64,000 nt of DNA from a bacterium (GTDB lineage Bacteria > ARS69): contig JAWKKG010000002.1 of the NCBI GenBank assembly GCA_041393395.1, positions 124,468 through 188,467 of the forward strand. The letters are read 5' to 3'. Within the stretch, counting starts at the first letter, position 1; the number at the start of each line of letters is the position of its first letter. The notes beneath the pieces were generated by a model, which saw only the letters and a list, made by a program, of their open reading frames with translations, was not told the origin of the DNA and searched no databases. The position numbers and the translations under genes were made by a program. Below are positions 1-64,000 of this stretch, in pieces.

Positions 1-455
1 TCGATGCGCTCACGCTCGGCACCACCCTGCAGTACGTGCTGCCGCGCATGGGGTGGGTCGAGCCGTACGTCGCAGGCGGACTCTCGCTCACGTCGCAATC
101 GAACGACTTCTTCGTGTTCCGCCCGGACGTCTACGAGGTGCAGCCGAGCAACCCCGATCAATTCGCGCTGGCGAGCTGGAAGCGCTTCGACGCCGGCCCG
201 CGCGTGGGCATCGGCTTCGATCTCCAGCTCGGCACCCGCGCGTTCCCGTTCCTGGAGTACCGGCACCTGTTCGGCAAGGTCGGGATCTCCGCCCAGGACG
301 TGAAGATCGGCCCGCTGAGTCTCGCGTCGCTGGGGCTCGACGTGGACGACGTGCAGACGCTGCCCGACGACCCCGAGGTGGGAGGTCGTCCGTTCTCGCA
401 CGAGTACGACTGGGGCGGGCCCGAGGTGGTCGTCGGATTGAAGATCCTGTTCTGA
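1..455 (+). CDS. C-terminal part of an outer-membrane beta-barrel-like protein; the 5' end lies outside the window
   Basis: The ORF is open to the window edge in frame 3. It has alternating hydrophobic beta-strand-like residues and ends ...GLKILF with a terminal Phe, the typical OMP C-terminal signature. No start codon is in the window. Confidence 0.5.
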   Translation, partial: DALTLGTTLQYVLPRMGWVEPYVAGGLSLTSQSNDFFVFRPDVYEVQPSNPDQFALASWKRFDAGPRVGIGFDLQLGTRAFPFLEYRHLFGKVGISAQDVKIGPLSLASLGLDVDDVQTLPDDPEVGGRPFSHEYDWGGPEVVVGLKILF

Positions 456-528
456 TCGGCTAGACTCGCTCGCGCTCCGCGACGTCCCCCGCTCGTCGCC
501 CCTTCCCGGACCCTCCGGAGGCCGAACC

Positions 529-1188
529 ATGGAGATCCAGTACCTGGGGCACTCCGCGTTCGCGGTGCGGCTCGGCTCGGGCCGTCGGCTCGCGGTCGAC
601 CCGTTCCTGACCGGCAATCCGAAGGCGGCCGCGACGCCGGCCGACCTCGAGGACTGCGACACGGTGCTCGTCACGCACGACCACGGCGACCATGTCGGCG
701 ACGCGTTCCCGCTGTGCAAGAAGACCGGCGCCACGCTGGTGGCGATGTTCGAGGTGGCCGAGAACGCGGCGGCCGAGGGCGTGAAGGCCGAGCCCATGGG
801 AGTCGGCGGCGCGATCGCGCTCGGCGACGTCGTGGTGAACATGGTCAACGCCCAGCACTCCGCCGCCAGCGGCCACGCGGCCGGCTTCGTGCTCGAGGCG
901 GAGGGCCGCAATCTGTACTTCTCGGGGGATACGGGGCTGTTCGGGGACATGCGCCTGATCGGCGAGATCTGGCCTCTGGACCTCGCGGTGCTCCCGGTGG
1001 GGGACCGGTTCACGATGGGACCGAAGCTCGCGGCCCGCGCGGTGGAGTTCCTCGGACCGGAACACGTGATACCCTGTCACTACGGAACGTTCTCCCTGCT
1101 CCGACCCGACGCGAGCGAGTTCGTGACACGGGTCGGGAACCGAGCGAAGGTGCACGCCCTGACCCCAGGGGAGTCCCTGTCCCTTTGA
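529..1188 (+). CDS. UPF0173-type metal-dependent hydrolase (metallo-beta-lactamase fold)
   Basis: 219 aa; GGAGG Shine-Dalgarno 7 nt upstream of the ATG. Carries the THDHGDH zinc-binding motif (HxHxDH) and the overall MBL-fold pattern. Confidence 0.8.
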   Translation: MEIQYLGHSAFAVRLGSGRRLAVDPFLTGNPKAAATPADLEDCDTVLVTHDHGDHVGDAFPLCKKTGATLVAMFEVAENAAAEGVKAEPMGVGGAIALGDVVVNMVNAQHSAASGHAAGFVLEAEGRNLYFSGDTGLFGDMRLIGEIWPLDLAVLPVGDRFTMGPKLAARAVEFLGPEHVIPCHYGTFSLLRPDASEFVTRVGNRAKVHALTPGESLSL

Positions 1189-1211
1189 CCCCGTCCCCGC
1201 GGAAGTTCTCG

Positions 1212-2987
1212 ATGTCCGGATTCCTGCACCGCGCCCTCGTCTGCGGAGTGGCGGCCCTCGGCCTCGCGACTCCGGCCGAGGCGGCCATCCGTCGCGTCCC
1301 GACCGACTTCGTGACCCTGTTCCAGGCGATCTTCGAATCCGCGCCGGGAGATACGGTCCAGGTCGTGGGGAACGGCGGCGCGACCTTCCATCACGCGCAG
1401 CTCACGTTCGACAAGGACCTCACGATCCAGGGGGGATGGCGCGCGGATTTCGCGGTGCGCGACCCCGAGGTCTACGTGACGGTCGTTCGCGACACGACGA
1501 ATCTGTACAACAAGGCCCTGTTCCTCGTGGAGGGCTCACCCCGCCTGGTGTTCGACGGCATCCAGATCATCGGTGGTCAGATCGGGATCCGCTCGGAGGG
1601 CGGCGCGGACATCACCCTGCGCGACTGCACGATCCGGAGTCAGCGCAACGGCGCCGTGCCGAACACGCCGATCGGGCCGGCGGGCGGCGGCATCCGCATG
1701 GTGGGCGGCACGTTGCGGATCGAGAACACGCGGATCCAGAACATCGTCACCCGCACGGAAGGGGCGGGCATGGTGCTCGACGGCGTGTCCAGCTTCTCGG
1801 CGACGGGCCTGCAACTGGACAACGTGACGGCGGCCCGGCTCACCGGCGGTTCGAACGGCGGCGGGATCTGGGCGAGCGGCGTGCAGGACATCCTGATCGA
1901 GAACAGCACGCTGGAGAGTTGCTCGAGCGTCGCCGACGGCGGACTGCTGTTCGTCACCGGCGGCCCGGCGCTGTTGCGAGGATGCACGCTGCGGAACGGA
2001 CTCGCCTCGAGCGACGGTGGCGCGCTGGCGCTCGTCGAGGCCGGCGACGTGACGCTCGAGAACTGCGTGATGGAAGGCAATCGCGGTTTCTTCGGTGGCG
2101 GGATCCGCGCGGATGACTCGTCCCTGCTCACGCTGCGGGGATGCCGGATCGCGGAGAACGTCGCGCCGAACGAGGGGGCGGGTCTGTACCTGCACCGCAC
2201 CCCGTTCGAGTTCGAGAACTGCGAGTTCGAGGCGAACATCCGTCTCATCACGCCGCAGACGATCGTGGCCGAGGGGGCCTCGGCGCGCGTCATCGAATGC
2301 GACGGCTCCGTGACCGGAACGACGTTCACGAACGAGCGCTCCTCCGGGCGCGGCGGGAGCTGGTCGCAGATCGGCGGACTCGTCTCGTTCGACGGGTGCC
2401 GGTTCGAGAACTGCGAGTCCGGTGTGTTCGGAGGCGCGATCCAGATCGAGCTCGGCGGCGAGATCCAGGTGAGGAACTCCCTGTTCCACGGCAATCGCTC
2501 CAAGTTCGGCGGTTCGATCGCGACCTCGTTCACCGCCACCGTGAACATCGATCGGTCGACGTTCGTCGGCGACATCGCGGGGAGCGGTGGGGCGTCGGTG
2601 TACCTCGACACCGCCGCGATCGTGCGGTTCACGAACTCGCTCGCGTGCCTTGCGACGCGCGGGGACGTCATCTACTGCTCCGCGGCCACCCTGGAGGTCG
2701 ACCACTCCAACGTGTGGAACGACGATGCGGTAAACCAGCGCGAGGAGTACGGAGGCGCCTGCGGCGATCCCACCGGGACGAACGGCAACCTCGCGGTGAA
2801 CCCGGGTTTCTGCGTCCCCGCCGCGCCGGACTGGAGGCTGTCGGCCTCGTCGCCGCTGGTCGGGGCGGCCGCCGACGGGGGGGACATCGGCTGGTCCGGG
2901 GTCGGGTGCCCGGCGGCGGATCCGCTGTCGCTGGAGCCGACTTCCTGGGGGCGCCTGAAGGCGTCCTTCCGCCAGGGCGAACGCTAG
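1212..2987 (+). CDS. Secreted right-handed parallel beta-helix repeat protein (pectin-lyase fold) with the short C-terminal tag ...EPTSWGRLKASFR
   Basis: ATG at 1212 lies in frame inside the 714..2987 ORF; the upstream part of that ORF overlaps the hydrolase gene and is rejected. Signal peptide MSGFLHRALVCGVAALGLATPAEA. Repeated GG[AG]I/beta-helix turns and N-x-x-G motifs. The C-terminal module NVWNDD...NPGFC...SP...SWGRLKASFR is shared with the paralogs at 57209, 59238 and 43692. Confidence 0.75.
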   Translation: MSGFLHRALVCGVAALGLATPAEAAIRRVPTDFVTLFQAIFESAPGDTVQVVGNGGATFHHAQLTFDKDLTIQGGWRADFAVRDPEVYVTVVRDTTNLYNKALFLVEGSPRLVFDGIQIIGGQIGIRSEGGADITLRDCTIRSQRNGAVPNTPIGPAGGGIRMVGGTLRIENTRIQNIVTRTEGAGMVLDGVSSFSATGLQLDNVTAARLTGGSNGGGIWASGVQDILIENSTLESCSSVADGGLLFVTGGPALLRGCTLRNGLASSDGGALALVEAGDVTLENCVMEGNRGFFGGGIRADDSSLLTLRGCRIAENVAPNEGAGLYLHRTPFEFENCEFEANIRLITPQTIVAEGASARVIECDGSVTGTTFTNERSSGRGGSWSQIGGLVSFDGCRFENCESGVFGGAIQIELGGEIQVRNSLFHGNRSKFGGSIATSFTATVNIDRSTFVGDIAGSGGASVYLDTAAIVRFTNSLACLATRGDVIYCSAATLEVDHSNVWNDDAVNQREEYGGACGDPTGTNGNLAVNPGFCVPAAPDWRLSASSPLVGAAADGGDIGWSGVGCPAADPLSLEPTSWGRLKASFRQGER

Positions 2988-3381
2988 AATTCCCTTCGTT
3001 TTCCTGGACTTCACCGGATCTTCCGCGTCGCCGCGGCCCGGCTCGTTTGACTCGCGACGTCGCGGATTGCTAGACTGATCCCTCGTTCGGAGCGTGAGCT
3101 GCCCCCACGCACGAATCGATGGACCCTGATCGAGCAGCCCCAAACGACACCCTTTCGGCCCTGGTCCGGTCGGACGAGACCGACTCACTGAACCGAAGAA
3201 CATCCGATCGTCTGCCCGCTGGTCCTGCACCGGGGATTCTGTCATCGATGTCCTGCGATCCGAACGGGGCGCGACCCCGACCGGCCAACCCTTCGCTCCT
3301 CAGCTCGCACTGGGCCGTTTCACGCCCTGCCCGGCTCCTCGGTCCGATCCACGCACTTCCCAATCCCAAGAGGTGATCTCG

Positions 3382-6300
3382 ATGTCGATTCGCGTGCTCG
3401 CGAATGACGGGGCTCGTGCGCGTGTGTTTGCGCCATTGCGCTTCCTGCTGGTGGTCCTGGCATTGCTTGTGCCGGTCGGCGCCTCCGCGTCCGTCCTGAC
3501 CGCCCGCCTGCAGTTCGACGAGGCCGACCTGCGACTGGTCGACCAGAACGGAGCGCTCCGGGTGGCGCTCGTCGGCGAGACCGAGGTCGGCGGCGGGGAG
3601 GATGCGCCGTTGCCGATGGCGGTTCGGAGCTTCTACGTGCCCGCCGGCTACGAAGTGCGCGACGTCCGGGTCACTCCGGTCGATCGCGTGGAGGTCGCGC
3701 GCGCGGCGCGTCTCGTGCGGGAAGTCGCGCTCGACCCGGCGTCCGGTCGTCGTCCGTTCCCCGCGCCGGCGGTGGCGGGCGAGGGAGACCTGCATCCGGC
3801 GCGCACCGCGGTGACGCTCGGCGGCGGCGATCTCGGCGGTCATCGCGTGGAGTCGGTCGCCGTGTTCCCGGTGACCTGGAATCGCGCCACCGGCGCGCTG
3901 AGTCTCGCGCGGACCGTCGATCTCGAGCTCGAGCTCGCTCCGGTCGCGGCGCACGCGGAAGACCTCGTGGCGCTCCGTCCCGCGCCCGAGCGAGATCGTC
4001 TGTTCCTGGAGGCCGTGCGCGGCATGGTCTCGAATCCGGCCGACGTTCCGTTCGAGACGGACGAGCCGGCTCTGTCCCTGCCGGGCGGCTTCGCGCCGAC
4101 GGACCTTCCGAGCGTCGAGGGAAGCGGCGTGCAGATGGTCATCGTCACGACGGACGCGCTCGCGGCGGAGTTCCAGGGGCTCGCGGACTGGAAGACCAAG
4201 AAGGGTGTTCCGACCGTCATCCGTACGGTCGAGTGGATCGACGCGAACTACCCGGCCGGCCATGACGGCGCCGAGCGCGTCCGCATGTTCCTGAAGGACG
4301 CCTGGTCGAAGTGGGGCATCGGGATCGCGCTGCTCGGCGGCGACCACGACGTGGTGCCGATCCGGTTCGCGTGGAGCCGCTTCTTCTTCGGCGGCACCGG
4401 CGTGCCGACCGACCAGTACTACGCCTGCCTTTCGGGCGACTGGAACGCCGACGGCGACCAGTACTACGGCGAAGGCACGTACCAGCTCGACCCCGGAGAT
4501 CAGGTCGATCTGTACCCGGACCTCGTCGTCGGACGCGCGAGCGTGGAGAACGCGACCGAGGCGGCGACGTTCCGGACGAAGTCCCTCACGTACGAGAAGA
4601 ACCCGCCCGCGGGATACGTGGAAAAGGTCTGCTACCTCGCGGAGGTGCTGTTCCCGGACACGTGGGAGTACGGCGATCCGCCGGGCAACATCACGCTCGA
4701 CGGCAAGACGCTGACGGACGCGTTCGATCTGCATCTGCCCGTCGGCTGGACGCGTACGAAGTGCTACCAGTCGGACAACAATCTGGACCGGGCGCACGCG
4801 CTCACCCAGCTCTCCACCGGTCACCACCACCTGATGACGCTGATGAACCACGGCGACGCGTTCAAGTTCTCGGTCGGCAACGGCCTGAACCCGCTCATCT
4901 TCGTGGCGGACACGAACACGCTGACGAACGGCGATTACCTGATGTTCGTGATGGCGACCGCGTGCAATCCGAACCAGCTCGATCTGGAATGCCAGGGCGA
5001 GTCGTTCATGAACAACCCGACCGGCGGCGCCGTGGCGGTCATGGGACCCACGCGGGAAGACTTCCCGCTCTCGGCGTCGGACTACCACGAGTCGATGCTC
5101 GACCTCGCGTTCCGGGTGGGGATCACGGGATTCGGCGCGATGAACCAGCTGCACCGCGTGCCGTTCATCCCGATCGCCCAGACCGAGTCCACGCCCGACC
5201 GGTGGACGATGATGACGAAGATGCTCCTCGGCGATCCGGAGATCCGCTTCTGGACCGAGGAGCCGAAGGCGATGCAGGTCACCCATGTGCCGAGCGTGGC
5301 GCTGGGAACCCCCTCGATCACGGTGCACGTCGCGCAAACCGGGACGCCGATTCCGAACACGCTCGTGTGTATCAGCGATGCGAACGGGACCTATGCGCGC
5401 GGTCGTACGAACGCGGCCGGCGACGTGACGCTCGCGATCACGAGTTCTGCTACCGGCACGGTTTCGGTGGCGGCCACCGCGAAGAACTACCGCCCGAAGG
5501 AGAGCACGTTCTCGCTCACGGCGGCGGCCGGCGCGCAGCTCGCGCTCACGGGCGCCGTGCTGGACGATGACGCGATCGCGCCCTCTTCGGGGAACGGCGA
5601 TGGCGTCGTCGACGCCGGGGAGACGATCGAGGCGAACCTGTCGGTCAAGAACGCCGGCACCGTCACGGCGAACAGCGTCACGGCGACGGCGTCGATCGCC
5701 GCGGGCAGCAGCGCCACGTTCAACCTGCAGTACGCGGGCGTGGCCGATCCGTCGCGGGTGTTCGTGGGACCGGATGCGGTGAACCCTGCCGCGATTCCGT
5801 TCACCCTGAACTTCGCCGCGCCGAGCATCGACTACATCGGTCGCCCGAACATGAGCTTCGCGGCCGACTCGCTGTCCGACGCCGGCGTGTACCTCTGGCA
5901 GGACGACGAGGGCTGGCATCTCCGCTGGAGCACGGCCGGCGATTCCTCCGCGGTCACCGGCACGGTGACGACGGACGGGAAGATCCGCGCGACGCACACG
6001 CCGTTGCTCGAGGCCACGCTGGACTCCAGCAGCCTCAACGGCCCGGCGACCGTGCTGACGTTCGCGGGCACGACCACGGAGTCCGATCTCGTGGACGGCG
6101 TGGACTTCGCGATGTCGGACGCGTCGATGCTGACCGTGACCGGCGGCGGCAGCGCGAATCTCGGCAACATCACGGCCGGCGCCACGGCGGCCGGAACGAT
6201 CACGTTCGCGGTGTCGCCGAACGCGCGCGACGGCCAGGTCGGTTACGTGGACCTGACCTTCACGTCGACGCTCGCGAGCTGGACGGACGCGATCCCGGTC

Positions 6301-8553
6301 GTGTTCGCGGGTCCCGAGCTCGAGGCGTACGTCTTCGCGATCGACGACTCGAACAGCCCGCCGCTCTCCGGCGACGGCGACGGCATCGTCGAGGTCGGCG
6401 AGACGGTGCGACTCACGCCCACCGTGCTGAACCGAGGAACGGGCGCCGCCATCTCGGTCGATGGCGCGGCCACGGCGGCCGCCGGCATCACGTTCGTGGA
6501 CGCGGCGGATGCCTACGGCGACGTGGATCCGCTCGCTCAGACCGCCGGCACCGACGGCTACGTGTTCACCGTCACCTCGGCGGCGGGAACGTCCATCGAT
6601 CTCACGCTCACCGATTCGCTCGGTCGGACCACGGTCAAGAACATCGAGTTCGTGGCGCCGGCCGCGCCGGTGAACGTCGCGTTCGAATCCGGCTCCACGG
6701 AGATCACGGTCTCGTGGGATCCGGTCGCGGACGCGGACCTCGCCGGGTACAACGTCTACCGGAGCCCGACCTCCGGGTCCGGTCACACCCGCGTGAACTA
6801 CGAGCTGCTGCGTACGGGCTCGCGCTACGTCGACGAGGGCCTCGCGCTCGGGTCGATCCAGTTCTACTACCTGACGGCGGTGGACTCGTCCGGCAACGAG
6901 AGTCCGGCGTCGGCGGAGATCGAGGCGTGGACCACCATCCCGCAGGTCGGTGGCTTCCCGAAGGATGCGAACAGCAACGTGTTCAGCGGCATGACCATGG
7001 CCGACGCGGACAACGACGGCGACGGCCTCGAGCTGTTCGTGGGCTCGCAGGACTTCCGCATGTACGCGTGGGAAGACGACGGCTCGGACGTGGCCACCGA
7101 CTGGCCGGTCGCGGCGAACGCCGCGGTCTGGGCCACGCCGGCGCTCGGGGACCTCGACGGCGACAACCTGCTCGAGGTGATGTGGGGCGCGATGGACTCG
7201 CGATTCTACGTCACGCACCACGACGGTACGCCCGCGATCGGTCCGAATCGCTGGATCTTCGACGTGCAGGGTTCGAACCAGACCATGCGCGGCGCGCCGG
7301 TCATCGCGAACGTGGATGCGGATCCGGAGTACGAGTTCCTCGTGGGCACGGACTTCGGCACGCTCTACGGCTTCGAGCACGATGGCACGCCGCTGCCGGG
7401 TGCCGACTCGCTCGGCGTGATCTACACCGCGCCGCAGACGAACGAGTTTCCGCCGCGGATCTGGGGGCCGCTTGCGGTCGGCGACCTGGACGACAACGGG
7501 ACGATGGAGATCGTGTTCACGTGCTGGAACGATCGTCTGTACGTCATCGGGGCCGACGGCACCGATCGCCCCGGTTTCCCGATCCAGCATCCCGAGGACT
7601 TCCGCAACGGTCCGTCGCTCGGCGACCTGGACAACGACGGAACGCTCGAGATCGTCGCGGGGAACATCGACAGCAAGCTGTACGTGTGGAACCACGACGG
7701 CACGTCGTATCTCACCGGCACCAACGGCGTGTTCGCCGACCTGCCGGGCGAGATCCGGAGCCAGCCGGCACTGTGCCAGCTCGACGCGGATCCGGAGCTG
7801 GAGATCGTGGTCACCTGCATGGACGGCGCGATCTACGCGTTCAATCACGACGGCTCGGGCTTCACCCAGATCGGCGGGCTGCTCGCCATGCTCGATTCGG
7901 GTGACGGCATCTCGGCGAGCCCGATCGTCGTGGACGTGGACGGCGACGGCGACATGGAGATCCTCGTCGGCCATCGCAACGGCAGCTTCTACGGCGTGCA
8001 CCACACCGGCGCGCGCGTGGCGGGGCTCCCGATCCCGACGTCGCTCCAGATCTTCTCGACGGCGGCGGCCGGCGACATCGACAACGACGGAGACGTCGAC
8101 GTCGCGTTCGCGTCCTACGACGAGAGCGTGAACGTGCTCGACTTCCCGGGCGCGTCCACACCGGAGGCGTACGAGTGGCCGACGACGGGCGGCAACGTCC
8201 GGCGCACGTCGCTGTACGGCGAGCTCGCGGACGGCGGCGCGACGGACGTCACCCCGCTGCCGGGCAGCGCCGCGGTGCAGTTCGCGCTCTCGCAGAACAC
8301 CCCGAACCCGTTCCCCGGCGGCACCTCGATCGAGTTCGCGGTGCCGAAGACGCAGCACGTCACCCTGCGGGTCTACAACGTCGAGGGGCGTCTCGTGCGC
8401 ACCCTCGTCGACGAGTCCGTGCAGGCGGGGCGTGGTCGCGTGAACTGGGACGGTCGCGACGCCCAGGGTCGGGCGCTGTCCTCGGGCGTGTACTTCTACC
8501 GCCTCGACAACGGGGAGACGTCGGTGACCCGCAAGAGCGTGCTCCTGCGGTAG
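3382..8553 (+). CDS. Very large secreted multidomain protein: gingipain-like C25 cysteine peptidase domain, FG-GAP/VCBS beta-propeller repeats, a fibronectin-III domain, and a FlgD-Ig/T9SS-type C-terminal sorting domain
   Basis: ATG at 3382 is preferred over GTG at 3373 because AAGAGG sits 9 nt upstream. Signal peptide is present. C25 motifs: GGDHDVVP, NHGDAFKF (His) and ATACNPNQ (Cys). FG-GAP-like repeats: GDLDGDNLLEV, GDLDDNGTMEIV, GDLDNDGTLEIV, VDVDGDGDMEILV, GDIDNDGDVDVAF. FN3: VSWDPVADADLAGYNVYRS...YYLTAVDSSGNES. C-terminus ...GVYFYRLDNGETSVTRKSVLLR is a typical T9SS type-A CTD ending. Confidence 0.8.
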   Translation: MSIRVLANDGARARVFAPLRFLLVVLALLVPVGASASVLTARLQFDEADLRLVDQNGALRVALVGETEVGGGEDAPLPMAVRSFYVPAGYEVRDVRVTPVDRVEVARAARLVREVALDPASGRRPFPAPAVAGEGDLHPARTAVTLGGGDLGGHRVESVAVFPVTWNRATGALSLARTVDLELELAPVAAHAEDLVALRPAPERDRLFLEAVRGMVSNPADVPFETDEPALSLPGGFAPTDLPSVEGSGVQMVIVTTDALAAEFQGLADWKTKKGVPTVIRTVEWIDANYPAGHDGAERVRMFLKDAWSKWGIGIALLGGDHDVVPIRFAWSRFFFGGTGVPTDQYYACLSGDWNADGDQYYGEGTYQLDPGDQVDLYPDLVVGRASVENATEAATFRTKSLTYEKNPPAGYVEKVCYLAEVLFPDTWEYGDPPGNITLDGKTLTDAFDLHLPVGWTRTKCYQSDNNLDRAHALTQLSTGHHHLMTLMNHGDAFKFSVGNGLNPLIFVADTNTLTNGDYLMFVMATACNPNQLDLECQGESFMNNPTGGAVAVMGPTREDFPLSASDYHESMLDLAFRVGITGFGAMNQLHRVPFIPIAQTESTPDRWTMMTKMLLGDPEIRFWTEEPKAMQVTHVPSVALGTPSITVHVAQTGTPIPNTLVCISDANGTYARGRTNAAGDVTLAITSSATGTVSVAATAKNYRPKESTFSLTAAAGAQLALTGAVLDDDAIAPSSGNGDGVVDAGETIEANLSVKNAGTVTANSVTATASIAAGSSATFNLQYAGVADPSRVFVGPDAVNPAAIPFTLNFAAPSIDYIGRPNMSFAADSLSDAGVYLWQDDEGWHLRWSTAGDSSAVTGTVTTDGKIRATHTPLLEATLDSSSLNGPATVLTFAGTTTESDLVDGVDFAMSDASMLTVTGGGSANLGNITAGATAAGTITFAVSPNARDGQVGYVDLTFTSTLASWTDAIPVVFAGPELEAYVFAIDDSNSPPLSGDGDGIVEVGETVRLTPTVLNRGTGAAISVDGAATAAAGITFVDAADAYGDVDPLAQTAGTDGYVFTVTSAAGTSIDLTLTDSLGRTTVKNIEFVAPAAPVNVAFESGSTEITVSWDPVADADLAGYNVYRSPTSGSGHTRVNYELLRTGSRYVDEGLALGSIQFYYLTAVDSSGNESPASAEIEAWTTIPQVGGFPKDANSNVFSGMTMADADNDGDGLELFVGSQDFRMYAWEDDGSDVATDWPVAANAAVWATPALGDLDGDNLLEVMWGAMDSRFYVTHHDGTPAIGPNRWIFDVQGSNQTMRGAPVIANVDADPEYEFLVGTDFGTLYGFEHDGTPLPGADSLGVIYTAPQTNEFPPRIWGPLAVGDLDDNGTMEIVFTCWNDRLYVIGADGTDRPGFPIQHPEDFRNGPSLGDLDNDGTLEIVAGNIDSKLYVWNHDGTSYLTGTNGVFADLPGEIRSQPALCQLDADPELEIVVTCMDGAIYAFNHDGSGFTQIGGLLAMLDSGDGISASPIVVDVDGDGDMEILVGHRNGSFYGVHHTGARVAGLPIPTSLQIFSTAAAGDIDNDGDVDVAFASYDESVNVLDFPGASTPEAYEWPTTGGNVRRTSLYGELADGGATDVTPLPGSAAVQFALSQNTPNPFPGGTSIEFAVPKTQHVTLRVYNVEGRLVRTLVDESVQAGRGRVNWDGRDAQGRALSSGVYFYRLDNGETSVTRKSVLLR

Positions 8554-8579
8554 CTCGATCGGCACATCGTCGAACTCCT

Positions 8580-8618
8580 GCGGGCGGGGCCTCATCCGGG
8601 CTCCGCCCGCTGCCGTTT
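8580..8618 (+). terminator. Candidate intrinsic terminator downstream of the C25 protein gene
   Basis: GCGGGCGGGGCC-TCATCC-GGGCTCCGCCCGC forms a 12-bp stem with one G-U pair, followed by TGCCGTTT. The U-tract is weak. Confidence 0.4.
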
Positions 8619-8750
8619 ACAGCGGAGAGCCAGACGGCGGGACGGGGCAGGGAGCCCGGAGGTCGGCTTCGACCTTTCGGGATTCCGGCGGACCGGCGTA
8701 CGATGCGGCGGCCGCACGACGGGCGGATCCGAGGAAGGCGAGGGAGAGCG

Positions 8751-10169
8751 ATGCGCAGATCCAAGATCGTGGCCACCCTGGGGCCGGCGTCCTCGGCGCC
8801 CGAGTCCGTGCTCGAGCTCATCCGCTCGGGAGTCGACGTCTTCCGGCTGAACTACAGCCACGGCCGGCGCGAGGACCATGCGACCGCCGTGCAGGTCATC
8901 CGGGAGGCGGCTCGGATCCACGGTCGCGAGATCGGCATCCTGCAGGATCTGTCGGGGCCGAAGATCCGCACGGGGGCGCTGGAGGGGGAAGACGAGATCC
9001 GCTTCGAAGTCGACGAGGAGGTGCGCCTCGTCCCCGGCGACGGACCGATCCGCCCGGGCGTCCTCACGTCGAACCTGCCGTCCCTGATCGACGACCTGCG
9101 CCCCGATCAGCGCGTGCTGCTGCGCGACGGACGGCTCGAGCTGCGGACGATCGAGCGACGCGGCGAGGAGTTCCTGCTGCGCGTCGTTCGTGGCGGATTA
9201 CTGAGCGGGCGCGCGGGCATCAATCTGCCCGAGACCCGCATCTCCGTTCCGTCGCTCACCGAGAAGGACCGACTCGATCTCGCGCACGGGCTCGAGGTCG
9301 GCGTGGACATCGTGGCCCTCTCGTTCGTGCGGACCGCCCATGACCTCGAGGAGGCGCGAGCCGCCGCGGCGCCGCGCGAGATCTTCCTGATCGCGAAGAT
9401 CGAGAAGCCCGAGGCGATCGACAATCTGGACGAGATCCTCGCCGTGGCCGACGGCGTGATGGTCGCGCGGGGCGATCTCGGCGTGGAGATGCCGGCCGAG
9501 AGCGTGCCGGTCCTGCAGAAGCGCATCATCCGCGCGGCGAACCGGGTGCGCAAGCCCGTCATCACCGCCACCCAGATGCTCGAGTCGATGATCGAGAGTG
9601 CCGTGCCCACTCGGGCCGAGGCATCGGACGTGGCGAACGCGATCTTCGACGGCACCGACGCCGTGATGCTCTCCGGCGAGACGGCCACCGGTCACTATCC
9701 GATCGAGGCCGTCCGCACGATGGCTCGTATCGCGGCGAGCTGCGACAACCCGGACGACTCGCAACAGCGCCGGTTCCGATCCTCCGGCTCGACCCTCACG
9801 CCGGCCGAGGCCGTCGCGCGCGCCGCGAGCCGCGCTGCGGAGGACGTGCGCGCGAAGGCGCTCATCGTGTACACGGAGTCCGGCGCCACCGCACGCCTCC
9901 TCTCCTCGCAACGCCCGGGCGTCCCCGTCCTCGCGCTCGGCCCCGACCCGACCACCGCCCGCCGCCTGCGCCTCTCGTGGGGCGTGTACCCGCGTGTCAT
10001 GCCGCGGGTCGAGCGACTCGTGGAGATGCTCGAGATCGGCGAGAAGATTCTCGTGGACGCGGACCAGGTCGCGAACGGTGACCGGGTCGTCGTGGTGTCC
10101 GGGAGTACTGCGGCGAACCGCGGGGGGACCAACATGTTGAAGATCCATACCGTCGGGGAGACCTGGTAG
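8751..10169 (+). CDS. pyk: Pyruvate kinase
   Basis: ATG at 8751 is in frame inside the longer 8175..10169 ORF; a GGAGGCGAGGGAG purine-rich RBS lies upstream. Product: MRRSKIVATLGPAS...FRLNYSHG...MVARGDLGVE... with a C-terminal regulatory domain, 472 aa. Confidence 0.95.
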   Translation: MRRSKIVATLGPASSAPESVLELIRSGVDVFRLNYSHGRREDHATAVQVIREAARIHGREIGILQDLSGPKIRTGALEGEDEIRFEVDEEVRLVPGDGPIRPGVLTSNLPSLIDDLRPDQRVLLRDGRLELRTIERRGEEFLLRVVRGGLLSGRAGINLPETRISVPSLTEKDRLDLAHGLEVGVDIVALSFVRTAHDLEEARAAAAPREIFLIAKIEKPEAIDNLDEILAVADGVMVARGDLGVEMPAESVPVLQKRIIRAANRVRKPVITATQMLESMIESAVPTRAEASDVANAIFDGTDAVMLSGETATGHYPIEAVRTMARIAASCDNPDDSQQRRFRSSGSTLTPAEAVARAASRAAEDVRAKALIVYTESGATARLLSSQRPGVPVLALGPDPTTARRLRLSWGVYPRVMPRVERLVEMLEIGEKILVDADQVANGDRVVVVSGSTAANRGGTNMLKIHTVGETW

Positions 10170-10314
10170 GTTTCTGCGCTGTGTCGGCCTCGAGTCGGAG
10201 CCCCGGGGGAGTCCTGTTCGCGGGGTTTCTGCGCTGTGTCGGGCTCGAGTCGGAGCCCCGGGGGAGTCCTGTTCGCGACCGGTTTCGCTCGGTCGTCCCT
10301 GACCTCGCTGTGTC

Positions 10315-10473
10315 GTTCTCGATTCGGAGCCCGGGGGAGCCCTGTTCGCGACCGGTTCGCTCGGCCGTCCATGGCCTCGCTCACCTCGACGCGGCGACGG
10401 CTCCACCGTCCGTGGTTCCGCATCGTCGCCGCGACGTCGCGAACAGGACTCCCCCGGGCTCCGAATCGAGAAC
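10315..10473. mobile_element. MITE-like element copy 1 (159 bp) with 38-bp terminal inverted repeats
   Basis: Left TIR GTTCTCGATTCGGAGCCCGGGGGAGCCCTGTTCGCGAC (10315..10352); right TIR is its reverse complement at 10436..10473. An 83-bp core sits between them. Confidence 0.55.
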
Positions 10474-10765
10474 GACCTGCTTCGGTGAGCCTGGGAGGTT
10501 ACTCATGCCTCTTGGGCGCACTCGCGTGGGCTTCGATCCGCTCCTCCAGGCGGTGGCGTTTCCCACCGCGGGTCCTGCCACTGACGGCGGCGAGCTCTCG
10601 CCCGCGCTATCGACCTTGCCGAGCATGGGCCGCGGAACAGTGTCAGAGTCTCGCGTGCCGGCTGTGGCCGCGTGCCGCACTCGGCGCCGCGGTTCGCAGA
10701 TGGCGCGGAGCCGACGTATCCGCGTCCACGGCGTCGAACGGATCTCCCGGGCATCAGCAAGCGTG

Positions 10766-10927
10766 TCGGTCTCGGTTCGGGCCTCGGGGAGTCCTGTTCG
10801 CGACGCCGCGGCGACTTGGCGGAACCATGGACGGTGGAGCCGTCGCCGCGACGAGGTGAGCGAGGTCAAGGACGACCGAGCGAACCGGTCGCGAACAGGA
10901 CTCCCCGAGGCCCGGACCGAGACCGAC
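10766..10927. mobile_element. MITE-like element copy 2 (162 bp), inverted relative to copy 1
   Basis: 40-bp TIRs at 10766..10805 and 10888..10927. The core is the near-exact reverse complement of the copy-1 core (CGGTTCGCTCGG...CCATGG...GGCTCCACCGTCC). Confidence 0.55.
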
Positions 10928-10936
10928 AAGGTGCAC

Positions 10937-11404
10937 CTACAAAGCGCGCCCCATCTTCCTCACGCGCTCGAAGTGCGCCTTCTCCACCGGCTGCACCGAA
11001 AGCCGCATGCCCTTCTTGAGGACCCACATGCCATCCAGTGCGGGCTCTTCCTTCATGGCGGCGAGCGACACGACGTCCTCGAACTTCTCCTCGAACGTCA
11101 CATCCACGAGGAACCAGCGCGGCGCGCTGCGTTCCGCCTTCGCGTCGAAGTACTTGGACTTGCGATCGAACTGCGTGGGATCCGGGTAGCCGCCCTTTGC
11201 CACCTTCGCGATGCCGGCGACGCCGGGCGGGTCCGCGTTCGAGTGGTGGAACAGGACGAGGTCGCCGGGCTGGATCTCGTCGCGCAGGAAGTTGCGGGCG
11301 CGGTAGTTGCGCACGCCGTCCCACGCGGTGGTGCCGTCGCGCTCGAGGTCGTGGATGGAGTACGTGCCGGGCTCGGACTTCATGAGCCAGTAGCGTCGGG
11401 CCAT
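10937..11404 (-). CDS. EVE (PUA-like) domain protein
   Basis: Internal ATG at 11404 is preceded by a perfect AGGAGG RBS. Product MARRYWLMKSEPGTYSI...FRARNFLRDEIQPGDLVLFHHS... is the EVE-domain signature, 155 aa. The longer upstream extension to 11503 is not supported. Confidence 0.8.
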   Translation of the reverse strand: MARRYWLMKSEPGTYSIHDLERDGTTAWDGVRNYRARNFLRDEIQPGDLVLFHHSNADPPGVAGIAKVAKGGYPDPTQFDRKSKYFDAKAERSAPRWFLVDVTFEEKFEDVVSLAAMKEEPALDGMWVLKKGMRLSVQPVEKAHFERVRKMGRAL

Positions 11405-11642
11405 GGGAATCCTCCTTGCGGCCACCGAGAGTACCCAGCGGGCCGGGGAGGGGGCCAGTCGAGAAGGGGCCCGGGGCCGCGTCGATCGCGCGGCGGTCGG
11501 CACGCACCGGGATTCGCTCCCGAGTTCCGGAACGTCCGGTCCGGAAAGGCCACACCTTCTCGGGCCGGGTCGCCTTGACCGGGGAGCGCGCGGTGGCTAA
11601 CGTCGAATTCCGCCGCCACGCCCCGCGGCCCGGAGGCCTCCC

Positions 11643-14333
11643 TTGAACATCGAAGCCCTGCTGCTGGAAGAGATCCTTCCGCGCGTGGAGAAACCGAGCC
11701 GGTACCTCGGGAACGAGCTGAACGCGGTCCGCAAGGCGCCGGCGCCCGGCGACCTGCGGTTCGCGCTCGCGTTCCCGGATCTGTACGACGTCGGGCTCTC
11801 GAACCTCGGCATCCTGATCCTGTACCGGATCCTGAACTCGATGCCGGGCGTCGTCGCGGAACGCACCTACGCACCGGGCATCGACCTCGAGGCGCAGATG
11901 CGCGGGCGCGGCGTGCCGATGTTCTCGTGGGAGAGCAAGACACCGCTGTCCGAGTTCGACGCGATCGGCTTCTCGATCCAGTACGAGCTCGCGGCCACGA
12001 ACATCCTCACCATGCTCGACCTCTCCGGGATCCCGTTCCGGGCCGAGGACCGCGGCGACTCGCATCCGATCGTGTTCGCGGGCGGCCCGTGCGTGTACCA
12101 CCCGGAGCCGTACTCGCGATTCGTCGACGCCTTCGTGATCGGTGACGGCGAAGACGCGATCATCGGCGTGGCGAACGTGCTGCTCGGCACGAAGGGACGC
12201 CCGCGGCACGAGCGGCTGGAGGCACTCACCGAGATCCCCGGCGTGTACGTCCCGCTGCTGTATCCCACGGTGCGTGGCGCCGATGGCACGATCCTGCCCG
12301 ACCCGAACGGTCCGCGCATCCGCAAGGCGATGGTGCGAGACATGAACACGGCACCGTTCCCCACGGACTATGTGGTGCCGTACACGCAGCAGGTGCATGA
12401 CCGCGTCTCCATGGAGGTGCTGCGCGGCTGCACCCAGGGCTGCCGGTTCTGTCAGGCGGGCATGACCTACCGGCCCGTGCGCGAGCGCAGCCTCGAGACG
12501 GTCCAGTCGCTGCTGCAGGAGACGATCAAGAAGACCGGCTACGACGAGATCTCGCTCTCGAGTCTCTCGACCTGCGACTACTCCAAGGTGAACCACCTCG
12601 TGGAGAATTCCGTGCAGGCGCTGACTCCACTCGGGGTCGGGGTCACGCTGCCGTCGCTGCGCACGGATTCGTTCTCGGTGGACCTCTCGGACATGGTCGC
12701 CACCGCGAAGAAGTCCGGCATCACGTTCGCGCCCGAGGCGGCCACCCCGCGCCTGCGCGCGCTGATCGACAAGTGGATTCCGGATGAGGAGCTGATCGAG
12801 ACCACCGGCTCCGTGTTCGCGCGCGGCTGGAACAAGGTGAAGCTGTACTTCATGATCGGTCACCCCACGGAGACCGACGAGGACGTGACGGCGATCGGCC
12901 ACCTCGCGCGCCGCGTGCTCGCAGAGGGACGCAAGCACCATGCGGGCGCGGGAGTGAACGTCGGCGTGTCGACGTTCGTGCCGAAGCCGTTCACGCCGTT
13001 CCAGTGGGAGCGCCAGATCGACATCGAGGAGACCCGGCACAAGCAGGCGATCCTCCGCGAGCTGCTGAACGTGCGCGGCATCCGCTTCCGCCCGCACGAG
13101 GCGGAGAACAGCTGGCTCGAAGGGATCGTGTCGCGCGGCGACCGGAGCGTGGGCGAGCTGTTCGAGCTGGCCTGGCGGGAGGGCTGCCGCCTCGACGGCT
13201 GGTCGGAGCACTTCGAGTTCGGCAAGTGGGAACGCGCGATCGAGAAGTGGGGGCAGGATCCGAAGCACCTGCTGCGCGAGCGCGACGTGACGGAGCCGCT
13301 TCCCTGGGATCACATCGACATCCTGATCGAGAAGGCGTTCCTCGCGAAGGATCTCGAGAAGGCGAAGACCGCGGCGCTCGAGGCGGCGCTCACGTCGGAC
13401 TGCCGCAACGGCTGCCACGTGTGCGGCGTGATCCACGAGGAGAAGGCCGCCTGCGCGACCATGATCAAGACGTACAAGCGTGGTCGTCGCGAGGAGGCGA
13501 ACTGGACGCCGAAGCCGCCGCCCGAGACGATCTGGGACAAGCCGGACGTCGCGCGGATGCGGTTCCGCTTCGCGAAGAACCGCGAGGTCCGTCTGCTCTC
13601 GCACCTCGAGCTGCAGTCGGCGATCCAGCGCACGCTGCGACGCGCCGAGGTGCCGGCCGCGTACTCGCAGGGATTCAACCCGCACATGAAGCTCGCGTTC
13701 GGCGATGCGTTGCCGGTCGGCATGTCGAGTGACGCGGAGTACGGCGACGTGAAGCTGCGCGCGGAGATGGACGCCGAGGAGTTCGTGCGTCGCGTGAACG
13801 AGGTGCGCCCGGCGGGACTCGTCTTCTCGGCCGCGACGCGCATCGAACGGGACGCGCCGTCGCTCACCTCGAAGGTCGCGGCCGCCCGGTACCACGTGGG
13901 CCTCGGCCGCCTCGATCTCGACCCGGATCAGGTGCGCGAGCGCGTGGCGGCCCTGATGGCGGCCGACGAGTGGGTCGTGGAGAAGCGCGTGAAGAAGAAG
14001 CGTCACGACAAGGTCACCCGCTTCGACCTGCGCGAGCTCGTGAAGGAGCTCGACGTCGTGGAGAACGGAGAGCTCGCGCTGAACGCGTGCCTCGGTCGCC
14101 GCGGCGGCAACCTCGGCCGACCCAAGGAGCTCCTGCAGGCCCTGTTCGAGCTCGACGCGGATCGTCTCCTGGATGCCTCCGTCCACAAGATCGATTCGTA
14201 CGTGGAGTTCGACGGCGCGCTCGTGTCGGTCGGTTCCGGCTGGTCGGGAACCGGACGGTTCGATCCGTTCACGGCCGGCCGGCGTGGGCGGAATCCGGCG
14301 GGACGTCGCGACTCGTCGGCGGTCACGGCGTGA
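11643..14333 (+). CDS. B12-binding radical SAM protein (TIGR03960-like) fused to a DUF2344/TIGR03936-like C-terminal domain
   Basis: TTG start with GGAGG 6 nt upstream. N-terminus ...ILPRVEKPSRYLGNE is typical of this family, and CTQGCRFCQAG is the radical-SAM CxxxCxxC motif. 896 aa. Confidence 0.85.
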   Translation: MNIEALLLEEILPRVEKPSRYLGNELNAVRKAPAPGDLRFALAFPDLYDVGLSNLGILILYRILNSMPGVVAERTYAPGIDLEAQMRGRGVPMFSWESKTPLSEFDAIGFSIQYELAATNILTMLDLSGIPFRAEDRGDSHPIVFAGGPCVYHPEPYSRFVDAFVIGDGEDAIIGVANVLLGTKGRPRHERLEALTEIPGVYVPLLYPTVRGADGTILPDPNGPRIRKAMVRDMNTAPFPTDYVVPYTQQVHDRVSMEVLRGCTQGCRFCQAGMTYRPVRERSLETVQSLLQETIKKTGYDEISLSSLSTCDYSKVNHLVENSVQALTPLGVGVTLPSLRTDSFSVDLSDMVATAKKSGITFAPEAATPRLRALIDKWIPDEELIETTGSVFARGWNKVKLYFMIGHPTETDEDVTAIGHLARRVLAEGRKHHAGAGVNVGVSTFVPKPFTPFQWERQIDIEETRHKQAILRELLNVRGIRFRPHEAENSWLEGIVSRGDRSVGELFELAWREGCRLDGWSEHFEFGKWERAIEKWGQDPKHLLRERDVTEPLPWDHIDILIEKAFLAKDLEKAKTAALEAALTSDCRNGCHVCGVIHEEKAACATMIKTYKRGRREEANWTPKPPPETIWDKPDVARMRFRFAKNREVRLLSHLELQSAIQRTLRRAEVPAAYSQGFNPHMKLAFGDALPVGMSSDAEYGDVKLRAEMDAEEFVRRVNEVRPAGLVFSAATRIERDAPSLTSKVAAARYHVGLGRLDLDPDQVRERVAALMAADEWVVEKRVKKKRHDKVTRFDLRELVKELDVVENGELALNACLGRRGGNLGRPKELLQALFELDADRLLDASVHKIDSYVEFDGALVSVGSGWSGTGRFDPFTAGRRGRNPAGRRDSSAVTA

Positions 14334-14815
14334 GCGAGCTCGCCGCCGGCACGAAGGCGCCGGCGTTCTCGCTGCCGGGGCTGGGCGGCGGCAACGTCGG
14401 CGTGCCGACCGGGGCGTCGCTCACGTGCCTCGTCGTGTTCAAGTCCTCGTGTCCGACCTGCCGGTGGGCGCTGCCGTACTTCCAGGCGCTGCACGCGGGC
14501 ACGAAGAACGGTCCGCTCGCGGTGATAGGAATCGCGGAGGACGAGCCGGCCGACGCGCGCGCGCTGGCCGACGATCTCTCGCTCGACTTTCCGATCGCGC
14601 TCGAGGGCGAACCGTGGGCCACGTCCGAGGCTTACGAGTGCATCACGGTGCCCACGATGTTCCTGCTGGACGGCGACGACCGCGTGATCCTCACGTCGCC
14701 GGGCTTCGCGCGCGACGACATGATCGAGGTCGCGCGCCGGACGGCGGAGATCGCGGGGGGCGATCCGTTCGATCCGTTCGGTGGGAAGGACATGCCGCCG
14801 TTCCGCCCCGGCTGA
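14330..14815 (+). CDS. Thioredoxin-fold protein (redoxin/TlpA-like, CPTC active site)
   Basis: GTG start overlaps the radical-SAM stop (GTGA overlap), implying translational coupling. The CxxC motif is in ...VVFKSSCPTCRW.... About 161 aa. The longer 13970..14815 ORF is rejected because it overlaps the upstream gene. Confidence 0.7.
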   Translation: MSELAAGTKAPAFSLPGLGGGNVGVPTGASLTCLVVFKSSCPTCRWALPYFQALHAGTKNGPLAVIGIAEDEPADARALADDLSLDFPIALEGEPWATSEAYECITVPTMFLLDGDDRVILTSPGFARDDMIEVARRTAEIAGGDPFDPFGGKDMPPFRPG

Positions 14816-14852
14816 ACGTCGCGCAATCTCGCGCCGTGAGCGCGCCGCATTC

Positions 14853-15572
14853 CTAGAGCCAGGGCGACGCGAGCAGACGGATCGCCAGGATCACGAGCGC
14901 GATCCGGAACAGCGCGCGAAACGTCCGCTCCGGCAGCCGGTGCAGCAGTCGCGTGCCGAGCCACGTCCCCGCGATCACGCACGCGAGCAGCGGCAGGATG
15001 AGTCCGAGCTCGCCCCGGTAGTCGAATCCGATCGAGAGAAACGCCGGGATCTTGAGGAAATGCCCGAACGTCTGGATCACCGCCTTCGTGGCGACGATCT
15101 CCTTGCGATCGAGATCGTCGCGCAGGAAGAACGCCGCGAGGTACGGACCCGCGGCGCCGATCGTGATCGTGAGGAAGCCGCCGCCGATCCCGGCCGGGAC
15201 GTACGCCGCGAGCGGGAAGCGCAGGCGCTTCGGACGGAAGCGATCCCAGAGCAGGAACGAGAGCACGAGCGCGCCGATCGCCGGCCGGAACCACGGAATG
15301 CCGCCGTCTCGGTAGAGCTGGAGCCCGAGCCACGCGCCGACGATCATCGCGGGCGCGTACGCGAGAACGATCGGGCGGTTCGTGTGGCGCAGCAGCGTGA
15401 GCGCGCGCGATGCGTTGCTCGCGAGCTGCACGACTCCGTGCACCGGAACCACGACCCCGATCGGCAGCACGGCGGCCATCGCGGCGAGGAGGACGATGCC
15501 TCCCCCCATGCCCAGGACCCCGGAGAGGGCGGCGGACAGGAGGGCCACGGGGGCGAGGAAGGCGAGCGGCAA
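14853..15572 (-). CDS. TSUP/TauE-SafE family membrane transporter (DUF81)
   Basis: Multi-TM protein with GxGGG signatures: LGMGGGIVLL and AGIGGGFLTITIGAAGPYL. The chosen TTG start at 15572 has GGAGG 6 nt upstream. The ATG at 15698 would overlap the divergent gene start with no room for promoters. Confidence 0.7.
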   Translation of the reverse strand: MPLAFLAPVALLSAALSGVLGMGGGIVLLAAMAAVLPIGVVVPVHGVVQLASNASRALTLLRHTNRPIVLAYAPAMIVGAWLGLQLYRDGGIPWFRPAIGALVLSFLLWDRFRPKRLRFPLAAYVPAGIGGGFLTITIGAAGPYLAAFFLRDDLDRKEIVATKAVIQTFGHFLKIPAFLSIGFDYRGELGLILPLLACVIAGTWLGTRLLHRLPERTFRALFRIALVILAIRLLASPWL

Positions 15573-15696
15573 GCGGGACCTCCGGGGACGGCCACGGGAG
15601 CCCAGGCGCGGGCAGAGCGGACCGTAGCCAGCCGTTTCGCCGCCGTCGAGTCCCGGGGCGGTTGACCCACCGTCCCCGGCGGCCGATATTCCACCC

Positions 15697-16134
15697 ATGC
15701 GGACGTTTCTCGCTTCGAGCGGCCCTCGGGTCGCGCTCGACCGGATCCTGCGGGTGTTCCTCGCGGTCCTCGTGGCCCTGCCGCTGGGGGCCGGCGGGAT
15801 CTGCTGCTGCCTGTTCGAGAAGCCGGTCCAGTCGCCGGAGGTCGCCACCGCGCGGCCGTCCTGCTGCGCGGCCGCCGAGAGCCCCGCGTCCCCGGATGAG
15901 CCCTCGAAGGATGAGGACTGTCATTGCCCGGCCCGCGAACTGGCCGAGGCCCCGTCTTCGAGCTCGCCGCCGGAGCTCGTGACGCCCGGCCCGACCGGAC
16001 TCCTCGCGCTCGCGGCGGTGCCCGCCGTCGGCGCGCTCCTGCCCGAGTCCCCGGTCCGGTCCGCGCGCGCCCCGGACCCGCCCCCCGGCAGATCCGGGCG
16101 GATGCACGTCCGCCTCGCTGTATTCCGCTGCTGA
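15697..16134 (+). CDS. Small Cys-cluster protein with an N-terminal hydrophobic anchor; candidate metal-binding protein upstream of the heavy-metal efflux operon
   Basis: 145 aa with very high GC3 (about 90%), consistent with real coding. N-terminal TM/signal LRVFLAVLVALPLGAGG is followed by the Cys clusters ICCCLF, SCCAAAE and DCHCPA. Confidence 0.45.
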   Translation: MRTFLASSGPRVALDRILRVFLAVLVALPLGAGGICCCLFEKPVQSPEVATARPSCCAAAESPASPDEPSKDEDCHCPARELAEAPSSSSPPELVTPGPTGLLALAAVPAVGALLPESPVRSARAPDPPPGRSGRMHVRLAVFRC

Positions 16135-16231
16135 TTCCTCTCTCGATTCGATCGTGATTCGCGGCGGGCGACGTCCGCCCGCCGGATGACGTGTCGTCCG
16201 CCTTCGCGCGGACTCGAGAGAGGAGATTTCG

Positions 16232-17530
16232 ATGAAACGCTCCCGCGGCCTCGCGGCCGCCGTCGTGCTCGGCGCGACGCTGGCGTCGCCGCCCGCGATC
16301 CGGGCCGACGCGACGTCGACGTCGGGTCCGGCCTCGCCCGCCCTCGCGGACTATCTGCAAGCGGCCGAGGCGAACAATCCCGCCCTCGCGGCCGCGCGCC
16401 ATGCGACCGACGCCGACGTCGCGACCGTCGCGCGCGCCGGATCGTGGCCCGATCCGCAGCTCTCGGTCGGCTGGTTTCTCTCGCCGGTCGAGACGCGGGT
16501 GGGACCGCAGGAGCAACGTCTTGCGCTGCGCCAGCGCTTGCCGTGGGCGCGCGGGACGGCGCGCGAGGCGGCGGCCCGCACCGCCGACGTTTCCCGCGCG
16601 CGTGCGGAGGAGATCCGCGCCACGCTCCGCCGCGACGTCGCGCAGGCGTGGTGGGACGCCTACCTCCTCGAGCGCACGATCGCGATCACGTCGCGCAACC
16701 TCGAGCTCGTGGTCGACCTGGAGCGAGTGGTGCGCGAGAAGTACCGGACCGGTGAGGCGGGGCGACTCGATCTCGGCCGGGCGCACATCGAGCTCGGTCG
16801 CGTGGAGGACCGCGTGCGCGGGCTCCGGGATCGCGTGCCCGCGGTGCGCGCGCGTCTCGCGTCGCTGCTCTCGCTCCCGGACGGTTCGTCGCTGCCGCTG
16901 CCGGTCGATGCGGACTCCGTGCCGTCGGCGCCGTCCTCCGATCGCGTCACCGCGCAGGTCGGACCGGCCGCCCCCCGTCTCGCCACCGCCGACGCGCGCG
17001 TGGAAGAGGCCGGCGCGAGGCGCGCGCTCGCCGGGCGCGCGTCCTGGCCGGACCTGATGCTCGGAGTGGAGTGGATCCGCACCGGCGACGCGCGCGCCGC
17101 GAACGTCGCCGGCAGCGGCGACGATCCGTGGGTCGTGAGCGTGACCGCGGATCTCCCGATCTTCCGCGGGAAGATCCGCGGCGCGGTCGAGGAGGCCGAG
17201 GCGCGCGAGGCCGCGACGCGCTCCGAACGCCGGCGCACGGAGGACGAACTCCGCGCGGCGGCCGAGAGCGCGCGCGTGGACTGGGCCGACGCGGATCGCC
17301 GGATCGCGCTCTACCGCGACGGGCTCGTGCCGGAGGCCGCGGACTCGCGCGAAGCCGCATTCGCGGCGTACCGGGCCGGCGACGCGACGTTCCTGGACCT
17401 CGTGGACGCGGAGCGCCTGCTGCTCGAGCTGTCCATCGAGGAGGAGCGCGCGCGGGCCGACCGCGGTCGCGCGGCGGCCGCTCTGGAATTCGTGACGGGC
17501 CGGGACTGGACCGGGGAGGGGATCCGATGA
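16232..17530 (+). CDS. cusC: TolC-family outer-membrane efflux protein (CusC/CzcC-like)
   Basis: GAGAGGAG RBS; signal peptide MKRSRGLAAAVVLGATLASPPAIRA; coiled-coil outer-membrane-factor repeats; 432 aa. Confidence 0.85.
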   Translation: MKRSRGLAAAVVLGATLASPPAIRADATSTSGPASPALADYLQAAEANNPALAAARHATDADVATVARAGSWPDPQLSVGWFLSPVETRVGPQEQRLALRQRLPWARGTAREAAARTADVSRARAEEIRATLRRDVAQAWWDAYLLERTIAITSRNLELVVDLERVVREKYRTGEAGRLDLGRAHIELGRVEDRVRGLRDRVPAVRARLASLLSLPDGSSLPLPVDADSVPSAPSSDRVTAQVGPAAPRLATADARVEEAGARRALAGRASWPDLMLGVEWIRTGDARAANVAGSGDDPWVVSVTADLPIFRGKIRGAVEEAEAREAATRSERRRTEDELRAAAESARVDWADADRRIALYRDGLVPEAADSREAAFAAYRAGDATFLDLVDAERLLLELSIEEERARADRGRAAAALEFVTGRDWTGEGIR

Positions 17531-19464
17531 GCGCGCGACGGGGAGGGTGGGCGATCGTTCTCGTCCTCGCGATCGCGGGGACGGCGGGCTGGCTGCTCGG
17601 ACGGGGCGGTGACTCGAAGCCCGCGGCCGAATCGCCCGGCCCGGAGGCCGCGGCGGAGAGCGGCGAGGTCTGGACCTGCTCGATGCACCCGCAGATCCGG
17701 CTGTCGCATCCCGGAAAGTGTCCGATCTGCTTCATGGATCTGATCCCGGTGGAGGCCGGCGATGCCGGTGACACGTCGCCGGTGCTGACGATCTCGCCGG
17801 CCGCCCGCGCGCTCGCGGGAATCCGCACCGTGGAGGTCGTGCGTGATCGCCCGTCGGTCGAGGTGCGCCTGTTCGGGCGCGTCGCGGCGGACGAGACCCG
17901 CACCGCGAGCGAGACCGCGCGCGTGGCCGGCCGACTCGATCGGCTGTACGTGGACTTCACGGGCATCCGGGTCCGCTCCGGCGATCACCTCGCGGAGATC
18001 TACTCGCCCGAGCTGCTCGCCGCGCAGCAGGAGTACCTGCAGGCGCTCCGCACCCGCGACACGGGCTCCGGCGGAGACTTCCTCCGCGAGGCCACCCGAC
18101 AGACTGTGAAGGCGGCGCGCGACAAGCTCTCGCTGTTCGGACTCACGGATCGCCAGATCGAGTCGCTGGAGCAGCGTGGCCAGCCGTCGGATCACGTGAC
18201 GCTGTATTCCCACCAGGGCGGCATCGTGGTGGAGAAGCTCGCCACGGAAGGCGACTACGTGCAGACGGGCGCGGTGATCTATCGCATCTCCGATCTTTCT
18301 CGCGTGTGGGTGCTGCTCGACGCCTACGAGTCCGATCTCTCGTGTCTGCGCTGGGGACAGGAGATCGAGTTCGGCACGGATGCGCACCCCGGTCGCACGT
18401 TTCGCGGAACGATCTCGTTCGTGTCGCCCACGCTCGACCCCGCGACGCGTACGGCGAAGGTCCGCGTGAACGTGGCGAACGAGCGCGACGCGCTGAAGCC
18501 CGGGATGTTCGTCCGCGCGACGGTCTACGCCGAGGTCGACGACCACGGCGACGTGATCTCCGGCGTGGCGCCCGGTCAGTGGATGTGCCCCATGCACCCC
18601 GAGGTCGTGGCGCAGGGTCCGGGCACCTGCGAGGTCTGCGGGATGGCGCTCGTCCCGGCGGAGAAGCTCGGTCTGGTGGCGAGTCCCGGCGACGGGAAGG
18701 CGCCGATCGTGGTGCCGGTGCCGGCCGTGATGTTCACCGGGAAGCGCGCGCTCGTGTACGTCGAGCGCGACGTGGACGGCGCGCCCGGCTTCGAGGCGCG
18801 CGAGGTGACGCTCGGTCCGCGCGCCGGCGACTCCTACGTGGTGCTGGCGGGGTTGGCGGAGGGTGAGCGCGTCGTCGCGGAAGGCGCGTTCAAGATCGAC
18901 AGCGAGCTGCAGATCCGCGGACGCGAGAGCCTGATGAGCGCGCCGACGGCCGGTGTCCCGGCCGAGCCGGCCGCCGCGAGCTCCACGACGCCGCCGGGAG
19001 ACGCGGCGTTCGCCGCGCGACTCGCCCCGCTGTACGACGCCTACTTCGCGCTGTGGCGCGCCCTCGCCGGAGACGACGAGAAGGTGGCGCGAGCGGCCGC
19101 CGGGAAGGTGGCCGAGGCGGCGGCCGCGGTCGACGTCGACGATCGGGCGATGTCCGAGCGCCGCCTCTGGAAGGAGCAGTCGACCCGGATCGCCGAGGCC
19201 CTCGCGTCGGCGGATCGCGCGGATCTCGCCGCGCTGCGGGCCGCGTTCCAGACCGTGTCCGCGACGGTGGACGAGATCGAAGCGCGGTTCGGTCACGTCG
19301 GCGAGGCGTGGGTGCGCACCCACTGTCCGATGGCGTTCGACTTCGCCGGCGCGGACTGGCTGCAGACGCAGAAGGAGATCCTGAATCCCTACTTCGGATC
19401 CGAAATGCTGCGCTGCGGCTCCGTCACGCAGGAGCGTCCGCCCGTCGCGGGGAGCGGGTCGTGA
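17527..19464 (+). CDS. cusB: RND efflux periplasmic adaptor (CusB/SilB-like) with two N-terminal metal-binding CxMHP...CPxC motifs and a C-terminal DUF3347-like extension
   Basis: ATG overlaps the cusC stop (ATGA). Motifs: WTCSMHPQIRLSHPGKCPICFMDL and WMCPMHPEVVAQGPGTCEVCGMAL; membrane-fusion-protein beta-barrel/lipoyl core; C-terminal HCPMAF...WLQ...NPYFG. The upstream part of the 17071 ORF is rejected. Confidence 0.85.
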   Translation: MSARRGGWAIVLVLAIAGTAGWLLGRGGDSKPAAESPGPEAAAESGEVWTCSMHPQIRLSHPGKCPICFMDLIPVEAGDAGDTSPVLTISPAARALAGIRTVEVVRDRPSVEVRLFGRVAADETRTASETARVAGRLDRLYVDFTGIRVRSGDHLAEIYSPELLAAQQEYLQALRTRDTGSGGDFLREATRQTVKAARDKLSLFGLTDRQIESLEQRGQPSDHVTLYSHQGGIVVEKLATEGDYVQTGAVIYRISDLSRVWVLLDAYESDLSCLRWGQEIEFGTDAHPGRTFRGTISFVSPTLDPATRTAKVRVNVANERDALKPGMFVRATVYAEVDDHGDVISGVAPGQWMCPMHPEVVAQGPGTCEVCGMALVPAEKLGLVASPGDGKAPIVVPVPAVMFTGKRALVYVERDVDGAPGFEAREVTLGPRAGDSYVVLAGLAEGERVVAEGAFKIDSELQIRGRESLMSAPTAGVPAEPAAASSTTPPGDAAFAARLAPLYDAYFALWRALAGDDEKVARAAAGKVAEAAAAVDVDDRAMSERRLWKEQSTRIAEALASADRADLAALRAAFQTVSATVDEIEARFGHVGEAWVRTHCPMAFDFAGADWLQTQKEILNPYFGSEMLRCGSVTQERPPVAGSGS

Positions 19465-22400
19465 TCGCCGCGATCGTCCGCGGTTGCCTCGAGAACCGCT
19501 TCGTCGTGCTGCTCGCCACCGCGATGCTGATCGTGGCGGGCCTCGTCGTGGCGCCGTTCGCCTGGCACCTCGGTCCGCTGCCTCGCGATCCCGTGCCCGT
19601 GGACGCGATCCCGGATCTCGGGGAGAACCAGCAGATCCTGTTCACGGAGTGGCCGGGTCGCTCCCCCCGCGACGTGGAGGACCAGATCACGTACCCGCTG
19701 ACCGCGTCGCTGCTCGGGCTGCCGGGCGTGCGCACGGTGCGGAGCAACTCGTTCTTCGGATTCAGCTCCATCTACGTGATCTTCGAGGAGAACGTCGACT
19801 TCTACTGGTCGCGTTCGCGCATCCTCGAGAAGCTCGCGAGCCTGCCGAAGGGAACGCTGCCGGAGGGCGTGCAGCCCGCGCTCGGACCGGACGCGACCGG
19901 TCTCGGTCAGGTGTTCTGGTACACGCTGGAAGGGCGCGATGCGGACGGCAATCCCGCGCCGGGCTGGGATCCGCAGGAGCTGCGCACGATCCAGGACTTC
20001 CAGGTCAAGTACGCGCTCGCGGCGGTACATGGCGTGGCCGAGGTCGCCTCCGTGGGCGGGCACGTCGCCGAGTACCAGGTCGACGTCGATCCGGACGCGT
20101 TGCGGGCGCGCGGCGTGACGCTCGCCCAGGTGACGGACGCCGTGCGACGCTCGAACGCCGACGTCGGCGCGCGCACGCTCGAGATCGCGAACGCGGAGTA
20201 CGTCGTGCGCGGGATCGGGTTCCTGCGCAGCGTGGGGGACCTCGAGGAGAGCGTGGTCGTCGCGCGCGAGGGGGCGCCGGTCCGGATCCGCGACGTGGCG
20301 CACGTGTCGCGCGGCCCGGCGTTGCGCCGCGGCGTGCTCGACAAGGACGGCGCGGAGGCCGTCGGCGGCGTGGTCGTGGTGCGTTACGGCGAGAACCCGC
20401 TCGCCGCCATCCGCGGCGTGAAGGAGAAGATCGCGGAGATCGCGCCGGGACTCCCTGTGCGCACGCTGGAGGACGGGCGGCTCTCGCGCGTCACGGTGGT
20501 GCCGTTCTACGATCGGACGGGGCTCATCCACGAGACGCTCGGCACGCTGAACGACGCGCTCTCGCAGGAAGTGCTGATCACGATCGTGGTCGTGCTCGTG
20601 ATGATCGGCCACCTCGCCACGTCGGCTCTCGTTTCGCTCGTGCTTCCGCTCGCCGTGCTCGTGGCGTTCCTCGGCATGAAGCTGATCGGCCTCGACGCGA
20701 ACGTCGTGTCGCTCGCGGGCATCGCGATCGCGATCGGCACGATCGTGGACATGGGCATCGTGGTGCTCGAGAACGTCCTTCGCCACGCCGAACGCGCGGA
20801 GCCCGGCGAGTCGCGGGTGGAGATCGTCCGGCGGGCGACGACCGAGGTCGGCGGGGCGGTGCTCACCGCGATCCTCACCACCGTGGTCAGCTTCCTGCCC
20901 GTGTTCACGATGCACGGTCCGGAAGGAAAGATGTTCCGGCCGCTCGCCTGGACCAAGACGTTGACGCTGCTCGCATCGGTGATCGTGGCGCTGACGATCC
21001 TGCCGACGCTCGCGACGTTCCAGCGCGGGCTCGGTCGCGACACGGCCTCCCGGCGCGGCCGCTGGATTCGAGTCGCGGTCATCGCCGTCGCCGTCGTGTT
21101 CCTCGCCGTCCGCTGGCTCCCGCTCGGGCCCGGTCGATCCACGGCGCTGAACCTGCTGTTCGTGGGCGCGCTGCTCGCGTTCTGGCTCGGCGGCTTCTGG
21201 TTCTTCCGTCGGTCCTATCCGCAGCTTCTCGGCTGGTGTCTCGCGCACAAGGCGGCGGTGCTCGGCCCGGTGGCCGTGTTGCTGGTGGGTGGCGGCCTCG
21301 CGTGGTCCACGCTCGGGAAGGAGTTCCTGCCGCCGCTGGACGAGGGCTCGTTCCTGTACATGCCCACCACGATGCCGCACGCGTCGCTCGGCGAGGCGCG
21401 CGACGTCCTCTCCACGCTGGATCGCGCGATCGGCGCGTTGCCGGAGGTGGAGCTCGCGGTGGGGAAGATCGGTCGCGTCGACAGCGCGCTCGATCCGGCG
21501 CCGATCTCCATGGTGGAGACGGTGGTCCAGATCAAGCCGGAGTACGGCGTCGACGAGAACGGTCATCGCGTGCGCCAGTGGCGGGACGAGATCCGCGATC
21601 TCGACGACGTGTGGAACGCGATCACGGAGACGGCGCAGCTCCCGGGCACGACGTCGGCGCCGCGGCTCCAGCCGATCGCCGCCCGGCAGGTGATGCTGCA
21701 GAGCGGGATGCGCGCGCCGATGGGCGTGAAGGTCCGCGGCCCGGACCTCGAGACGATCGAGCGCGTGGGGCTCGAGATCGAGAAGCTGCTCAAGGAGGTG
21801 CCGGGCGTCGAAGCGTCGGCGGTGCTCGCGGATCGCGTGGTGGGCAAGCCGTATCTCGAGATCGAGATCGATCGGGAGGCGCTCGCGCGCTACGGCCTGC
21901 ACGTCCGCGACGTCCAGGACGTGATCGAGGTCGCGATCGGAGGCCGGGCGATCACGCGCACGGTGGAGGGTCGCGAGCGCTACGACGTGCGCGTGCGCTA
22001 CCTGCGCGAGCTGCGGGATTCTCCGGAGGCGCTCGGCGGCATTCTCGTCTCCGCGCCGTCCGGCGTGCAGATCCCGCTGCGCGAGCTCGCGACGTTCCAG
22101 ACGGTCCGCGGCCCGCAGTCGATCAAGAGCGAGGACACGTTCCTCGTGGCGTACGTCGTGTTCGATCGCCGCCCGGGCACGGCGGAGGTCGACGTGGTGG
22201 AGGCGGCGCGGGATCACCTGCGGCAGGCCGTCGCGGATGGCCGGCTGGAGATCCCCTCCGGCGTGAGCTACCAGTTCGCGGGGAGCTTCGAGAACCAGGT
22301 GCGGTCCGAACGGCGCCTGAAGCTCGTCCTGCCGCTCGCACTCGCCGCGATCGTGCTGCTCCTGCAGCTGCAGTTCCGGCGGATCTCCGTCACGCTGCTC

Positions 22401-22883
22401 GTGTTCTCGGGCGTGTTCGTGGCTTGGGCGGGCGGATTCGTCCTGCTGTGGCTCTACGGGCAGCCGTGGTGGCTCGACGTCCCCGGCCTGGGCGGGATGC
22501 TGCGGGAGACGTTCCACGTGGGGCCGATCAACCTTTCCGTGGCGGTGTGGGTCGGCTTCCTCGCGCTGTTCGGGATCGCGACGGACGACGGGGTGTTGAT
22601 CGCGACGTACCTCGGGCAAGTCTTCCGCGAGCGTCGCCCCACGACGGTCGAAGGCGTGCGGGCGGCCACGGTCGAGGCGGCGTCCCGCCGGATCCGACCC
22701 GCGCTGATGACCACGGCCACGACGATCCTCGCCCTGCTGCCCGTCCTCACTTCCGCGGGGAAGGGGGCGGATGTCATGATCCCGATGGCGATTCCGTCGG
22801 TGGGCGGAATGACCGTCGCGATACTCACGGTCCTGGTGGTTCCGGTGCTCTGGAGTGTTCTGCACGAAAGGAGAGTTCGATGA
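19461..22883 (+). CDS. cusA: Heavy-metal efflux RND permease (CusA/CzcA family)
   Basis: GTG overlaps the cusB stop (GTGA). 12-TM RND architecture, about 1140 aa. N-terminus IVRGCLENRFVVLLATAML is typical of the HME family. Confidence 0.9.
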   Translation: MIAAIVRGCLENRFVVLLATAMLIVAGLVVAPFAWHLGPLPRDPVPVDAIPDLGENQQILFTEWPGRSPRDVEDQITYPLTASLLGLPGVRTVRSNSFFGFSSIYVIFEENVDFYWSRSRILEKLASLPKGTLPEGVQPALGPDATGLGQVFWYTLEGRDADGNPAPGWDPQELRTIQDFQVKYALAAVHGVAEVASVGGHVAEYQVDVDPDALRARGVTLAQVTDAVRRSNADVGARTLEIANAEYVVRGIGFLRSVGDLEESVVVAREGAPVRIRDVAHVSRGPALRRGVLDKDGAEAVGGVVVVRYGENPLAAIRGVKEKIAEIAPGLPVRTLEDGRLSRVTVVPFYDRTGLIHETLGTLNDALSQEVLITIVVVLVMIGHLATSALVSLVLPLAVLVAFLGMKLIGLDANVVSLAGIAIAIGTIVDMGIVVLENVLRHAERAEPGESRVEIVRRATTEVGGAVLTAILTTVVSFLPVFTMHGPEGKMFRPLAWTKTLTLLASVIVALTILPTLATFQRGLGRDTASRRGRWIRVAVIAVAVVFLAVRWLPLGPGRSTALNLLFVGALLAFWLGGFWFFRRSYPQLLGWCLAHKAAVLGPVAVLLVGGGLAWSTLGKEFLPPLDEGSFLYMPTTMPHASLGEARDVLSTLDRAIGALPEVELAVGKIGRVDSALDPAPISMVETVVQIKPEYGVDENGHRVRQWRDEIRDLDDVWNAITETAQLPGTTSAPRLQPIAARQVMLQSGMRAPMGVKVRGPDLETIERVGLEIEKLLKEVPGVEASAVLADRVVGKPYLEIEIDREALARYGLHVRDVQDVIEVAIGGRAITRTVEGRERYDVRVRYLRELRDSPEALGGILVSAPSGVQIPLRELATFQTVRGPQSIKSEDTFLVAYVVFDRRPGTAEVDVVEAARDHLRQAVADGRLEIPSGVSYQFAGSFENQVRSERRLKLVLPLALAAIVLLLQLQFRRISVTLLVFSGVFVAWAGGFVLLWLYGQPWWLDVPGLGGMLRETFHVGPINLSVAVWVGFLALFGIATDDGVLIATYLGQVFRERRPTTVEGVRAATVEAASRRIRPALMTTATTILALLPVLTSAGKGADVMIPMAIPSVGGMTVAILTVLVVPVLWSVLHERRVR

Positions 22884-23581
22884 AGAAGCTGATGCTGGTG
22901 ATCGTGGCCCTCGCGGGGGCGGCCGTCGGCTACTGGGTGTCGTCGCGGGCCGGTTCGGAGGACGCCTCGCCGAAGGAAGCCACGGCGAAGGAGGCTGCCG
23001 CGCAGGTCTCGATTCCGGCCGACGCACAACTCGCGTGGTATCCGTGGACGGACTGTCCGATCTGCGGCATGGAGCTCGGCGACGCGCCGGTGAATGCCAC
23101 GAGCGGCGGCGAGCTCGTTCGACTCTGCAGCGACGGATGCGCCGAGAAGTTCCAGGCCGACCCGCAGCCCGTGCTCGCGAAGCGCGAGGCGGCAATCCGG
23201 GAGGCGCAGGGGCCGCTCTACGCGCTCACGGTGTGCCCGGTCAGCGGCGAGGAGCTCGGCAGCATGGGCGACGCCACCGAGCACGTCTTCGGGTCGCGAC
23301 TCGTGCGGTTCTGCTGCGATCACTGCGTTCCGAAGTTCGTCGCCGATCCGGCCGCGGCGTTCGCGCAGATCGATTCGGCGGCGGTGCAGGCGCAGCTCGC
23401 GGTCTATCCCACGGACGAGTGCCCGGTGATGGAGGGCATGAAGCTCGATTCCATGGGCACGCCGAAGAACGTGCTGTGGAACGGTCGCCTCGTGCGGCTC
23501 TGCTGCGACTCGTGCACCGAGGACTTCGCGAAGGACCCGGCTGCCTACGTCGCGAAGGTGTGGGGCCCGCAGGGAACCTGA
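22880..23581 (+). CDS. Periplasmic protein with three tandem YHS/TRASH-like metal-binding repeats
   Basis: ATG overlaps the cusA stop (ATGA). Signal peptide MKKLMLVIVALAGAAVG. Three repeats of ...CP(I/V)xG(M/E)ELG...LVR(L/F)C(S/C)D(G/H/S)C...F..DP. Confidence 0.7.
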   Translation: MKKLMLVIVALAGAAVGYWVSSRAGSEDASPKEATAKEAAAQVSIPADAQLAWYPWTDCPICGMELGDAPVNATSGGELVRLCSDGCAEKFQADPQPVLAKREAAIREAQGPLYALTVCPVSGEELGSMGDATEHVFGSRLVRFCCDHCVPKFVADPAAAFAQIDSAAVQAQLAVYPTDECPVMEGMKLDSMGTPKNVLWNGRLVRLCCDSCTEDFAKDPAAYVAKVWGPQGT

Positions 23582-23588
23582 TCGCGCG

Positions 23589-24179
23589 TCAGTCCGCGAG
23601 CGCGAGTGCCAGCTGGGCCGTGTCGTCGCGGAGTGCCACGCCCTCGTGGCGGAGCAGCCAGTGCTTGCGGGCGACGCCGCCGCCGAAGCCGGTGAGGCGT
23701 CCGTCGGCGCCCACGATCCGGTGGCACGGGATCACGAGCGGGATCGGATTCGATCCCACGGCGCCGCCGGCCGCGCGCGCGGAACCGGGATGCCCGACCT
23801 CCGCCGCGAGCTGGCCGTACGTACGGGTCTCGCCCACGGGAATGCGTCGCAGGGCGTTCCACACCGCGGCCTGGAAGCCGGTGCCGCCGGGGTCTGCCGG
23901 CAGCTCGTCCAGCGCGGTCGGGTCGCCGCGGAAGTAGCGGGTGAGCGCGCGGGCGGGGGCCGAGCGCTCGCCCGCCTCCTCGCGCTTCACTTCCGGTCCG
24001 AACCGCGCGGTCAGGTAGGCGAACAGATGCGACGTGACGTCGCCGGGCGCCCACTTCGTTTCCCAGGTCGAGCGGGACATCGCGTGGTCCATCCGGGCGG
24101 CCACGATCACGTCGTCCTTCCAGGCGAGCGCCACGCGCCCCACCGGAGTGTCCTGCGCGCACCACCGGATCGTCGTCAT
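23589..24179 (-). CDS. ogt: Methylated-DNA-protein-cysteine S-methyltransferase (Ogt/MGMT)
   Basis: Active-site PCHRIV and a helix-turn-helix; 196 aa. Its start ATG overlaps the stop of the upstream ada/alkA gene (ATGA). Confidence 0.9.
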   Translation of the reverse strand: MTTIRWCAQDTPVGRVALAWKDDVIVAARMDHAMSRSTWETKWAPGDVTSHLFAYLTARFGPEVKREEAGERSAPARALTRYFRGDPTALDELPADPGGTGFQAAVWNALRRIPVGETRTYGQLAAEVGHPGSARAAGGAVGSNPIPLVIPCHRIVGADGRLTGFGGGVARKHWLLRHEGVALRDDTAQLALALAD

Positions 24180-25639
24180 GCCGGAGTCTCCTTCTTCCAG
24201 AGGTACAGGACGGCGTAGGCGCGCCACGGCCGCCAGCGCTCCGAGAGGGCGAGCGCTTCCGCCGCGGACGGCATGCCGTCCCCGTTCTCGAGTGCGCGAC
24301 GCACGCCGAGGTCGCCGGCCAGGAACGTGTCCGGCTGCCCGAGCGCGCGCATCGCGACGTACTGCGCGGTCCACTCGCCGATTCCCGGCACGTCCATCAG
24401 CGCGAGATGGGTGCGGTCGTGGCACTCGCCCCACGACAGCGGGAGCTCGCGCGCCGACACCCGGCGGCCGAGCTCGCGGATCGCGTCGATGCGCTGCTGC
24501 GGGATGCCGAGATCCGAGAGCGGGGCGGTCGCGAGCGTTTCCGGGGTCGGGAACAGGAGAGTCACCCCGCCGTCCTGCTCGGCCGGCGGGAGCGGCGCTC
24601 CGTGCCGGGCGGCGACGCGGCCGGTCAACGTCGTGGCTCCCTTGACCGAGACCTGCTGTCCGAGGATCGCGCGCACGCACAGCTCGAATGGATCCCAGGC
24701 GCCGGGCACGCGCAGGCCCGCGTGCCGCCGGACGACGTCGCCGAGCACCGGATCCGCCCCGAGGCGGTCCGCGATCGGGACCGGATCCGCGCCGAGGTCG
24801 AACAGGCGTCGCGTCCGCTCCGCGAGATCCATGAGTCGACGCCTGGCCGAAGCGGGAGCGGACAGCACGAGGCACGGTCGATCCTCGCAACGTCGCACGC
24901 GGATCACCCCGCGGCAGTCGTCGTACGCGAAGCTGCGTCGGTACTCGCCGTCGACGACTTCCTCCACCCCGGGCGTCGCGCGCGCCGCGAAGTAGTCGAG
25001 CAGGGCAGGCCAGTCGAACGGCTCGCGATACGGCAGGCGCAGCTCGATGCGACCTTCGGGCGAATCCTGACCTTCCGTGCGCGCGACCTTGCGGATCTCG
25101 GTCGGCGAGCGACCGAACGTCTCGCGCATCACCGTGTTGAAGCGCTTCACGCTCTGGAAGCCCGCCGCGAACGCGATGTCGCGCATCGGCAGATCCGTGT
25201 CGTCGAGCAGCTTGCGCGCGAAGTGGATGCGACGTGTCTGCGCGACCGCGAGCGGCGACGCGCCGACGTGTCGATCGAACAGTCGTCGCAGGTGCCGGCC
25301 GCCCACACCGAGACGATCCGCGAGATCGTCCACGCTGCCGCCGTCGAGTTCGCCCTCCGAGATGAGACGGAGCGCGCGCGCGACGGTGGCCGAGGTGCCG
25401 TGCCAGGCCGGCGTGCCCGGGGCGGTCTCCGGCCGGCAACGTCGGCAGGGACGGAAGCCCGCCGCCTCGGCCGCGGCCGCGTTCGAAAAGAAGCGGACAT
25501 TGTCCCGCTTCGGCGTGCGGGCCGGGCAGATCGGCCGGCAGTAGATTCCGGTGCTGGTCACGCCCGCGAAGAAGCGGCCGTCGAAACGACGGTCGCGGCT
25601 CTTGAGGGCGTCGTAGAAGCGGTCCGTGGGGGTCGACAT
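24176..25639 (-). CDS. alkA: Ada-like methylphosphotriester sensor plus AraC HTH, fused to an AlkA DNA-3-methyladenine glycosylase II domain
   Basis: N-terminal Zn site FFAGVTSTGIYCRPICPAR...PCRRCRP (Ada N-terminus), an AraC-type HTH, then an HhH-GPD glycosylase domain (...LMDVPGIGEWTAQYV...). Start set at ATG 25639, preceded by a TGnTATAC extended -10 only 6 nt upstream. Confidence 0.85.
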   Translation of the reverse strand: MSTPTDRFYDALKSRDRRFDGRFFAGVTSTGIYCRPICPARTPKRDNVRFFSNAAAAEAAGFRPCRRCRPETAPGTPAWHGTSATVARALRLISEGELDGGSVDDLADRLGVGGRHLRRLFDRHVGASPLAVAQTRRIHFARKLLDDTDLPMRDIAFAAGFQSVKRFNTVMRETFGRSPTEIRKVARTEGQDSPEGRIELRLPYREPFDWPALLDYFAARATPGVEEVVDGEYRRSFAYDDCRGVIRVRRCEDRPCLVLSAPASARRRLMDLAERTRRLFDLGADPVPIADRLGADPVLGDVVRRHAGLRVPGAWDPFELCVRAILGQQVSVKGATTLTGRVAARHGAPLPPAEQDGGVTLLFPTPETLATAPLSDLGIPQQRIDAIRELGRRVSARELPLSWGECHDRTHLALMDVPGIGEWTAQYVAMRALGQPDTFLAGDLGVRRALENGDGMPSAAEALALSERWRPWRAYAVLYLWKKETPA

Positions 25640-25781
25640 GATCCTCGTATAGCACGCGGCGCGGGGCGGAGATGGCCGCATTCGGACGTCCCGGTGGGGG
25701 CGGGGGACGAGCGGGAACGAGGCGGGGGCGACCCGCCCGCGCTCCCGCCGGACCGCGCGACGAGGCGGTCGGCGGTCGGCG

Positions 25782-26915
25782 CTACTCGTCCCGCCAGGAC
25801 GCGAGCAGGCTCTCCGTGTCCCGGACCATGCGCTCCATCGAGAAGCGCTCCTTCACGAGCGCGAGGCTGCGCTCCCCCATGCGGCGCGCGTGATCGCGAT
25901 CCGCGAGCACCCGGGCGAGCGCGTTCGCGAGGCCGTCGACGTCGCGCGGCTCGACCACGAAACCGTTCTCGCCTTCCTCGATCATCTCCGGCACGCCGCC
26001 GACGCGCGTCGTCACGAGCGGCTTCCCCATCGCCATCGCCTCGAGGAACGACATCGGAAACGTCTCGACCGTGGTGCTGCACAGCACGGAAACGTCGAAC
26101 AGCGAGAGCACACGCGGCACGTCCGTGCGTCGTCCCGTGAACACCACTCGGTCTCCGAGCGAGAGCTCGCCCGCGAGTCGCTCCAGCTTCTCCCGTTCCA
26201 CGCCCTCGCCCACCACCAGGAACCGCGCGTCCGGCACCCGCTCGAGAACGCGCGCGGCCGCGCGGAGAAACGTCGCGTGGTCTTTCTCGGGGCGCAGCAT
26301 CGCGAGGATGCCGGCGACCGGCGCGTCGCTCGCGATCCCGAGTTCGCGCGCGAGGTCCGCGTCGCGTGGCGCCGGACTCCAGTCCGTGAGATCGATGCCG
26401 TTGTAGATCACGCGGATCGTGTTCGGGTCGTAGCCCTTGTCCTCCACGAGGAACGGGATCTGACCGCGCGCGACCGCGATGGCGCCGTCGATCCAGCGCG
26501 CGAGTCGACGTTCGATCGGCCGCTTCTTCGGATCCGTGTCGATGCGGCCGGTCGCGTGCTCCGCCATCAGGATCGGCCGGATCCCGAGGATGCGTCCCAC
26601 GAGCACCCCGACGACCATCGTGGAGAATCCACGGATCACGAGGGCCCGCACCCGTTCCGCGCGGCAGATCCGCAGCAGCCGCCACGCGAACCGCGGGTCG
26701 AGCTTCCCGGGCACGTTCAGGACGTGGGTCGCCACGCCCGCCGCCGCGATCGGCTCCAGGAAGTGGCCGCCGTGCTTCTGACAGACGACGATCGGGCGGA
26801 ATCGTGTCCGGTCGAGCCGGGTCACGAGCTCCGCGAGCTGCCGCTCCGCGCCGCCCGTGTCCAGATGGGTGACGAGGAACAGGACCGGCCAGGGGGCGTC
26901 CGAGGGAGGGTTCAT
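25782..26915 (-). CDS. GT4-family (GT-B fold) glycosyltransferase
   Basis: 378 aa. N-terminus LVTHLDTGGAERQL and the C-terminal E-x7-E region ...ETFPMSFLEAMAMGKPLVTTRVGGVPEMIEEGENGFVV. The upstream extension of the 742-aa ORF is rejected. Confidence 0.85.
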   Translation of the reverse strand: MNPPSDAPWPVLFLVTHLDTGGAERQLAELVTRLDRTRFRPIVVCQKHGGHFLEPIAAAGVATHVLNVPGKLDPRFAWRLLRICRAERVRALVIRGFSTMVVGVLVGRILGIRPILMAEHATGRIDTDPKKRPIERRLARWIDGAIAVARGQIPFLVEDKGYDPNTIRVIYNGIDLTDWSPAPRDADLARELGIASDAPVAGILAMLRPEKDHATFLRAAARVLERVPDARFLVVGEGVEREKLERLAGELSLGDRVVFTGRRTDVPRVLSLFDVSVLCSTTVETFPMSFLEAMAMGKPLVTTRVGGVPEMIEEGENGFVVEPRDVDGLANALARVLADRDHARRMGERSLALVKERFSMERMVRDTESLLASWRDE

Positions 26916-27002
26916 CCGGGTCAGGATAGCACGCGGCCTCCCGGACCGACGATCGAGAAACCCCGGAAACCCCGCAACGACAGGCACTTCCGGGGCCGTG
27001 TC

Positions 27003-27031
27003 TTGACAGAGGGCCCGCGGATTTCTACTCT
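27003..27031 (+). promoter_or_regulatory. Candidate sigma-70-type promoter for erpA
   Basis: TTGACA (27003..27008), a 17-bp spacer, then TACTCT (27026..27031). Confidence 0.35.
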
Positions 27032-27167
27032 GGTACATGTCCCGCCCGCCCCGGGCTCGCGAGATGCCGGTGAACACGCCGGGCCGCGTCGGACCGGACG
27101 AGGAGCGTGAGAGTTCCTCGGGGCGGAGTTTTCCCGGCAGTCGCCGGAACCCGAACGTGAGGCGAAC

Positions 27168-27515
27168 ATGACGACCGATGTGAAGATGCCCACCCTCGAC
27201 ATCACCGATGTCGCGTCCGCGAAGATGTCCGAGATCCTCCGGGAAGAGAAGATGGAGGGGAAGGGCGTGCGGATCTACGTCGAGGGCGGCGGATGCTCGG
27301 GCTTCCAGTACGGCTTCGCGTTCGACGAGGCGCGGGACACGGATTTCCGGTTGCCCATGAAGGAAGGCTTCGAGGTGCTCGTGGACACGTTCAGCATGAA
27401 CTATCTCCGCGGCGCGAACGTCGACTTCGTGGACACGATCGAGGGTTCGGGATTCAAGATCTCGAATCCGAACGCGACCGGCTCCTGTGGTTGTGGGTCC
27501 TCGTTCTCGGTCTAG
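27168..27515 (+). CDS. erpA: Iron-sulfur cluster insertion protein (ErpA/IscA, HesB family)
   Basis: 115 aa with the three conserved Cys, GGGCSGFQY and CGCGSSF. Confidence 0.9.
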   Translation: MTTDVKMPTLDITDVASAKMSEILREEKMEGKGVRIYVEGGGCSGFQYGFAFDEARDTDFRLPMKEGFEVLVDTFSMNYLRGANVDFVDTIEGSGFKISNPNATGSCGCGSSFSV

Positions 27516-27535
27516 CGGGCGCCCTGCGGCAGGAT

Positions 27536-27573
27536 GAAGAGGGTCCCCGCGAGGCGGGGGCCCTCTTTTTTTA
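27536..27573 (+). terminator. Rho-independent terminator downstream of erpA
   Basis: GAAGAGGGTCCCCGC-GAGG-CGGGGGCCCTCTT is a GC-rich 13-bp stem, followed by a run of seven T. Confidence 0.65.
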
Positions 27574-27608
27574 TCGGTGCTCTCGGCACCCGAGAGCGCA
27601 GCGGGAAG

Positions 27609-27705
27609 AGCGCCGGGAGCGCAGGCCGCCGGCAGCGCGACGCGGCGTCTGGCGGCGCGCAGGCCGCCGGCAGCGCGACGCGACATCTGGCGGCGCGCAG
27701 GCAAC
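27609..27705. repeat. 41-bp tandem direct repeat, about 2.3 copies, between convergent genes
   Basis: CGCAGGCCGCCGGCAGCGCGACGCG(G/A)C(G/A)TCTGGCGGCG appears twice, then a partial CGCAGGCAACAGG. Confidence 0.6.
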
Positions 27706-27759
27706 AGGAAAGGAATCGACGAGATGCGCGAGAAGGATCGATCGGGGCGGAGGACGAGG

Positions 27760-28566
27760 TCAGGACGTACCGGCACGATCCTGGCGGTCCGTCCCGTCGG
27801 GATCGCCCGGCGCGTGGGGCGAACGGCGCCGGAGCGTCGCGACGAGCGCGGTGATCGTGGCGGGCGTCGTGCCGCAGCAGCCGCCGACCGCGTGGAGGAA
27901 CGCCCCGCTGCCGTCGAGCGCGCGAGCGAAGGACTCGGGAGTCTCCGGCCAGCGTCCGTTCCGGGGAAGGCCGGCGTTCGCCTTGATCCACAGCGGGGCG
28001 CCGAGCGCATCGGCGACCGTTCGGCCGACGTCGACCGCCACGTGCACGGGAGTGCAGCTCACGCCGGGAAGTGCGCCGGCGTCCGCGAGGGCGCGGGCGG
28101 CATCGAGCGCGGTCGTGCCGTCGGGCAGGCGACCGTCCGCCGAGACCACGACGCCGGCCCAGATCGGCACGTGCGGCATCGCCTCCCGCGCCCCGGCGAC
28201 GAGCACGAGCGCATCCCGGAGAGCGACCTGGGTCTCGACGAGGACGAGATCCGGGGCGACGACCCGGAGGACCTCGAGCTCGCGCGCGGATGCGGGGAAC
28301 GGCCCGACGCTCGCGGCCACGCGGGTCGTCGGCGCGCCGGCGGCCACGACGCCGGCCCGCGCGAGCCCGAACGCGCGCACTGCGTCGGCGACGTCGCCGA
28401 ACGTGTTCGCCGTGATCACTTCCGCGCCGGCACGAACGTAGTCGCGCGCCACCGCGGCGACGTCGTCCGGCGCGGACTCGTTCGCCGCGACGGACGTGCC
28501 CGCGAACGTCACACCGCGCGCGCGCAGCAGCGTTCCCGTCGCACCGTCCAGGATCACGGGAGACAT
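27760..28566 (-). CDS. Homocysteine S-methyltransferase-family protein (Hcy-binding domain; MmuM/BHMT/MetH-N-terminus-like)
   Basis: 268 aa. Contains the C-terminal Zn-ligand motif ...HAVGGCCGTTPA. Start chosen at ATG 28566, because the 28632 start would overlap the divergent JAMM gene. Confidence 0.7.
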   Translation of the reverse strand: MSPVILDGATGTLLRARGVTFAGTSVAANESAPDDVAAVARDYVRAGAEVITANTFGDVADAVRAFGLARAGVVAAGAPTTRVAASVGPFPASARELEVLRVVAPDLVLVETQVALRDALVLVAGAREAMPHVPIWAGVVVSADGRLPDGTTALDAARALADAGALPGVSCTPVHVAVDVGRTVADALGAPLWIKANAGLPRNGRWPETPESFARALDGSGAFLHAVGGCCGTTPATITALVATLRRRSPHAPGDPDGTDRQDRAGTS

Positions 28567-28601
28567 CGCGGCACCCCGGCGTTCGGTGGGAGGAGACGGG
28601 C

Positions 28602-29078
28602 TTGCTGAAAATCCCCGAGGCGCTGCACGCATCGATCGGACATCACGGCGCGCTCGCCTATCCGCACGAGTGCTGCGGCGCGATGCTCGGATGTGCGACG
28701 CCGGAGGGGAAGACCGTGACCCGGCTCGAGTCGCTCGAGAACGCGGATACGGAGGCCGCGGATCGCCGCTTTCTCGTGACGGATCGGGACTACGTGCGTC
28801 TCGAACGACTGGCGGCCGAGCTCGGTCTCGATCTGCTGGGGTTCTATCACTCGCATCCGGATCACCCGTCGCGGCCGTCGCGGACCGATCTGGAGCACGC
28901 GTTTCCGTGGTTTTCCTATGTCATCGTGGCGATCGAGCGGGGCGTGCCTTCGACCCTCACGTCGTGGGTGCTGGAGGAGGATCGCAGTGCGTTCCGCGCC
29001 GAGGCCATCGAACGAACCGCGGGTCCCTCCGGGCCCGAGCCGACCGCCGAAGGAGCCTCGCCATGCCACGAATCCTGA
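28602..29078 (+). CDS. JAMM/MPN+ metalloprotease (Mov34 family; Mec/HcyD/QbsD-like)
   Basis: TTG start with GGGAGGAG RBS. JAMM motif E...HSHPDHPSRPSRTD (HxHx7Sx2D). Confidence 0.8.
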   Translation: MLKIPEALHASIGHHGALAYPHECCGAMLGCATPEGKTVTRLESLENADTEAADRRFLVTDRDYVRLERLAAELGLDLLGFYHSHPDHPSRPSRTDLEHAFPWFSYVIVAIERGVPSTLTSWVLEEDRSAFRAEAIERTAGPSGPEPTAEGASPCHES

Positions 29079-29347
29079 TCCCGACTCCGCTTCGACCGTA
29101 CGTGGAACATCAACCCGCCGTCGAGGTCGAAGGCGCGACGGTGGGGGAGGCCCTGAAGGATCTCGTGCGCCGTCACGCCGCGGTCGCGCGTCACCTGCTC
29201 GACGAGACGGGGGCGATCCGCAGTTTCGTGAACGTCTACGTCAACGACGAGGACATCCGTCACCTGCAGCGGACGGAGACGTCGCTGGCCGGGACCGACA
29301 CGATCTCGATCGTGCCGTCCGTCGCCGGCGGTCGGGAGGTCCGGTGA
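29063..29347 (+). CDS. ThiS/MoaD/CysO-family sulfur-carrier protein with a 4-residue extension after the Gly-Gly (...VAGG-REVR)
   Basis: 94 aa, GAAGGAG RBS, beta-grasp pattern. The diglycine is not C-terminal, so proteolytic maturation is needed before use. Confidence 0.75.
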   Translation: MPRILIPTPLRPYVEHQPAVEVEGATVGEALKDLVRRHAAVARHLLDETGAIRSFVNVYVNDEDIRHLQRTETSLAGTDTISIVPSVAGGREVR

Positions 29348-30495
29348 TGGCGCGGCTCACTCCCGAGGAGATCCGCCGGTACTCGCGTCACCTGATCATG
29401 CCGGAGGTCGGGCTCGCCGGACAGGAGCGCCTGAAGGACGCGCGCGTCCTTTGCGTGGGTACGGGCGGCCTCGGGTCGCCGCTCGCGCTGTACCTCGCCG
29501 CGGCCGGTGTCGGCACGATCGGTCTCGTGGACTTCGACGAGGTCGACGAGTCGAACCTGCAGCGCCAGATCATCCACGGCACGTCGGACGTCGGTCGTCG
29601 CAAGGTCGTGTCCGCGCGCGAGACGATTCGCGAGATCAACCCCAACGTGCACGTCGAGCTCTACGAGACGCGGCTCTCGTCCTCGAACGCACTCGACATC
29701 CTCGCGTCGTTCGACGTGATCGCCGACGGGACGGACAATTTCCCGACCCGCTATCTCGTGAACGACGCGTGTGTCCTGCTCGGCAAGCCGAACGCCTACG
29801 GCTCGATCTTCCGCTTCGAGGGGCAGGCGTCCGTGTTCTGTCATCCGGAGGGACCGTGCTATCGGTGTCTGTATCCCGAGCCGCCGCCGCCCGGCCTCGT
29901 CCCGAGCTGCGCGGAGGGCGGAGTTCTCGGGATCCTGCCCGGCACGATCGGCCTCGTGCAGGCGACGGAGGTCATCAAGCTCGTGCTCGGCATCGGCGAG
30001 ACGCTCGTCGGGCGCCTGATGCTGTACGATGCGCTCTCCATGAAGTTTCGCGAGATGCGGGTGCGTCGCGACCCGGCCTGTCCGGTGTGCGGCGAGAACC
30101 CGTCGATTCGCGACCTCATCGACTACGACGAGTTCTGCGGCATCCCCGAATGGGAGGAGTCTCAGCGCGTGGATTCGGATTGGGAGATCGGCGCGACCGA
30201 GGTCCACGAACGCCGGCTTCGAGGCGAGGATCTCTTCCTGCTCGACGTTCGCAACCCGGACGAGTTCTCGCTCTGCCGGATCGAGGGCTCGCACCTGCTC
30301 CCGTTGCCGCACTTGCTGGACGGGGTCTCCGAGCTCGACTCGGCGCGCGAGATCATCGTCTACTGCCGCACCGGCATCCGGTCGGCGCAGGCCGTGAACG
30401 TGCTGCGGGACATGGGCTTCCGCAAGGCGAAGAACCTCCGGGGTGGCATTCACGCCTGGTCGGCGGAGGTCGATCCGTCGATTCCGCGATACTAG
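29347..30495 (+). CDS. moeZ: Adenylyltransferase/sulfurtransferase MoeZ (ThiF/MoeB E1-like domain fused to a C-terminal rhodanese domain)
   Basis: ATG overlaps the ThiS-like stop. Nucleotide-binding VGTGGLGSP, Zn-binding CxxC pairs (CYRC...CPVC), and rhodanese active-site CRTGIRS. 382 aa. Confidence 0.9.
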   Translation: MARLTPEEIRRYSRHLIMPEVGLAGQERLKDARVLCVGTGGLGSPLALYLAAAGVGTIGLVDFDEVDESNLQRQIIHGTSDVGRRKVVSARETIREINPNVHVELYETRLSSSNALDILASFDVIADGTDNFPTRYLVNDACVLLGKPNAYGSIFRFEGQASVFCHPEGPCYRCLYPEPPPPGLVPSCAEGGVLGILPGTIGLVQATEVIKLVLGIGETLVGRLMLYDALSMKFREMRVRRDPACPVCGENPSIRDLIDYDEFCGIPEWEESQRVDSDWEIGATEVHERRLRGEDLFLLDVRNPDEFSLCRIEGSHLLPLPHLLDGVSELDSAREIIVYCRTGIRSAQAVNVLRDMGFRKAKNLRGGIHAWSAEVDPSIPRY

Positions 30496-30496
30496 T

Positions 30497-30555
30497 TGCG
30501 GGTTCGCGGGTTCGCGGGTTCGCGGGTCTACGGGTCCGCGGGTCCGCGGCGCCGC
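30497..30555. repeat. Tandem octamer microsatellite, (GCGGGTTC)n-like, about 7 units
   Basis: ttGCGGGTTCGCGGGTTCGCGGGTTCGCGGGTCTACGGGTCCGCGGGTCCGCGG, immediately after the moeZ stop. Confidence 0.7.
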
Positions 30556-30767
30556 CGTTCCGCCGAAACCGCCGTCTCGGAGAGTCTCCCGAGAACAGCC
30601 CGAGGACGTTCTTCCGGGCCGGATATAGCAACGGGCTTGCCTTCGAGCCGTTCCTGGCGCATGATCAAGCGCTCGGCAGACTTCGGTTCGCCGGGCGTCC
30701 GAAGGGCGGATCCGGCCCCGCCCAATCCCCTCGGACTCACCTGCCGGCCAGGCCAGGAGGACGCGCC

Positions 30768-31142
30768 TTGGCCCGCGTGCTGGTGATCGATGACGACGTG
30801 CAGGTGCAAAACATGCTCGCCCAGATGCTCGGCCAGCTCCGACTCGGGGTCCTGACCGCCTCCGACGGCATTGACGGCGTCGCCCAGGCGCGAACGCAGT
30901 CCCCGGATCTCGTGATCGCCGACATCTACATGCCCGACGGGGACGGGATCTCCACGATCCTGGCCATTCGCGAGTTCGATCCGAGTGTTCCCATCGTCGC
31001 GCTCTCGGGCGGAGGACGGATGAAGTCCTTCGATCTCCTCGAGGCGTCCGCGGCCGCGGGGGCGAATCGAACGATGCGCAAGCCGGTCGATCTGGAAGAG
31101 CTCCTCGACGTCGTGCACGAGCTTCTGCCGTCCTGGCGTTGA
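30768..31142 (+). CDS. Single-domain CheY-like response regulator (receiver domain only)
   Basis: TTG start with CAGGAGGA 6 nt upstream. LVIDDD...DLVIADIYMPDGDG...VALSG... carry the phospho-acceptor Asp and the conserved Lys. Confidence 0.75.
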   Translation: MARVLVIDDDVQVQNMLAQMLGQLRLGVLTASDGIDGVAQARTQSPDLVIADIYMPDGDGISTILAIREFDPSVPIVALSGGGRMKSFDLLEASAAAGANRTMRKPVDLEELLDVVHELLPSWR

Positions 31143-31392
31143 CGGCCCGCGGGTGAGCGCTCCGCGCCGCCCAACCGGGTAGGCGCGGCCGAGCCGCCGC
31201 CCGATCGGGTGGATGCGCTGTGTTGCCCGCTCCGGTGAGAGAACGCCGCTGGTTCGGGTCGACCTGGGGCCCGCACCGGCGAGCGTCCGGCTGAGATCGC
31301 CGCCCCCCGGGCCCCCGGCTGTCGTCCGCGGCGGCCGCGCCTTCCACCTGCCGGGGGGGCGTCCGCGTCCACATCTGCCGGCTCGGGCCGGA

Positions 31393-31468
31393 ACGCCGCG
31401 TCTCGCGCCCGGGGCCCCGCGTCTCGCCCGGGCCCCGCGTCTCGCCCGGAGCCCCGCGTCTCGCCCAC
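31393..31468. repeat. About 19-bp tandem repeat, 4 copies (CCCCGCGTCTCGCCCGGGG-like)
   Basis: cgcgtctcgcgcccggggccccgcgtctcgcccgggccccgcgtctcgcccggagccccgcgtctcgcccaccc. Confidence 0.65.
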
Positions 31469-31511
31469 CCGTTCCTGCCCCCGATGTTTCTCTCGAGCCC
31501 TGGACGTCTGC

Positions 31512-31535
31512 TACCGATATGATATCATATCGGTA
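31512..31535. promoter_or_regulatory. Perfect 24-bp AT-rich palindrome TACCGATATGATATCATATCGGTA, a candidate operator (possibly overlapping a -10), 31 bp upstream of the SPFH gene
   Basis: It is exactly self-complementary and strikingly AT-rich in a roughly 70% GC background. Confidence 0.45.
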
Positions 31536-31565
31536 TCGCATTCCGACGCGAAGGAGGATCGTTCG

Positions 31566-32435
31566 ATGACCAGGGAAACAGTTTCGAAGCCGGCTTCCGG
31601 CGGATTGATGGTCGTGCTGCTGTTCGCGTTGCTCGCTCTTTCCGTCGCGCTCCTGATCGGGGGCGGTTCGAGCAGTTCCCCGCCGATCATCGTGGCCGGT
31701 GTGCTCGGCATTCTCCTGACGGTCCTGCTCGTGAACGGCTTCCTCGTCGTCCAGCCGAACCAGGCGGCGGCGCTCGTCTTCTTCGGGAAGTACGTCGGTT
31801 CCGTGAAGACGAACGGATTCTTCTGGGTCAATCCGTTCATCGTGAAGAAGAAGGTATCGCTTCGAGCCCGCAACCTGAACGGCGAGCGGTTGAAGGTCAA
31901 CGATCGGGCGGGGAACCCGATCGAGATCGCGGCCGTCGTCGTGTGGCAGGTTCAGAACACCGCCCAGTGCCTGTTCGACGTGGACGACTACGTCGAGTAC
32001 GTCAAGACCCAGAGCGAGTCGGCGGTGCGTCACCTCGCCACGTCGTATCCCTACGACTCCGCCGATGCGGCGGGCGAGCATTCACTCCGGGGCGACATCG
32101 AGGTCGTGAGTGGTCAACTCGAGCGCGAGCTCGCGGAACGCCTCTCGCGAGCGGGAGTCGACGTCCTGGAAGCGCGTCTCTCGCACCTCGCCTACGCACC
32201 GGAGATCGCCGGTGCGATGCTGCAGCGTCAGCAGGCGGACGCGATCATCGCCGCGCGCGCGAAGATCGTGGACGGCGCTGTGGGCATGGTCGAGGACGCG
32301 CTGAATCATCTCGGTCAGCGGCAGATCGTCGAGCTGGACGACGAGCGCAAGGCCCAGATGGTGATGAATCTCCTGGTGGTGCTGTGCGGTCACGCCGACG
32401 CGCAGCCGGTGCTCAACGCGGGCTCGATGTACTAG
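31566..32435 (+). CDS. SPFH/Band-7 (stomatin/prohibitin-like) membrane protein
   Basis: GAAGGAGGA RBS, N-terminal TM helix, SPFH core, coiled-coil C-terminus; 289 aa. Confidence 0.85.
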
Positions 32436-32475
32436 ATCGACCCGCGCGAGCGACGCGAGCGGAGGGGAGGGGAAC

Positions 32476-32661
32476 GTGCCGAAGCGGAAGGCCTACCTGC
32501 TCCGGATCCCGCCGGATCTGTGGGAAGAGATCAGCCGCTGGGCGGCCGACGACCTCCGAAGCGTCAACGGCCACATCGAGTGGGTGCTGCGGGAAGCGGT
32601 GCGGCGGCGCCGCGCTCCCGGCCGACGGGACGACCCACCGCCGGCGTCGCGCGAAGAGTGA
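32476..32661 (+). CDS. Small Arc/MetJ-type ribbon-helix-helix DNA-binding protein
   Basis: GTG start with GGAGGGGAGGGGAAC upstream; 61 aa; high GC3. MPKRKAYLLRIPPDLWEEISRWAADDLRSVNGHIEWVLREAV matches the Arc-family pattern. Confidence 0.55.
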   Translation: MPKRKAYLLRIPPDLWEEISRWAADDLRSVNGHIEWVLREAVRRRRAPGRRDDPPPASREE

Positions 32662-32674
32662 CGTGCACTCTCGA

Positions 32675-33541
32675 TCAGTTGTCGCCGCAGGGGTTCGAGA
32701 ACGTGGACATGTCGGCGGTGCAGCTCATCCCCTCGAAGGAGTAGGTCAAGCCGCCCTCCCCGTCGAACGAGACGTCGACCGGAACGCCGGGTCCGCGGTC
32801 GAAGCCGAACCCCCCGAACGATCCGATCTCGTAGGTCCCGCTCGGATACCGGTCGAACCGCGGTGACGCGGTGTCGTCGAAGCCGTAGTCCAGGGCGACT
32901 TCCTGCACGAACGTGACGTTGCCCGCCTCCTCGAAGCGGACCGTCCCGCGCTGCCGGACGAGCCCCGGACCGCCCGCCCGATCGCCATCGAGGGTGCAAA
33001 CGAGCGCGCCGGTCGGCGTGGTCACCTCGAGATCGATCCCGATGTCGGACGGGAGCTGCACCGTGAGCCCCTTCGGCGTGGCCGTCGCGAAGTCGAACGG
33101 CATGAAGATCGTGTACTGCAGCCCGGGCGAGGTCTCCACGAGCGTCACGAACAGCGCGGCTTCCACTTCCGTGTTCGTCGACACCACCAGCGGCAGCGGG
33201 GTTCCGCAGTCGATCTGGAAATCCGTGAACGTGACGCGGTAGGTGAGCGGATCGGAGTCCTGCGCGTCGGTGACGATCGCTCGCCCGATCCCGCAATCGG
33301 AGTTGATCTGCACCGGCGTCGTGCCGCCCCCGTCGTGGATCTCGACGACCGTCTCCGCGAACGTGTTCAGCAGGTTGTAGATCCCGGTGAACACGATGGC
33401 GGACTGGAAAATCGAGTCCGCGTTGAGCACGCCATTGTCCTGGGGAGTGACCGGTCCGCGCTGATCGTCGCAGGCCGGAGCGGCCAGGAGCACGAGGGCC
33501 GAGAAGAGGAACGGTCCCAGGGCGCGGCGGACTCGATTCAT
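32675..33541 (-). CDS. Lipoprotein of unknown function
   Basis: Start set at ATG 33541. Lipobox LLAAPAC. 288 aa, Thr/Gly-rich. Confidence 0.6.
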   Translation of the reverse strand: MNRVRRALGPFLFSALVLLAAPACDDQRGPVTPQDNGVLNADSIFQSAIVFTGIYNLLNTFAETVVEIHDGGGTTPVQINSDCGIGRAIVTDAQDSDPLTYRVTFTDFQIDCGTPLPLVVSTNTEVEAALFVTLVETSPGLQYTIFMPFDFATATPKGLTVQLPSDIGIDLEVTTPTGALVCTLDGDRAGGPGLVRQRGTVRFEEAGNVTFVQEVALDYGFDDTASPRFDRYPSGTYEIGSFGGFGFDRGPGVPVDVSFDGEGGLTYSFEGMSCTADMSTFSNPCGDN

Positions 33542-33840
33542 GGGAGGACTCCGGGTTCGCGAGGTATCGACGCACGCGTACAGTCCATCATCCTTAGCAA
33601 AAGGGCGGGGAGATGTCCAGTCGGGCGGAACCGACGTGATTGCAAGGGCTTGGGGACCACCGACGGTCGAGCCGGGACGCGCTTTCGCCCCGGGGCGGTC
33701 GGGCGGGCGGGCGACGCGGGCACCCGACGCGCGAAGAGCCGCCGTCTGGCGACTGGCGGCACGCGGGGGCCCGGAGAACGGCCTCGGCCCGAGTCCGACT
33801 CGCGAGGTCGGTCGAGCGCGGCTCGGTCGCCCGGGCGCCG

Positions 33841-33950
33841 GTCGACCGCCCACTCGGTCCGCGGGGGCGGTCAACCGCCACTCCGTGCGCGGGCCGATCG
33901 ATCGCCACTCGCCCCGCCCCGGCGCCGGTCGACAGCCCACCCGGCGGTTC
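33841..33950. repeat. Degenerate tandem repeats of about 28 bp (GGTCGACCGCCCACTCGGTCCGCGGGGGC-like, about 4 units) in a 508-bp divergent intergenic region
   Basis: ggtcgaccgcccactcggtccgcgggggcggtcaaccgccactccgtgcgcgggccgatcgatcgccactcgccccgccccggcgccggtcgacagcccacccggcgg. Confidence 0.5.
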
Positions 33951-34048
33951 GTAGATTGAAGGCCCGCCACGCTTCGCCGGGAGACCAGCGGCGCTTCGTT
34001 GGAGGCTTCGCCGGGCAGCGCCGGTGGTGTTTCGATGGGGAGGTCACG

Positions 34049-34576
34049 ATGTCGCTTCGCATGATCGCCCGGCTCGGGAATCCCGTGCTCCTTCGCCCGG
34101 CCGCTCCCATTGATCCCGCCCTCGTCGGGGCGAAGGACTTCCAACGTCTCGTGGACGACATGATCGAAACGATGATGGAGGCGCCCGGCGTGGGACTGGC
34201 CGCCCCGCAAGTCCACGAATCGATTCGCCTGTTCGTGATGGACCCGGGCGATCGCGACGACACCGACGTGGGACTCGAGGTCCTCGTGAACCCGAGCCTG
34301 TCCGTCCCGGAGGACGGCGACCACCTGTCGCTGTGGGAAGGGTGTCTTTCCATCCCGGGGATTCGCGGACAGACGCTGCGCCACGCGGCCGTCGACGTCG
34401 AGTACCTCGACCGCAACGGGGAGCCGAGACGTCGTCGCTTCGAGGGGTTTGCGGCCGCGGTCGTTCAGCACGAATATGACCATCTGGACGGCGTGCTGTT
34501 CTTGAAGCGGATGCCGGACCTGTCGCTTCTCGCGTTCGACGATCAGTACGCTCGTTGGTTTGATTGTGGTTCGTAG
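34049..34576 (+). CDS. def: Peptide deformylase
   Basis: Motifs GCLSIPG and HEYDHLDG, plus Gly-rich motif 1; 175 aa. The upstream part of the 33335 ORF is rejected. Confidence 0.9.
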   Translation: MSLRMIARLGNPVLLRPAAPIDPALVGAKDFQRLVDDMIETMMEAPGVGLAAPQVHESIRLFVMDPGDRDDTDVGLEVLVNPSLSVPEDGDHLSLWEGCLSIPGIRGQTLRHAAVDVEYLDRNGEPRRRRFEGFAAAVVQHEYDHLDGVLFLKRMPDLSLLAFDDQYARWFDCGS

Positions 34577-35770
34577 TCTGTGTTTGGCCCGGATCTTTCA
34601 TTGGTCCGGGGCATGTCATCAGATGCCTCCGCGCTCCGGCCGCCGTTCTGTCCCAACTCGAATTGCCCAAATCATTGGGCCAGAACCACTTGGGCCTATC
34701 GGAAGATAGGCTTCTCATCGCCGGATCGACGCGGGTGTAAACACCAGAGGTATCAATGCAAGTTCTGTCGGCGCGCCTTCAGTTTACAGTCGTTCCGTTC
34801 CACCTACTGGATGAAGCGGCCGGACCTACTCGTTCCTGTCTTCCTGCGGCTCGTGGGGTGCTCGGGTTACCGACAGATCGCGAGAGAACTGCGTGTTTCC
34901 CATACCACGATCATGCGAATCGCCGAGAGACTCGGTAGGCATTGCTTGCTCTACCAGTGGCAGCACGTGCGCGATCTGAAGCTGTCCGAGATCGTCGTCA
35001 TCGACGGTTTCGAGAGCTTTGCCCACTCGCAGTTCTATCCCTGCCATCTGAACCTCGCGGTCGGGGCGGAGAGCCACTTCACCTACGCGTTTGCTGAGGC
35101 TGAGCTCCGCCGCAAGGGCACCATGACCGTCTGGCAGAAGCACCGGAGAGCCGAGCTCGAGCGGCAGCACGGTCGCCCGGACCCGAAAGCGATCGAGAAG
35201 AGCGTTGCGGAACTGGTTGCGATGCTGCCTTCGTCGACCGGGGTGCTCTCCGTACGCACCGATGAGCATCCGGCGTACCCCCGGGCGTTTCGTCGCAGCG
35301 GGCGACGGATTCAGCACATGAAGACGTCGTCGGCGGAGGCACGAGTTCCCTCGAACCCCTTGTTCCCCGTCAACCTGGCAGATCTTCTCATCCGGCATTC
35401 GGGCGCGAACCACAAACGAGAGACGATTGCCTTCTCGAAGACCCTCCAAAGTGCCGTGGAGCGATTGGCGATCTTTGTGGTGTGGCGGAATTTCGCGAAG
35501 TCGTTCTCGGAAAAGGTGCAGGACGCCACCCCGGCCATGCGGCTCGGGGTGGCTCGCGCGAAACGGTCTGTGGAGGAGATACTCGGTTCCCGCCTGTTCG
35601 TGTCCAAGACGGTGTTGCCAGGGCGTTGGGGAGGCTACTACCGTCGCGAGGTGGTGACGCTCCCGCGGGGTCTGTCACGACCGCACCGACTGCAGTACGC
35701 CGACTGAGTCTCGCGCCGTTCCGATGCCGACCGGCGGACGAGCTTCGGACACAGTTTCCGAACCACAATC
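34562..35770 (+). mobile_element. Insertion sequence of about 1.2 kb, IS1595-like, with imperfect roughly 24-bp terminal inverted repeats
   Basis: IRL GATTGTGGTTCGTAGTCTGTGTTTGG (34562..); IRR is the reverse complement of GATTGTGGTTCGGAAACTGTGTCC (..35770). It carries a single transposase ORF. The ends abut or overlap the stop codons of def and of the convergent 35770..37932 gene. Confidence 0.6.
34580..35707 (+). CDS. DDE transposase with N-terminal zinc-ribbon and HTH (IS1595-family-like)
   Basis: CPNSNCPNH...CKHQRYQCKFC zinc ribbon; HTH ...GYRQIARELRVSHTTIMRIAERL; DDE-like EIVVIDGFES...DEHPAYP...NLADLLIRHSGANHKRETIAFSKTLQSAVERLAIFVVWRNF. The ATG at 34613 is an alternative start. Confidence 0.75.
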   Translation: MFGPDLSLVRGMSSDASALRPPFCPNSNCPNHWARTTWAYRKIGFSSPDRRGCKHQRYQCKFCRRAFSLQSFRSTYWMKRPDLLVPVFLRLVGCSGYRQIARELRVSHTTIMRIAERLGRHCLLYQWQHVRDLKLSEIVVIDGFESFAHSQFYPCHLNLAVGAESHFTYAFAEAELRRKGTMTVWQKHRRAELERQHGRPDPKAIEKSVAELVAMLPSSTGVLSVRTDEHPAYPRAFRRSGRRIQHMKTSSAEARVPSNPLFPVNLADLLIRHSGANHKRETIAFSKTLQSAVERLAIFVVWRNFAKSFSEKVQDATPAMRLGVARAKRSVEEILGSRLFVSKTVLPGRWGGYYRREVVTLPRGLSRPHRLQYAD

Positions 35771-37932
35771 TACTCGATGTATCCGAGAGCGCGCAGTTCG
35801 TCGCGGATTCTGTCATCCACGCCGGTGGCAATCGCATCCCCCGGCTCCTCATCCTCACGCGCCCCGTACGTCGCGATCCAGCGCACCGGATGCGCCTCAC
35901 GCCAGGCGGGATCGAAGAGGTCCATGAGCGGAACTCCCTCGACGTCGAGCGGGCACGGCGCGCCGAGCGCGTAGAGGACGGTGGAGGCGATGTCGATGGC
36001 GCGGGCGCCGTCGATCGTGGCGGCGGCGCGGAACGGGCCGCCGGCGGCGACGAGGAGACCGTCCATGCGGTGGTCGCCGGAGTGGCCCTCCGGCACGCGG
36101 ATATCGGTCAGGGGGAACTCGACGTCGCCCGTGCCGGTGGCGCCTGCCGGCGGGAGGAGGACCCGGTCGCCGGCGACCGTCTCGTCGAACACCGCGACGA
36201 GACGTGGCCCGAGCTCGTCCTCGTCCAGCGCGAGCGCGCGGAACAGCGGCTCGTTTCCGTTCACGCGGCAGGCGGCGAGACGTTCCTTGGCGAGGGCGAG
36301 TGAGGTCGCGTCGCCGAGGCCGCCGATCCGGAGCACGCGACGCGCGTCGACGGTCGGCGGCCGAGGGTCGAATACGACGCTGCGGGCGGAGTCGGCCGCG
36401 CCGCCCGTGCCGGCCTGGAGCTCCGCGAGCCCGCACAGCTCGAGGAGCCGGTTCGGACGCCACCACTGACTGCGTTCGTTGTTCGTGAGGAATCCGTGGT
36501 CGGAGAGCACGAGCACGCCGGTCTCGGGGTCGAGCAGGTCGAGTGCCTCGCCCAGCAAACCGTCCATGAATCGATAGTATCGATCGACGACGGGCGCGAA
36601 CGCCGCTTCCTCTTCGGGCGTGAGGTCGCCGTACACGAGGTCGGCCACCCGCTCGCCGTCCTTTGCCGCGAGCCGGTACTTCCAGAACAGATGCTGGGTG
36701 TTGTCATTGCCGCGGAAGTACAGCGCCGTGAGATCGGGTTGTCCGTGACGCAACGCGACCCGCGCGGACTCGAGCGTGACGAGGTCGTGCCGGACGACGT
36801 CGTCGAGAATGCCGAGCGATCGGCGCGCCTGGCCCCAGCGATTCGCCCGCCAGTCCGCGAAGCGATCCGGCGGGATGTCGGTGAAGCTCGCGATCTCCCG
36901 GTCGGCGCGGGCGTCGACCCGGGCGCGCGCGGAATCCACGGCCGCGGTCAGCGCTTCGGGCGAGATGCGACGTGGCAGATCGTCGAAGTCGACGCGATCG
37001 GAGATCATGGCACCGGCGATCGCTTCCGCCGGCCACGTGACGTACCAGTTCACGAACGCGGACGTGAACCCGGCCCGCGCACCGAGATTCCAGATTGCCG
37101 GCACGCGTCGCAGGTTCGACGTGACCGGGACGCGATCGCCGTCGCGCCGGACGACGAAGTCCTCGATCCCGTGGACGGATGGCACGGCGCCGGTGGCCAC
37201 GGACGTCCAGACCACGGGGGACTTCGGTGGCCGGATGGAGCGCAGGTCTCCGCGACAGCCGCGTTCGATCAGCGCCTGGAGATTCGGCATCCGCCCGGCC
37301 GCGATCGCCTCGTCCACGAGGCGACCGTCGATGCCATCCAGTCCCAGGATCGCGATCTTCACGCCGGTGGGAACCCGCTCGGGATCCGCGACTTGCGTGC
37401 CGTCCGGTCGCGCGGGAGCGCGACTCGCGAACGCGCTCACGCCCACGACCCAGATCGTCGCGGAGACGACGAAGCCGCTCGCGAGCGCACGGCGCGGTCC
37501 CCGCGGAAGGCGGGTCGTGATTGCGCCCGCGACGACTCCCGCGATCGCCGCCGCCACTCCGCCGATGCCCACGAGTGCCCAACCGACGTCCTGCGCGAGT
37601 GCGCGGTGGCGCCAGACGCTGCCCAGCACGAATCCGTCGAGTGCGACGAGGGCCGCTCCGACGAGCACCGCGCGAACGGCGGAGGGGCCTCGACGGACGA
37701 GCGCCCCGATCACCAGTGCCACTCCGGCGCCGATCAGCGCGTGCCCGCCGACGTACCAGGCCGTCGCCACCGCGGCGGTGTCGAGGCGGATCAGCGTCGC
37801 GTCGGCGAAGCGACCGGAGAGCACGCGGAACACCGCGTTGAGGGCGTCGGCCCACACGTGCCACGTGGCCGAGAGCTCCAGGAAGTGGAGCCACGCGCCG
37901 AGGACGGCCCCGGCGGCGGCGCCCTCCAGCAA
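35770..37932 (-). CDS. Membrane-anchored alkaline-phosphatase-superfamily protein (type I phosphodiesterase/nucleotide pyrophosphatase-like domain), paralog 1
   Basis: N-terminal polytopic TM region of about 170 aa, then ...IAILGLDGIDGRLVDEAIAAGRMPNLQAL...VVWTSVATG...SDHGF.... 720 aa. Paralogous to 44677..46686. Confidence 0.7.
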   Translation of the reverse strand: MLEGAAAGAVLGAWLHFLELSATWHVWADALNAVFRVLSGRFADATLIRLDTAAVATAWYVGGHALIGAGVALVIGALVRRGPSAVRAVLVGAALVALDGFVLGSVWRHRALAQDVGWALVGIGGVAAAIAGVVAGAITTRLPRGPRRALASGFVVSATIWVVGVSAFASRAPARPDGTQVADPERVPTGVKIAILGLDGIDGRLVDEAIAAGRMPNLQALIERGCRGDLRSIRPPKSPVVWTSVATGAVPSVHGIEDFVVRRDGDRVPVTSNLRRVPAIWNLGARAGFTSAFVNWYVTWPAEAIAGAMISDRVDFDDLPRRISPEALTAAVDSARARVDARADREIASFTDIPPDRFADWRANRWGQARRSLGILDDVVRHDLVTLESARVALRHGQPDLTALYFRGNDNTQHLFWKYRLAAKDGERVADLVYGDLTPEEEAAFAPVVDRYYRFMDGLLGEALDLLDPETGVLVLSDHGFLTNNERSQWWRPNRLLELCGLAELQAGTGGAADSARSVVFDPRPPTVDARRVLRIGGLGDATSLALAKERLAACRVNGNEPLFRALALDEDELGPRLVAVFDETVAGDRVLLPPAGATGTGDVEFPLTDIRVPEGHSGDHRMDGLLVAAGGPFRAAATIDGARAIDIASTVLYALGAPCPLDVEGVPLMDLFDPAWREAHPVRWIATYGAREDEEPGDAIATGVDDRIRDELRALGYIE

Positions 37933-37969
37933 CCGCTGCGAAACGGAACTCGAGTCGCGGGAAGTCAGG

Positions 37970-38626
37970 CTACGTTCTCCGGGGGTCGGGAATCGGGGCG
38001 GGCTCGCCGGTTGCGCGACGGACCCGCCTCGGGAACAAGATGTCCCGCATCTCGTCCGCGTCCAGGTCGGGGAAGCAGGCCCAGGCCTCGCGCAACGAGT
38101 CGGGCAGCGCCTCGGTCAGGATCTCGAGGCGCTCTCGACCGCTCGCGGTCTCCGCGACAGCCGAGGGGGTGCGCCCGCCGAGCGCGTCATTCGGGAGGAA
38201 CGGCCAGGCGAGCCGCAGGTAGAGCTCCGCGACCTCGCGTCGGGCGAGGTGCGGCGAGTCGGCTTGTCCCGCGGGCCCGCAGATCGCGTTCGGATTCTCC
38301 AGCAAGCGCTCGAACGGCAGGGCGCGCGTCTCGTCGTGGGGCCACGCGGTGCCGCCCGAGATCTCCCGCTCCGCCGCGCGAAGCCACTCCTCCGAGAAGG
38401 ACTCGATCACGAGCGCGCCACCGCCGGAACAGACGCGGGCGAACGCGAACGGGGTGTCGTCGTCTTCCGGATCGAGTCGCGTCCACTCCGCGCGCAGGCA
38501 GCGGTCGCGGGGGACGAGGCGGAACGCCTCGCGTTCCCCGAGAGCCCGCACGCGCGCGCTCTCCTCGTGGAAGCGGACGGCCTGATGCAGCGCGAGCCGC
38601 CCGGGATCGAGTCGAGACCCGCTCAT
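37970..38626 (-). CDS. Hypothetical protein
   Basis: 218 aa with high GC3; no recognisable motifs. Confidence 0.45.
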   Translation of the reverse strand: MSGSRLDPGRLALHQAVRFHEESARVRALGEREAFRLVPRDRCLRAEWTRLDPEDDDTPFAFARVCSGGGALVIESFSEEWLRAAEREISGGTAWPHDETRALPFERLLENPNAICGPAGQADSPHLARREVAELYLRLAWPFLPNDALGGRTPSAVAETASGRERLEILTEALPDSLREAWACFPDLDADEMRDILFPRRVRRATGEPAPIPDPRRT

Positions 38627-38725
38627 GGACTGCTCCTTTCCGCGGCCGAATGACGGCGACGCGGGTTCGAGTCTCTTCCGACCGGACGGCGGCGCCGCGC
38701 GAGGGCGGCCGCCGCCGGCCGAGGA

Positions 38726-39781
38726 CTACGCGTGATCGAGCGGGACCTTGTCGGCCTCCGCCAGGAACGCGACGAGCAGGTCGATCGACGCCTGGATATC
38801 CTTGCGGTGGCACATCTCGATCACCGAGTGCACGTACCGCGACGGGATCGACACGCAGCCGGCCGGCACGCCGCCTCCCGCACGCTGGATCGCCGCGGTA
38901 TCCGTGCCGCCCTTCGTGAGGACCTCCATCTGGTACGGGATCTTCTTCTTCTGCGCGATCGCGCGGAGCGCATCGACCACGCGGAAGTCGGAGATCACGC
39001 TCGAGTCCATGACCTTGATCGCCGTGCCGGCTCCGAGCTTCGTCACGTGCTCTTCGGAGCTCGCGCCGGGCACGTCGTTCGCGAGCGTGACGTCGAGCGC
39101 GATGCCGAGATCCGGCCGCAGCGCTTCGGCGGCGACCGTCGCGCCGCGGATGCCGACCTCTTCCTGGGTCGTGGCGACGGCGATGACTTCCACCGCGTGG
39201 CTCTTCAGCGCGCGAACCGCCTCGATCATCACGAACACGCCCACGCGGTCGTCGAGCGACTTCGTGCAGACCGATTCGCCGATGTCCACGAAGTCGCGCT
39301 CGCGCGTCGCCAGGTCGCCGACCGAAACGAGCTTGTCGACCTTCGCCTTGGGCAGGCCGAGATCGATGAAGAAGTGCTCGAGCTTCGGCGGGCGCTGGCG
39401 CTCCTCGTCCGTCATGATGTGGATCGGCTTGCTGCCGATCACGCCCAGCACGTCCTTGCGTCCGTGGACGATGACGCGCTGGGTGGAGAGGGTCTTCGGA
39501 TCGAAACCGCCGAGCGGCGCGAACCGGAGGAATCCGTTCTCGTCCACGTGGGTCACGATCAGCGAGATCTCGTCCATGTGGGCGGAAAGCATGACCCGGC
39601 GGGGCTCGCCCTTCCCGGCGCGGCCGCGGGGCCGGCGGGTCGCGAACACGTTGCCCATCCGGTCGACTTCGATCTCGTCCACCAGCGGGGACAGCTCGCG
39701 GATCACGATTTCACGGATCCGCTCCTCCCGGCCCGGGGGGCCCGGCGTCCGGCACAGCTCACTCAGCAGTTCGACGTTCAT
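38726..39781 (-). CDS. M42-family metallopeptidase (glutamyl aminopeptidase / FrvX-like)
   Basis: Start at ATG 39781. MLSAHMDEI..., ...SKSLDDRVG... and ...EEVGIRGA... are the M42 metal-ligand motifs. 351 aa. Confidence 0.85.
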   Translation of the reverse strand: MNVELLSELCRTPGPPGREERIREIVIRELSPLVDEIEVDRMGNVFATRRPRGRAGKGEPRRVMLSAHMDEISLIVTHVDENGFLRFAPLGGFDPKTLSTQRVIVHGRKDVLGVIGSKPIHIMTDEERQRPPKLEHFFIDLGLPKAKVDKLVSVGDLATRERDFVDIGESVCTKSLDDRVGVFVMIEAVRALKSHAVEVIAVATTQEEVGIRGATVAAEALRPDLGIALDVTLANDVPGASSEEHVTKLGAGTAIKVMDSSVISDFRVVDALRAIAQKKKIPYQMEVLTKGGTDTAAIQRAGGGVPAGCVSIPSRYVHSVIEMCHRKDIQASIDLLVAFLAEADKVPLDHA

Positions 39782-39936
39782 TGCATCTCCTGCGGTCGCT
39801 CTCGGTTCCGGACGGCCGTGTCGGCGGACGGTCGAATCCGGGCGCGGCGAAGGGCGCCCGGGAATGGTAACTTCATCCCGCTCCGCGCGGAAGTCGAAGC
39901 TTGCGGAGCCGAATCGTACGGGCACGAGGGCGGCGC

Positions 39937-42900
39937 ATGCGGGAGCCAGGCACCGAATCCGGGGGAGATCCGCGGGAGATCCGCGCGCTCGCCGACGTCC
40001 TGCACGCTTCGGGAGAGACCTACCGGCGGGACGGCGACTTCGCGCGGGCGGCCGAGTTCTTCCGCAAGAGCCTCGAGATCCTCGGGGCGGCCGGGAGTCC
40101 CGCCCGGCAGGTGGAGGTCCGCCTCGACCTCGCGCGCGTGCTGGTCCGCCTCGGCGACGTCGACGAGGCGAGCCGGCTCGTGGAGGCCGCGCGGGAGGGC
40201 CTCGGTGGGGAGGGTGATCCCCGCGTCCGAGCGGAGTGCCATCAGCTGCTCGGCAACATCGCTCGCGGCCGCGGTCGCCCGGCCGACGCCGAGACGCACT
40301 ACAACCGCGCGCTCGAGCTCTACGGCGAGGTGCGCGACGATCACGGGGTGGCGGCGACCCTCGCGCTGTTCGGCATCCTGCACAACGAACGCGGCAACTA
40401 CGAGGCGGCGGAGGAGCGTTACCGGGCCGCCCTCGCGCTGTTCGAGCGGGTCGGCGACGACGAGCAGATCGCGGCGCTCACGAACAACCTGGGAACGCTC
40501 TTCCTGCGCCGCGGCGACCTCGCGCGCGCCGCCGAGGAACTCGAACGGGCGCGCGGGTTGTTCGAGAAGCTCGGTGATCGACTCGGCGTGGGCAAGTGCC
40601 ACAACAACCTCGCCGGTATCTATCGTGCGCTCGGCCAGGACGGGAAGTCGGCGGAGTCTTTCCGGCAGGGTCTCACGATCTTCGAGCAGATCGGCGACAA
40701 GCGCGGCGCCGCGATCGCGGCGAACAACCTCGCGGTCATCGAGCAGGACTTCGGTCGCTGGGACGAAGCGGAGAAGCTCCACCGCCGCAGCCTGGAGCTG
40801 AAGCGCGAGATGGACGATCGCTCGGGCGAGGCCGTCTCGCTCGGCAACCTCGCCGACGTGGCATTCTTCCGCGGCGAGTGGGACAAGGCGGGGCGACTGT
40901 ACCGTGACGCGCTCGCGCTGCAGCAGGCGGCCGCGAATCGCGCCGGTTGCGCGTGGGTGCACAACCATGCCGCGCGCCTGTCCCTCGCGCGCGGTCAGCA
41001 GGATCGCGCCGGGCGGGAAGCGGCGAACGCGCGCCAGATCGGCAGGGAAGTCTCCTCGCGCGAGATCCAGGCCGAGGCGATCGTCACGGAGATCCGCCTC
41101 GCGCTCGCGGCGGGCGATCTCGGGGGCGCGCGACGTCTCCTGAACGAGGCCGAGGATCTCGCCCGCGGCATGCGCAGTCGCGAGGTGGAGGCGCTCGTGC
41201 GCCGGTCGCGCGGCGAGGTGCTCGCGGCGGAAGGTTCCACCGACGAAGCGGACGAGGTCTTCGACGAGGTCGCGCGTGCGTTCCGGCGTTTGCGCCGCCC
41301 GTTCGATCTCGCGTCGGTGGAGCTCGCACGCGGCCTCGCGTGGGCGTTCGCGAAGCGCGGCGACCGGGCGGTGGAGCCGTTCACCGAGGCGGAGCGGATT
41401 CTCGACGAGCTCGGCGCCTCCGTGCACGTGCTCTCGCCGCTGCGCACCGCCGTCGAGTTTCTCGTCGGCAATCGACCGGGCGACGGACAGGAGCTCGCCG
41501 AGGCGGGTCTCCGTCTCGCGCGACGTCTCGCGGACGACGAATCGGTGGAGGCCTTCGGGCGGCTCGCGAGCGAGGTCGCCCGCGAGCACGAGGACGAGCG
41601 GGCGCCGGGCCTGCGCCTCGCCGACGTCGGTCGATTCGCGGAATCGCTCCTGCGCCTGCCGGGGGGCGAGGACCCCGTCGCGTTCACGCTCGCTCGTCTC
41701 CTCGACGAGCTGCGGGGCGATCGCGGCGTGCTCCTCGTGCGCGACACGGACGCGGAACGCTTCGAGGTGACGGCCTCGGACGGCTTCGAAGACCCCGGGC
41801 GCACGGATGCCGTGCGCGCCGCGGAGCGCGCCGTGGAAACGGGCGAGGTCTGGCGCGACTTCCGCGGCGGAGAGCGCGACAAGCCGCGGTCCCGCCTCGT
41901 ATTGCCGTTCGGTCTCGGGGCGCCGGTCGTGGGCGCGGTGCATCTGGAGACATCCGTGGGAGCGCGCGGTTTCGGCGAGGACGACGAGCGCTATGCGTTC
42001 GCGGTCGCCACCGTGCTCGTGCTGCACCTGGCGGGCGCGGCGCCGGAGCCGACCGCCGTCGCGCGGGTGCGCGTGGCGCCGCGCGAGAAGCCGGCCGCGT
42101 TCGCGGAGATCGTGGGCGACTCGGGTCGCATGAGCGAGGTCTGCGATACCGCGCGCAAGGTCGCCGCGAGCAACACCACGGTCCTGATCCTCGGCGAGAG
42201 CGGGACCGGCAAGGAGCTTCTCGCGCGCGGGATTCACCGATCTTCGCCGCGACGCGAAGGTCCGTTCGTCGCGGTGAACTGTCCGTCGATTCCGCGCGAC
42301 CTGCTCGAGAGCGAGCTGTTCGGCTACGAGAAGGGGGCGTTCACCGGAGCGGACGAGACGAAGGAAGGACGCCTCGAGCTCGCGAACGGCGGCACGCTGT
42401 TCCTCGACGAGCTCGGCGATCTCCCGTTCTCGGCCCAGGCGAAGCTGCTGCGCGTGCTGCAGGAGCGCACGTTCGAGCGGCTCGGCGGGCTCGCCACCCG
42501 GCGCGTCGACGTCCGGATCCTCGCCGCGACGTCGGTCGATCTCGCGCGCGCCGTCGCGGAGCGCCGGTTCCGTGAGGACCTGTACTACCGACTGAACGTC
42601 GTGCCGATCGTGATGCCGCCGTTGCGCGAACGCCCCGAGGACGTGCCGGCCCTGGTGGACCACTTCCTCTCGCGCTATCAGGTGGAGAGCCGTCCGGTGC
42701 AGTGGGTCAGCCCGGAGGCGCTGCGGCTGCTCACGGCGTATCCGTGGCCCGGAAACGTCCGCGAGCTGGAGAATGCGATCCAGTACGCGCTGAGCCTCAT
42801 GGACGGGGACACGCTGCGGCCCGCCGACCTGCCGCGGGTCGTGCGCTCGCACCAGGCGAGCGGGGAGGCGGCGGCCGGCAGTCTGCAGTCCGAGGTCGAC

Positions 42901-43092
42901 CGCCTGGAGCGGGACCTCATCCAGCAGGCGCTGGAGGCGACCGATTGGAATCGGAGCGAGGCTGCCCGGCGCCTCGGGACGAACGAGTCCAAGATCCGTC
43001 AGCGCATGAAGAAGCACGGGATCGCGCCTCCCCGGCGCGGTCGGCGAATCGCTCCGCGGGGCCGCGATTTCGGCAAATCCGACGAAGTCTGA
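39937..43092 (+). CDS. Sigma-54-dependent transcriptional activator with N-terminal TPR repeats and a GAF-like sensor, AAA+ sigma-54 interaction domain, and C-terminal Fis-type HTH
   Basis: GESGTGKE Walker A, GAFTGA sigma-54 contact motif, ...DLYYRLNV..., C-terminal [29 protein letters not shown], many TPR-like LGNIA/YNRAL repeats. ATG 39937 is preferred; the TTG at 39901 is possible. Confidence 0.85.
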
Positions 43093-43269
43093 AGCTCCTT
43101 GATTTCAATCGGTTGCGCCTCACTTTCCACGGATTCGGCGATTTCCACGAGCGCCTTCCGTCGCGGGGCCGACGAAGCTCCGATTCGGGCGACATTCCTG
43201 CGTTCATAAGTTGTTTAAAATCAATCGCATCGCGGCTTGATTCGTCGTTTCCGACGAGCCGCGAAGAAT

Positions 43270-43285
43270 TGGCACCAACGTTGCT
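43270..43285 (+). promoter_or_regulatory. Sigma-54 (-24/-12) promoter TGGCAC-N5-TTGCT
   Basis: TGGCACcaacgTTGCT has exact GG-N10-GC spacing. It lies 178 bp downstream of the sigma-54 activator gene and upstream of a small ORF and the LTD/C-tag protein gene. Confidence 0.6.
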
Positions 43286-43404
43286 CTTTGGGGTCGCATC
43301 GCCGGGCGAACTTCCCGGCGGTGGAGAGGACGACCCCCGTGGATTCTCAGAAGACCGACACGAACCGGCCGAGGGGCAGGGGCCGAGGCAAGCTGGGGCG
43401 GCGA

Positions 43405-43623
43405 ATGAACCTCGCAATGTCCCTGGCTCTGGCCGGTTTCGTGGTCGGCTTCTGGGGTCTCGTCCAGGGGTTCGCGGCGCCGGGCGACGTTCCGGCGCCG
43501 ACTCGGGGACCCGAGCCTCTCCATCGCGGGGAAGCCCTGGCGGGCGACCTGGCGCTGGAGCGCCCGGCCCCGCCCGTTCCCGCGCGGATCGCGGGCGATC
43601 TCGAGATCCGGCTCCCGCGCTAG
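43405..43623 (+). CDS. Possible small hydrophobic secreted/membrane peptide
   Basis: 72 aa, MNLAMSLALAGFVVGFWGLVQGFAAPG..., sitting between the sigma-54 promoter and the LTD gene. Confidence 0.3.
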   Translation: MNLAMSLALAGFVVGFWGLVQGFAAPGDVPAPTRGPEPLHRGEALAGDLALERPAPPVPARIAGDLEIRLPR

Positions 43624-43691
43624 ACGAGCGATCGCCCGCTCGCGTGCGCTACAATCGGTGGACTCTTCCACCGCTGACCGAGGACGACCCG

Positions 43692-44672
43692 ATGCGATTC
43701 CCTGCTTCTCGTGCCGTGCTCCTGCTCGCACTCCTCGTCGCGGCGCCGGTCCGCGCCGACGTCCTGCTCAACGAGTTCGGGCGCACGGGCGCGGGCGCGA
43801 GCACCGTCGAGCTCTACAACGCGCTCCCGGACACGGTGGATCTGACGGGCTGGTTCCTGCGCAATCAGGACGGCCTCGAGGTCGCGCTGTCCGGCAGCAT
43901 CGCACCCGGCGAGCACCAGACCACCTCCACCGGGAACCTCGTGGTGGAGGGCGGCCAGATCGAGCTGTACGACGGGACGCTGCTGCAGCGGGACGAGGTC
44001 TCCTTCGGCGATCAGGGTGGGGCGCCGCTGCCGCCGCCGGGAGCTTTCTCGTGCGCGCGCTCTCCCGACGGCACGGACACCGACGACGACGCGGCCGACT
44101 GGAACCTCGACTCCACGCCGACCTTCGGCGCCACGAACGATCATCTGCCCGCGAACCTCGGCTTCTCGAACGTCGCCATCAACGAGGTCGGGCGCAGCGC
44201 GTTCGCGTTCGGCCGTCTCGCATGCCCGACGCCCCGCATCGAGCTCCACAACAAGGGCGTGACGCCGGTGAACCTGAACGGCTGGTTCCTCACCGATGGC
44301 CGCCAGGTCGTACCCCTGAGCGGTCCGCTGCCGGCCAACGGCTTCGTCGTCGTGACGGACTTCCCGCCGCTGTTCTGCTTCGAGGAGACGCATGTGCTCT
44401 ACCTGTTCGGGCCGGCCGGGCGCCGCTTCGATCAGGTCGGAGTGCTCGGCTCGTCGCTGCCGCCGGGCAGTCTCGAGGACAGCTGGCAGCGCGTGCCGGA
44501 TGGATCCGGCCCGTACGACGGCTACGACTACGCGACCAGCGGTGGTTCCGTCACGTGGGTGATCCGCACGTCCACGTTCGGGCAGCCGAACGGGAGCGGT
44601 CCGATCACGGATGCACCGGAGCTCGACACGGAAACCTGGGGACGTCTGAAGGCCGGCTACCGGGTCCGCTGA
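43692..44672 (+). CDS. Secreted protein with two lamin-tail-domain (LTD) repeats and the ...ETWGRLKAGYR C-terminal tag
   Basis: GAGGA RBS. Signal peptide MRFPASRAVLLLALLVAAPVRA. LTD pattern twice: VLLNEFGRTG...VELYNALPDTVDLTGWFLRNQDG and VAINEVGRSAF...IELHNKGVTPVNLNGWFLTDGRQV. C-terminus TETWGRLKAGYRVR. The upstream part of the 42702 ORF is rejected. Confidence 0.75.
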   Translation: MRFPASRAVLLLALLVAAPVRADVLLNEFGRTGAGASTVELYNALPDTVDLTGWFLRNQDGLEVALSGSIAPGEHQTTSTGNLVVEGGQIELYDGTLLQRDEVSFGDQGGAPLPPPGAFSCARSPDGTDTDDDAADWNLDSTPTFGATNDHLPANLGFSNVAINEVGRSAFAFGRLACPTPRIELHNKGVTPVNLNGWFLTDGRQVVPLSGPLPANGFVVVTDFPPLFCFEETHVLYLFGPAGRRFDQVGVLGSSLPPGSLEDSWQRVPDGSGPYDGYDYATSGGSVTWVIRTSTFGQPNGSGPITDAPELDTETWGRLKAGYRVR

Positions 44673-44676
44673 TCGA

Positions 44677-46686
44677 TCAGCGGAGGGTCTCGCGCGGGGC
44701 GCCCGGCGGGTCGTAGGTCGCGACCATGCCGGGCAGCCGGTTCGCGGTGCTCGCATCGAGCGCCTCGGCCAGGACATCGCCGGGGAGATCCGCCGCGAGA
44801 TCGTGTCCGGTGAGCACGAGCAGCGTGGGGACGACGTCGAGAAGCGATCCGCTCTCGATCCGCGATCCCGGCGCGACTCCCTTGCCCTGCAGCACGATCG
44901 CTCCGGTGTCGCTCATCTGCGCGCTCTCGAGGACCTCGGATGCGCGCACGAGCTCGTCGACCGCGGCGCGTCCGCCCTGGAAGAGCACGAGGTCGTCGAA
45001 GTGGGTCGCCACCTCGGGGCGTACGGTGACGACGACGTTGCCCCACTCGTCCACGCGCGCCGAGAACGCGCGCGCGTCGCCGCGCGCGAGCCGCGCCGTC
45101 TCGAACAGACGCCGCACGCGTTCGCGGTTTCCTTCCTGACCCGGGTTCATGCGCACGTACGTGCGCGCGCCGAGATTGGTCGCTTCCACCGCGCCCTTCA
45201 GGCGCATCTCGCGCAGGAGCGGTTCCACCTTGAGGGAGAGCGTGCGCCGCGAAGCGTCCGAGACCGCCTCCGCGCCGTGATCCGAGAGGATGATCACGAG
45301 GTCGTTCGGCTCCGTCTCGGAGAGAATGCGACCCAGGAAATCGTCGCAGATGCGGTACGCCTCCTGCACGCTGTCTCCGTAGCGCGCGACGTCGTCCGGC
45401 GAGATGCCCGGGAACTCCGTGGGGTCGTAGTACTTCCAGAAGTACGACTGCGCCACGTGCACGATGTTCGTGTAGTACGCGGCGAAGTCCACCGGGCGCT
45501 GGCGGCGGAGCTCCGCGAAGTAGTCGCAATTCAGCTTCGCGCGGAGCTTGCGGCGCGTGAACAGCCGCGCCGTGTCGAGCGAGCGACCGTGGACGACGTC
45601 GGAACCGATCTCCTGGCCGGCCGCGATCAACGTCGAGAGGCGCACACCCCACCGGATCCCCAGGAACGCGAAGCGACAGTACCGGCCCCAGGTCCGGTCG
45701 CGTCTCGTCTTCTCGCTCATCGCGAGCTCGCGAATGAAGCTCGCCTCGACGGGCCACGTCTCGGTGCCCGGATCCGACACGGCGGGCACGACGAACCCGT
45801 CCGTCCGTTGCGGGGGCGCGGTCACCGGCCAGCCGAACAGCCCGACGGACCATCCGCGATCTCCGAGGATGTCCCAGATGCGCGAGACCTGGACGTCCTC
45901 GGCGGTCTCGTTGAAGCCGTGGATCCCGTGCTCGTCGGGCATCTTGCCGCTCGCGATCGACGTCCACACCGCCGTCGCCATCGAGGGACGGAGCGACCGC
46001 ACGTCGCCCCACGCGCCTTCGCGGCGCAGCCGAACGAGGTTCGGCATTTCTCCGCGGTCGGCGAGATCCTCCACGACCTTCCAGGAGAGGCCGGGCATCG
46101 CGACCATCAACACGCGGGAACCGGGGGCCTTGCCGCGTCCCCACTCGGTCGCGCCGAGCACGACCGCGAGGACCGGAAGCACGAGGAGTGCGGGCCACAG
46201 CCACCAGCGCGAGCGCTTCGCCATCGCCCAGACCGCGAACGCGCCGATGAGCGCGAGGCCGGTCGCGAGCACGATCGCGCCGCCGTACCGCGCGAACTCC
46301 GAGGCGGAGAACGTGCCGAGGTAGGCGGGGAGCAGGGCCAGGCCGATGGGGAACGTCACGAATGCCGTCGCGGTGCCGGCGAGCCATTCCAGCGCGCGCC
46401 GCGGATCCTCACTGGAGCCGATGTGCGCGAGGCGGTCCAGTCCGCGGCCCACGGTCAGACCGAGCAGTGCCCCGAGGGCGACGGGCAGCGCGAGGAACAC
46501 GCCGACTCCGTATCCCAGGTGATCGACGAAGCGGGGGTTCAGGAGAAGTGTCGCCGCGGCGAGCAACGAGGCGAAGAAGAGGGAGGCCGCGATTCCGGAG
46601 CGGGTGAGCTTCCAGAGCAAGGCGCATTTCTCCTGGAGACGGAATCGAGCCCAACGAGCGTAGCGAACCGGCCGTCGCCGCGTCAA
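44677..46686 (-). CDS. Membrane-anchored alkaline-phosphatase-superfamily protein, paralog 2
   Basis: N-terminal TM region; ...VLMVAMPGLSWKVVEDLADRGEMPNLVRL...AVWTSIASG...SDHGAE.... An alternative TTG start at 46620 has AGGAGA upstream. Confidence 0.7.
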   Translation of the reverse strand: MTRRRPVRYARWARFRLQEKCALLWKLTRSGIAASLFFASLLAAATLLLNPRFVDHLGYGVGVFLALPVALGALLGLTVGRGLDRLAHIGSSEDPRRALEWLAGTATAFVTFPIGLALLPAYLGTFSASEFARYGGAIVLATGLALIGAFAVWAMAKRSRWWLWPALLVLPVLAVVLGATEWGRGKAPGSRVLMVAMPGLSWKVVEDLADRGEMPNLVRLRREGAWGDVRSLRPSMATAVWTSIASGKMPDEHGIHGFNETAEDVQVSRIWDILGDRGWSVGLFGWPVTAPPQRTDGFVVPAVSDPGTETWPVEASFIRELAMSEKTRRDRTWGRYCRFAFLGIRWGVRLSTLIAAGQEIGSDVVHGRSLDTARLFTRRKLRAKLNCDYFAELRRQRPVDFAAYYTNIVHVAQSYFWKYYDPTEFPGISPDDVARYGDSVQEAYRICDDFLGRILSETEPNDLVIILSDHGAEAVSDASRRTLSLKVEPLLREMRLKGAVEATNLGARTYVRMNPGQEGNRERVRRLFETARLARGDARAFSARVDEWGNVVVTVRPEVATHFDDLVLFQGGRAAVDELVRASEVLESAQMSDTGAIVLQGKGVAPGSRIESGSLLDVVPTLLVLTGHDLAADLPGDVLAEALDASTANRLPGMVATYDPPGAPRETLR

Positions 46687-46754
46687 GGCGACCCCGGGAC
46701 GGTCGTCGGACCCGCGGCGGACCGAAACCCGGGCGAGGAATCCGTAGCGCGAGG

Positions 46755-48476
46755 CTAGTGGACGCGGACCGCCGGCTCCCAGGCGAGGGAGCGGATTCCG
46801 CCGAGCGATTCCGCCGTGAGCGCCCGTCGCACGCCGTGAGCGACCTCGTTCGCCGAGAGGCGCCGGATCTCACCCGAGCGGAGCAGGTCCAGGGCCGAGC
46901 GCTCGCGCGGATAGTGGACGAGGTCCACCTTCGTGTCCGGATCCAGGTCCGCGAGCTCCCGGGCGACGTCCAGCGCCTGCCAGAACGTCCCGAGATCGTC
47001 CACGAGCCCGCGCTCGAGCGCCTGGCCGCCGGTCCAGACCCGGCCGCCGGCGACGGCCTCGATCTCCTCCGGCGTCCGGCCGCGCGCGTCCGCGATGTCC
47101 GCGATCCAGCGGTCGTAGGTCGCGAGGTGGTCGCGCGCCACGAGGTCCCACTGCTCGGGCGTGAAGTCCGTGAGCTCCGAGAACAGGAGCGCGTTCGGCG
47201 CGTACGCGATCGTGTCGTGCGTGATGCCGAGCTTCTCGTACAGACCGCGGACGTTGAGCTTGCCCGTGAGCGAACCGATCGAGCCCGTGATGCCGTTGCG
47301 CGGGCAGACGATCCGGTTCGCGCGGAAGCTCATGGTGTATCCGGCGGATGCGGCCACGTCGGCCACGGAGACCACGACCGGCTTCTCGTCGCGCAGGCGC
47401 TGCACCGCGTGCGCAATCAGGTCCCCGCCGACGGTCGCGCCGCCGCCGGTGTCCCAGCGCAGGATGACGGCCTTCACGGAGTCGTCTTCGCGGGCGTCTT
47501 CCAGGTCGTCGACGATCCGGTCCGGGCCGAGGGTGAGCCCCACGACCGTGTCGAAGCGATCGTCGCCGTTCGCCGCCACGAATCCCTGCGCGTGCACGAC
47601 GGCGATCTTGTCGCGGCCGGCGAGCTTCACCGCGCGACGTTCCACGTGCGCGTACGCGGGCGAGGACACGGACGCCAGGTGCTTGTCCGTGCCCCGGCAG
47701 TGATCGGCGAGCTCGTCCCACCAGAGGAGTCCGTCCACCACGCCCGCGGCGAGCGCATCGTCGGCGCGGAGGATTCCGCGCGCGCGAAGGTCGCCGACGT
47801 CGTCCGCGTCGAGGCCGCGGTTCTTGTCCAGCACGCGCACGTAGGACGAATCGAGCTCGTCGAACAGCCAGGTCACGTTCTCGATCGCCTCGTCCGAGGA
47901 CTGCTTGCGCGTGAACAGCTCCACCGCGCTCTTGTAGGCGCCGATCGCGTGGAAGTTCGGCGTCACGTCGAGCAGATCGAACGTTCCCTTGAGGTGCTCG
48001 ATCTGCGCCGCGCGACCGAACGCGTACACCTCGCCGTTCGGCGCGAGGAAAACGCTGTCGCACTCGCTCGCGAGGTACAGCGCCGTCTCTCCGAACGACT
48101 CGGCGTGCGCATACACGGGCTTGCCGGCATCGCGCACGCGGCGGATGCCGGCGCGGATCTCGTCGAGCTTGCCGAGGCCGGCCGCGAATCCGTCGAGACG
48201 GAAGATCACGCCCGTGATGCGATCGTCCACCGCGGCCTTCTCGAGGTTCTCCGTGACCTCCATCAGGCAGGTGCGCGGATCGTCGAACAGCTCGCTGAGG
48301 GTGGGAGGCGTGTAGTACTCGAGCAGGCCGCCGTTCAGGCGAATCGTGAGCCAGGAGTCGTCGCGCGGACCGGTGTCTCCGAGCACCGCCACCGCGACGA
48401 GCGCCAGGGTCGGAACGATCACACAGAACGCGATTGCCAGGACAACCGCCACGAACGTGCGGAAGAACGCGAGCAT
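46755..48476 (-). CDS. sppA: Signal peptide peptidase SppA (protease IV, 67K type; tandem S49 domains)
   Basis: N-terminal TM anchor, two ClpP/crotonase-like S49 repeats, and the catalytic Ser region ...AASAGY...; 573 aa. Confidence 0.9.
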   Translation of the reverse strand: MLAFFRTFVAVVLAIAFCVIVPTLALVAVAVLGDTGPRDDSWLTIRLNGGLLEYYTPPTLSELFDDPRTCLMEVTENLEKAAVDDRITGVIFRLDGFAAGLGKLDEIRAGIRRVRDAGKPVYAHAESFGETALYLASECDSVFLAPNGEVYAFGRAAQIEHLKGTFDLLDVTPNFHAIGAYKSAVELFTRKQSSDEAIENVTWLFDELDSSYVRVLDKNRGLDADDVGDLRARGILRADDALAAGVVDGLLWWDELADHCRGTDKHLASVSSPAYAHVERRAVKLAGRDKIAVVHAQGFVAANGDDRFDTVVGLTLGPDRIVDDLEDAREDDSVKAVILRWDTGGGATVGGDLIAHAVQRLRDEKPVVVSVADVAASAGYTMSFRANRIVCPRNGITGSIGSLTGKLNVRGLYEKLGITHDTIAYAPNALLFSELTDFTPEQWDLVARDHLATYDRWIADIADARGRTPEEIEAVAGGRVWTGGQALERGLVDDLGTFWQALDVARELADLDPDTKVDLVHYPRERSALDLLRSGEIRRLSANEVAHGVRRALTAESLGGIRSLAWEPAVRVH

Positions 48477-48494
48477 TTGAGTCTCCTCGTGGCG

Positions 48495-49613
48495 CTAGGG
48501 CACGTCGGGAACGTCGCGCGTGCCGAAGCGCAGTCCGTGCAGCTGGACGCCGCGCCCCCGGATCCGGATCTCCAGATGATGCACGCCGAACGGCAGACCG
48601 CAAACGAGCTCGTAGACCCCGCCTCGTTCCACGAGCGCCCTCGTCGTGGGGCCGGCCTCGCCCGCTTCGTCGAGGTCCAGGTCGGCGCCGGCGAAGCGGG
48701 GTCCCGGCGTCGCGCCGTCCACGCGGATCTCGAGCTCGGGAATCTCGTCTCCCGAATCCGGCGGCGTTCCGAGCACCGCGAGCACGTCGGCGCCCTCGAA
48801 GACGATCGCGACCTGTCCCTCGTCGCTCCGCAGCTCGAGGTGGTCGGCGGCCGAGCCGAACGTGCCCTCGAGGTACGGGCGGCCCTCGGCGCGGAGGTCC
48901 GGCGGCGTCTCGAACGTCCGCTCCTCGGGCTCGGGCTCCCCGGGCTCGGCGAGTGCGAGTCCGCGGGTCCCGAAGCGGATCTCCGGTGTCGGGTACCAGC
49001 GCGGCGCGCCCGGGCGGCCGACGGCCGGGTCCGGCTCCAGGGTCGGCGGCAGGGGCTGCTCCGGACGGCCCTCGGACAGCAGGAGACGGATCGTGCTCTC
49101 CAGCTCGCCGAGCGTCTCGGCGCCCCGGCCGAGGGTCCGGAGATAGCCCTGGTGATCCACGAGGGCCCGGCAGGGCAGGTCGCCCGCGTTCCAGGCCCGG
49201 AAGACCTCGTAGGTGCGGTCCAGCGCGACCGGCCACGGGACGCCGAGGCGCCACAGCTCGCGGCGGACCGCCTCCGGGCTGCGCTCGAACTCGTAGGCCG
49301 GTACATGCACCCCGAGAACGGTGAGCCCCGCGTCGCCATAGCGGTCCGCGAGGGCCCGAAGGTGGCGGAGCCCGCCGACGCCGTCCGGGTCGCCGAGCGA
49401 GAGGAAGTCCACGAGGAGCGTCCGGCCCCGCAACGAGCCCAGGGCGAGGGGCTCCCCGGACCAGTCGGCGCCGTGCAGCGGCGGGGCCTCGATCTTGCCG
49501 GGACTCAGGAGCTTCAGGGTGGGCCTCCGGTGGCTGGTCCGGGCGCCGGCGGGTCTTCGCCGGCATCGTCCGGACCGTCGGGGGAACGTCCCGCCCGGGC
49601 GATCCCCCGTCAA
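48495..49613 (-). CDS. Thioredoxin-fold domain protein (redoxin-like, no CxxC) with a C-terminal extension
   Basis: ...TLLVDFLSLGDPDGVGGLRHLRALADRYGDAGLTVLGVHVPAYEF...WPVALD.... The start is uncertain; a TTG at 49613 is the nearest in-frame start upstream of the domain. The 5' remainder of the 628-aa ORF is rejected. Confidence 0.45.
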   Translation of the reverse strand: MTGDRPGGTFPRRSGRCRRRPAGARTSHRRPTLKLLSPGKIEAPPLHGADWSGEPLALGSLRGRTLLVDFLSLGDPDGVGGLRHLRALADRYGDAGLTVLGVHVPAYEFERSPEAVRRELWRLGVPWPVALDRTYEVFRAWNAGDLPCRALVDHQGYLRTLGRGAETLGELESTIRLLLSEGRPEQPLPPTLEPDPAVGRPGAPRWYPTPEIRFGTRGLALAEPGEPEPEERTFETPPDLRAEGRPYLEGTFGSAADHLELRSDEGQVAIVFEGADVLAVLGTPPDSGDEIPELEIRVDGATPGPRFAGADLDLDEAGEAGPTTRALVERGGVYELVCGLPFGVHHLEIRIRGRGVQLHGLRFGTRDVPDVP

Positions 49614-49727
49614 GACTTGTCGAAACCCGCCGATATAACCGGTGACCCCGCGACAGACATCGTGAAGCGCAGCGCAACGGGGAAGACGAATCTCTCTCGG
49701 GACCCGAGATCGGAGGTTGGACCCGCA

Positions 49728-50402
49728 ATGATCACCACGCGTTCCCGGTCTTCCAAGGACGCGGGCTTCACGATGCTCGAGCTGATCGTGGTCGTCGCCG
49801 CGATCGCGATTCTCGCGGCGATCCTGACGCCCATGGTGCTGAAGCTCATCGACGACTCGCGCATCACCCGCGCCAAGAGCGAGACCGAGTCGATCGCGGT
49901 GGCGCTCTCGGCGCTGTACAAGGACACGGCCCAGTGGCCGTACACGAATGCGAACGGTCCGTCCGGCAACTCCGTCAGCCGGCTGATCGGTTCCACGAAC
50001 GTCGCCACGGGCGCGGCGACCGGCGCGGGCGCCGGCGCGGCGAACTGGGGCACGTACGGGACGTCGAAGCCTCTCGGCGACTTCCTGTACTGGAACAACC
50101 CGGACGACAACTCCAGCGCCACCGGCAGCAATGCGGACGAGTCGCAGGACTACGCGACCACCGGCGAGGCCGCGTGGAAGGGCCCGTACCTCGACGCCTA
50201 CGACGTCGAGGATCCGTGGGGCCACGCGTACGTCGTGAACGTGCGCTACCTCCCGGGCGGCTCGTACGGCGGGGCCGTGCGACACAAGGTCATGGTCCTG
50301 TCGGCCGGTCCCGACGGACGCTGGTCCACGCCGTTCTCCGACGCGACGACCGAGACCATCATGGGCGACGACATCGGCCACGTGGTGTACGTCCGGAACT
50401 AG
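49728..50402 (+). CDS. Prepilin-type N-terminal cleavage/methylation domain protein (type IV pilin/T2SS pseudopilin-like)
   Basis: GGAGG RBS. Class III signal ...SSKDAG|FTMLELIVVVAAIAILAAIL. 224 aa. It sits in frame at the end of a long spurious ORF. Confidence 0.75.
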   Translation: MITTRSRSSKDAGFTMLELIVVVAAIAILAAILTPMVLKLIDDSRITRAKSETESIAVALSALYKDTAQWPYTNANGPSGNSVSRLIGSTNVATGAATGAGAGAANWGTYGTSKPLGDFLYWNNPDDNSSATGSNADESQDYATTGEAAWKGPYLDAYDVEDPWGHAYVVNVRYLPGGSYGGAVRHKVMVLSAGPDGRWSTPFSDATTETIMGDDIGHVVYVRN

Positions 50403-50508
50403 CGGGAGCGCGGTCCGAGAGAGTCGTCGGCGCGGGAAAGAGCCGGCGAGGGAGACGCGGGTCGTCGGGAGACGGCCCGCGTTTCGTTTGGGGGACGACG
50501 GCGGCCGA

Positions 50509-51333
50509 CTAGATGCCCACCACCACGAGCGCCAGCACCACGAAGCCGAGCACCGCGTTGATCCGGAAGAACGCGAGGTCCACGCGGTGCGCCTGCCAGT
50601 GCTCCACCGCGAGGAGAGTGCCGACGGCCGCGAGGGCGACCAGCGCGAGCGGCCCCGAGAGCCATCCGATCGTTAGCCACGCGAGCACCCCGAACGCCAC
50701 GACGTGCACGGCGGCCGCGACCCGGAGCGCCGCCGCTCGGCCCAGCGCCGCGGGAATCGAGCGCAGTCCCTCGCGCCGGTCGAACTCGAGATCGAGCGTG
50801 GCGTAGATGATGTCGAAGCCCGCCACCCACAGCCACGTGAAGATCGCCAGCAGGTGAACCGGCCCGAACGGCAGCACCGAGTTCGTGACCGCGACGTACG
50901 CGCCGATCGGTCCGAACCCGAGCCCGGCGCCGACCCCGAAGTGCGCGAGCGGCGTGAACCGTTTCATCAGCGGGTAGAGCACGAAGATCGCGAGCGGGAT
51001 CGGCAGCAGCTTCAGGCACAGCGGCGGCAACGCCAGCACCGCGCCGACGAACATCGCGAGGCCGATCGCCGCCACCGCGATCGCCGCCCCGAGCGTCATG
51101 CGCCCGGACGGCAGCTCCCGGCTCGCCGTGCGGGGGTTCCGGGCGTCGATGTCGCGGTCCAGGATGCGGTTCAGTGCCATCGCGAGCGTGCGGGCGCCCG
51201 TGCCGGCCACGAGGATCCACACGAGCGGCATCACGGGTGGCCACCCGCCGGCGCCCAGCACCGCGCCGGCCAGCAGCAGCGGCAGCGAGAAGAGCGTGTG
51301 CTCGAACTTCACGAAGTCCAAAAGCTTGCGCAT
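50509..51333 (-). CDS. UbiA-family aromatic prenyltransferase
   Basis: NRILDRDIDARNPRT (NxxxDxxxD motif) and a second Asp-rich motif ...DIIYATLDLEFDR; about 8 TM helices; 274 aa from ATG 51333. Confidence 0.8.
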   Translation of the reverse strand: MRKLLDFVKFEHTLFSLPLLLAGAVLGAGGWPPVMPLVWILVAGTGARTLAMALNRILDRDIDARNPRTASRELPSGRMTLGAAIAVAAIGLAMFVGAVLALPPLCLKLLPIPLAIFVLYPLMKRFTPLAHFGVGAGLGFGPIGAYVAVTNSVLPFGPVHLLAIFTWLWVAGFDIIYATLDLEFDRREGLRSIPAALGRAAALRVAAAVHVVAFGVLAWLTIGWLSGPLALVALAAVGTLLAVEHWQAHRVDLAFFRINAVLGFVVLALVVVGI

Positions 51334-51440
51334 GGTCCGCAGGATACCCGGGAAGCTGCTATTCTGGAACATCGCGGCCGGAAGCCCCGTGCCCGCCCTG
51401 GTCCGCCGATTCTCCGAATCGGTCCCTCTCGAGGAGCCCG

Positions 51441-52448
51441 ATGGGCATCGATCGCCTGGCCCCCGTCCGAGACGTTCGCGAGGAGGCGGTCTCGTTCGAG
51501 ACCGTCCGCAAGGTGTTCGACCGCCACGTGGCGGTGGACGACCTCTCGTTCCGCGTGCCGCGCGGCACGATCTACGGCCTGCTCGGGCCGAACGGGGCGG
51601 GGAAGACCACGTCGATGCGGATGCTCATGGGCATCCTCGCGCCGGACGACGGGCGCATCCGGATCCTCGGCGAGTCGCCGGGCGAGGCCGTGCGCGAGCG
51701 CATCGGCTACCTGCCCGAGGAGCGCGGTCTCTATCCCACGATGAGCGTGATCGACAACCTGAAGTTCTTCGGGTCGATCCGCGGGCTGTCGGTGGGGGAG
51801 GCGCGGCGTCGCGCGACGGACTGGCTGCACCGCGTGCGCCTCGGCGGATCGGCCACGCGCAAGCTCGCGGAGCTCTCCAAGGGGAACCAGCAGAAGGTCC
51901 AGTTCGTGGCGGCGGTGCTGCACGACCCGGATCTCCTCGTGCTCGACGAGCCGTTCACCGGCCTCGACCCCGTGAACCAGGACCTGCTGCGCGCGCTCGT
52001 GCTCGAGCTCGCGACGCTCGGCAAGACCGTGATCCTGTCCACGCACCTCATGGACGAGGTCGAGCGGCTGTGCTCGCGGATCGCGCTCGTGAGCGGGGGA
52101 CGGGCGCTGGTGGAGGGGCCGCTGGCCGAGGTGAAACGTCGGCACGGGAGCGACACGCTCGCGGTGGACGTCGCGGGCGACGGGGCGGCGATCGAGTCGC
52201 ACCCGGACGTCGCGGAGCAACGTCGCCTCGGGAACTCGTTCGAGGTGCGGCTGCGGGACGGCGTGGATCCATCGGCGTGGCTGGCGGAGATCGCGGCACG
52301 CGTGCCGGTCACGCGCTTCGAGGTCCGCGCGCCGAGTCTGCACTCGATCTTCGTGAGCCTGGTCGGCGGGGACGCGCCGGCGTCCGTGGAGCCGGCGAAG
52401 TCGCCGGCCCGCGCCGGCCGCGCGTCGCAATCGGTGGAGGCGCCATGA
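51441..52448 (+). CDS. ABC transporter ATP-binding protein (ABC-2/DrrA-like)
   Basis: GAGGAG RBS. Walker A GPNGAGKTT, signature LSKGNQQK, Walker B LLVLDEP. 335 aa. Confidence 0.9.
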   Translation: MGIDRLAPVRDVREEAVSFETVRKVFDRHVAVDDLSFRVPRGTIYGLLGPNGAGKTTSMRMLMGILAPDDGRIRILGESPGEAVRERIGYLPEERGLYPTMSVIDNLKFFGSIRGLSVGEARRRATDWLHRVRLGGSATRKLAELSKGNQQKVQFVAAVLHDPDLLVLDEPFTGLDPVNQDLLRALVLELATLGKTVILSTHLMDEVERLCSRIALVSGGRALVEGPLAEVKRRHGSDTLAVDVAGDGAAIESHPDVAEQRRLGNSFEVRLRDGVDPSAWLAEIAARVPVTRFEVRAPSLHSIFVSLVGGDAPASVEPAKSPARAGRASQSVEAP

Positions 52449-53686
52449 GACTCCCGCAGGTGATGCGCATCGCGAAGCGCGAGTACGTGGAGAGCGTGCG
52501 CAAGAAGTCGTTCGTGTTCGGTCTGATCGCCACGCCGGTGCTGCTGCTGATGATGGTGGTGCTGCCGCTCGTGTCCGGTGCCCTGTTCGACGCGGACGAG
52601 GCGAGGATCGCCGTCGTGGATCCCACGGGCGAGATCGGGCCGCGGCTCGCCGGCACGGACTGGCCGAGCGGAGACGGCGCGCGCACGCGCTCCGAGTTCG
52701 TGGTGTACGAGAGCAATGCACCTTCTCCCGAGACGCTGGACGCGCTCGTGGCGGCCGGCGAGTACAGCGGCTGGCTGCGCGTGCCCGAGGACTTCGAGCA
52801 GACGGGCAAGTACGAGTACCGCAGCGAGTCGGTCACGAACGTGGCGCTCCTGCAGGCGCTGGAGACGCGACTCGATCAGCTCGCGGCGGAGCGGGAGGCG
52901 CGCCGTCTCGGGCTGGACGACGCGCAGGTCGAGCGCCTGCTCGCCGGCACGTCGCTGCGCACGATCCGTCTCGGCGCCGATGGAGCGTCCGAGGCCGACT
53001 TCACGCAGGTGTACCTGAAGGCCGTGGCGCTCGTGATGATCCTGTTCTTCGCGCTGATCCCCACCGGCCACATCCTCATGCGGTCCGTGATCGAGGAGAA
53101 GGCGAACCGCGTGATCGAGGTGCTCGTGTCCAGCGTGTCGCCGCTGGAGCTGATGACGGGGAAGGTGCTGGGCCTCGGTGCCGTGGGGCTCACGATGCTC
53201 GGCGTGTGGACGGTGGCGGGCACGCTGCTGTCGATCCGGTTCGGGCGCGCGCTGCCGGTCGCGGGCGGAGAGCTCGCGGTGTTCGCGGCGTTCTTCGTGC
53301 CCGGTTACTTCCTGTTCGCCGCGCTGCTCGGCGGCATCGGCTCGGTGTGCCGCACCGAGCGCGACGCGCAGCCGTTCCTCACGCCGATCTCGATGACGAT
53401 GCTGCTGCCGGTGATGATCGGGTTCGCGATCGCGCAGCAGCCGGATCACTGGCTCGCGCGCGCGCTCACGTTCTTTCCCCCGATGACGCCGAGCCTCGTG
53501 CTGTTCCGCTACGCGATCAAGCCGCCCCCGTTCGCGGAGATGGCCGCGGCGTGGGTCTTGCTCGTGGCGGGCACGGTGATCACGCTGATCGCGGCGTCGC
53601 GCGTGTTCCGCACCGGCATCCTCATGACGGGCAAGCGGCCGACGTTGCCGGAGCTGCTGCGCTGGGCGAGGGCGTCGGCGGGGTAG
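52445..53686 (+). CDS. ABC-2 family transporter permease
   Basis: ATG overlaps the ATPase stop (ATGA). N-terminal TM, a large extracytoplasmic loop, then 5 C-terminal TMs; 413 aa. Confidence 0.8.
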   Translation: MRLPQVMRIAKREYVESVRKKSFVFGLIATPVLLLMMVVLPLVSGALFDADEARIAVVDPTGEIGPRLAGTDWPSGDGARTRSEFVVYESNAPSPETLDALVAAGEYSGWLRVPEDFEQTGKYEYRSESVTNVALLQALETRLDQLAAEREARRLGLDDAQVERLLAGTSLRTIRLGADGASEADFTQVYLKAVALVMILFFALIPTGHILMRSVIEEKANRVIEVLVSSVSPLELMTGKVLGLGAVGLTMLGVWTVAGTLLSIRFGRALPVAGGELAVFAAFFVPGYFLFAALLGGIGSVCRTERDAQPFLTPISMTMLLPVMIGFAIAQQPDHWLARALTFFPPMTPSLVLFRYAIKPPPFAEMAAAWVLLVAGTVITLIAASRVFRTGILMTGKRPTLPELLRWARASAG

Positions 53687-53830
53687 GGTTCGGGAATCCC
53701 GGATGCCGACCCGAGGTCGGCTCGAATACGTTCATATCAATGGAGTCGACGTCCGGCGACTCCCCAGCGCGCCTCTCCCCCGCGCGCTCGCCGAGACTCC
53801 TTCCACGCTCGTTGCGGCCTCCGAGCGTCT

Positions 53831-53882
53831 GCGACCGGATCCGCCGGTCGCTACTGCCCTCCCTCCCGGGAGACGCAAGATG
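53831..53882 (+). promoter_or_regulatory. Conserved 5' leader, copy A: 8-bp-arm palindrome GCGACCGG-ATCCG-CCGGTCGC, a C-rich tract, SD inside the palindrome CTCCCGGGAG, and the ATG
   Basis: Near-identical over 52 bp to 59189..59240 (copy B), which sits upstream of the paralogous beta-helix gene. Confidence 0.55.
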
Positions 53883-56800
53883 CGCAGGTTCTTGCAAGTC
53901 CTGGCACGAATCGTGCCCCCCCCCATTTCTGGAAACAGGTAGCGCGCTCGGAATCGCGGCACTCGCTCTGATACCCTGGTCCACAGCCCGGGCGGACGTT
54001 ACCGACGCCCGGCTCTGGGAGCCCGCCGTGCAGATGACGTTTGCCGAGTTCGACGTGCAGGTGCTGGCCAAGCAGCTCGCCCGCCGATCGGGTGGGGGGT
54101 TCCATCAGATCGTGGAAGCGTGGTCCGACAGCCTCGGTCGCAACAACGGCTTCGGCTGGTACCTCGAGGTCGGACCGTCCCTCGATTGGGCTTCGGCCTG
54201 GCAGGATCGCGAGCTGTTCACTTTCGTTCCCGACACGACTGTCGGAAACAAGGTCCCGTACGGGCATTCCGACTTTCGCATGCTCGTCAGCAACGACGAC
54301 GACGTACACGCGTTCTACGAGGCGAAGTTCTATCCGCCCGATTCGATCCGAGCAATGGTCGCTTACAAACGTCGGGGTGGGGTGTCGTGGGACTCCGCGT
54401 CCGACCCGGTGTTTCTCGCTCCCGGCTGCGTGAGTGACTCGCCGCGCCCCTACTACGATAGCGAAACAGACATCATGCACCTGATGTTCACGGCGGCGGC
54501 TACCACGGGATGCTACCCCGCTCCTCCGTCCGGCACGGACCTGCAGGTCTATACGAGAAAGGCAGTGTCCGCCGCAGACTCCGCTTGGGCGCCGCTGACG
54601 TACATGTACCCGAGCATTGGCCTCGGTCCGATCGGGGGCGGTGTGTTCGCGGAAGCCGACACGGTGCACTTCTTCGGGAGTCGAACAGAGAACCAAAGCG
54701 GGTGGAAAGTCGTCACGGTGATCCACCGGAGCGGACTCCGCCCGCCCCCGGCGAGTACTGGACGTTCGCCCACGTCGATACGCTCGACTCTTTTCTGGTG
54801 CCTGGTGATGGCGATCCCCGATCGGAGCCCGAGGACCAGCCCACACCCTTCGAAGGGGCCAGCGGCGACTCCCTCTACGTGGCCTGGGCTCGACCGATGG
54901 GTACGACCGGCGCCGACGAGGTGATGTTCGCCGTCTACGATCTTCGGGACACTTTATGGACCCCGGACAACTGCCCCACGGGTAACTGCGGTTCGCTTCC
55001 CCCGTTCGGTCTCCAGCTCACGACGACGGATGATTCCGCGGAGGACTCGTGGGATCCAAAGGTGGTCGTAGACGCGGCCGGCGCCGTTCACGTCTTCTAT
55101 CGCGTCGGCGATCCCTCGACCCTGCAGCACTTGTTCAACTCTGGCGACCCGACCAACCTCGCGGACTGGAGCGAGCCGACGATCCTGTCGTTCGAGGAGG
55201 AGCACACGGCGAGACTGCCGACGGTGGTCGCCGACGCTGACACCCTGTGGGTCGCGTACTCCGCTCAGTCTCTGACCGGATGCACGGCGAATTGCCGGCA
55301 GGGCTTCTTCAAGCTCGGCACCCGTCACGTGAACTGGGGCGGCACGGTCAACGTCCGCTCGGACTTCGTCGTGGCGTCGGCCGGCACGCTCTCGATCGCG
55401 CCGGGCACCACGGTGATCGCGGGCGCGGCTCCCGTCGGAAACCTGGGCAATCGCGCGGACGACGTCGAGATCGTGGTGGGCGGAACCCTGCTCGCGGAAG
55501 GAACGTCGACCGAGGCGGTGACCTTCACCGGAGATGTCGCGACCCCGGGATCCTGGGGAGGCATCTTGTTCCGCGACACCGCCGACGACTCGCCGAGTTC
55601 GATCTCGTACGCCGACTTCGAGTATCCGGAGTTCGCGGTGCAGGTCGACTCGCTGGCCGGGACGCTGTTTCGGCCCACGTTTGCGGGAGTCGCCCAGGCC
55701 GACGTCTACGTTGATCGGAGTACACGGTTGCCGCTGGGATCGGCCTGGTGGTTCGAATCCCCCGTGAGCATCCGCGTTGCTTCTGAGGACGCCGCCCAGC
55801 CGGGTGGTGACATCTCCATCACCATCGACGGCGACCTGTACGCGCAGCCCGCGGGTGGCCGGGTGCAGGTTCTGTCCGCGTCCCCGACCGCAAGCGGGGA
55901 GGACTGGGAGGGGATGGTCGTCCGGTCTGCGGGCACGATCATCGCCTCGAACCTCGAGATCGGGCACTGCCGCAATCCCCTGACTCTGCTTGCCGCGGAC
56001 CACGCGCAGCTCTTCGACAGTGAACTTCACACCTTCGCGGGAGACGGTGTGTTCGACTGGGGCTCAGATGCGCGCATCGAGCGATGCCTCATTTGGAACG
56101 GCGGGCTCGATGTGCAGGCGAGCGCTGGATCCGCGATTCGCAGCATCAGCTCGGCGACTTGGGCTCTTGCCGACACCATCGACGGTCGGTTTTCGCACGG
56201 AATCTGGAGCTCGTATTCATACGGATTCTGCACCGCGGCCCCGATTCCGCTCGGGAAGACCATCCAGATCGACGGGAATGTGATCCGAGGCCCCGGCGTC
56301 GAACACCCTTCGGAGACGGGACGCGGACTGTACGTCGAGTGGATCTGTCACGGAATCGACGCGCTGGTGTCGGACAACTGTGTCTCGCAGTGGCCGCAGC
56401 AGGGCATCTCGCTCTCCAATGCGGCCAACACCCAGGTCGCGTGCAACTGGGTGGACAGTACGGAAGTCGGACTGAAACATTTCCGGGGCGATCATGTTCC
56501 CTCGGGTGACGCGGACGTCCAGTTCCGACGGAACGTTGTCAGTGCCTGGGAGACTCGCGGCATCAACGTGACCTCTCCGGAGGGGTTCGAAATGGCGGAT
56601 CTCTCCACAGCGGCGCGGAACGAGGTGCGCCAGGATGGCCAGGACGACACCTTCGTTCGGTTTCGCCCCACGAGCAGCACGCAAGGTGCCGAGTTCGATG
56701 TGAGCAACCAGCTCTGGGTTGACCCCACCGGCGCCGTTCTCACGGATCCTGCGGACGTGCTCACCGACTGCGACTTCAACCTGCTGTCGCCCATCGTGAT

Positions 56801-57206
56801 CACCTCGCTGCTGACGTCCCAGGAGCGCTGCGCGAGCATAGCGACGTGCCCAGGAAGCTCGCAGGCGGTGGCCCGGCGAGGCGCAGACCGCGCACCGGAA
56901 CCAGGAGCAGAACGTGGCGACCCGCCACGCCGTTTCGAGAGCTTCGTGGAAACGGTGGCCGGGCGAGCGCGAGTCGTGCTGGCCGGTCCGGCGGACACGG
57001 AGCCGCCCGTGCAGGGGCGTGTCTACGACGTCGCCGGGCGTCTCGTTCAGGAGGTCCATGGCACCTTGGTGTCTCCCGGTCGGTACGTGCTCGAATGGAA
57101 CGGCTCGACTGGGGCAGGCCATCAAGCGGCAGACGGTGTGTACTTCTTGCGCGTCGAAGCCCCGGGCCATCATCGAACGCACAAGATCGTCCGGATCCGG
57201 AGGTAG
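53880..57206 (+). CDS. Large secreted protein: BNR/sialidase-like N-terminal region, right-handed beta-helix region, and a FlgD-Ig/T9SS-type C-terminal domain. As sequenced, the reading frame is broken twice at homopolymeric C tracts (C9 at 53916..53924 and C5 at 54745..54749), so it may be a pseudogene, a sequencing artefact or phase-variable.
   Basis: Frame 0 gives ATG 53880 MRRFLQVLARIVPPP..., which stops at 53942. Frame 1 (53925..54749) continues a signal-peptide-like ...FLETGSALGIAALALIPWSTARA|DVTD... and plausible protein up to ...WKVVTVIHRSG. Frame 0 again (54750..57206) runs GEYWTFAHVD... to the C-terminus ...GRVYDVAGRLVQEVHGTLVSPGRYVLEWNGS...GVYFLRVEA.... Removing one C at the first tract and adding one at the second restores a single ORF of about 1105 aa. 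Confidence 0.55.
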
Positions 57207-57208
57207 CC

Positions 57209-58513
57209 ATGCGACGACTTTCGATTTCGGGCGGAGTGATCGCCCTTCTCTCGACAGGGTTCGCTTCGATCGACGTGGCTTCCGCGACGACTCTACGGGT
57301 CCCCGAGGACTTCCCGACCATTCAAGCGGCCGTGGACGCGGCGGGTCCGATCGACGTCGTGGACGTCGCCCCGGGCACGTGGTCGGACGCGGAGACGCGT
57401 TCCGTCTGGAACGGCGGGATGTACGTCAACGTCCGGTCGGTCGTGTTCTTGAAACCGGGAATCACCGTGCGCTCTCGGAGTGGCGCCGAAGCCACGGTCA
57501 TCGACCTGTCGCTGAACCCCGGTCCGGGGTTCCAGACCCCCGTGGTCTATCCGGGACAACAGGCGGGGCCCGCGACGATCCAGGGCTTCACGGTGCTCGG
57601 AGCCGGCTCGGGCGGAGGCGGCATCAGTTCCCTCGCGGCGCAGAAGCTCATCGTCCGCGACTGCATCGTGCGGGACATCCACACCGGGGGACGTGCGATC
57701 ACGACGGCCAACGGCGGTGGGCTGGAGATCTACGACACCCTCGTGGAGAACGTCACCTTGCTCGGCGGCACCGCGGTCCGCGCCATCAGCGGCGGAAGTC
57801 TGAAGATGATCCGGACTACGATTCGCGACAACTCGGCGGGTGGGGTCTACTCCACGGTTCCGACGATCCTCGAGGATTGCAACTTCGTCCGGAATCGGAC
57901 GACGCAAGTGGGAGCAGGAGCCAACCTCCAGGGGCCGTCCGAAGTCACGCGGTGTCTGTTTCAGGAGAATGTCTCGCTGGAGGATCCAGGCGGGGGATTG
58001 GTCGTCTCGTCGTCACCCGCTGTAGTCGAGGGATGCACTTTCGCTCGCGATTCCTGCGGCGCCACGGGAGCGGCGGCGGGGATGTGGGTGGCTTATGCGC
58101 CGGGACTCTCGGTGATTCGCAACAACACATTCGTCGGGTGCCATTCTCCGGTCTTCCCTGCATCTGCGTTCGGCGTGTCCAGTAGCGTCGTCGAGTTCTC
58201 GAACAACATCGTCGCTGGCAGCACCGGATCGGCCGCACTGCACAACGTTGGTGGCACGATCACGGGGGGCTGCAACGACTACTGGAACAACGAGGAAGGG
58301 GACTTCGAGGCCTGGACCCCGCTCCCCACCGACTTGTCCGCCGATCCACTCTTTTGCGATCCCGAAGCTCACGATTTCCGACTGCACAGCAACTCTCCTT
58401 GCGCGCCGGATCAGAACCCGACCTGCGGTCAGGTCGGAGCTTGGTCCGTCGCGTGCGGTTCCGTGTCCATCGAGCCCCTGTCCTGGGGGCGAATCAAGGG
58501 GGCGTACCGATGA
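57209..58513 (+). CDS. Secreted right-handed beta-helix protein, paralog A, with the ...SWGRIKGAYR C-terminal tag
   Basis: GGAGG RBS 3 nt after the upstream stop. Signal peptide MRRLSISGGVIALLSTGFASIDVASA. N-terminal LRVPEDFPTIQAAVDAA is a pectin-lyase-fold hallmark. C-terminal module GCNDYWNNEEGDF...DPLFCDPEAHDFRLHSNSPC...CGSVSIEPLSWGRIKGAYR. 434 aa. Confidence 0.8.
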   Translation: MRRLSISGGVIALLSTGFASIDVASATTLRVPEDFPTIQAAVDAAGPIDVVDVAPGTWSDAETRSVWNGGMYVNVRSVVFLKPGITVRSRSGAEATVIDLSLNPGPGFQTPVVYPGQQAGPATIQGFTVLGAGSGGGGISSLAAQKLIVRDCIVRDIHTGGRAITTANGGGLEIYDTLVENVTLLGGTAVRAISGGSLKMIRTTIRDNSAGGVYSTVPTILEDCNFVRNRTTQVGAGANLQGPSEVTRCLFQENVSLEDPGGGLVVSSSPAVVEGCTFARDSCGATGAAAGMWVAYAPGLSVIRNNTFVGCHSPVFPASAFGVSSSVVEFSNNIVAGSTGSAALHNVGGTITGGCNDYWNNEEGDFEAWTPLPTDLSADPLFCDPEAHDFRLHSNSPCAPDQNPTCGQVGAWSVACGSVSIEPLSWGRIKGAYR

Positions 58514-59124
58514 AACCGCGTGCGATCTCGCTCGTCCTCGCAGTGCTCGCCGCTGCCACCTCCGTCCACGCCGAGACTCAGGTCTTCCCGTGCACGGAGC
58601 AGGCGGTGATCACCAGCGGCGCGGGTCTGGGGCGTCTTCTCTTCCGATTCGATGGCACGACGGTCCTGCGCGATGAACTCGTCACGGCGGCGTGGCTCGA
58701 TGTCTCCTGTTCGAACGCATCTGGCGACGCCCTCACCGTGCGGATGGCTCCGCTGGATCGGGCCTGGTCGGTCGGATCCGTGACCTGGACGTCTCCGTGG
58801 CACGACGCCGGCGGCGATCTCGCTCGAGCGTTCGTAACGACCGAGGACGTCGCGTCCAGTTCGGTCCGCCTGAACGTGACGGAGTGGGTGCGCAGTCACC
58901 TCGCCGGAGAGGTCGCGGACTACGGCCTCATGCTCACGGTCGACGACGGGGCGCGAGGGGGTCTTACCTCCAACGAACGAGCGATATTCGGCGATCCGCC
59001 GGTCGCCACGCTGACGATCGAGTTCCGTAGCTTGACGGCTCAAGGGATCGAAGGCGGGCCCCGCGCCTACTTGGCGCGTCGTGAGGCGCGCGTCGCGGCC
59101 GATCGGGCGGACCGGTTGAGGTAG
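58510..59124 (+). CDS. Small secreted partner protein A (unknown family), translationally coupled to beta-helix A
   Basis: ATG overlaps the upstream stop (ATGA). Signal peptide MKPRAISLVLAVLAAATSVHA. Paralogous to 60562..61191 through shared blocks S(V/A)TW(T/S)SPW, ...E(V/G)(A/L)(D/G)YGL(M/I)..., ...L(T/A)(I/L)(E/R)(F/V)RSLTA(Q/R)G. 204 aa. Confidence 0.7.
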   Translation: MKPRAISLVLAVLAAATSVHAETQVFPCTEQAVITSGAGLGRLLFRFDGTTVLRDELVTAAWLDVSCSNASGDALTVRMAPLDRAWSVGSVTWTSPWHDAGGDLARAFVTTEDVASSSVRLNVTEWVRSHLAGEVADYGLMLTVDDGARGGLTSNERAIFGDPPVATLTIEFRSLTAQGIEGGPRAYLARREARVAADRADRLR

Positions 59125-59188
59125 CGGACTCGGCGAGGCTGTCCGTCGCCCGGCGATGACCGCCTGGGCTTCGCTGAAGTTCTCGTCG

Positions 59189-59240
59189 GCGACCGGATCC
59201 GCCGGTCGCACCTGCCCTCCCTCCCGGGAGACGCAAGATG
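59189..59240 (+). promoter_or_regulatory. Conserved 5' leader, copy B (palindrome, C-rich tract, SD, ATG)
   Basis: GCGACCGGATCCGCCGGTCGCACCTGCCCTCCCTCCCGGGAGACGCAAGATGCG differs from copy A at only 2 positions. Confidence 0.55.
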
Positions 59241-60575
59241 CGAGGCCCTCGATCGATTGCACGCCGGAGACTTGTGTGCGGCGCGGCGACTGGTGGTGAT
59301 CCGATGAGATTGCGAATCACTCTCGCCGCGGGGATCGTCTTCGGTGTCGGCCTTGCTGCGGCCGACGCGAGCATCCTCCGGGTTCCTGAGGACTACTCGT
59401 CTGTCCTCGCGGCGGTCGACGCCGCGGTTTCGGGCGACAGCGTGCTCGTTCAGCCGGGCACTTGGACCGACACGGCGATCCGGATCGCTCCCACCGGAGC
59501 GTACGTCAAGTCCACGCTGTTCGTGAAGCCGGGCATCACCGTGCTGGGGCTCGGTGGACCGGAGGTCACGACGCTCGATGTTGGTCCGGAAGTTGGTGCG
59601 TTCGCCGTGACGATTACAAACAATGCTCCTGGCTCGGCGCCGTCGTACGTGATTGGCTTCACCATCACGGGTGGCGGGACAGGTGTTGGCGGATACGGCG
59701 GATCTCCCCTGGAGCTCCACGATTGCCGGATCGTCGACAATCCGCGGCAGGCGGCCAACATCGCCTACACCCGCTTGACCTTGGTCGGAGGAACAATCAC
59801 GGGAAATGCAGAGGGTCAGTCGAGCCCGCAGTGGGGATGTGTGTTCGGCCACGAAAGCGCCTTGGAACTGCGACAAGTCACGATCGAACGAAACTCAAAC
59901 GTCTTCGGTGTCGTTTTCGATAGCCAACCACAGTCTGTTCGCTTGATCGACTGCACGTTTCTCGACCAGACGCTCGCCTGCCGCGTCTGGGACTGCCCGG
60001 ACTTCGTGGTCGAGAACTGCTCGTTCGTCCGGTGTTCGGACGGTGGCATTCAAGTGCGAAACTGCCAGGGTCGGATCGAGTTCACGACGTTCGCTTATGA
60101 CACGTCCGGGGCGGGTGGGGGAGCCCAGCTGAGTCGCTCGACGATCGAAGTCAGCAACAACACGTTCTATCGCTGCCACACCGACGGATCCGCCGCCGCA
60201 CTGTCCGTTTCGTTCACGGACGGCGGCGTCCACAACAACATCTTCACGGGCTGCACGACACCCCGCGGCACGGTCTCCTTCGGCGGCGGCACCCAGCACC
60301 CCTCCACCGGCTGCAACCTCTTCTGGGACAACGAGGGCGACGACTTCTGGAACGACTGGGTCCCCGCCCCCACCGACATCGAGGCGGACCCCGAGTTCTG
60401 CAACGAAACCGTCCTCGACCTGACGCTGCACTCCACGTCCCCCGCCGCCTCCGCGAACTCCGCCTGCGGTCTCCTCGGCGCGTTCGATGTCGGCTGCGGC
60501 TCCGTCTCCGTCGACGCCACGAGCTGGGGTCGCCTCAAGAACCTCTACCGGAGCTCGGATCATGAAGACCGCTAG
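59238..60575 (+). CDS. Secreted right-handed beta-helix protein, paralog B, with the ...SWGRLKNLYR C-terminal tag
   Basis: The conserved-leader ATG at 59238 is in frame; an alternative start ATG at 59303 gives a clean signal peptide MRLRITLAAGIVFGVGLAAADA. LRVPEDYSSVLAAVDAA; beta-helix repeats; C-terminal module GCNLFWDNEGDDF...DPEFCNETVLDLTLHSTSP...CGSVSVDATSWGRLKNLYRSSDHEDR. Confidence 0.8.
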   Translation: MRGPRSIARRRLVCGAATGGDPMRLRITLAAGIVFGVGLAAADASILRVPEDYSSVLAAVDAAVSGDSVLVQPGTWTDTAIRIAPTGAYVKSTLFVKPGITVLGLGGPEVTTLDVGPEVGAFAVTITNNAPGSAPSYVIGFTITGGGTGVGGYGGSPLELHDCRIVDNPRQAANIAYTRLTLVGGTITGNAEGQSSPQWGCVFGHESALELRQVTIERNSNVFGVVFDSQPQSVRLIDCTFLDQTLACRVWDCPDFVVENCSFVRCSDGGIQVRNCQGRIEFTTFAYDTSGAGGGAQLSRSTIEVSNNTFYRCHTDGSAAALSVSFTDGGVHNNIFTGCTTPRGTVSFGGGTQHPSTGCNLFWDNEGDDFWNDWVPAPTDIEADPEFCNETVLDLTLHSTSPAASANSACGLLGAFDVGCGSVSVDATSWGRLKNLYRSSDHEDR

Positions 60576-61191
60576 AACGCATTCGATCGCGCTCCTCGCG
60601 CTCGCCGCCATCCTGGGCGCAGTCGCTCCTTCCCGGGCGAGCGAGCCGACTCTCTCCCTCTCGCGCACGGTGATCACGGACTCCTACGGCCGCTCCCGGA
60701 TCCTGTTCGAGATCCCGTCGTTGCAGGAGTACCGCGAGGAGTGGGTCTCCTCCGCCACCTTGATCCTCGACCTGCCTCCCGGATCCTTCCCGGGCGAAGT
60801 CGAGCTCCTGGTGGACGCCGTCGCGACCCCGTGGGGCGGAAGTGCCACGTGGAGTTCGCCGTGGACTCACCCCGGCGGCGACGTGGAAGGGCAGACCGGC
60901 GACGGCACCACCCTGGCCGCCGGACCGTCCCCGTCTCAGGTCCGACTCGACGTGACCACCGCGCTCCGCGGCATGGTGGAGGGCGACCTCGGCGAGTACG
61001 GACTCATCGTGTACCCGTCCGATCCCGCGAAGCCGGGGTTCACGGCCGCGGAATCCCAGGTGCTCGCCTCCGCCAGCGGGACGCTGGCGCTGCGGGTCCG
61101 CAGCCTCACCGCGCGCGGCTACCACGGGGGAGCCAAGGCGCTCCTGGATCGCAAGCGCAGCGCCCGACTCCTGGAGGACCATCCGCAGTAG
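60562..61191 (+). CDS. Small secreted partner protein B, paralog of 58510..59124
   Basis: ATG lies 14 nt before the upstream stop, so the genes overlap. Signal peptide MKTARTHSIALLALAAILGAVAPSRA. It has the same conserved blocks as partner A. 209 aa. Confidence 0.7.
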   Translation: MKTARTHSIALLALAAILGAVAPSRASEPTLSLSRTVITDSYGRSRILFEIPSLQEYREEWVSSATLILDLPPGSFPGEVELLVDAVATPWGGSATWSSPWTHPGGDVEGQTGDGTTLAAGPSPSQVRLDVTTALRGMVEGDLGEYGLIVYPSDPAKPGFTAAESQVLASASGTLALRVRSLTARGYHGGAKALLDRKRSARLLEDHPQ

Positions 61192-61228
61192 CGCCGCAAC
61201 CTCCTCCTCGCACGCTTCGAGCAATGAA

Positions 61229-61270
61229 GAAGGGCAGGCCGTCCTCGACGACCTGCCCTCGCTTCTTCAG
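61229..61270. terminator. Candidate bidirectional terminator hairpin between convergent genes
   Basis: AGGGCAGG-(14 nt loop)-CCTGCCCT is followed by CGCTTCTTC. The U-tract is weak. Confidence 0.35.
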
Positions 61271-61291
61271 CTCTCTCCGCCCGCGTCTCCG

Positions 61292-61747
61292 CTAGCGGTA
61301 GATCGACTTCACCCGACCCCAGCTCTCGCTCTCCACGGAGATCGCCGGGAACTCCGGGGCGCCCATCTGGATCCACTCGCGGATCACGTCGATGGTCGTC
61401 TGCGGCAGCGGGCCGCCGATGAGCGGCATCTGGTTGCCCACGATCCACGGGCAGTTCTCGAGCTTGCAGATGATGTAGCTGTTGTCCGGATCGAACGGCG
61501 CCACGCGAACCGCCGTGGGCACCTCCACGCTCGGCACGTCCACGAGGAAGCTGAACGCCTGGCCCTCGCGCAGGTCGAGGTTCGCCTGCATCGCGCCGCC
61601 GTGGCAGGCGGCGAGCGCGCAGCCCGGCGTGAAGACGTTCGCCTGGATGTCCTGCAGGGTGGGCTCGAACGGACCGCCCGCGGCCCGGGCGCTGCCGAAG
61701 CCGAGGAGGGTCAGAACGGAAAGAGTCGCAATCGTCGCAACGCGCAT
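61292..61747 (-). CDS. Small secreted Cys-motif protein carrying the same ...SESWGRVKSIYR C-terminal tag
   Basis: Start at ATG 61747. Signal peptide MRVATIATLSVLTLLGFGSARA. Contains CALAACHG (Cx4CH) and CKLENC. 151 aa. The 216-aa upstream extension is rejected. Confidence 0.6.
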   Translation of the reverse strand: MRVATIATLSVLTLLGFGSARAAGGPFEPTLQDIQANVFTPGCALAACHGGAMQANLDLREGQAFSFLVDVPSVEVPTAVRVAPFDPDNSYIICKLENCPWIVGNQMPLIGGPLPQTTIDVIREWIQMGAPEFPAISVESESWGRVKSIYR

Positions 61748-61970
61748 GGGCCGCTCCAATCGACGGGTCCAAGGGGTCTCCCGGACGCGCCGGAGCGCGC
61801 CGGGTGGGGGATTCCGGTTGCACCCCGTCGTGTGGAACGGGGGGATGTCGCGATGATAGTGGATTCGGAGTCTCCGAGGGAACCCCGGCGCTGCGCGAGG
61901 CGCTCGCCGCCGCCGCTCACGAGATCCGGATCCTTCTGTCACGAATTCCCCGGGGGCCCGGGAGCCCGCG

Positions 61971-61999
61971 TTGACGGGCCTCTCGGGCCGGGGTAGCGT
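61971..61999 (+). promoter_or_regulatory. Candidate sigma-70-type promoter for ubiX-ubiD
   Basis: TTGACG, a 17-bp spacer, then TAGCGT. Confidence 0.35.
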
Positions 62000-62091
62000 C
62001 CCGGGTCCTGCCCCCGTCGTCCCGTTCTTCTCGAGGCAAGGGCTCCGGATCGGCCGCCGCGGCCCGCCCGAGCCGCGGCCCCCGGAGTGCC

Positions 62092-62646
62092 ATGCGAACT
62101 GTCGTCGTGATCACGGGAGCCTCCGGCGCCGTCTTCGGGATCGAGCTGCTGAAGCGCCTGCCCGGCGAGAAGGTCCTCATCCTCACGAAGTGGGGGAAGG
62201 TCGTGATCCGCGAGGAGACCGGCCTTTCCGTCTCCGAGGTCGAGGCGCTGGCGGACTCCGTCTTCTCGGACGAGGATCTGGCCGCACCGATCTCCTCCGG
62301 CTCGAATCCGTTCGACGCGGTCGCGGTGCTGCCGATGAGCGCGAGCTTCCTCGCGAAGGTCGCCGCCGGGCTCGGCGACACGCTCGGCACGCGCGTCTGC
62401 CACATCGCGCTGAAGGAGCGCCGACGTCTCGTGCTCGCCCTGCGCGAGACGCCCGTCACCGGCATCACGCTCGACAACGCGGCGCGCGTGTCGCGCGAGG
62501 GCGCGATCGTGATGCCGGTGTCGCCGTTCTTTTACCTGAAGCCGGACTCGATCGATCGACTCGTGGGCGACTACGTCGATCGCATGGTGCAGACGCTGAC
62601 CGGTGCGCCGATGCCGGACGGCTGGAAGCGCGAGGATCTCGCGTGA
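62092..62646 (+). CDS. ubiX: Flavin prenyltransferase UbiX (Pad1 family)
   Basis: VVITGASGAVFGIELLKRL, a Rossmann-like flavoprotein of 184 aa. Confidence 0.9.
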   Translation: MRTVVVITGASGAVFGIELLKRLPGEKVLILTKWGKVVIREETGLSVSEVEALADSVFSDEDLAAPISSGSNPFDAVAVLPMSASFLAKVAAGLGDTLGTRVCHIALKERRRLVLALRETPVTGITLDNAARVSREGAIVMPVSPFFYLKPDSIDRLVGDYVDRMVQTLTGAPMPDGWKREDLA

Positions 62647-64000
62647 GGGATCTGCGCGAGTTCCTGACCGCGGTGGAGCGGGCGGGTGAGCTGCGTCGCG
62701 TGAAGACGCCGGTGGATGCGCGGCTCGAGATCACCGAGATCTGCCAGCGTGTGGTGCGCGAGGAAGGTCCGGCCCTCCTGTTCGAGAACGTGGAGGGCGC
62801 CGACTTCCCGCTCGCGATCAACCTGTTCGGCTCGCGACGGCGCGTGGAACTCGCGCTCGGCCGGCCGCCGGCCGCGATCGGCGAGTCGCTGGTGGGACTC
62901 GCGGAAAAGATGAAGTCGCCGAGCCTCGGCGCGCTGCTCGGGAGCGCCGGCGAGCTCGCGCGCCTGCGCGGCATGAAGCCGAAGCTCGTCGGCGGCGGTC
63001 CCGTGCGCGAAGTGGCCGAGGCGCCGAACCTCGAGCGCCTGCCGGTGCTCACGTGCTGGCCGGACGACGGCGGGCCGTTCTTCACGTTCCCGCTCGTGCA
63101 CACGAAGAGCCCGCGCGACGGTTCCCTGAACGTCGGCATCTACCGAATGCAGCGCTTCGGCCCGGCCGAGACGGGCATGCACTGGCAGATCGGGAAGGGC
63201 GGCGGCTACCACCACTTCGAGGCGGAGGACGAGGGGAAGCCGCTGCCGGTCGCGGTGGCGCTCGGCGGCGATCCCGCGCTGATGCTCGCCGCGATGATGC
63301 CGCTGCCGGAGGGTCTGAGCGAGGCGGCGTTCGTGGGGCTGCTGCGCGGCGCGCCACTCGAGCTCTCGCGCGGCCGCGCCGTGGATGTGCCGGTGCCCGC
63401 GCGCGCGGAGTTCGTGCTGGAGGGCGAGGTGGCGGCGGGCGAGCGCCGCACCGAGGGTCCGTTCGGCGATCACTTCGGTCACTACTCGGCGGCGGCGCCG
63501 TTCCCGGTGTTCCGCGTGAAGCGCGTGTCCCGCCGCCGCGACGCGATCTACCCCGCGATCGTGGTGGGCAAGCCGCCGCAGGAAGACGGATTCATGGGCA
63601 ACGCCGTGCAGGAGCTGCTCGGTCCGTTGATCCGGCTGCCGCACCCCGAGATCCGCGACCTGTGGACGTACGAGGCGACCGGTTTCCACCACCTGCTGGT
63701 GGCGTCCTCCGAGGAGCGCTTCGAGAAGGAGGCGATGCGGTCCGCGTTCGGGTTGCTCGGCCAGGGGCAGCTCGGTCTCACGAAGGTGCTCGTGATGGTC
63801 GGCCGCGACGTGGACCCGCGCCACCTCGACGCGGTGCTCGACGCGATCGCCGACCGCTTCGAGCCGACCGAGGACTTCCACCTGCTCACGAAGGTGCCGT
63901 TCGACACGCTCGACTTCACGAGCTACACGCTGAACGTCGGCAGCAAGATGATCCTGGACTGCACGCGCGGTCCGGCCGGCGCGCCGCTGCCCGAGCTGCC
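62643..64000 (+). CDS. ubiD: UbiD-family prFMN-dependent decarboxylase; 3' end beyond the window
   Basis: GTG overlaps the ubiX stop (GTGA). ...NLFGS...GIYRMQ...GGGYHHFEAEDEGKPLPVAVALGGDP...GPFGDHFGHY.... No stop codon before the window end. Confidence 0.9.
   Translation, partial: MRDLREFLTAVERAGELRRVKTPVDARLEITEICQRVVREEGPALLFENVEGADFPLAINLFGSRRRVELALGRPPAAIGESLVGLAEKMKSPSLGALLGSAGELARLRGMKPKLVGGGPVREVAEAPNLERLPVLTCWPDDGGPFFTFPLVHTKSPRDGSLNVGIYRMQRFGPAETGMHWQIGKGGGYHHFEAEDEGKPLPVAVALGGDPALMLAAMMPLPEGLSEAAFVGLLRGAPLELSRGRAVDVPVPARAEFVLEGEVAAGERRTEGPFGDHFGHYSAAAPFPVFRVKRVSRRRDAIYPAIVVGKPPQEDGFMGNAVQELLGPLIRLPHPEIRDLWTYEATGFHHLLVASSEERFEKEAMRSAFGLLGQGQLGLTKVLVMVGRDVDPRHLDAVLDAIADRFEPTEDFHLLTKVPFDTLDFTSYTLNVGSKMILDCTRGPAGAPLPEL

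Follow-up and report, generated by a model that had tools for sequence, protein, structure and literature searches.

A duplicated 59-nt leader ahead of two paralogous secreted-protein gene sets is most likely a product of recombination between paralogs

A 59-nt stretch occurs twice in the window (the whole 64-kb stretch of DNA analyzed here), in our best explanation because an operon of three secreted-protein genes, at whose head it stands, is present in two old copies arranged in tandem. The element would serve as 5' leader and site of translation initiation for the A-type gene that comes first in this operon, whose three products are predicted to be a large protein carrying a T9SS-like tail, a beta-helix protein, and a DNRLRE-like protein. 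Leader-A-B-C and leader-A'-D-E, both old, would have lain side by side as tandem paralogs until a near-total deletion of A' fused its leader and start codon to the last ~20 A' codons, directly before D. The near-identity of the two leaders would then not be inherited from the ancient operon duplication and would instead stem from recent gene conversion or a short partial duplication. We put the probability of this explanation as a whole, namely, a leader of two old tandem operons that was recently homogenized and whose second copy sits on a deleted A', at roughly 65%, and the repeat itself is most likely an ordinary product of recombination between paralogs.

The original prediction of a near-identical duplicated leader is borne out, and the identity can be extended to 59 nt with three differences (56/59 identical, 95%). 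The copies are direct repeats with sharp borders, spaced 5358 bp from start to start, and the sequences flanking them do not align with each other on either side. One difference is T/G at element position 5; the other two, TA/AC at positions 27-28, lie in the linker between the two hairpins. The 8-bp-arm palindrome, the 10-bp palindrome, and the Shine-Dalgarno (SD) sequence GGGAG embedded in the latter are all present as first described (Table 1). Both copies end in GGGAG-ACGCAAG-ATG, with GGGAG placed 7 nt before the ATG, and this is a credible ribosome-binding site (RBS) and start codon, as neighboring genes and relatives use GGAGG-type sites. Protein-coding conservation was considered as a cause of the repeat and rejected, as only one frame is open through the element and each of the three differences changes an amino acid in it.

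Within the window, the duplication is recovered by blastn at E=2e-22. With up to 3 mismatches allowed, searches for the 21-mer palindrome and for the 31-mer 3' half recover exactly two occurrences of each, against chance expectations of 0.07 and 0.00, respectively. A sensitive blastn search of the window found no third, diverged leader copy, the next best match being a 14-mer inside gene C (E = 0.01). This 14-nt exact match to the region of the hairpin 1 3' arm (GATCCGCCGGTCGC, positions 58993-59006) lies 190 nt upstream of leader 2 and is probably due to chance.

Table 1. Features of the duplicated leader, its surroundings, and related loci in other metagenomes
Feature	Position	Strand	Description or basis
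ABC-2 permease	ends 53686	+	upstream of leader 1
Leader copy 1	53826..53884	+	5' flank CGTCT, hairpin 1, C-rich tract, SD, spacer, ATGCG
Hairpin 1, perfect palindrome GCGACCGG-ATCCG-CCGGTCGC	53831..53851	+	8-bp arms, 5-nt loop; RNA -15.0 kcal/mol
CUCCC-UCCC-GGGAG stem-loop	53859..53872	+	-6.9 kcal/mol core, -9.6 with extension
10-bp palindrome CTCCCGGGAG	53863-53872	+	copy 1
SD GGGAG	53868-53872	+	copy 1
Gene A, large secreted beta-helix protein	53880..57206	+	FlgD_ig (T9SS-like) C-terminal domain; codon-position GC, ORFs, Pfam/NCBIfam
C9 homopolymer	53916..53924	+	codons 13-15 of A, 36 nt after start codon
Gene B, beta-helix protein (P0043, MEZ5063231.1)	57209..58513	+	ends SWGRIKGAYR; ORFs, Pfam/NCBIfam
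Gene C, DNRLRE/CBM96-like secreted protein	58510..59124	+	ATGA overlap with B
Intergenic, 59 nt	between gene C and leader 2		
Leader copy 2	59184..59242	+	hairpin 59189-59209, SD 59226-59230, ATG 59238-59240
Relic, last ~20 codons of deleted A-type gene (A')	59243..59307	+	frame 1: ...ALDRLHAGDLCAARRLVVIR-stop, tail-end register
Gene D, beta-helix paralog (P0001, MEZ5063233.1)	59304..60575	+	homology-supported start
Gene E, paralog of C	60562..61191	+	34.8% amino acid identity to C
Strong hairpin	61219..61273		between E and convergent ORF 61292-61942, z = -3.1
Conserved operon loci in metagenome contigs	L122 1-2486; L123 1-3279; L124 5242-8722		gene junctions tightly coupled or overlapping

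Genes were called from codon-position GC and ORFs, together with Pfam and NCBIfam matches. The resulting order, leader-A-B-C followed by leader-relic-D-E, reads as two paralogous three-gene operons, the second with a gutted first gene. The strong hairpin after E probably marks the end of the transcription unit and is probably a bidirectional terminator lacking a U tract; no comparable hairpin is present between gene C and leader copy 2 (z = -0.27). Upstream of copy 1, two other hairpins follow the stop codon of the ABC-2 gene. The neighboring genes are of the housekeeping kind (UbiA, UbiX/UbiD, peptidase S49, thioredoxin-like, and phosphodiesterase), and domain searches of the flanking genes identified neither a regulator gene nor an integrase or recombinase gene in or adjoining the segment.

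This layout bears on the suggestion that hairpin 1 is itself a terminator or insulator without a U tract, ending the upstream transcript (that of the ABC-2 gene in one case and of A-B-C in the other), with only the 3' half of the element functioning as a leader. Such a role would be compatible with the lack of any other hairpin between the stop codon of C and copy 2. Canonical U-tract terminators are also not enriched in 44-64 kb of the window (7 found versus 6.7 expected), so terminators here may lack U tracts, and the usual terminator criterion may not apply to this organism. Against it stand the two hairpins that already follow the ABC-2 stop codon, the result of a terminator scan, which found no terminator-like site at either copy and no T run after hairpin 1, and the joint copying of hairpin and RBS as one unit, which a terminator leaves unaccounted for. 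We therefore regard this suggestion as very improbable.

Two further features of the window are recorded here as observations in their own right. Five ORFs end in [ST]WGR[ILV]K..[YF]R, 1-8 residues before the stop codon, at about 2943, 44634, 58481 (B), and 60522 (D) on the plus strand and 61324 on the minus strand. CGSVS precedes this tail in B and D, and the tail recurs in homologs from other metagenomes (e.g., P0003). Three of the proteins, namely, B, D, and the ORF that ends at 61324, were scanned with Pfam and NCBIfam, and their tails are not covered by any model. The motif might serve as an uncharacterized C-terminal tag for sorting or anchoring. The second feature is an AT-rich, perfect palindrome of 24 bp at 31512-31535 (TACCGATATGATATCATATCGGTA). 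It follows 3-4 tandem repeats of CCCCGCGTCTCGCCCGG (about 31400-31470) and lies ~30 nt upstream of an SD (GAAGGAGGA) and an ATG at 31566; this intergenic palindrome looks like an operator.

The identity of the gene behind leader copy 2 is indicated by the short stretch between the leader and D. The relic ends in ...RLHAGDLCAARRLVVIR followed by a stop codon, in register with the A-like tail ends RMVAGDGRIVRRVVVLN, RAVTGGFLETRRIVVLQ, and RVEAPGHHRTHKIVRIRR, each likewise directly followed by a stop, and its TGA (59305-59307) overlaps the ATG of D as ATGA. As the relic peptide is too short for Pfam or NCBIfam scoring, we used an in-register ranking, in which it came second of the 961 stop-anchored 18-mers from the six frames of the window that were scored against T9SS-tail ends, flanked in rank by A itself and the window's one other genuine T9SS-type tail. 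After copy 2, codon-position GC favors frame 1 over the one set by the leader's ATG, and the relic does not resemble the 3' end of A. The tail match and the ATGA overlap together argue that leader 2 was the head of a second A-type gene, A', whose body has been lost between roughly codon 3 and a point about 20 codons ahead of its stop.

These findings modify the placement of the two copies proposed at the outset. That the repeat heads two related secreted-protein gene sets stands, but in the assembly the large gene is not in frame with the ATG of copy 1, and copy 2 does not directly precede the beta-helix paralog, lying 66 nt upstream of its homology-supported start with the gene relic between them. 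By comparison with P0002, P0003, and P0043, translation of D most likely begins at ATG 59304 (MRLRITLAAG...) and not at 59238 or at 59274, the latter being the GTG chosen by PGAP. Leader copy 2 has its ATG (59238) in the frame of D only through an accident of the deletion. Copy 2 may now supply a further in-frame start upstream of D or be inert.

The age of the two operons differs markedly from the apparent age of the leader identity. At the protein level, B and D share 39.6% identity, and C and E share 34.8%; the DNA of the operon bodies is 57-66% identical where it can be aligned, versus 95% for the leaders. The bodies are old paralogs. A recent tandem duplication of the whole 5358-bp unit was considered and rejected on the DNA comparison, in which unit 2 is not a recent copy of unit 1.

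An independent exchange of sequence within the same family can be seen elsewhere in this genome. D and P0002 (MEZ5063759.1), which is encoded about 500 genes away on the same 1,164,823-bp contig, share about 34% identity across alignment columns 1-270 but 98% (107/109 residues) at the C-terminus, a mosaic pattern pointing to a gene-conversion tract of recent origin. P0001, P0002, and P0043 are each the sole member of their 90% cluster. The sharp gap between 95% identity in the leader and the diverged bodies, taken together with the discontinuity between D and P0002, makes recent homogenization the most economical account of the leader identity. The right border of the leader tract coincides with the deletion junction. 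Conversion over 59 nt needs flanking homology, which is no longer visible and which, on the right side, the deletion may have removed; the left border of the tract is left unexplained by this account. With two copies, selection on every base and recent conversion are not formally separable. A remnant of segmental duplication, which the original prediction had named as the outcome that would speak against a function, is nonetheless the scenario closest to the data.

The same sharp borders could be read differently, with the copies as recombination-site-like direct repeats that bound a 5.36-kb A-B-C insert. This insert might have integrated at the leader by a single crossover, or might be excisable, so that genes are switched behind the upstream signals. 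Direct orientation, the lack of similarity in the flanks, the 5358-bp spacing, and membership in a recombinogenic gene family would all fit such an arrangement. On the other side, the repeats enclose nothing more than the conserved operon, neither the segment nor its neighboring genes include an integrase or recombinase, and neither the window nor the public collections scanned hold further copies. An integron attC site would be expected to show an inverse core RYYYAAC and a core GTTRRRY at its ends, along with an integrase and a cassette array. The element has no GTT or AAC core, and hence no GTTRRRY, and the flanking genes include no integrase. A dispersed palindromic repeat of the REP/BIME or MITE type would be expected in many, largely intergenic copies per genome that are unrelated to gene starts; the 64-kb window has two copies, both fused to an ATG, and the GTDB representative genomes, JGI metagenomes, and IMG/VR gave none. 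We assign very little probability to a recombination-site function, and homogenization between paralogs remains our preferred reading.

Comparison with other metagenomes helps to place the operon into context. The order of an A-like gene with a FlgD_ig tail, a B/D-like gene, and a C/E-like gene (206-211 aa, DNRLRE-like) is found in three independent metagenome contigs (Table 1), in which the B-like start follows the A-like stop by 5-12 nt; relatives of the source genome are labeled Eiseniibacteriota or Gemmatimonadota. The A-like genes of L122 and L123 are cut by contig ends and that of L124 is 5'-truncated. When compared with L122-L128 by blastn, the element found no match better than E = 0.6. 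In L127 (3270-3296) and L128 (5734-5760), the leader of a homolog 42% identical to D reads CUCCC-GCACC-GGGAG, 7 nt before a GTG start, and its CUCCC is predicted to pair with the SD GGGAG in the same arrangement as in the element.

The leader repeat is a lineage-specific feature, and wider scans recovered no extended copy of either half. In GTDB representative genomes, a set without the source genome, CCCTCCCTCCCGGGAGAC gave 23 single matches in unrelated phyla, none of which extended beyond the 18-mer. In JGI metagenomes, the hairpin 19-mer gave 98 matches, none of which extends, and many of these are coding sequence of the form GAC-CGG-ATC-CGC-CGG-TCG (DRIRRS). Scans of IMG/VR gave one chance match in one case and none in the other.

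A further aspect of the locus is the reading frame of gene A itself. As assembled, ATG 53880 (frame 0) runs into a stop after 20 codons, at 53940-53942, and coding then continues in frame 1 (about 53926-54735) and afterward in frame 0 (about 54750-57206). The C9 run within codons 13-15 is the longest homopolymer in the 64-kb window, in which all others are at most 7 nt long. Reading it as C8 joins ATG 53880 to the signal-peptide-like GSALGIAALALIPWSTARA, and the ATG of copy 1 then opens onto MRRFLQVLARIVPPPFLETGSALGIAALALIPWSTARA followed by DV..., which makes MRRFLQVLARIVPPPFLETGSALGIAALALIPWSTARA a plausible signal peptide of gene A. In the frame of the C8-corrected gene, no other start preceded by an SD was found, the only candidates being ATG 53740 and TTG 53812, both without an SD, and the extension from ATG 53740 is not coding-like (GC2 = 0.70). 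Together with its SD, the ATG of the element would thus work as the RBS and start of A.

Read-through of A also needs a second frame change, from frame 1 to frame 0, near 54725-54750 at GCCCGCCCCCGG, and PGAP annotates the frame-1 piece as a separate hypothetical protein of 298 aa (P0052, R3B81_00755). Gene A is either a pseudogene or the bearer of two indel errors. The C9 tract may mark a site of phase variation or slippage, and a wrong homopolymer length in the long-contig MAG assembly is an equally good explanation. The tail of gene A matches FlgD_ig at 33 bits (cut-off, 27) and TIGR04183 Por_Secre_tail at 16.2 bits, below the cut-off of 23; a T9SS type A cargo protein would be expected to have an N-terminal signal peptide as well as a C-terminal sorting domain, and gene A has the former only if C9 is read as C8. 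A homolog search with the N-terminal domain of A returned only itself, and a search with the body of A returned nothing at E <= 1e-10 among the matches listed.

It had also been proposed that the palindromes within the leader regulate the genes behind it, and the most developed form of this idea would be a selected cis-regulatory module that co-regulates both operons, with hairpin 1 acting as an operator bound by a dimeric protein or, once transcribed, as a stabilizing or protein-binding hairpin, and the C-rich tract masking the SD until some signal or factor unmasks it. The predicted RNA structure agrees with such a module to some extent. The two-hairpin fold of the 59-mer is predicted at both genomic locations, with -28.5 kcal/mol (z = -3.5) for copy 1 and -27.4 kcal/mol (z = -2.1) for copy 2, and its three substitutions avoid the stems, the SD, and the spacer, as would also be expected under constraint. 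The CUCCC/GGGAG stem-loop ahead of the homolog in L127 and L128 is a weak indication that pairing of the SD might be shared within the family. However, the L127 leader shows no unusual structure overall (z = 0.16), and CTCCC occurs nearby at roughly 7% of GGGAG-N5-9-ATG/GTG sites in the fetched GC-rich DNA, a set that is biased upward as it includes loci fetched with a pattern containing CTCCCGGGAG.

The controls argue further against a selected regulatory module. Perfect hairpins with arms of at least 8 bp number 30 in the window versus 24.8 in dinucleotide shuffles, which is the chance rate in DNA of 70% GC. An SD-occluding riboregulator or RNA thermometer would be expected to keep its SD more paired than ordinary starts do, but the probability of the SD being unpaired is 0.38 and 0.40 in the two copies versus 0.22-0.38 at the starts of B, C, D, and E. 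Occlusion of the SD is thus predicted by the fold and is no greater than at these neighboring genes. The operator of a dimeric factor would call for a palindrome that exceeds chance, a promoter at its position, and a cognate regulator; here, palindromes of such length are at the chance rate, no promoter is recognizable, and the neighbors include no regulator gene. The promoter scan found no sigma-70-like site at either copy and is uninformative in this genome. Rfam gave 0 matches over the whole window at the gathering threshold and, with E up to 10, only noise in 53600-54000 (miRNA and sRNA models of at most 15 bits). No other copy of the element was found in the window or in the public collections scanned, which were without the source genome, and copy 2 belongs to a deleted gene.

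Taken together, a selected cis-regulatory module appears unlikely, and the hairpins may be incidental or at most generic mRNA features; nothing shows that the palindromes of the repeat regulate anything. Shared regulation of the two gene sets, as first proposed, keeps its premise, in that a common leader with a credible SD and start heads both, but the regulatory conclusion is weakened because copy 2 heads a deleted gene, because the leaders are 95% identical against 57-66% for the surrounding DNA, and because gene conversion occurs in the family. More speculatively still, the 59-mer could be a selectively maintained control cassette, consisting of a protein-binding hairpin and an SD-masking C-tract, that is placed on the first gene of every paralogous A-B-C operon of this uncultured lineage, the third one elsewhere in the genome included, and that would, jointly with the C9 tract, switch surface or secreted beta-helix proteins ON or OFF. 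Were the element to recur at every operon of the family, it would offer a handle on the control of T9SS-type cargo in an uncultured lineage of the FCB group. Nothing found supports this recurrence, and we hold such a cassette to be quite improbable.

The main value of this analysis lies in annotation, as it describes two paralogous three-gene operons, an ATG ahead of D that comes from a gutted gene, and a gene A that is broken at C9. More generally, when short stretches of near-identity precede paralogs of a recombining family, they should not be read as a regulatory motif before palindrome frequency and background RNA pairing in GC-rich DNA have been controlled for.

When placed next to known systems, the locus shows partial likeness to several. 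A stable GC hairpin such as hairpin 1 (-15 kcal/mol) upstream of the RBS of an exported protein is reminiscent of 5'-proximal hairpins that stabilize mRNA, for example, in the E. coli ompA 5' untranslated region (UTR). SD-sequestering stem-loops in leaders are known from translational riboregulators and from RNA thermometers such as ROSE and fourU. In the element, a C/U-rich anti-SD stretch a few nucleotides upstream is similarly predicted to pair with the SD; unlike those thermometers, it carries no ROSE or fourU signature, has no Rfam match, and shows no greater occlusion than neighboring genes do. With about 59 nt, internal palindromes, and a position between genes of the same orientation, the element also resembles integron attC sites (the "59-base element") and REP/MITE repeats, from which it differs in having no R''/R' core sites or integrase, in occurring as two copies in 64 kb, and in including a start codon. 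Homopolymer-tract phase variation is known in surface-protein genes, and the C9 run 36 nt after the start codon similarly puts gene A out of frame; unlike a simple homopolymer switch, gene A also needs the second frame change near 54725-54750.

Bacterial families of surface and secreted proteins, such as Mycoplasma vsp/vlp and Neisseria opa/pil, are known for homogenized 5' ends and gene-conversion tracts. The locus described here differs from these families in that two copies are seen, one of them on a deleted gene, and in giving no sign of programmed variation, silent cassettes, or a dedicated recombinase. It shares with them a near-identical block of leader, RBS, and start codon in strongly diverged paralogs of exported proteins, as well as a second mosaic tract, that between D and P0002.

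Follow-up and report, generated by a model that had tools for sequence, protein, structure and literature searches.

The 64,000-nucleotide stretch of DNA analysed here (the window) contains a gene (53880-57206; this and all other features lie on the + strand) for a predicted large secreted or surface protein, which as assembled is broken in two places. A preliminary description had attributed both breaks to slips in homopolymeric C tracts, and had named sequencing or assembly errors, a recent pseudogene, slipped-strand phase variation, or a leader peptide followed by a non-canonically started main gene as possible explanations. Here we asked which of these readings best accounts for the architecture of the gene, its paralogue and its homologues.

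Results

Reading from the ATG at 53880, which is preceded by GGGAG at 53868-72, frame 0 is open for 20 codons (MRRFLQVLARIVPPPISGNR) and ends with a TAG at 53940 (53880..53942), in agreement with what had been described. GC3 and codon-usage (Viterbi) analysis located the coding sequence in frame 1 (pos%3 = 1) from approximately 53992 to 54752 and in frame 0 from 54753 to the stop codon at 57204-06, which bears out the earlier claim that the segment between the breaks is coding only when shifted. Together with an alignment of 19 homologues, these signals delimit a frame-1 coding segment (53925..54737) comprising the signal-peptide core GSALGIAALALIPWSTARA, a conserved LWEPAVQ motif and the first beta-propeller blades, and a frame-0 coding segment (54738..57206) comprising the remaining beta-propeller, a right-handed beta-helix and a FlgD-Ig-like C-terminal sorting domain. 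Neither coding segment contained an in-frame stop over 3.3 kb, and the GC3 signal was kept. Among 20 same-strand frame transitions in the window, only the gene's own lacked a nearby stop codon (170 nt vs ≤65 nt elsewhere).

Full-length homologues, which derive from Gemmatimonadota MAGs, are approximately 1100 aa long, combine a beta-propeller, a beta-helix and a FlgD-Ig C-terminal domain, and read through both sites. One of them, P0004, aligned in a single stretch to residues 23-1105 of the query. After repair, the signal-peptide core displays an A-R-A cleavage motif with predicted cleavage before the D at 53995, and this core, located after the C tract, aligns with the homologues. The reading from 53880 to 53942 is the N-terminal extension of this signal peptide, cut short by an out-of-phase C tract; the same order of ATG, short extension, repeat and signal-peptide core was found in homologous loci L008, L011 and L004. 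For the second junction, the 19-homologue alignment gave the consensus G-x-P-P-x-P-G-x-x-W with an invariant G285, and an AF2 model of the repaired N-terminal domain consisted of one continuous beta-propeller with confident strands on either side. The C-terminal domain (about 56979-57161), earlier termed a T9SS-type CTD, scored 32.1 bits against the related FlgD_ig profile (PF13860; cut-off 27) and only 15.7 bits against TIGR04183, below the cut-off of 23. For homologue P0003, Por_Secre_tail gave only a 'faint' match, and a paralogue, P0151, carries the NCBI name 'T9SS type A sorting domain-containing protein'. The predicted signal-peptide core and the FlgD_ig domain, along with the paralogue's name, indicate that the gene product is secreted or surface-exposed. 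On the 3' side, the gene is followed by a conserved beta-helix protein of approximately 430 aa and by a small DNRLRE-like protein.

HMMER recovered roughly 50 family members of full length. A word-indexed homologue search with the full repaired protein yielded no match, and with its N-terminal part only P0001, the source's own call; likewise, a search of genome and metagenome contigs with the repaired protein returned no relatives. Using a tighter family alignment as query, two new family loci were obtained in genomes and nothing useful in metagenomes.

The start codon lies at the end of a 59-nt leader block (53826..53884) that extends 2 nt past it. This leader had been described as conserved, and a second copy at 59184-59242 indeed matches it at 56 of 59 positions. 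It contains a perfect 8-bp inverted repeat (53831-38 / 53844-51) and a CUCCC...GGGAG hairpin that spans the Shine-Dalgarno sequence (SD), both hairpins being predicted alike in the two copies. Frame 1 offered no ATG, GTG or TTG from the leader to the signal-peptide core; the first candidate, GTG 54027, is located downstream of both the signal peptide and the conserved LWEP motif. These features do not support the proposal that the 20 codons form a leader peptide ahead of a main gene with its own non-canonical start: a main frame without a start codon excludes a separate uORF, the residues following the tract are the signal-peptide core aligning with homologues, and the equivalent ATG of the second leader copy reads in frame into its own gene, of which it is the start.

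An Rfam scan of 53000-61500 gave no relevant match, and no sigma-70 promoter or terminator was found in 53600-54000. A candidate sigma54 promoter (TGGCACGAATCGTGC, 53902-16; one mismatch) was not adopted: two such matches against 0.84 expected are not significant by count, and a transcription start 3' of the C tract leaves the signal peptide no room.

The first break was correctly placed at a C9 homopolymer (53916..53924), which starts 36 nt after the ATG and is the longest homopolymer in the 64 kb of the window (next: G7, G7 and T7). It exceeds the mark applied here for a hypermutable repeat in the 5' coding region or promoter, a homopolymer of about 8 nt or at least 5 copies of a non-triplet unit. 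A tract of C8 or C11 would connect the ATG with the signal-peptide core. In a synonymous-codon simulation, codon choice alone produced a run of at least eight C with P = 0.06.

To locate the second break we used P0151, an intact paralogue on the same 1.16-Mb MAG contig, whose locus has the accession MEZ5063760.1. The frame-1 segment is identical to P0151 over residues 52-286, and once one base is restored at 54737-39 the identity is 100% over residues 52-386, i.e. there are no amino-acid differences over 335 codons and the indel is the only difference. At junction 2, P0151 reads HRSG-LPPAPGEYW (HRSGLPPAPGEYWTF). Its stretch HRSGLPPAPGEYW was reproduced only by an insertion after 54736-54739, most parsimoniously by changing CC (54738-39) to CCC. 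The second break (54736..54740) is accordingly a one-base deficit in a CC/CCC run, with CTCCG where the paralogue protein implies CTC-CCG, rather than the second of two homopolymer slips. Repair in the C5 tract at 54745..54749, to which this shift had been assigned, gives LRPPPGEYW, two residues off P0151; the tract is not the frame-break site, and since C5/G5 runs are common (84 in the window) its proximity is incidental. Because a base is lacking at 54737-39, the gene as assembled cannot yield full-length protein whatever the phase of the tract: with C8 the ATG reads into the signal peptide and propeller, yet the second lesion still ends the product at 54924, leaving only a 347-aa truncated product from a tract that is 'ON'.

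Two further candidates were rejected. Gene conversion with misaligned end-points, as a single cause of both shifts, does not agree with an identity to P0151 that runs 100 codons beyond junction 2. P0001, 87% identical over query 50-339, had appeared to be an intact relative across junction 2; it is the frame-1 ORF of the window itself, together with the out-of-frame tail of that ORF. The searches brought up no sibling contigs of the window.

Should both breaks be consensus or assembly errors, the true sequence would carry C8 and CTC-CCG, and the gene would be intact and expressed. Each defect is a difference of a single C in the length of a C-rich run, and one indel with no substitution in 335 codons, compared with the paralogue, is typical of an indel-prone consensus and not of real decay; moreover, a 1.16-Mb MAG contig crossing repeats suggests long reads. 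The clustering of the defects could result from the near-identical first ~1.8 kb shared with P0151, with reads mis-assigned in polishing, and C9 would be the hardest homopolymer of the region. On the other hand, some 60 kb of coding sequence without another frame break indicates that the assembly is otherwise accurate, the paralogue is intact at junction 2 within the same sequence context, so that an error would not be systematic, and an independent Logan assembly is 100% identical to the window over the overlap (56573-57672). Errors would also leave the existence of the tract unexplained, and they are compatible with its being a phase-variation repeat. We consider error at both sites possible but unlikely.

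Simple sequence repeats (SSRs) were then compared across the family. Of seven long SSRs in nine family loci (141 kb), six were located within ±150 nt of family start codons, zones that make up 1.85% of these 141 kb (binomial P = 2.7e-10; 1.3e-8 if the tract of the window is left out; the loci come from only ~6-7 MAGs or samples and some, such as L004 and L011, are orthologous, so that they are not fully independent). The six near-start repeats are C9, G10, C9, G10 and two 7-nt tandem arrays, and most of them lie between the start codon and the signal-peptide core. L006, with accession ERZ24842132, carries C9 within the signal-peptide coding region, its break being due to an in-frame TAA and not to tract phase. 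In L008, from SRR12009705, a G10 is located at +29/+45, downstream of two alternative ATGs in two frames, of which the second is in frame. L004 contains (CTCCACT)x8.9 adjoining a scaffold gap, and L011 contains (TCCGCTC)x8 with the ATG one unit out of frame, one unit fewer restoring the entire ORF. L002, on contig CAYYFX010000001.1 of GCA_964471155.1, has a G10 at -122; L002 and L003 represent a single locus assembled twice independently, the only such case, and G10 was present in both, with no difference in tract length. Three of the nine loci (L005, L007 and L012) lack a long SSR. In synonymous-codon simulations, the tracts exceeded the expectation from the amino-acid sequence alone (P = 0.06, 0.05 and 0.03). 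Homologues have thus kept the repeat at an equivalent position of the gene more than chance and amino-acid constraint would explain. General criteria for SSR phase variation, including N-terminal enrichment, have been formulated by Lin & Kussell (PMC3315296), and criteria for simple-sequence contingency loci are also given in PMC6321876. That assemblies of short reads (SPAdes or k-mer) also show some family repeats out of phase, for instance in L011, argues further against consensus or assembly error.

The same comparison bears on whether the gene is a plain decaying pseudogene, i.e. a redundant paralogue with two independent frameshifts, its C9 having no switching role and resulting merely from a Pro-rich signal peptide being encoded at 70% genomic GC. 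The ORF is interrupted relative to intact homologues, two lesions fall in this gene and none elsewhere in the window, the intact P0151 provides redundancy, the gene's GC3 (0.72-0.90) is somewhat lower than that of the window's best genes, and L006 likewise bears an inactivating stop. However, with 3.3 kb free of in-frame stops and 335 codons without amino-acid change relative to the paralogue, any decay would have to be extremely recent; the codon-choice test contradicts such an origin of the tract, and so does the fact that SSRs of different types (poly-C, poly-G and two heptamers) recur at this position in homologues. We judge simple decay to be distinctly unlikely.

A further observation concerns the frame of the signal peptide. 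In the four loci in which the SD-linked ATG is out of frame (window, L011, L008/ATG48 and L005), the signal peptide is always in the +1 frame. Slippage by +1 and stalling are known for CCC-C contexts and PPP motifs (EF-P, m1G37), and it could be argued that the +1 offset between the SD-linked start and the signal-peptide core is a conserved family feature, with expression through +1 recoding, either ribosomal on CCC-C/GGG-G or transcriptional; we hold this to be highly improbable. The related view, in which the 20 codons are a poly-proline leader ORF or a +1 slip of ribosome or RNA polymerase on CCC-CCC-CCC serves as conserved expression control, finds its support in these contexts and in the same four of four loci. 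Against it, the slip site lacks the stop or rare codon that would directly follow a slippery codon in programmed +1 frameshifting of the prfB/antizyme type (CCC-CCC-CCC is followed by ATT TCT GGA AAC AGG, with TAG five codons on), no internal SD is present at the right spacing upstream, the heptanucleotide arrays of L004 and L011 are devices for slippage of DNA rather than of ribosomes, the second ATG of L008 is in frame, and no slippery context surrounds the second lesion, which the paralogue lacks. We give this view almost no credence. Were +1 recoding to occur, output of the surface protein would be tied to EF-P or tRNA-modification status, with or without switching at the DNA level.

Discussion

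Based on these data, we consider it probable that the C9 tract is a slipped-strand phase-variation switch in its OFF phase, in a gene copy with an additional second lesion. Phase variation as originally suggested finds strong comparative support for the C9 tract, since homologues in other MAGs have C9, G10 or heptanucleotide arrays in the equivalent 5' place; it does not extend to the second break, which lies outside any homopolymeric tract. The family consists of secreted or surface proteins of ~1100 aa in which a signal peptide is combined with a carbohydrate-enzyme-like beta-propeller, a beta-helix and a FlgD-Ig/T9SS-type C-terminal domain. Its genes typically carry a hypermutable 5' repeat, mostly placed after the SD-linked start and ahead of the signal peptide's hydrophobic core. 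With C9, the ATG frame stops at 20 codons (OFF); according to the proposed scheme, slipped-strand mispairing during replication, by loss of one C or gain of two, would bring the ATG into frame with the signal peptide (ON), as in the classical translational phase variation of a contingency locus. We infer that tract length varies in the population and thereby switches expression. The second lesion is either a consensus error in the 1.8-kb intragenomic repeat or a mutation that inactivated a redundant copy very recently, and the copy in the window, bearing this non-SSR lesion, may simply be dead.

Simple-sequence contingency loci are textbook biology in host-adapted pathogens and include the poly-G of Neisseria pilC, the CTCTT repeats of Neisseria opa, the poly-G genes of Campylobacter jejuni and the tetranucleotide-repeat genes of Haemophilus influenzae with alternative ATGs. 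As in these systems, the family described here combines a 9-10 nt G/C homopolymer or a non-triplet unit just past the start of a secreted or surface protein with a reading frame that a one-unit change would toggle, and paralogous families are involved. L008 resembles the H. influenzae lic genes in that its tract is preceded by two ATGs that lie in two frames, and L002 resembles Neisseria porA/opc in having the tract in the promoter region. Unlike the known loci, the hosts are uncultured high-GC environmental bacteria rather than host-adapted pathogens, the cargo is a T9SS-type propeller/beta-helix protein, and the heptanucleotide units are unusual. Reversible frameshifts in short C runs also occur in high-GC bacteria, e.g. 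in the 7C run of Mycobacterium tuberculosis glpK and the C6 run of Bordetella bvgS, which share with our locus a poly-C within coding sequence, a high-GC genome and, in the proposed scheme, ON/OFF variants; those are, however, regulators or metabolic genes without a family-wide tract position, whereas here the 5' architecture recurs. The ORF resembles a frameshifted duplicate pseudogene or a MAG homopolymer error in being broken, relative to an intact paralogue, by single-base length differences, and differs from both in that homologues have SSRs in the equivalent place and that codon choice favours the tract.

In free-living, uncultured high-GC phyla, SSR contingency loci are hardly documented. 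Our literature search found no work combining type IX secretion, phase variation and homopolymeric tracts, and when Gemmatimonadota were searched together with phase variation or simple sequence repeats, none of the ten top-ranked matches mentioned them. If tract lengths really vary, environmental bacteria with T9SS-type cargo would also switch large surface carbohydrate-active or adhesin-like proteins stochastically ON and OFF, with phage or predator pressure, or bet-hedging on polysaccharide substrates, as plausible drivers.

The locus also has consequences for the annotation of MAGs. In this MAG, which has the locus tags R3B81_00755/00760 and whose organism is present in run SRR28338158, PGAP divided the gene into two CDSs, MEZ5063229.1 and MEZ5063230.1, the former (P0001) ending at the frame-1 stop codon at 54922..54924. 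Such genes are systematically mis-called, either divided or begun after the signal peptide, and frame breaks within them should not be automatically 'corrected' as homopolymer errors.

Reading frames and start of the gene

The large secreted-protein gene under study (53880-57206, +; here the big gene) lies in a window with a GC content of 69.5%. From ATG 53880, which is preceded by GGGAG at 53868-53872, frame 0 runs for 20 codons (MRRFLQVLARIVPPPISGNR) to the stop TAG at 53940, as stated in the preliminary description. Third-position GC and codon-usage Viterbi analysis concordantly assigned coding to frame 1 from approximately 53992 to 54752 and to frame 0 from 54753 to the stop at 57204-57206, bearing out the earlier claim of shifted-frame coding between the two breaks. 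Among 20 same-strand frame transitions in the window, only that of the big gene had no upstream-frame stop close by (distance of 170 nt vs at most 65 nt at the other 19). One such transition in 20 indicates that the gene is really split from frame 0 to 1 to 0, and that frameshifts are not general in the assembly.

A 59-nt leader block at 53826-53884, which ends 2 nt past the ATG, is repeated at 59184-59242 (56/59 identical), where it precedes a second beta-helix gene with its ATG in frame; this copy speaks for ATG 53880 as the true start. No ATG, GTG or TTG was found in frame 1 between leader and signal-peptide core, the earliest frame-1 start codon being GTG 54027, located 3' of the signal peptide and of the conserved LWEP motif. 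A shift within 53880-53940 is therefore required, which argues against the earlier proposal of a non-canonical start of the main gene. The sole candidate is the C9 tract at 53916-53924, the longest homopolymer of the 64 kb (runners-up: two G7 and one T7). Given C8, the N-terminus reads MRRFLQVLARIVPPP-FLETGSALGIAALALIPWSTARA|DV, consistent with the repair by one C fewer that had been suggested.

Both copies of the leader block lie on the + strand. The block stops sharply 2 nt 3' of the ATG and includes a perfect inverted repeat of 8 bp (GCGACCGG-ATCCG-CCGGTCGC) as well as a CUCCC...GGGAG hairpin predicted to sequester the Shine-Dalgarno (SD) sequence. The second copy lies upstream of a beta-helix/DNRLRE gene pair (A2/B2) without a big gene, possibly what is left of a family copy that was deleted. 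Between ATG and C tract, sharing the first C of the latter, is a sigma54-type -24/-12 match with one mismatch (TGGCACGAATCGTGC, 53902-53916, +); were transcription to start at this site, the signal peptide would be left out. A single further match of this type occurs in the window, in an intergenic region (43270-43284, +), and the count of two is not significant (0.84 expected). In the homologous locus L002, a sigma54-dependent activator gene (3335-5737) is located directly upstream of the homologue.

Repeats in homologous loci

The comparison with related genomes envisaged in the preliminary description was run on the DNA of eight other family loci (nine loci in all, from a handful of MAGs; those labelled by organism are Gemmatimonadota MAGs). 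L002 carries G10 122 nt 5' of the ATG, with no length polymorphism seen relative to L003, the other assembly of this locus (G10 in both). L006 has C9 within the signal-peptide region, 64 nt 3' of an SD-linked ATG and followed five codons on by an in-frame TAA, and in L008 a G10 run, encoding GGG, separates a short N-terminal extension from the signal-peptide core, with two ATGs in two frames upstream. In L004, the signal-peptide core is immediately preceded by a perfect (CTCCACT)x8.9, which adjoins a scaffold gap of 100 N. Its orthologue from a different MAG, L011, contains (TCCGCTC)x8 from 15 nt past the ATG; signal-peptide core and mature protein are in the +1 frame, and one unit fewer restores the ORF. 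No long simple-sequence repeat (SSR) was found at the 5' end of L005, L007 or L012.

SSRs, defined as homopolymers of at least 8 nt or at least five copies of a non-triplet unit, were counted in 141,172 nt of non-redundant sequence. Six of seven were no more than 150 nt from a family start codon on either side, and this zone makes up 1.85% of the sequence (binomial P = 2.7e-10; 1.3e-8 with the window's tract left out). For the three coding homopolymers, the probabilities of arising from synonymous codon choice alone, with peptides fixed, were 0.06, 0.05 and 0.03. Census and codon choice thus indicate that different types of repeat occupy one recurring layout (ATG, short extension, frame-shifting repeat, signal-peptide core), the hallmark of simple-sequence contingency loci (for general criteria see PMC3315296). 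The C9 tract is probably a phase-variation switch operating by slipped-strand mispairing and sampled while OFF, i.e. at a length that does not join the ATG to the signal-peptide core; the same copy would additionally carry a second lesion away from any SSR. That lesion would also suit a plain pseudogene with an incidental C9 tract, a reading which, given the clustering of SSRs at family start codons, we regard as unlikely.

In the four loci with the SD-linked ATG out of frame, the signal peptide was always in +1 and the repeat one unit above its ON length (4/4; chance 1/16, assuming both possible OFF phases equally likely). This shared phase may reflect expansion bias or recoding. As an account of the big gene, recoding, or a leader peptide encoded by the 20 codons, seems highly improbable.

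Further features were observed in single loci. In L006 (2854-3003; contig coverage only 4.8x), ATG and mature part share one frame, and the TAA (2941-2943) directly precedes the conserved LWSPQAQVT. In L005 (427-520), the ATG with the strong SD (427) and the signal-peptide core are in different frames (+1 needed), with only C4 and no long repeat in between, and no canonical start codon occurs in the in-frame stretch. The one long homopolymer beyond the family 5' zone, C8 at 9220-9227 of L012 (D-P-P-R in frame), lies where an unrelated amidohydrolase-like gene encodes its signal peptide or cleavage region.

The second break and a paralogue on the same contig

Two seemingly close relatives turned out to be partial gene calls of the source MAG itself and were ruled out as independent: P0001 (MEZ5063229.1) corresponds to frame 1 read from GTG 54027 until its stop, and P0002, called on a Logan assembly, agrees at every residue with the C-terminal 204 aa of the frame-0 ORF. 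The PGAP call for the frame-0 part, MEZ5063230.1 (P0152, 769 aa), clusters with P0002, and their 90% cluster also holds P0151 (MEZ5063760.1), an intact 1108-aa paralogue approximately 530 genes distant on the same 1.16-Mb contig. Over the second junction P0151 reads ...VIHRSGLPPAPGEYWTF..., which is reproduced solely by insertion after 54736-54739 (parsimoniously CTC-CG to CTC-CCG, i.e. CC to CCC). The C5 tract at 54745-54749, where the second shift had originally been placed, is thereby excluded.

With this break mended, the protein is identical to P0151 over residues 52-386 and 472-597, has 10 differences over residues 387-471 (about 90% identity) and is about 30% identical from residue 598. 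This mosaic, spanning 53880-55670, suggests from sequence comparison that the N-terminal propeller was recently homogenised (gene conversion) between old paralogues. The one-base deficit is the sole difference from P0151 across 335 codons. This second lesion would be a mutation of very recent origin or else an error in the consensus of an intragenomic repeat 1.8 kb long. Consensus errors at both breaks appear rather unlikely, and would be compatible with the C9 tract as a switch; an independent assembly from Logan (SRR28338158) agrees with the window at 100%, but overlaps it only at 56573-57672. The PGAP start of P0151 at residue 52, without signal peptide, hints that the paralogue is likewise out of phase.

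Protein and gene module

The repaired product has 1108 aa. Of the T9SS-type C-terminal domain described earlier, a FlgD_ig domain (PF13860) was recovered above cut-off; TIGR04183 scored under its cut-off, and a Beta_helix match was weak. An exhaustive HMMER search returned 2867 relatives, about 20 of them full-length (1040-1180 aa, 26-38% identity); P0004 aligned in one stretch over query residues 23-1105. In the homologue alignment, the signal peptide is followed by a conserved LWEP-x-QV motif, and an invariant glycine falls exactly at the second junction, inside an H-x-x-G-x-P-P-x-P-G-x-x-W block. The AlphaFold model of residues 1-597 is an all-beta domain (pLDDT 78, pTM 0.78) with confident strands on either side of that junction; its top PDB matches are beta-propeller carbohydrate-active enzymes (PL25 ulvan lyase, GH145, sialidases), all remote (TM 0.3-0.45).

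Every homologous locus fetched has the gene order big gene, ~430-aa beta-helix protein, ~190-250-aa protein, shared by the window with A1 (57209-58513) and B1 (58510-59124). B1 (58510-59121, +), the small third gene of the module, has a match to the DNRLRE domain (33.1 bits vs cut-off 34) and a weak CBM96 match. B2 (60562-61188, +), without Pfam matches at E<=0.01, is presumably a B1 paralogue, judged from its place in the duplicated A-B module and similar size and not from direct comparison. Five different window proteins (near 2987, 44668, 58513 and 60575, +; 61292, -) end in the tag [ST]WG[RS]-x-K-x-x-[YF]R, after which only 0-7 residues precede the stop; no Pfam or NCBIfam model covers this tag, and it may be an undescribed sorting signal. 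The same tag closes the beta-helix partner protein in L005 (~5188) and L007 (~7788).

Follow-up and report, generated by a model that had tools for sequence, protein, structure and literature searches.

Two diverged copies of a gene pair for a secreted beta-helix protein and a DNRLRE/CBM96-related partner, from a conserved bacterial module

The 64,000-nt stretch of DNA analysed here (the window) carries two adjacent two-gene cassettes on its forward strand. In beta-helix protein A (57209..58513, +; 434 aa), a signal peptide and an RVPED cap precede a PbH1-type right-handed beta-helix, which is followed by a C-terminal module with four cysteines and by a basic tail. The stop codon of this gene overlaps the start of partner A (58510..59124, +; 204 aa) by 4 nt (ATGA), and a Shine–Dalgarno-like AAGGGGG lies 7 nt 5′ of that start. 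In partner A a signal peptide precedes an acidic DNRLRE/CBM96-like beta-sandwich, to which a basic helix is added at the C-terminus. The second cassette encodes beta-helix protein B (59238..60575, +; 445 aa counted from the ATG of the leader described below) and partner B (60562..61191, +; 209 aa), which has the architecture of partner A. Here the genes overlap by 14 nt, with GGAG 8 nt 5′ of the partner start. Other possible starts for beta-helix B are 59274, implied by a 433-aa NCBI protein, and an ATG at 59304 (423 aa). By BLASTP the two beta-helix proteins are 33% identical (E 7e-48), as are the two partners (E 1e-21). Inspection of all four proteins shows a basic stretch at the N-terminus together with a hydrophobic stretch and an AxA-type site (VHA-E, SRA-S, ASA-T and ADA-S, the hyphen marking the site). 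An earlier note on this DNA had described adjacent paralogous cassettes of this kind, each coupling the translation of a secreted pectin-lyase-fold beta-helix protein to that of a secreted, paralogous partner of about 200 aa. The open reading frames, overlaps, identities and signal peptide features given above, together with the Pfam matches given below, bear this description out. The LRVPED..AAVDAA cap that it reported is found in both beta-helix proteins, and the sequence blocks that it saw in both partners are real and are also conserved in relatives.

As the earlier note had also observed, cassette B and the large gene upstream of cassette A share a duplicated 5′ leader. Copy 1 (53826..53884, +) includes the ATG of the large gene and copy 2 (59184..59242, +) follows partner A and leads into beta-helix B. 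The copies are 59 nt long and 95% identical, have sharp boundaries and end in ATGCG. Copy 1 contains an 8-bp palindromic hairpin, GCGACCGG-ATCCG-CCGGTCGC, and a second hairpin in which CUCCC is paired with the Shine–Dalgarno GGGAG. The window holds no further copy, the leader is absent from 16 of 16 related loci, and it has no match in Rfam. No sigma-70-like promoter was seen at the locus, and its terminator-like sites are in no excess over shuffles.

The large upstream gene (53880..57206, +) encodes a signal peptide, an N-terminal region without a known family, a beta-helix region and a FlgD_ig/T9SS type A C-terminal domain (32.7 bits against FlgD_ig). As assembled, it has two frame breaks, one at a C9 run (53916-53924) and one near 54740-54790. 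A Gemmatimonadota MAG encodes an intact homologue of 1112 aa 5′ of its pair, with 28% identity across 654 aa (E 6e-60). The T9SS type A domain also occurs on the ORF at 3130-8553, and ABC transporter, prenyltransferase and T9SS-cargo genes neighbour the locus. The proposal that the region is a lineage-specific set of secreted or surface genes is supported.

Pfam model PF13229 (Beta_helix; cut-off 25.9 bits) matched the two window beta-helix proteins with 46.2 and 43.6 bits, and matched 42 of 42 aligned family members. These scores and the beta-helix fold assign the proteins to the right-handed parallel beta-helix (pectin lyase) fold. When the family profile was compared with PDB sequences, a PL6 alginate lyase was the best match (1e-9), followed by the AlgE4 epimerase (9e-8). 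Weak, below-cut-off matches to Disaggr_assoc PF08480 were found in 13 of the 42 homologues. The catalytic signature of AlgE enzymes is YG(F/I)DPH(D/E), and PL6 enzymes use a Lys/Arg catalytic pair and acidic calcium ligands. Inspection of beta-helix A and B revealed no AlgE-type DPH motif, and the family alignment shows neither an invariant Lys/Arg pair of the PL6 type nor acidic calcium ligands. Across residues 100–340, where the repeat-region alignment is uncertain, no Lys, Arg, His or Glu is invariant among the 42 homologues, and only D281/S282 and R253 are fairly conserved. Since the central beta-helix has neither such invariant residues nor a DPH motif, enzymatic activity is putative; the poorly aligning, repeat-rich centre may conceal catalytic residues. 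Conservation among the 42 homologues peaks at the N-terminal cap and the C-terminal module, and the body is variable. This terminal pattern fits protein–protein contacts no less well than work on a glycan. T9SS type A sorting domains (TIGR04183, PF18962 or PF13860) are absent from beta-helix A, beta-helix B and both partners. In one distant beta-helix homologue, a T9SS C-terminal domain takes the place of the tail.

The partners, which the earlier note could assign to no family, were placed in the DNRLRE/CBM96 superfamily by HMM searches. NCBIfam model NF033679 (DNRLRE_dom) matched partner A with 33.1 bits and partner B with 25.4 bits, both under the curated cut-off of 34 bits, and matched 103 of 110 partner relatives at E<=0.01 (best 3.3e-12). 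Pfam CBM96 (PF24517, cut-off 26 bits) reached 19.3 bits with partner A and matched 13 of the 110 relatives; partner B had no Pfam match. Six of the 110 matched Disaggr_repeat PF06848, weakly and below cut-off. The partner fold agrees with the beta-sandwich of solved CBM96 modules, whose known structures include alginate-binding 7vbo and chondroitin-sulfate-binding 8wab. The partner profile did not reach these two structures through sequence alone, so it is the NCBIfam model and the fold that connect the partner to them. Its sole matches among PDB sequences were TGF-beta1 prodomains, which are weak (E 0.03) and have the motif L.FDVT..VR.W...GF.L in common with the partner. Stand-alone proteins of 175–250 aa predominate among the best 150 matches of the profile, and each window partner begins at a start codon of its own and has its own signal peptide rather than lying inside a larger enzyme. 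The partner is a stand-alone relative of the DNRLRE/CBM96 superfamily. Known modules of this superfamily are joined to alginate, hyaluronate or pectate lyases or form part of the disaggregatase, and the alginate-binding CBM96 has a Lys/Arg-rich groove (PMC9971899). The partner cores, with a pI of 4.3–4.5, are acidic, which weakens the idea of an acidic-polysaccharide ligand.

Both beta-helix proteins carry the C-terminal SWGR[IL]K..YR motif that the earlier note had described. Beta-helix A has the tail SWGRIKGAYR (58481..58510, +) and beta-helix B has SWGRLKNLYR (60522..60551, +). The claim that the proteins end in YR fails for copy B, where SSDHEDR follows, encoded in the overlap with partner B. 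Three more window proteins bear the tail, each without a partner gene: a third beta-helix protein of 591 aa (1212..2987, +; tail TSWGRLKASFRQGER), with none adjoining; a secreted protein with two lamin-tail domains (43692..44672, +; tail ETWGRLKAGYRVR); and a secreted 151-aa protein with a CALAACH (CX4CH) motif, convergent with partner B (61292..61747, −; tail ESWGRVKSIYR). The tail is thus borne by five window proteins of three kinds. Its presence on the lamin-tail-domain and CX4CH proteins contradicts the idea of a cassette-specific module, and the tail is outside the pairing. The tail regex matched five times in the six-frame translation of the window, each time at most 8 residues from a stop codon, and never in 200 shuffles.

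Known C-terminal sorting signals combine a signature motif, a hydrophobic transmembrane stretch and a basic cluster, and NCBIfam models for them exist. The tail has no hydrophobic stretch and does not correspond to PEP-CTERM, LPXTG, GlyGly-CTERM or MYXO-CTERM. The five tails matched no Pfam or NCBIfam model even at E<=10, and a literature search for the motif returned nothing relevant. The predicted structure of beta-helix A shows the tail as a short, low-confidence helix, unpacked against the domain. It is a separate, lineage-wide C-terminal motif and probably acts as a localisation or anchoring signal.

Synteny of the pair was examined in 15 partner-side contexts, comprising the two window cassettes and 13 relatives (L001–L010, L016, L011 and one contig without DNA). 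The pairing is present in 15 of 15, as the earlier note anticipated. Immediately upstream of the partner, a same-strand gene ends in 14 of these contexts, often with a 4-nt overlap, and 13 of the 14 upstream genes were verified to end in the tail. On the low-GC contig L011 the partner lies between two beta-helix genes, in the order large BNR/beta-helix gene, partner, beta-helix. A search for related loci with one of the partner alignments found three genome loci and one metagenome locus. One protein, P0092, is a read-through fusion of the beta-helix and partner genes. The usual arrangement, as in the window, has the large T9SS-tailed gene conserved upstream of the pair. Viewed from the beta-helix side, the pairing is not obligatory, contrary to what the earlier note had claimed: homologue L012 has no partner, and at L014 and L015 the partner is reduced to a 48-aa remnant.

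Types A and B each have closer orthologues elsewhere than each other, and in one relative only the B type is present, immediately behind a T9SS-tailed gene, which points to an old duplication or to copies brought together. The two copies of the two-gene unit in the window diverged anciently and come from a conserved module of uncultivated Gemmatimonadota/Eisenbacteria-like bacteria. At least four cassettes are present in the genome, and two of them, B and B′, have mosaic heads. A recent conversion tract between B and B′ takes in the entire partner gene and, before it, the final ~125 codons of its beta-helix gene. Identity within the tract is 90–100% in the beta-helix end and 97.6% in the partner, against 20–42% in the remainder of the beta-helix.

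Our preferred reading, which we hold to have an even chance of being correct, is that the pair is a split beta-helix and binding-module unit working on a surface or extracellular glycan. The module has three components: a large surface protein that ends in a T9SS C-terminal domain; a Sec-exported right-handed beta-helix of ~410 aa with its conserved N-terminal cap, four-cysteine C-terminal module and basic SWGR[ILV]KxxYR tail; and a Sec-exported beta-sandwich of ~185 aa from the DNRLRE/CBM96 superfamily. Through translational coupling the partner would be made in step with the beta-helix protein, with which it may form a complex. It is most likely a non-catalytic ligand-binding subunit provided in trans, and the two proteins could jointly act on a cell-surface or extracellular polysaccharide. 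The pair would then represent a split form of the beta-helix plus DNRLRE architecture of polysaccharide lyases and the Methanosarcina disaggregatase. A binding module supplied in trans is a simpler reading than a chaperone, inhibitor or anchor.

It is possible, if rather unlikely, that the partner is instead a prodomain-like escort, inhibitor or chaperone. Such a protein would bind the C-terminal module or basic tail of its cognate beta-helix in the periplasm and hold the beta-helix inactive or export-competent until delivery, by analogy with the TGF-beta prodomain. This role is close to the one suggested in the earlier note. The weak TGF-beta1 matches argue for it, as do the gene overlap, which suggests 1:1 synthesis, the conservation of the beta-helix termini rather than a groove, and the joint conversion of the beta-helix 3′ end and the partner gene; the acidic core of the partner could also pair with the basic tail. 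However, similarity to the TGF-beta prodomain fold is a general trait of CBM96 modules (PMC9971899), the tail is also present on proteins lacking a partner gene, and partnerless beta-helix homologues exist. We consider improbable a broader proposal in which [VI]S[VI]E..SWGR[ILV]KxxYR is an undescribed localisation or anchoring signal on unrelated secreted proteins of Gemmatimonadota and Eisenbacteria-like bacteria, the partner, as a prodomain-like escort, recognises the cognate C-terminal module instead of binding carbohydrate, and module and partner are exchanged between cassettes as one unit as the beta-helix bodies diversify.

Also of low probability is a structural or adhesive module without an enzyme, in which the beta-helix proteins would serve as variable surface adhesins or as parts of an envelope layer, held by their basic C-terminal tails on an anionic envelope, with the partner as a co-anchored accessory or adaptor. 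The variable body without conserved catalytic-type residues, the number of cassettes and their mosaic heads, and the short basic C-terminal tails on two acidic proteins are consistent with such a role. A DNRLRE-like fold is also used in the Bacteroidota BAM complex, by one of its surface subunits, and in the one distant homologue a T9SS C-terminal domain stands where the tail would be. Yet the closest relatives in sequence and structure are polysaccharide-modifying enzymes, and the poor alignment of the repeat-rich centre may mask catalytic residues. A phage or prophage tailspike depolymerase with its assembly chaperone is very improbable, and we rejected this origin: tblastn searches of 50,697 phage genomes gave no match to either protein, both have Sec-type signal peptides, and the neighbouring ABC transporter, prenyltransferase and T9SS-cargo genes are not phage genes.

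These assignments provide a family and a testable role for many small secreted "hypothetical" proteins (891 representatives when clustered at 50% identity) from little-studied FCB-group phyla, where the partners are linked to one beta-helix family in every context examined. A CBM96-type module made as a separate, translationally coupled polypeptide bears on the annotation of CAZyme-like systems in metagenomes. The tail is a short conserved signature on unrelated secreted proteins, outside curated models, and such signatures earlier led to new sorting systems. If the beta-helix proteins are enzymes, the module may serve to reshape the surface polysaccharide of the cell itself or its biofilm matrix.

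In contrast to known DNRLRE/CBM96 modules, the window partner is not an internal module but a polypeptide of its own, which carries a signal peptide and is coupled in translation to a beta-helix gene. Its core is acidic rather than Lys/Arg-rich, its close subfamily adds a basic C-terminal helix, and its scores lie below the curated cut-offs. Unlike PL6 alginate and chondroitin lyases and AlgE-type mannuronan C5-epimerases, the window beta-helices show no DPH(D/E) motif on inspection, and their family is distinguished by an RVPED cap, a C-terminal module with four cysteines and a basic tail. TGF-beta prodomains (latency-associated peptide) occur in eukaryotes, are made in covalent linkage with their cargo and are cut by furin, and their homology to the partner is putative. 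The tail resembles T9SS type A C-terminal domains in its position at the C-terminus of secreted proteins of the same organisms, but it spans ~10–18 residues rather than the 80 aa of an Ig-like domain, and no model matches it. The disaggregatase of Methanosarcina mazei, which depolymerises methanochondroitin (PMC12369344), and related archaeal surface proteins combine a beta-helix with a DNRLRE-type module outside the cell, a combination that the window pair would share. Matches to their models PF08480 and PF06848 all fall below Pfam cut-offs, and in contrast to these proteins the window system is bacterial and divided between two polypeptides.

The window carries two adjacent copies, A and B, of a cassette in which a beta-helix gene overlaps a following partner gene. 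All four open reading frames proposed in an earlier note were found on the forward strand: beta-helix A (57209-58513) and partner A (58510-59124), and beta-helix B (start at 59238, 59274 or 59304; end at 60575) and partner B (60562-61191). The paired copies are real and non-random, and the stop/start overlap that had been described was seen in both. The genes of copy A share ATGA, with a Shine-Dalgarno-like AAGGGGG 5′ of the partner A start, while those of copy B overlap by 14 nt, with GGAG upstream of the partner B start. By inspection, the signal peptides claimed for the four proteins are also present, each N-terminus being basic, then hydrophobic, and of AxA type. The two beta-helix proteins are 33% identical (E 7e-48), as are the two partners (E 1e-21). 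The suggested tandem duplication stands as paralogy, but A and B are old paralogues rather than products of a recent event. Each type has closer orthologues elsewhere, and at L004, a related locus, a B-type cassette directly follows a gene with a type IX secretion (T9SS) tail. G+C content is ~70% in the window and ~65% at 54–60 kb, the cluster region. A phage origin was ruled out at the sequence level.

The metagenome-assembled genome (MAG; "MAG: bacterium", locus tags R3B81) holds at least four cassettes. Besides A and B there are B′, which shares the 1.16-Mb contig with them and lies near R3B81_03435, and A′, on a different contig. Cassette members outside the window are MEZ5063758.1/MEZ5063759.1 and MEZ5064760.1. 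Comparison of beta-helix B with B′ revealed a mosaic, with 20–42% identity over the first ~280 residues and 90–100% over the last ~125, and the corresponding partners are 97.6% identical. This near-identity of the 3′ third and partner against a diverged body indicates gene conversion or module exchange, with a recent conversion or duplication tract that runs from the final third of the beta-helix gene through the partner gene.

The partner had been assigned to no known family, a view that profile searches overturned. Word-indexed searching returned few close relatives, three for partner A (one being its own database entry) and six for partner B. A profile built from ten sequences and run against 1.84 billion cluster representatives matched 891 proteins at E<=1e-3, of which 262 reach E<=1e-10; among the best 150, nearly every one is a stand-alone protein 175–250 aa long. 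Partners A and B score 33.1 and 25.4 bits against NCBIfam DNRLRE_dom, both just under the curated cut-off of 34, and partner A alone matches Pfam CBM96 (19.3 bits; cut-off 26). Among 110 partner relatives, 103 reach E<=0.01 with DNRLRE_dom (best 3.3e-12), 13 match CBM96 and 6 match Disaggr_repeat. On these matches, the partner belongs to the DNRLRE/CBM96 superfamily, as a diverged branch of stand-alone proteins. Searching PDB sequences with the partner family profile gave TGF-beta1 prodomains as the sole matches (E about 0.03), running through the motif L.FDVT..VR.W....GF.L. One hint from these matches is that DNRLRE/CBM96 domains might share ancestry with TGF-beta prodomains, beyond a likeness of fold.

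Both beta-helix proteins score above the cut-off for Pfam Beta_helix. Searching with copy B brought up 55 relatives; among those with a named source are three paralogues from Gemmatimonadota bacterium DHS20C21 and members from Candidatus Eiseniibacteriota. Conservation is concentrated at two sites: an N-terminal cap, RVPEDY.SVLAAVDAA..GDSVLV.PGTW, and the last ~75 residues, which hold four invariant cysteines and a short C-terminal tail, SWGR[ILV]KxxYR. The central helix conserves only structural Cys, Asn and Phe and a fairly conserved FA.DS. No AlgE-type DPH motif was seen on inspection of the printed beta-helix A and B sequences, and no PL6 catalytic pair is obvious in the family. Enzymatic activity of the beta-helix protein is plausible.

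Every partner relative with readable context is linked to a beta-helix gene, so synteny of the pair, proposed earlier as a check, is kept in these contexts. At five loci (A-type L001 and L002; B-type L003, L004 and L005), the upstream gene overlaps the partner by 4 nt and ends in ...CG.VS.....SWGR.K..YR. The same arrangement occurs at three Gemmatimonadota MAG loci, on one further metagenome contig and in the distant relatives P0090 and P0150; for another relative, P0060, gene positions place an overlapping gene upstream of the partner. Variants include a low-GC contig (L011) with the order large BNR/beta-helix protein, partner, beta-helix, and a relative (P0092) in which both genes are read through as one fusion. 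From the beta-helix side the pairing is looser. At L012, two tailed beta-helix genes stand in tandem without a partner, and at L014 and L015 the partner is reduced to a 48-aa C-terminal remnant (9299-9445 and 5567-5725, respectively) downstream of a tailed beta-helix gene. Obligatory pairing, as first supposed, therefore does not hold for the beta-helix gene. The remnant comprises only the last strand and basic helix of the partner, and the gene upstream resembles a degraded T9SS-tailed gene; L014 and L015 appear to be decaying copies of the module. In L004, L006 and L008 the pair is preceded by a large protein whose C-terminal domain is of T9SS type, a homologue of the large gene that lies ahead of copy A (53880-57206, forward strand; E 6e-60). 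With this neighbor, the conserved unit comprises three components: T9SS-tailed large protein, beta-helix and partner.

The duplicated 5′ leader noted earlier is indeed present before the large gene (53826-53884) and before copy B (59184-59242), as a 59-nt block of 95% identity with sharp boundaries, ending at ATG. No further copy was found in the window or in 16 related loci, and an Rfam search gave no match. The leader folds into two hairpins, an 8-bp GC hairpin that is a perfect palindrome and a second in which CUCCC pairs with the Shine-Dalgarno GGGAG shortly ahead of the ATG. The leader is a possible translational control element. The frame of the large gene is broken at a C9 run (53916-53924), 36 nt past its ATG and the sole G or C run of >=8 in the 64 kb. 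Read with C8, the gene would have a good signal peptide, MRRFLQVLARIVPPPFLETGSALGIAALALIPWSTARA followed by DVTD. The frame is broken a second time near 54740-54790. Phase variation, a pseudogene or homopolymer assembly error could account for the breaks.

The C-terminal tail extends beyond the cassettes. Translated in all six frames, the window matches the pattern [ST]WG.[ILVM]K..[YF] at five places, always at an ORF end; 200 shuffles gave no match. The tail closes beta-helix A as had been stated, and in B seven more residues follow ...YR. The tail is borne by three beta-helix proteins; by a secreted protein (43692-44672, forward strand) that has two lamin-tail domains and so shows that beta-helix proteins are not its only bearers; and by a secreted 151-aa CX4CH protein (61292-61747, reverse strand, convergent with partner B) ending SWGRVKSIYR. 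The last has a CALAACH motif reminiscent of heme-binding domains and no Pfam or NCBIfam match. Of the 55 beta-helix relatives, about 48 have the tail at their end, and in the aligned family the K and R of ...K..YR never vary. With E values up to 10 allowed, the tail still hit no model in Pfam or NCBIfam, and a literature search found no mention of it. In the structure model it is a short, low-confidence helix unpacked from the domain, and it lacks a hydrophobic anchor; one distant beta-helix homologue has an extra domain and a T9SS C-terminal domain in its place. We infer a lineage-wide localization or anchoring motif, independent of the partner; this uncurated tail is the most novel aspect of the locus. 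Directly downstream of the tailed beta-helix gene at 1212-2987, a frame that stays open for 1807 codons between stops (3130-8553, forward strand) codes for Peptidase_C25 (gingipain/PorU-type), FG-GAP repeats and, at the C-terminus, a T9SS type A domain.

DNRLRE/CBM96 modules are known as fusions with lyases of alginate, hyaluronate and pectate and as parts of archaeal disaggregatase (PMC9971899), which dissolves the methanochondroitin matrix (PMC12369344). Both halves of the pair weakly match the two disaggregatase-related Pfam families. From these fused precedents and weak matches we propose that the partner would be a binding subunit provided in trans and synthesized in step with the beta-helix protein, the two together acting on a surface or extracellular glycan. 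We give this proposal an even chance. Against it, the partner cores are acidic (pI 4.3-4.5) and the partner tail very basic, unlike an alginate binder, and the beta-helix has no visibly conserved catalytic residues. Moreover, conservation of the beta-helix at its termini and the joint conversion of its C-terminal module with the partner fit other roles too. They would suit a partner acting as a protein–protein escort or inhibitor, which we regard as rather doubtful, and also a purely structural or adhesive role, which we judge improbable. The interpretation in the earlier note was right in part.

A binding subunit in trans remains the simplest reading, one that takes the locus as the split form of a known architecture. 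The beta-helix and DNRLRE/CBM96 module of the fused enzymes would here be divided between two polypeptides, and the acidic core of the partner differs from the basic groove of alginate-binding CBM96. What is new compared with those systems is a stand-alone, translationally coupled CBM96-type protein accompanying a distinct beta-helix family.
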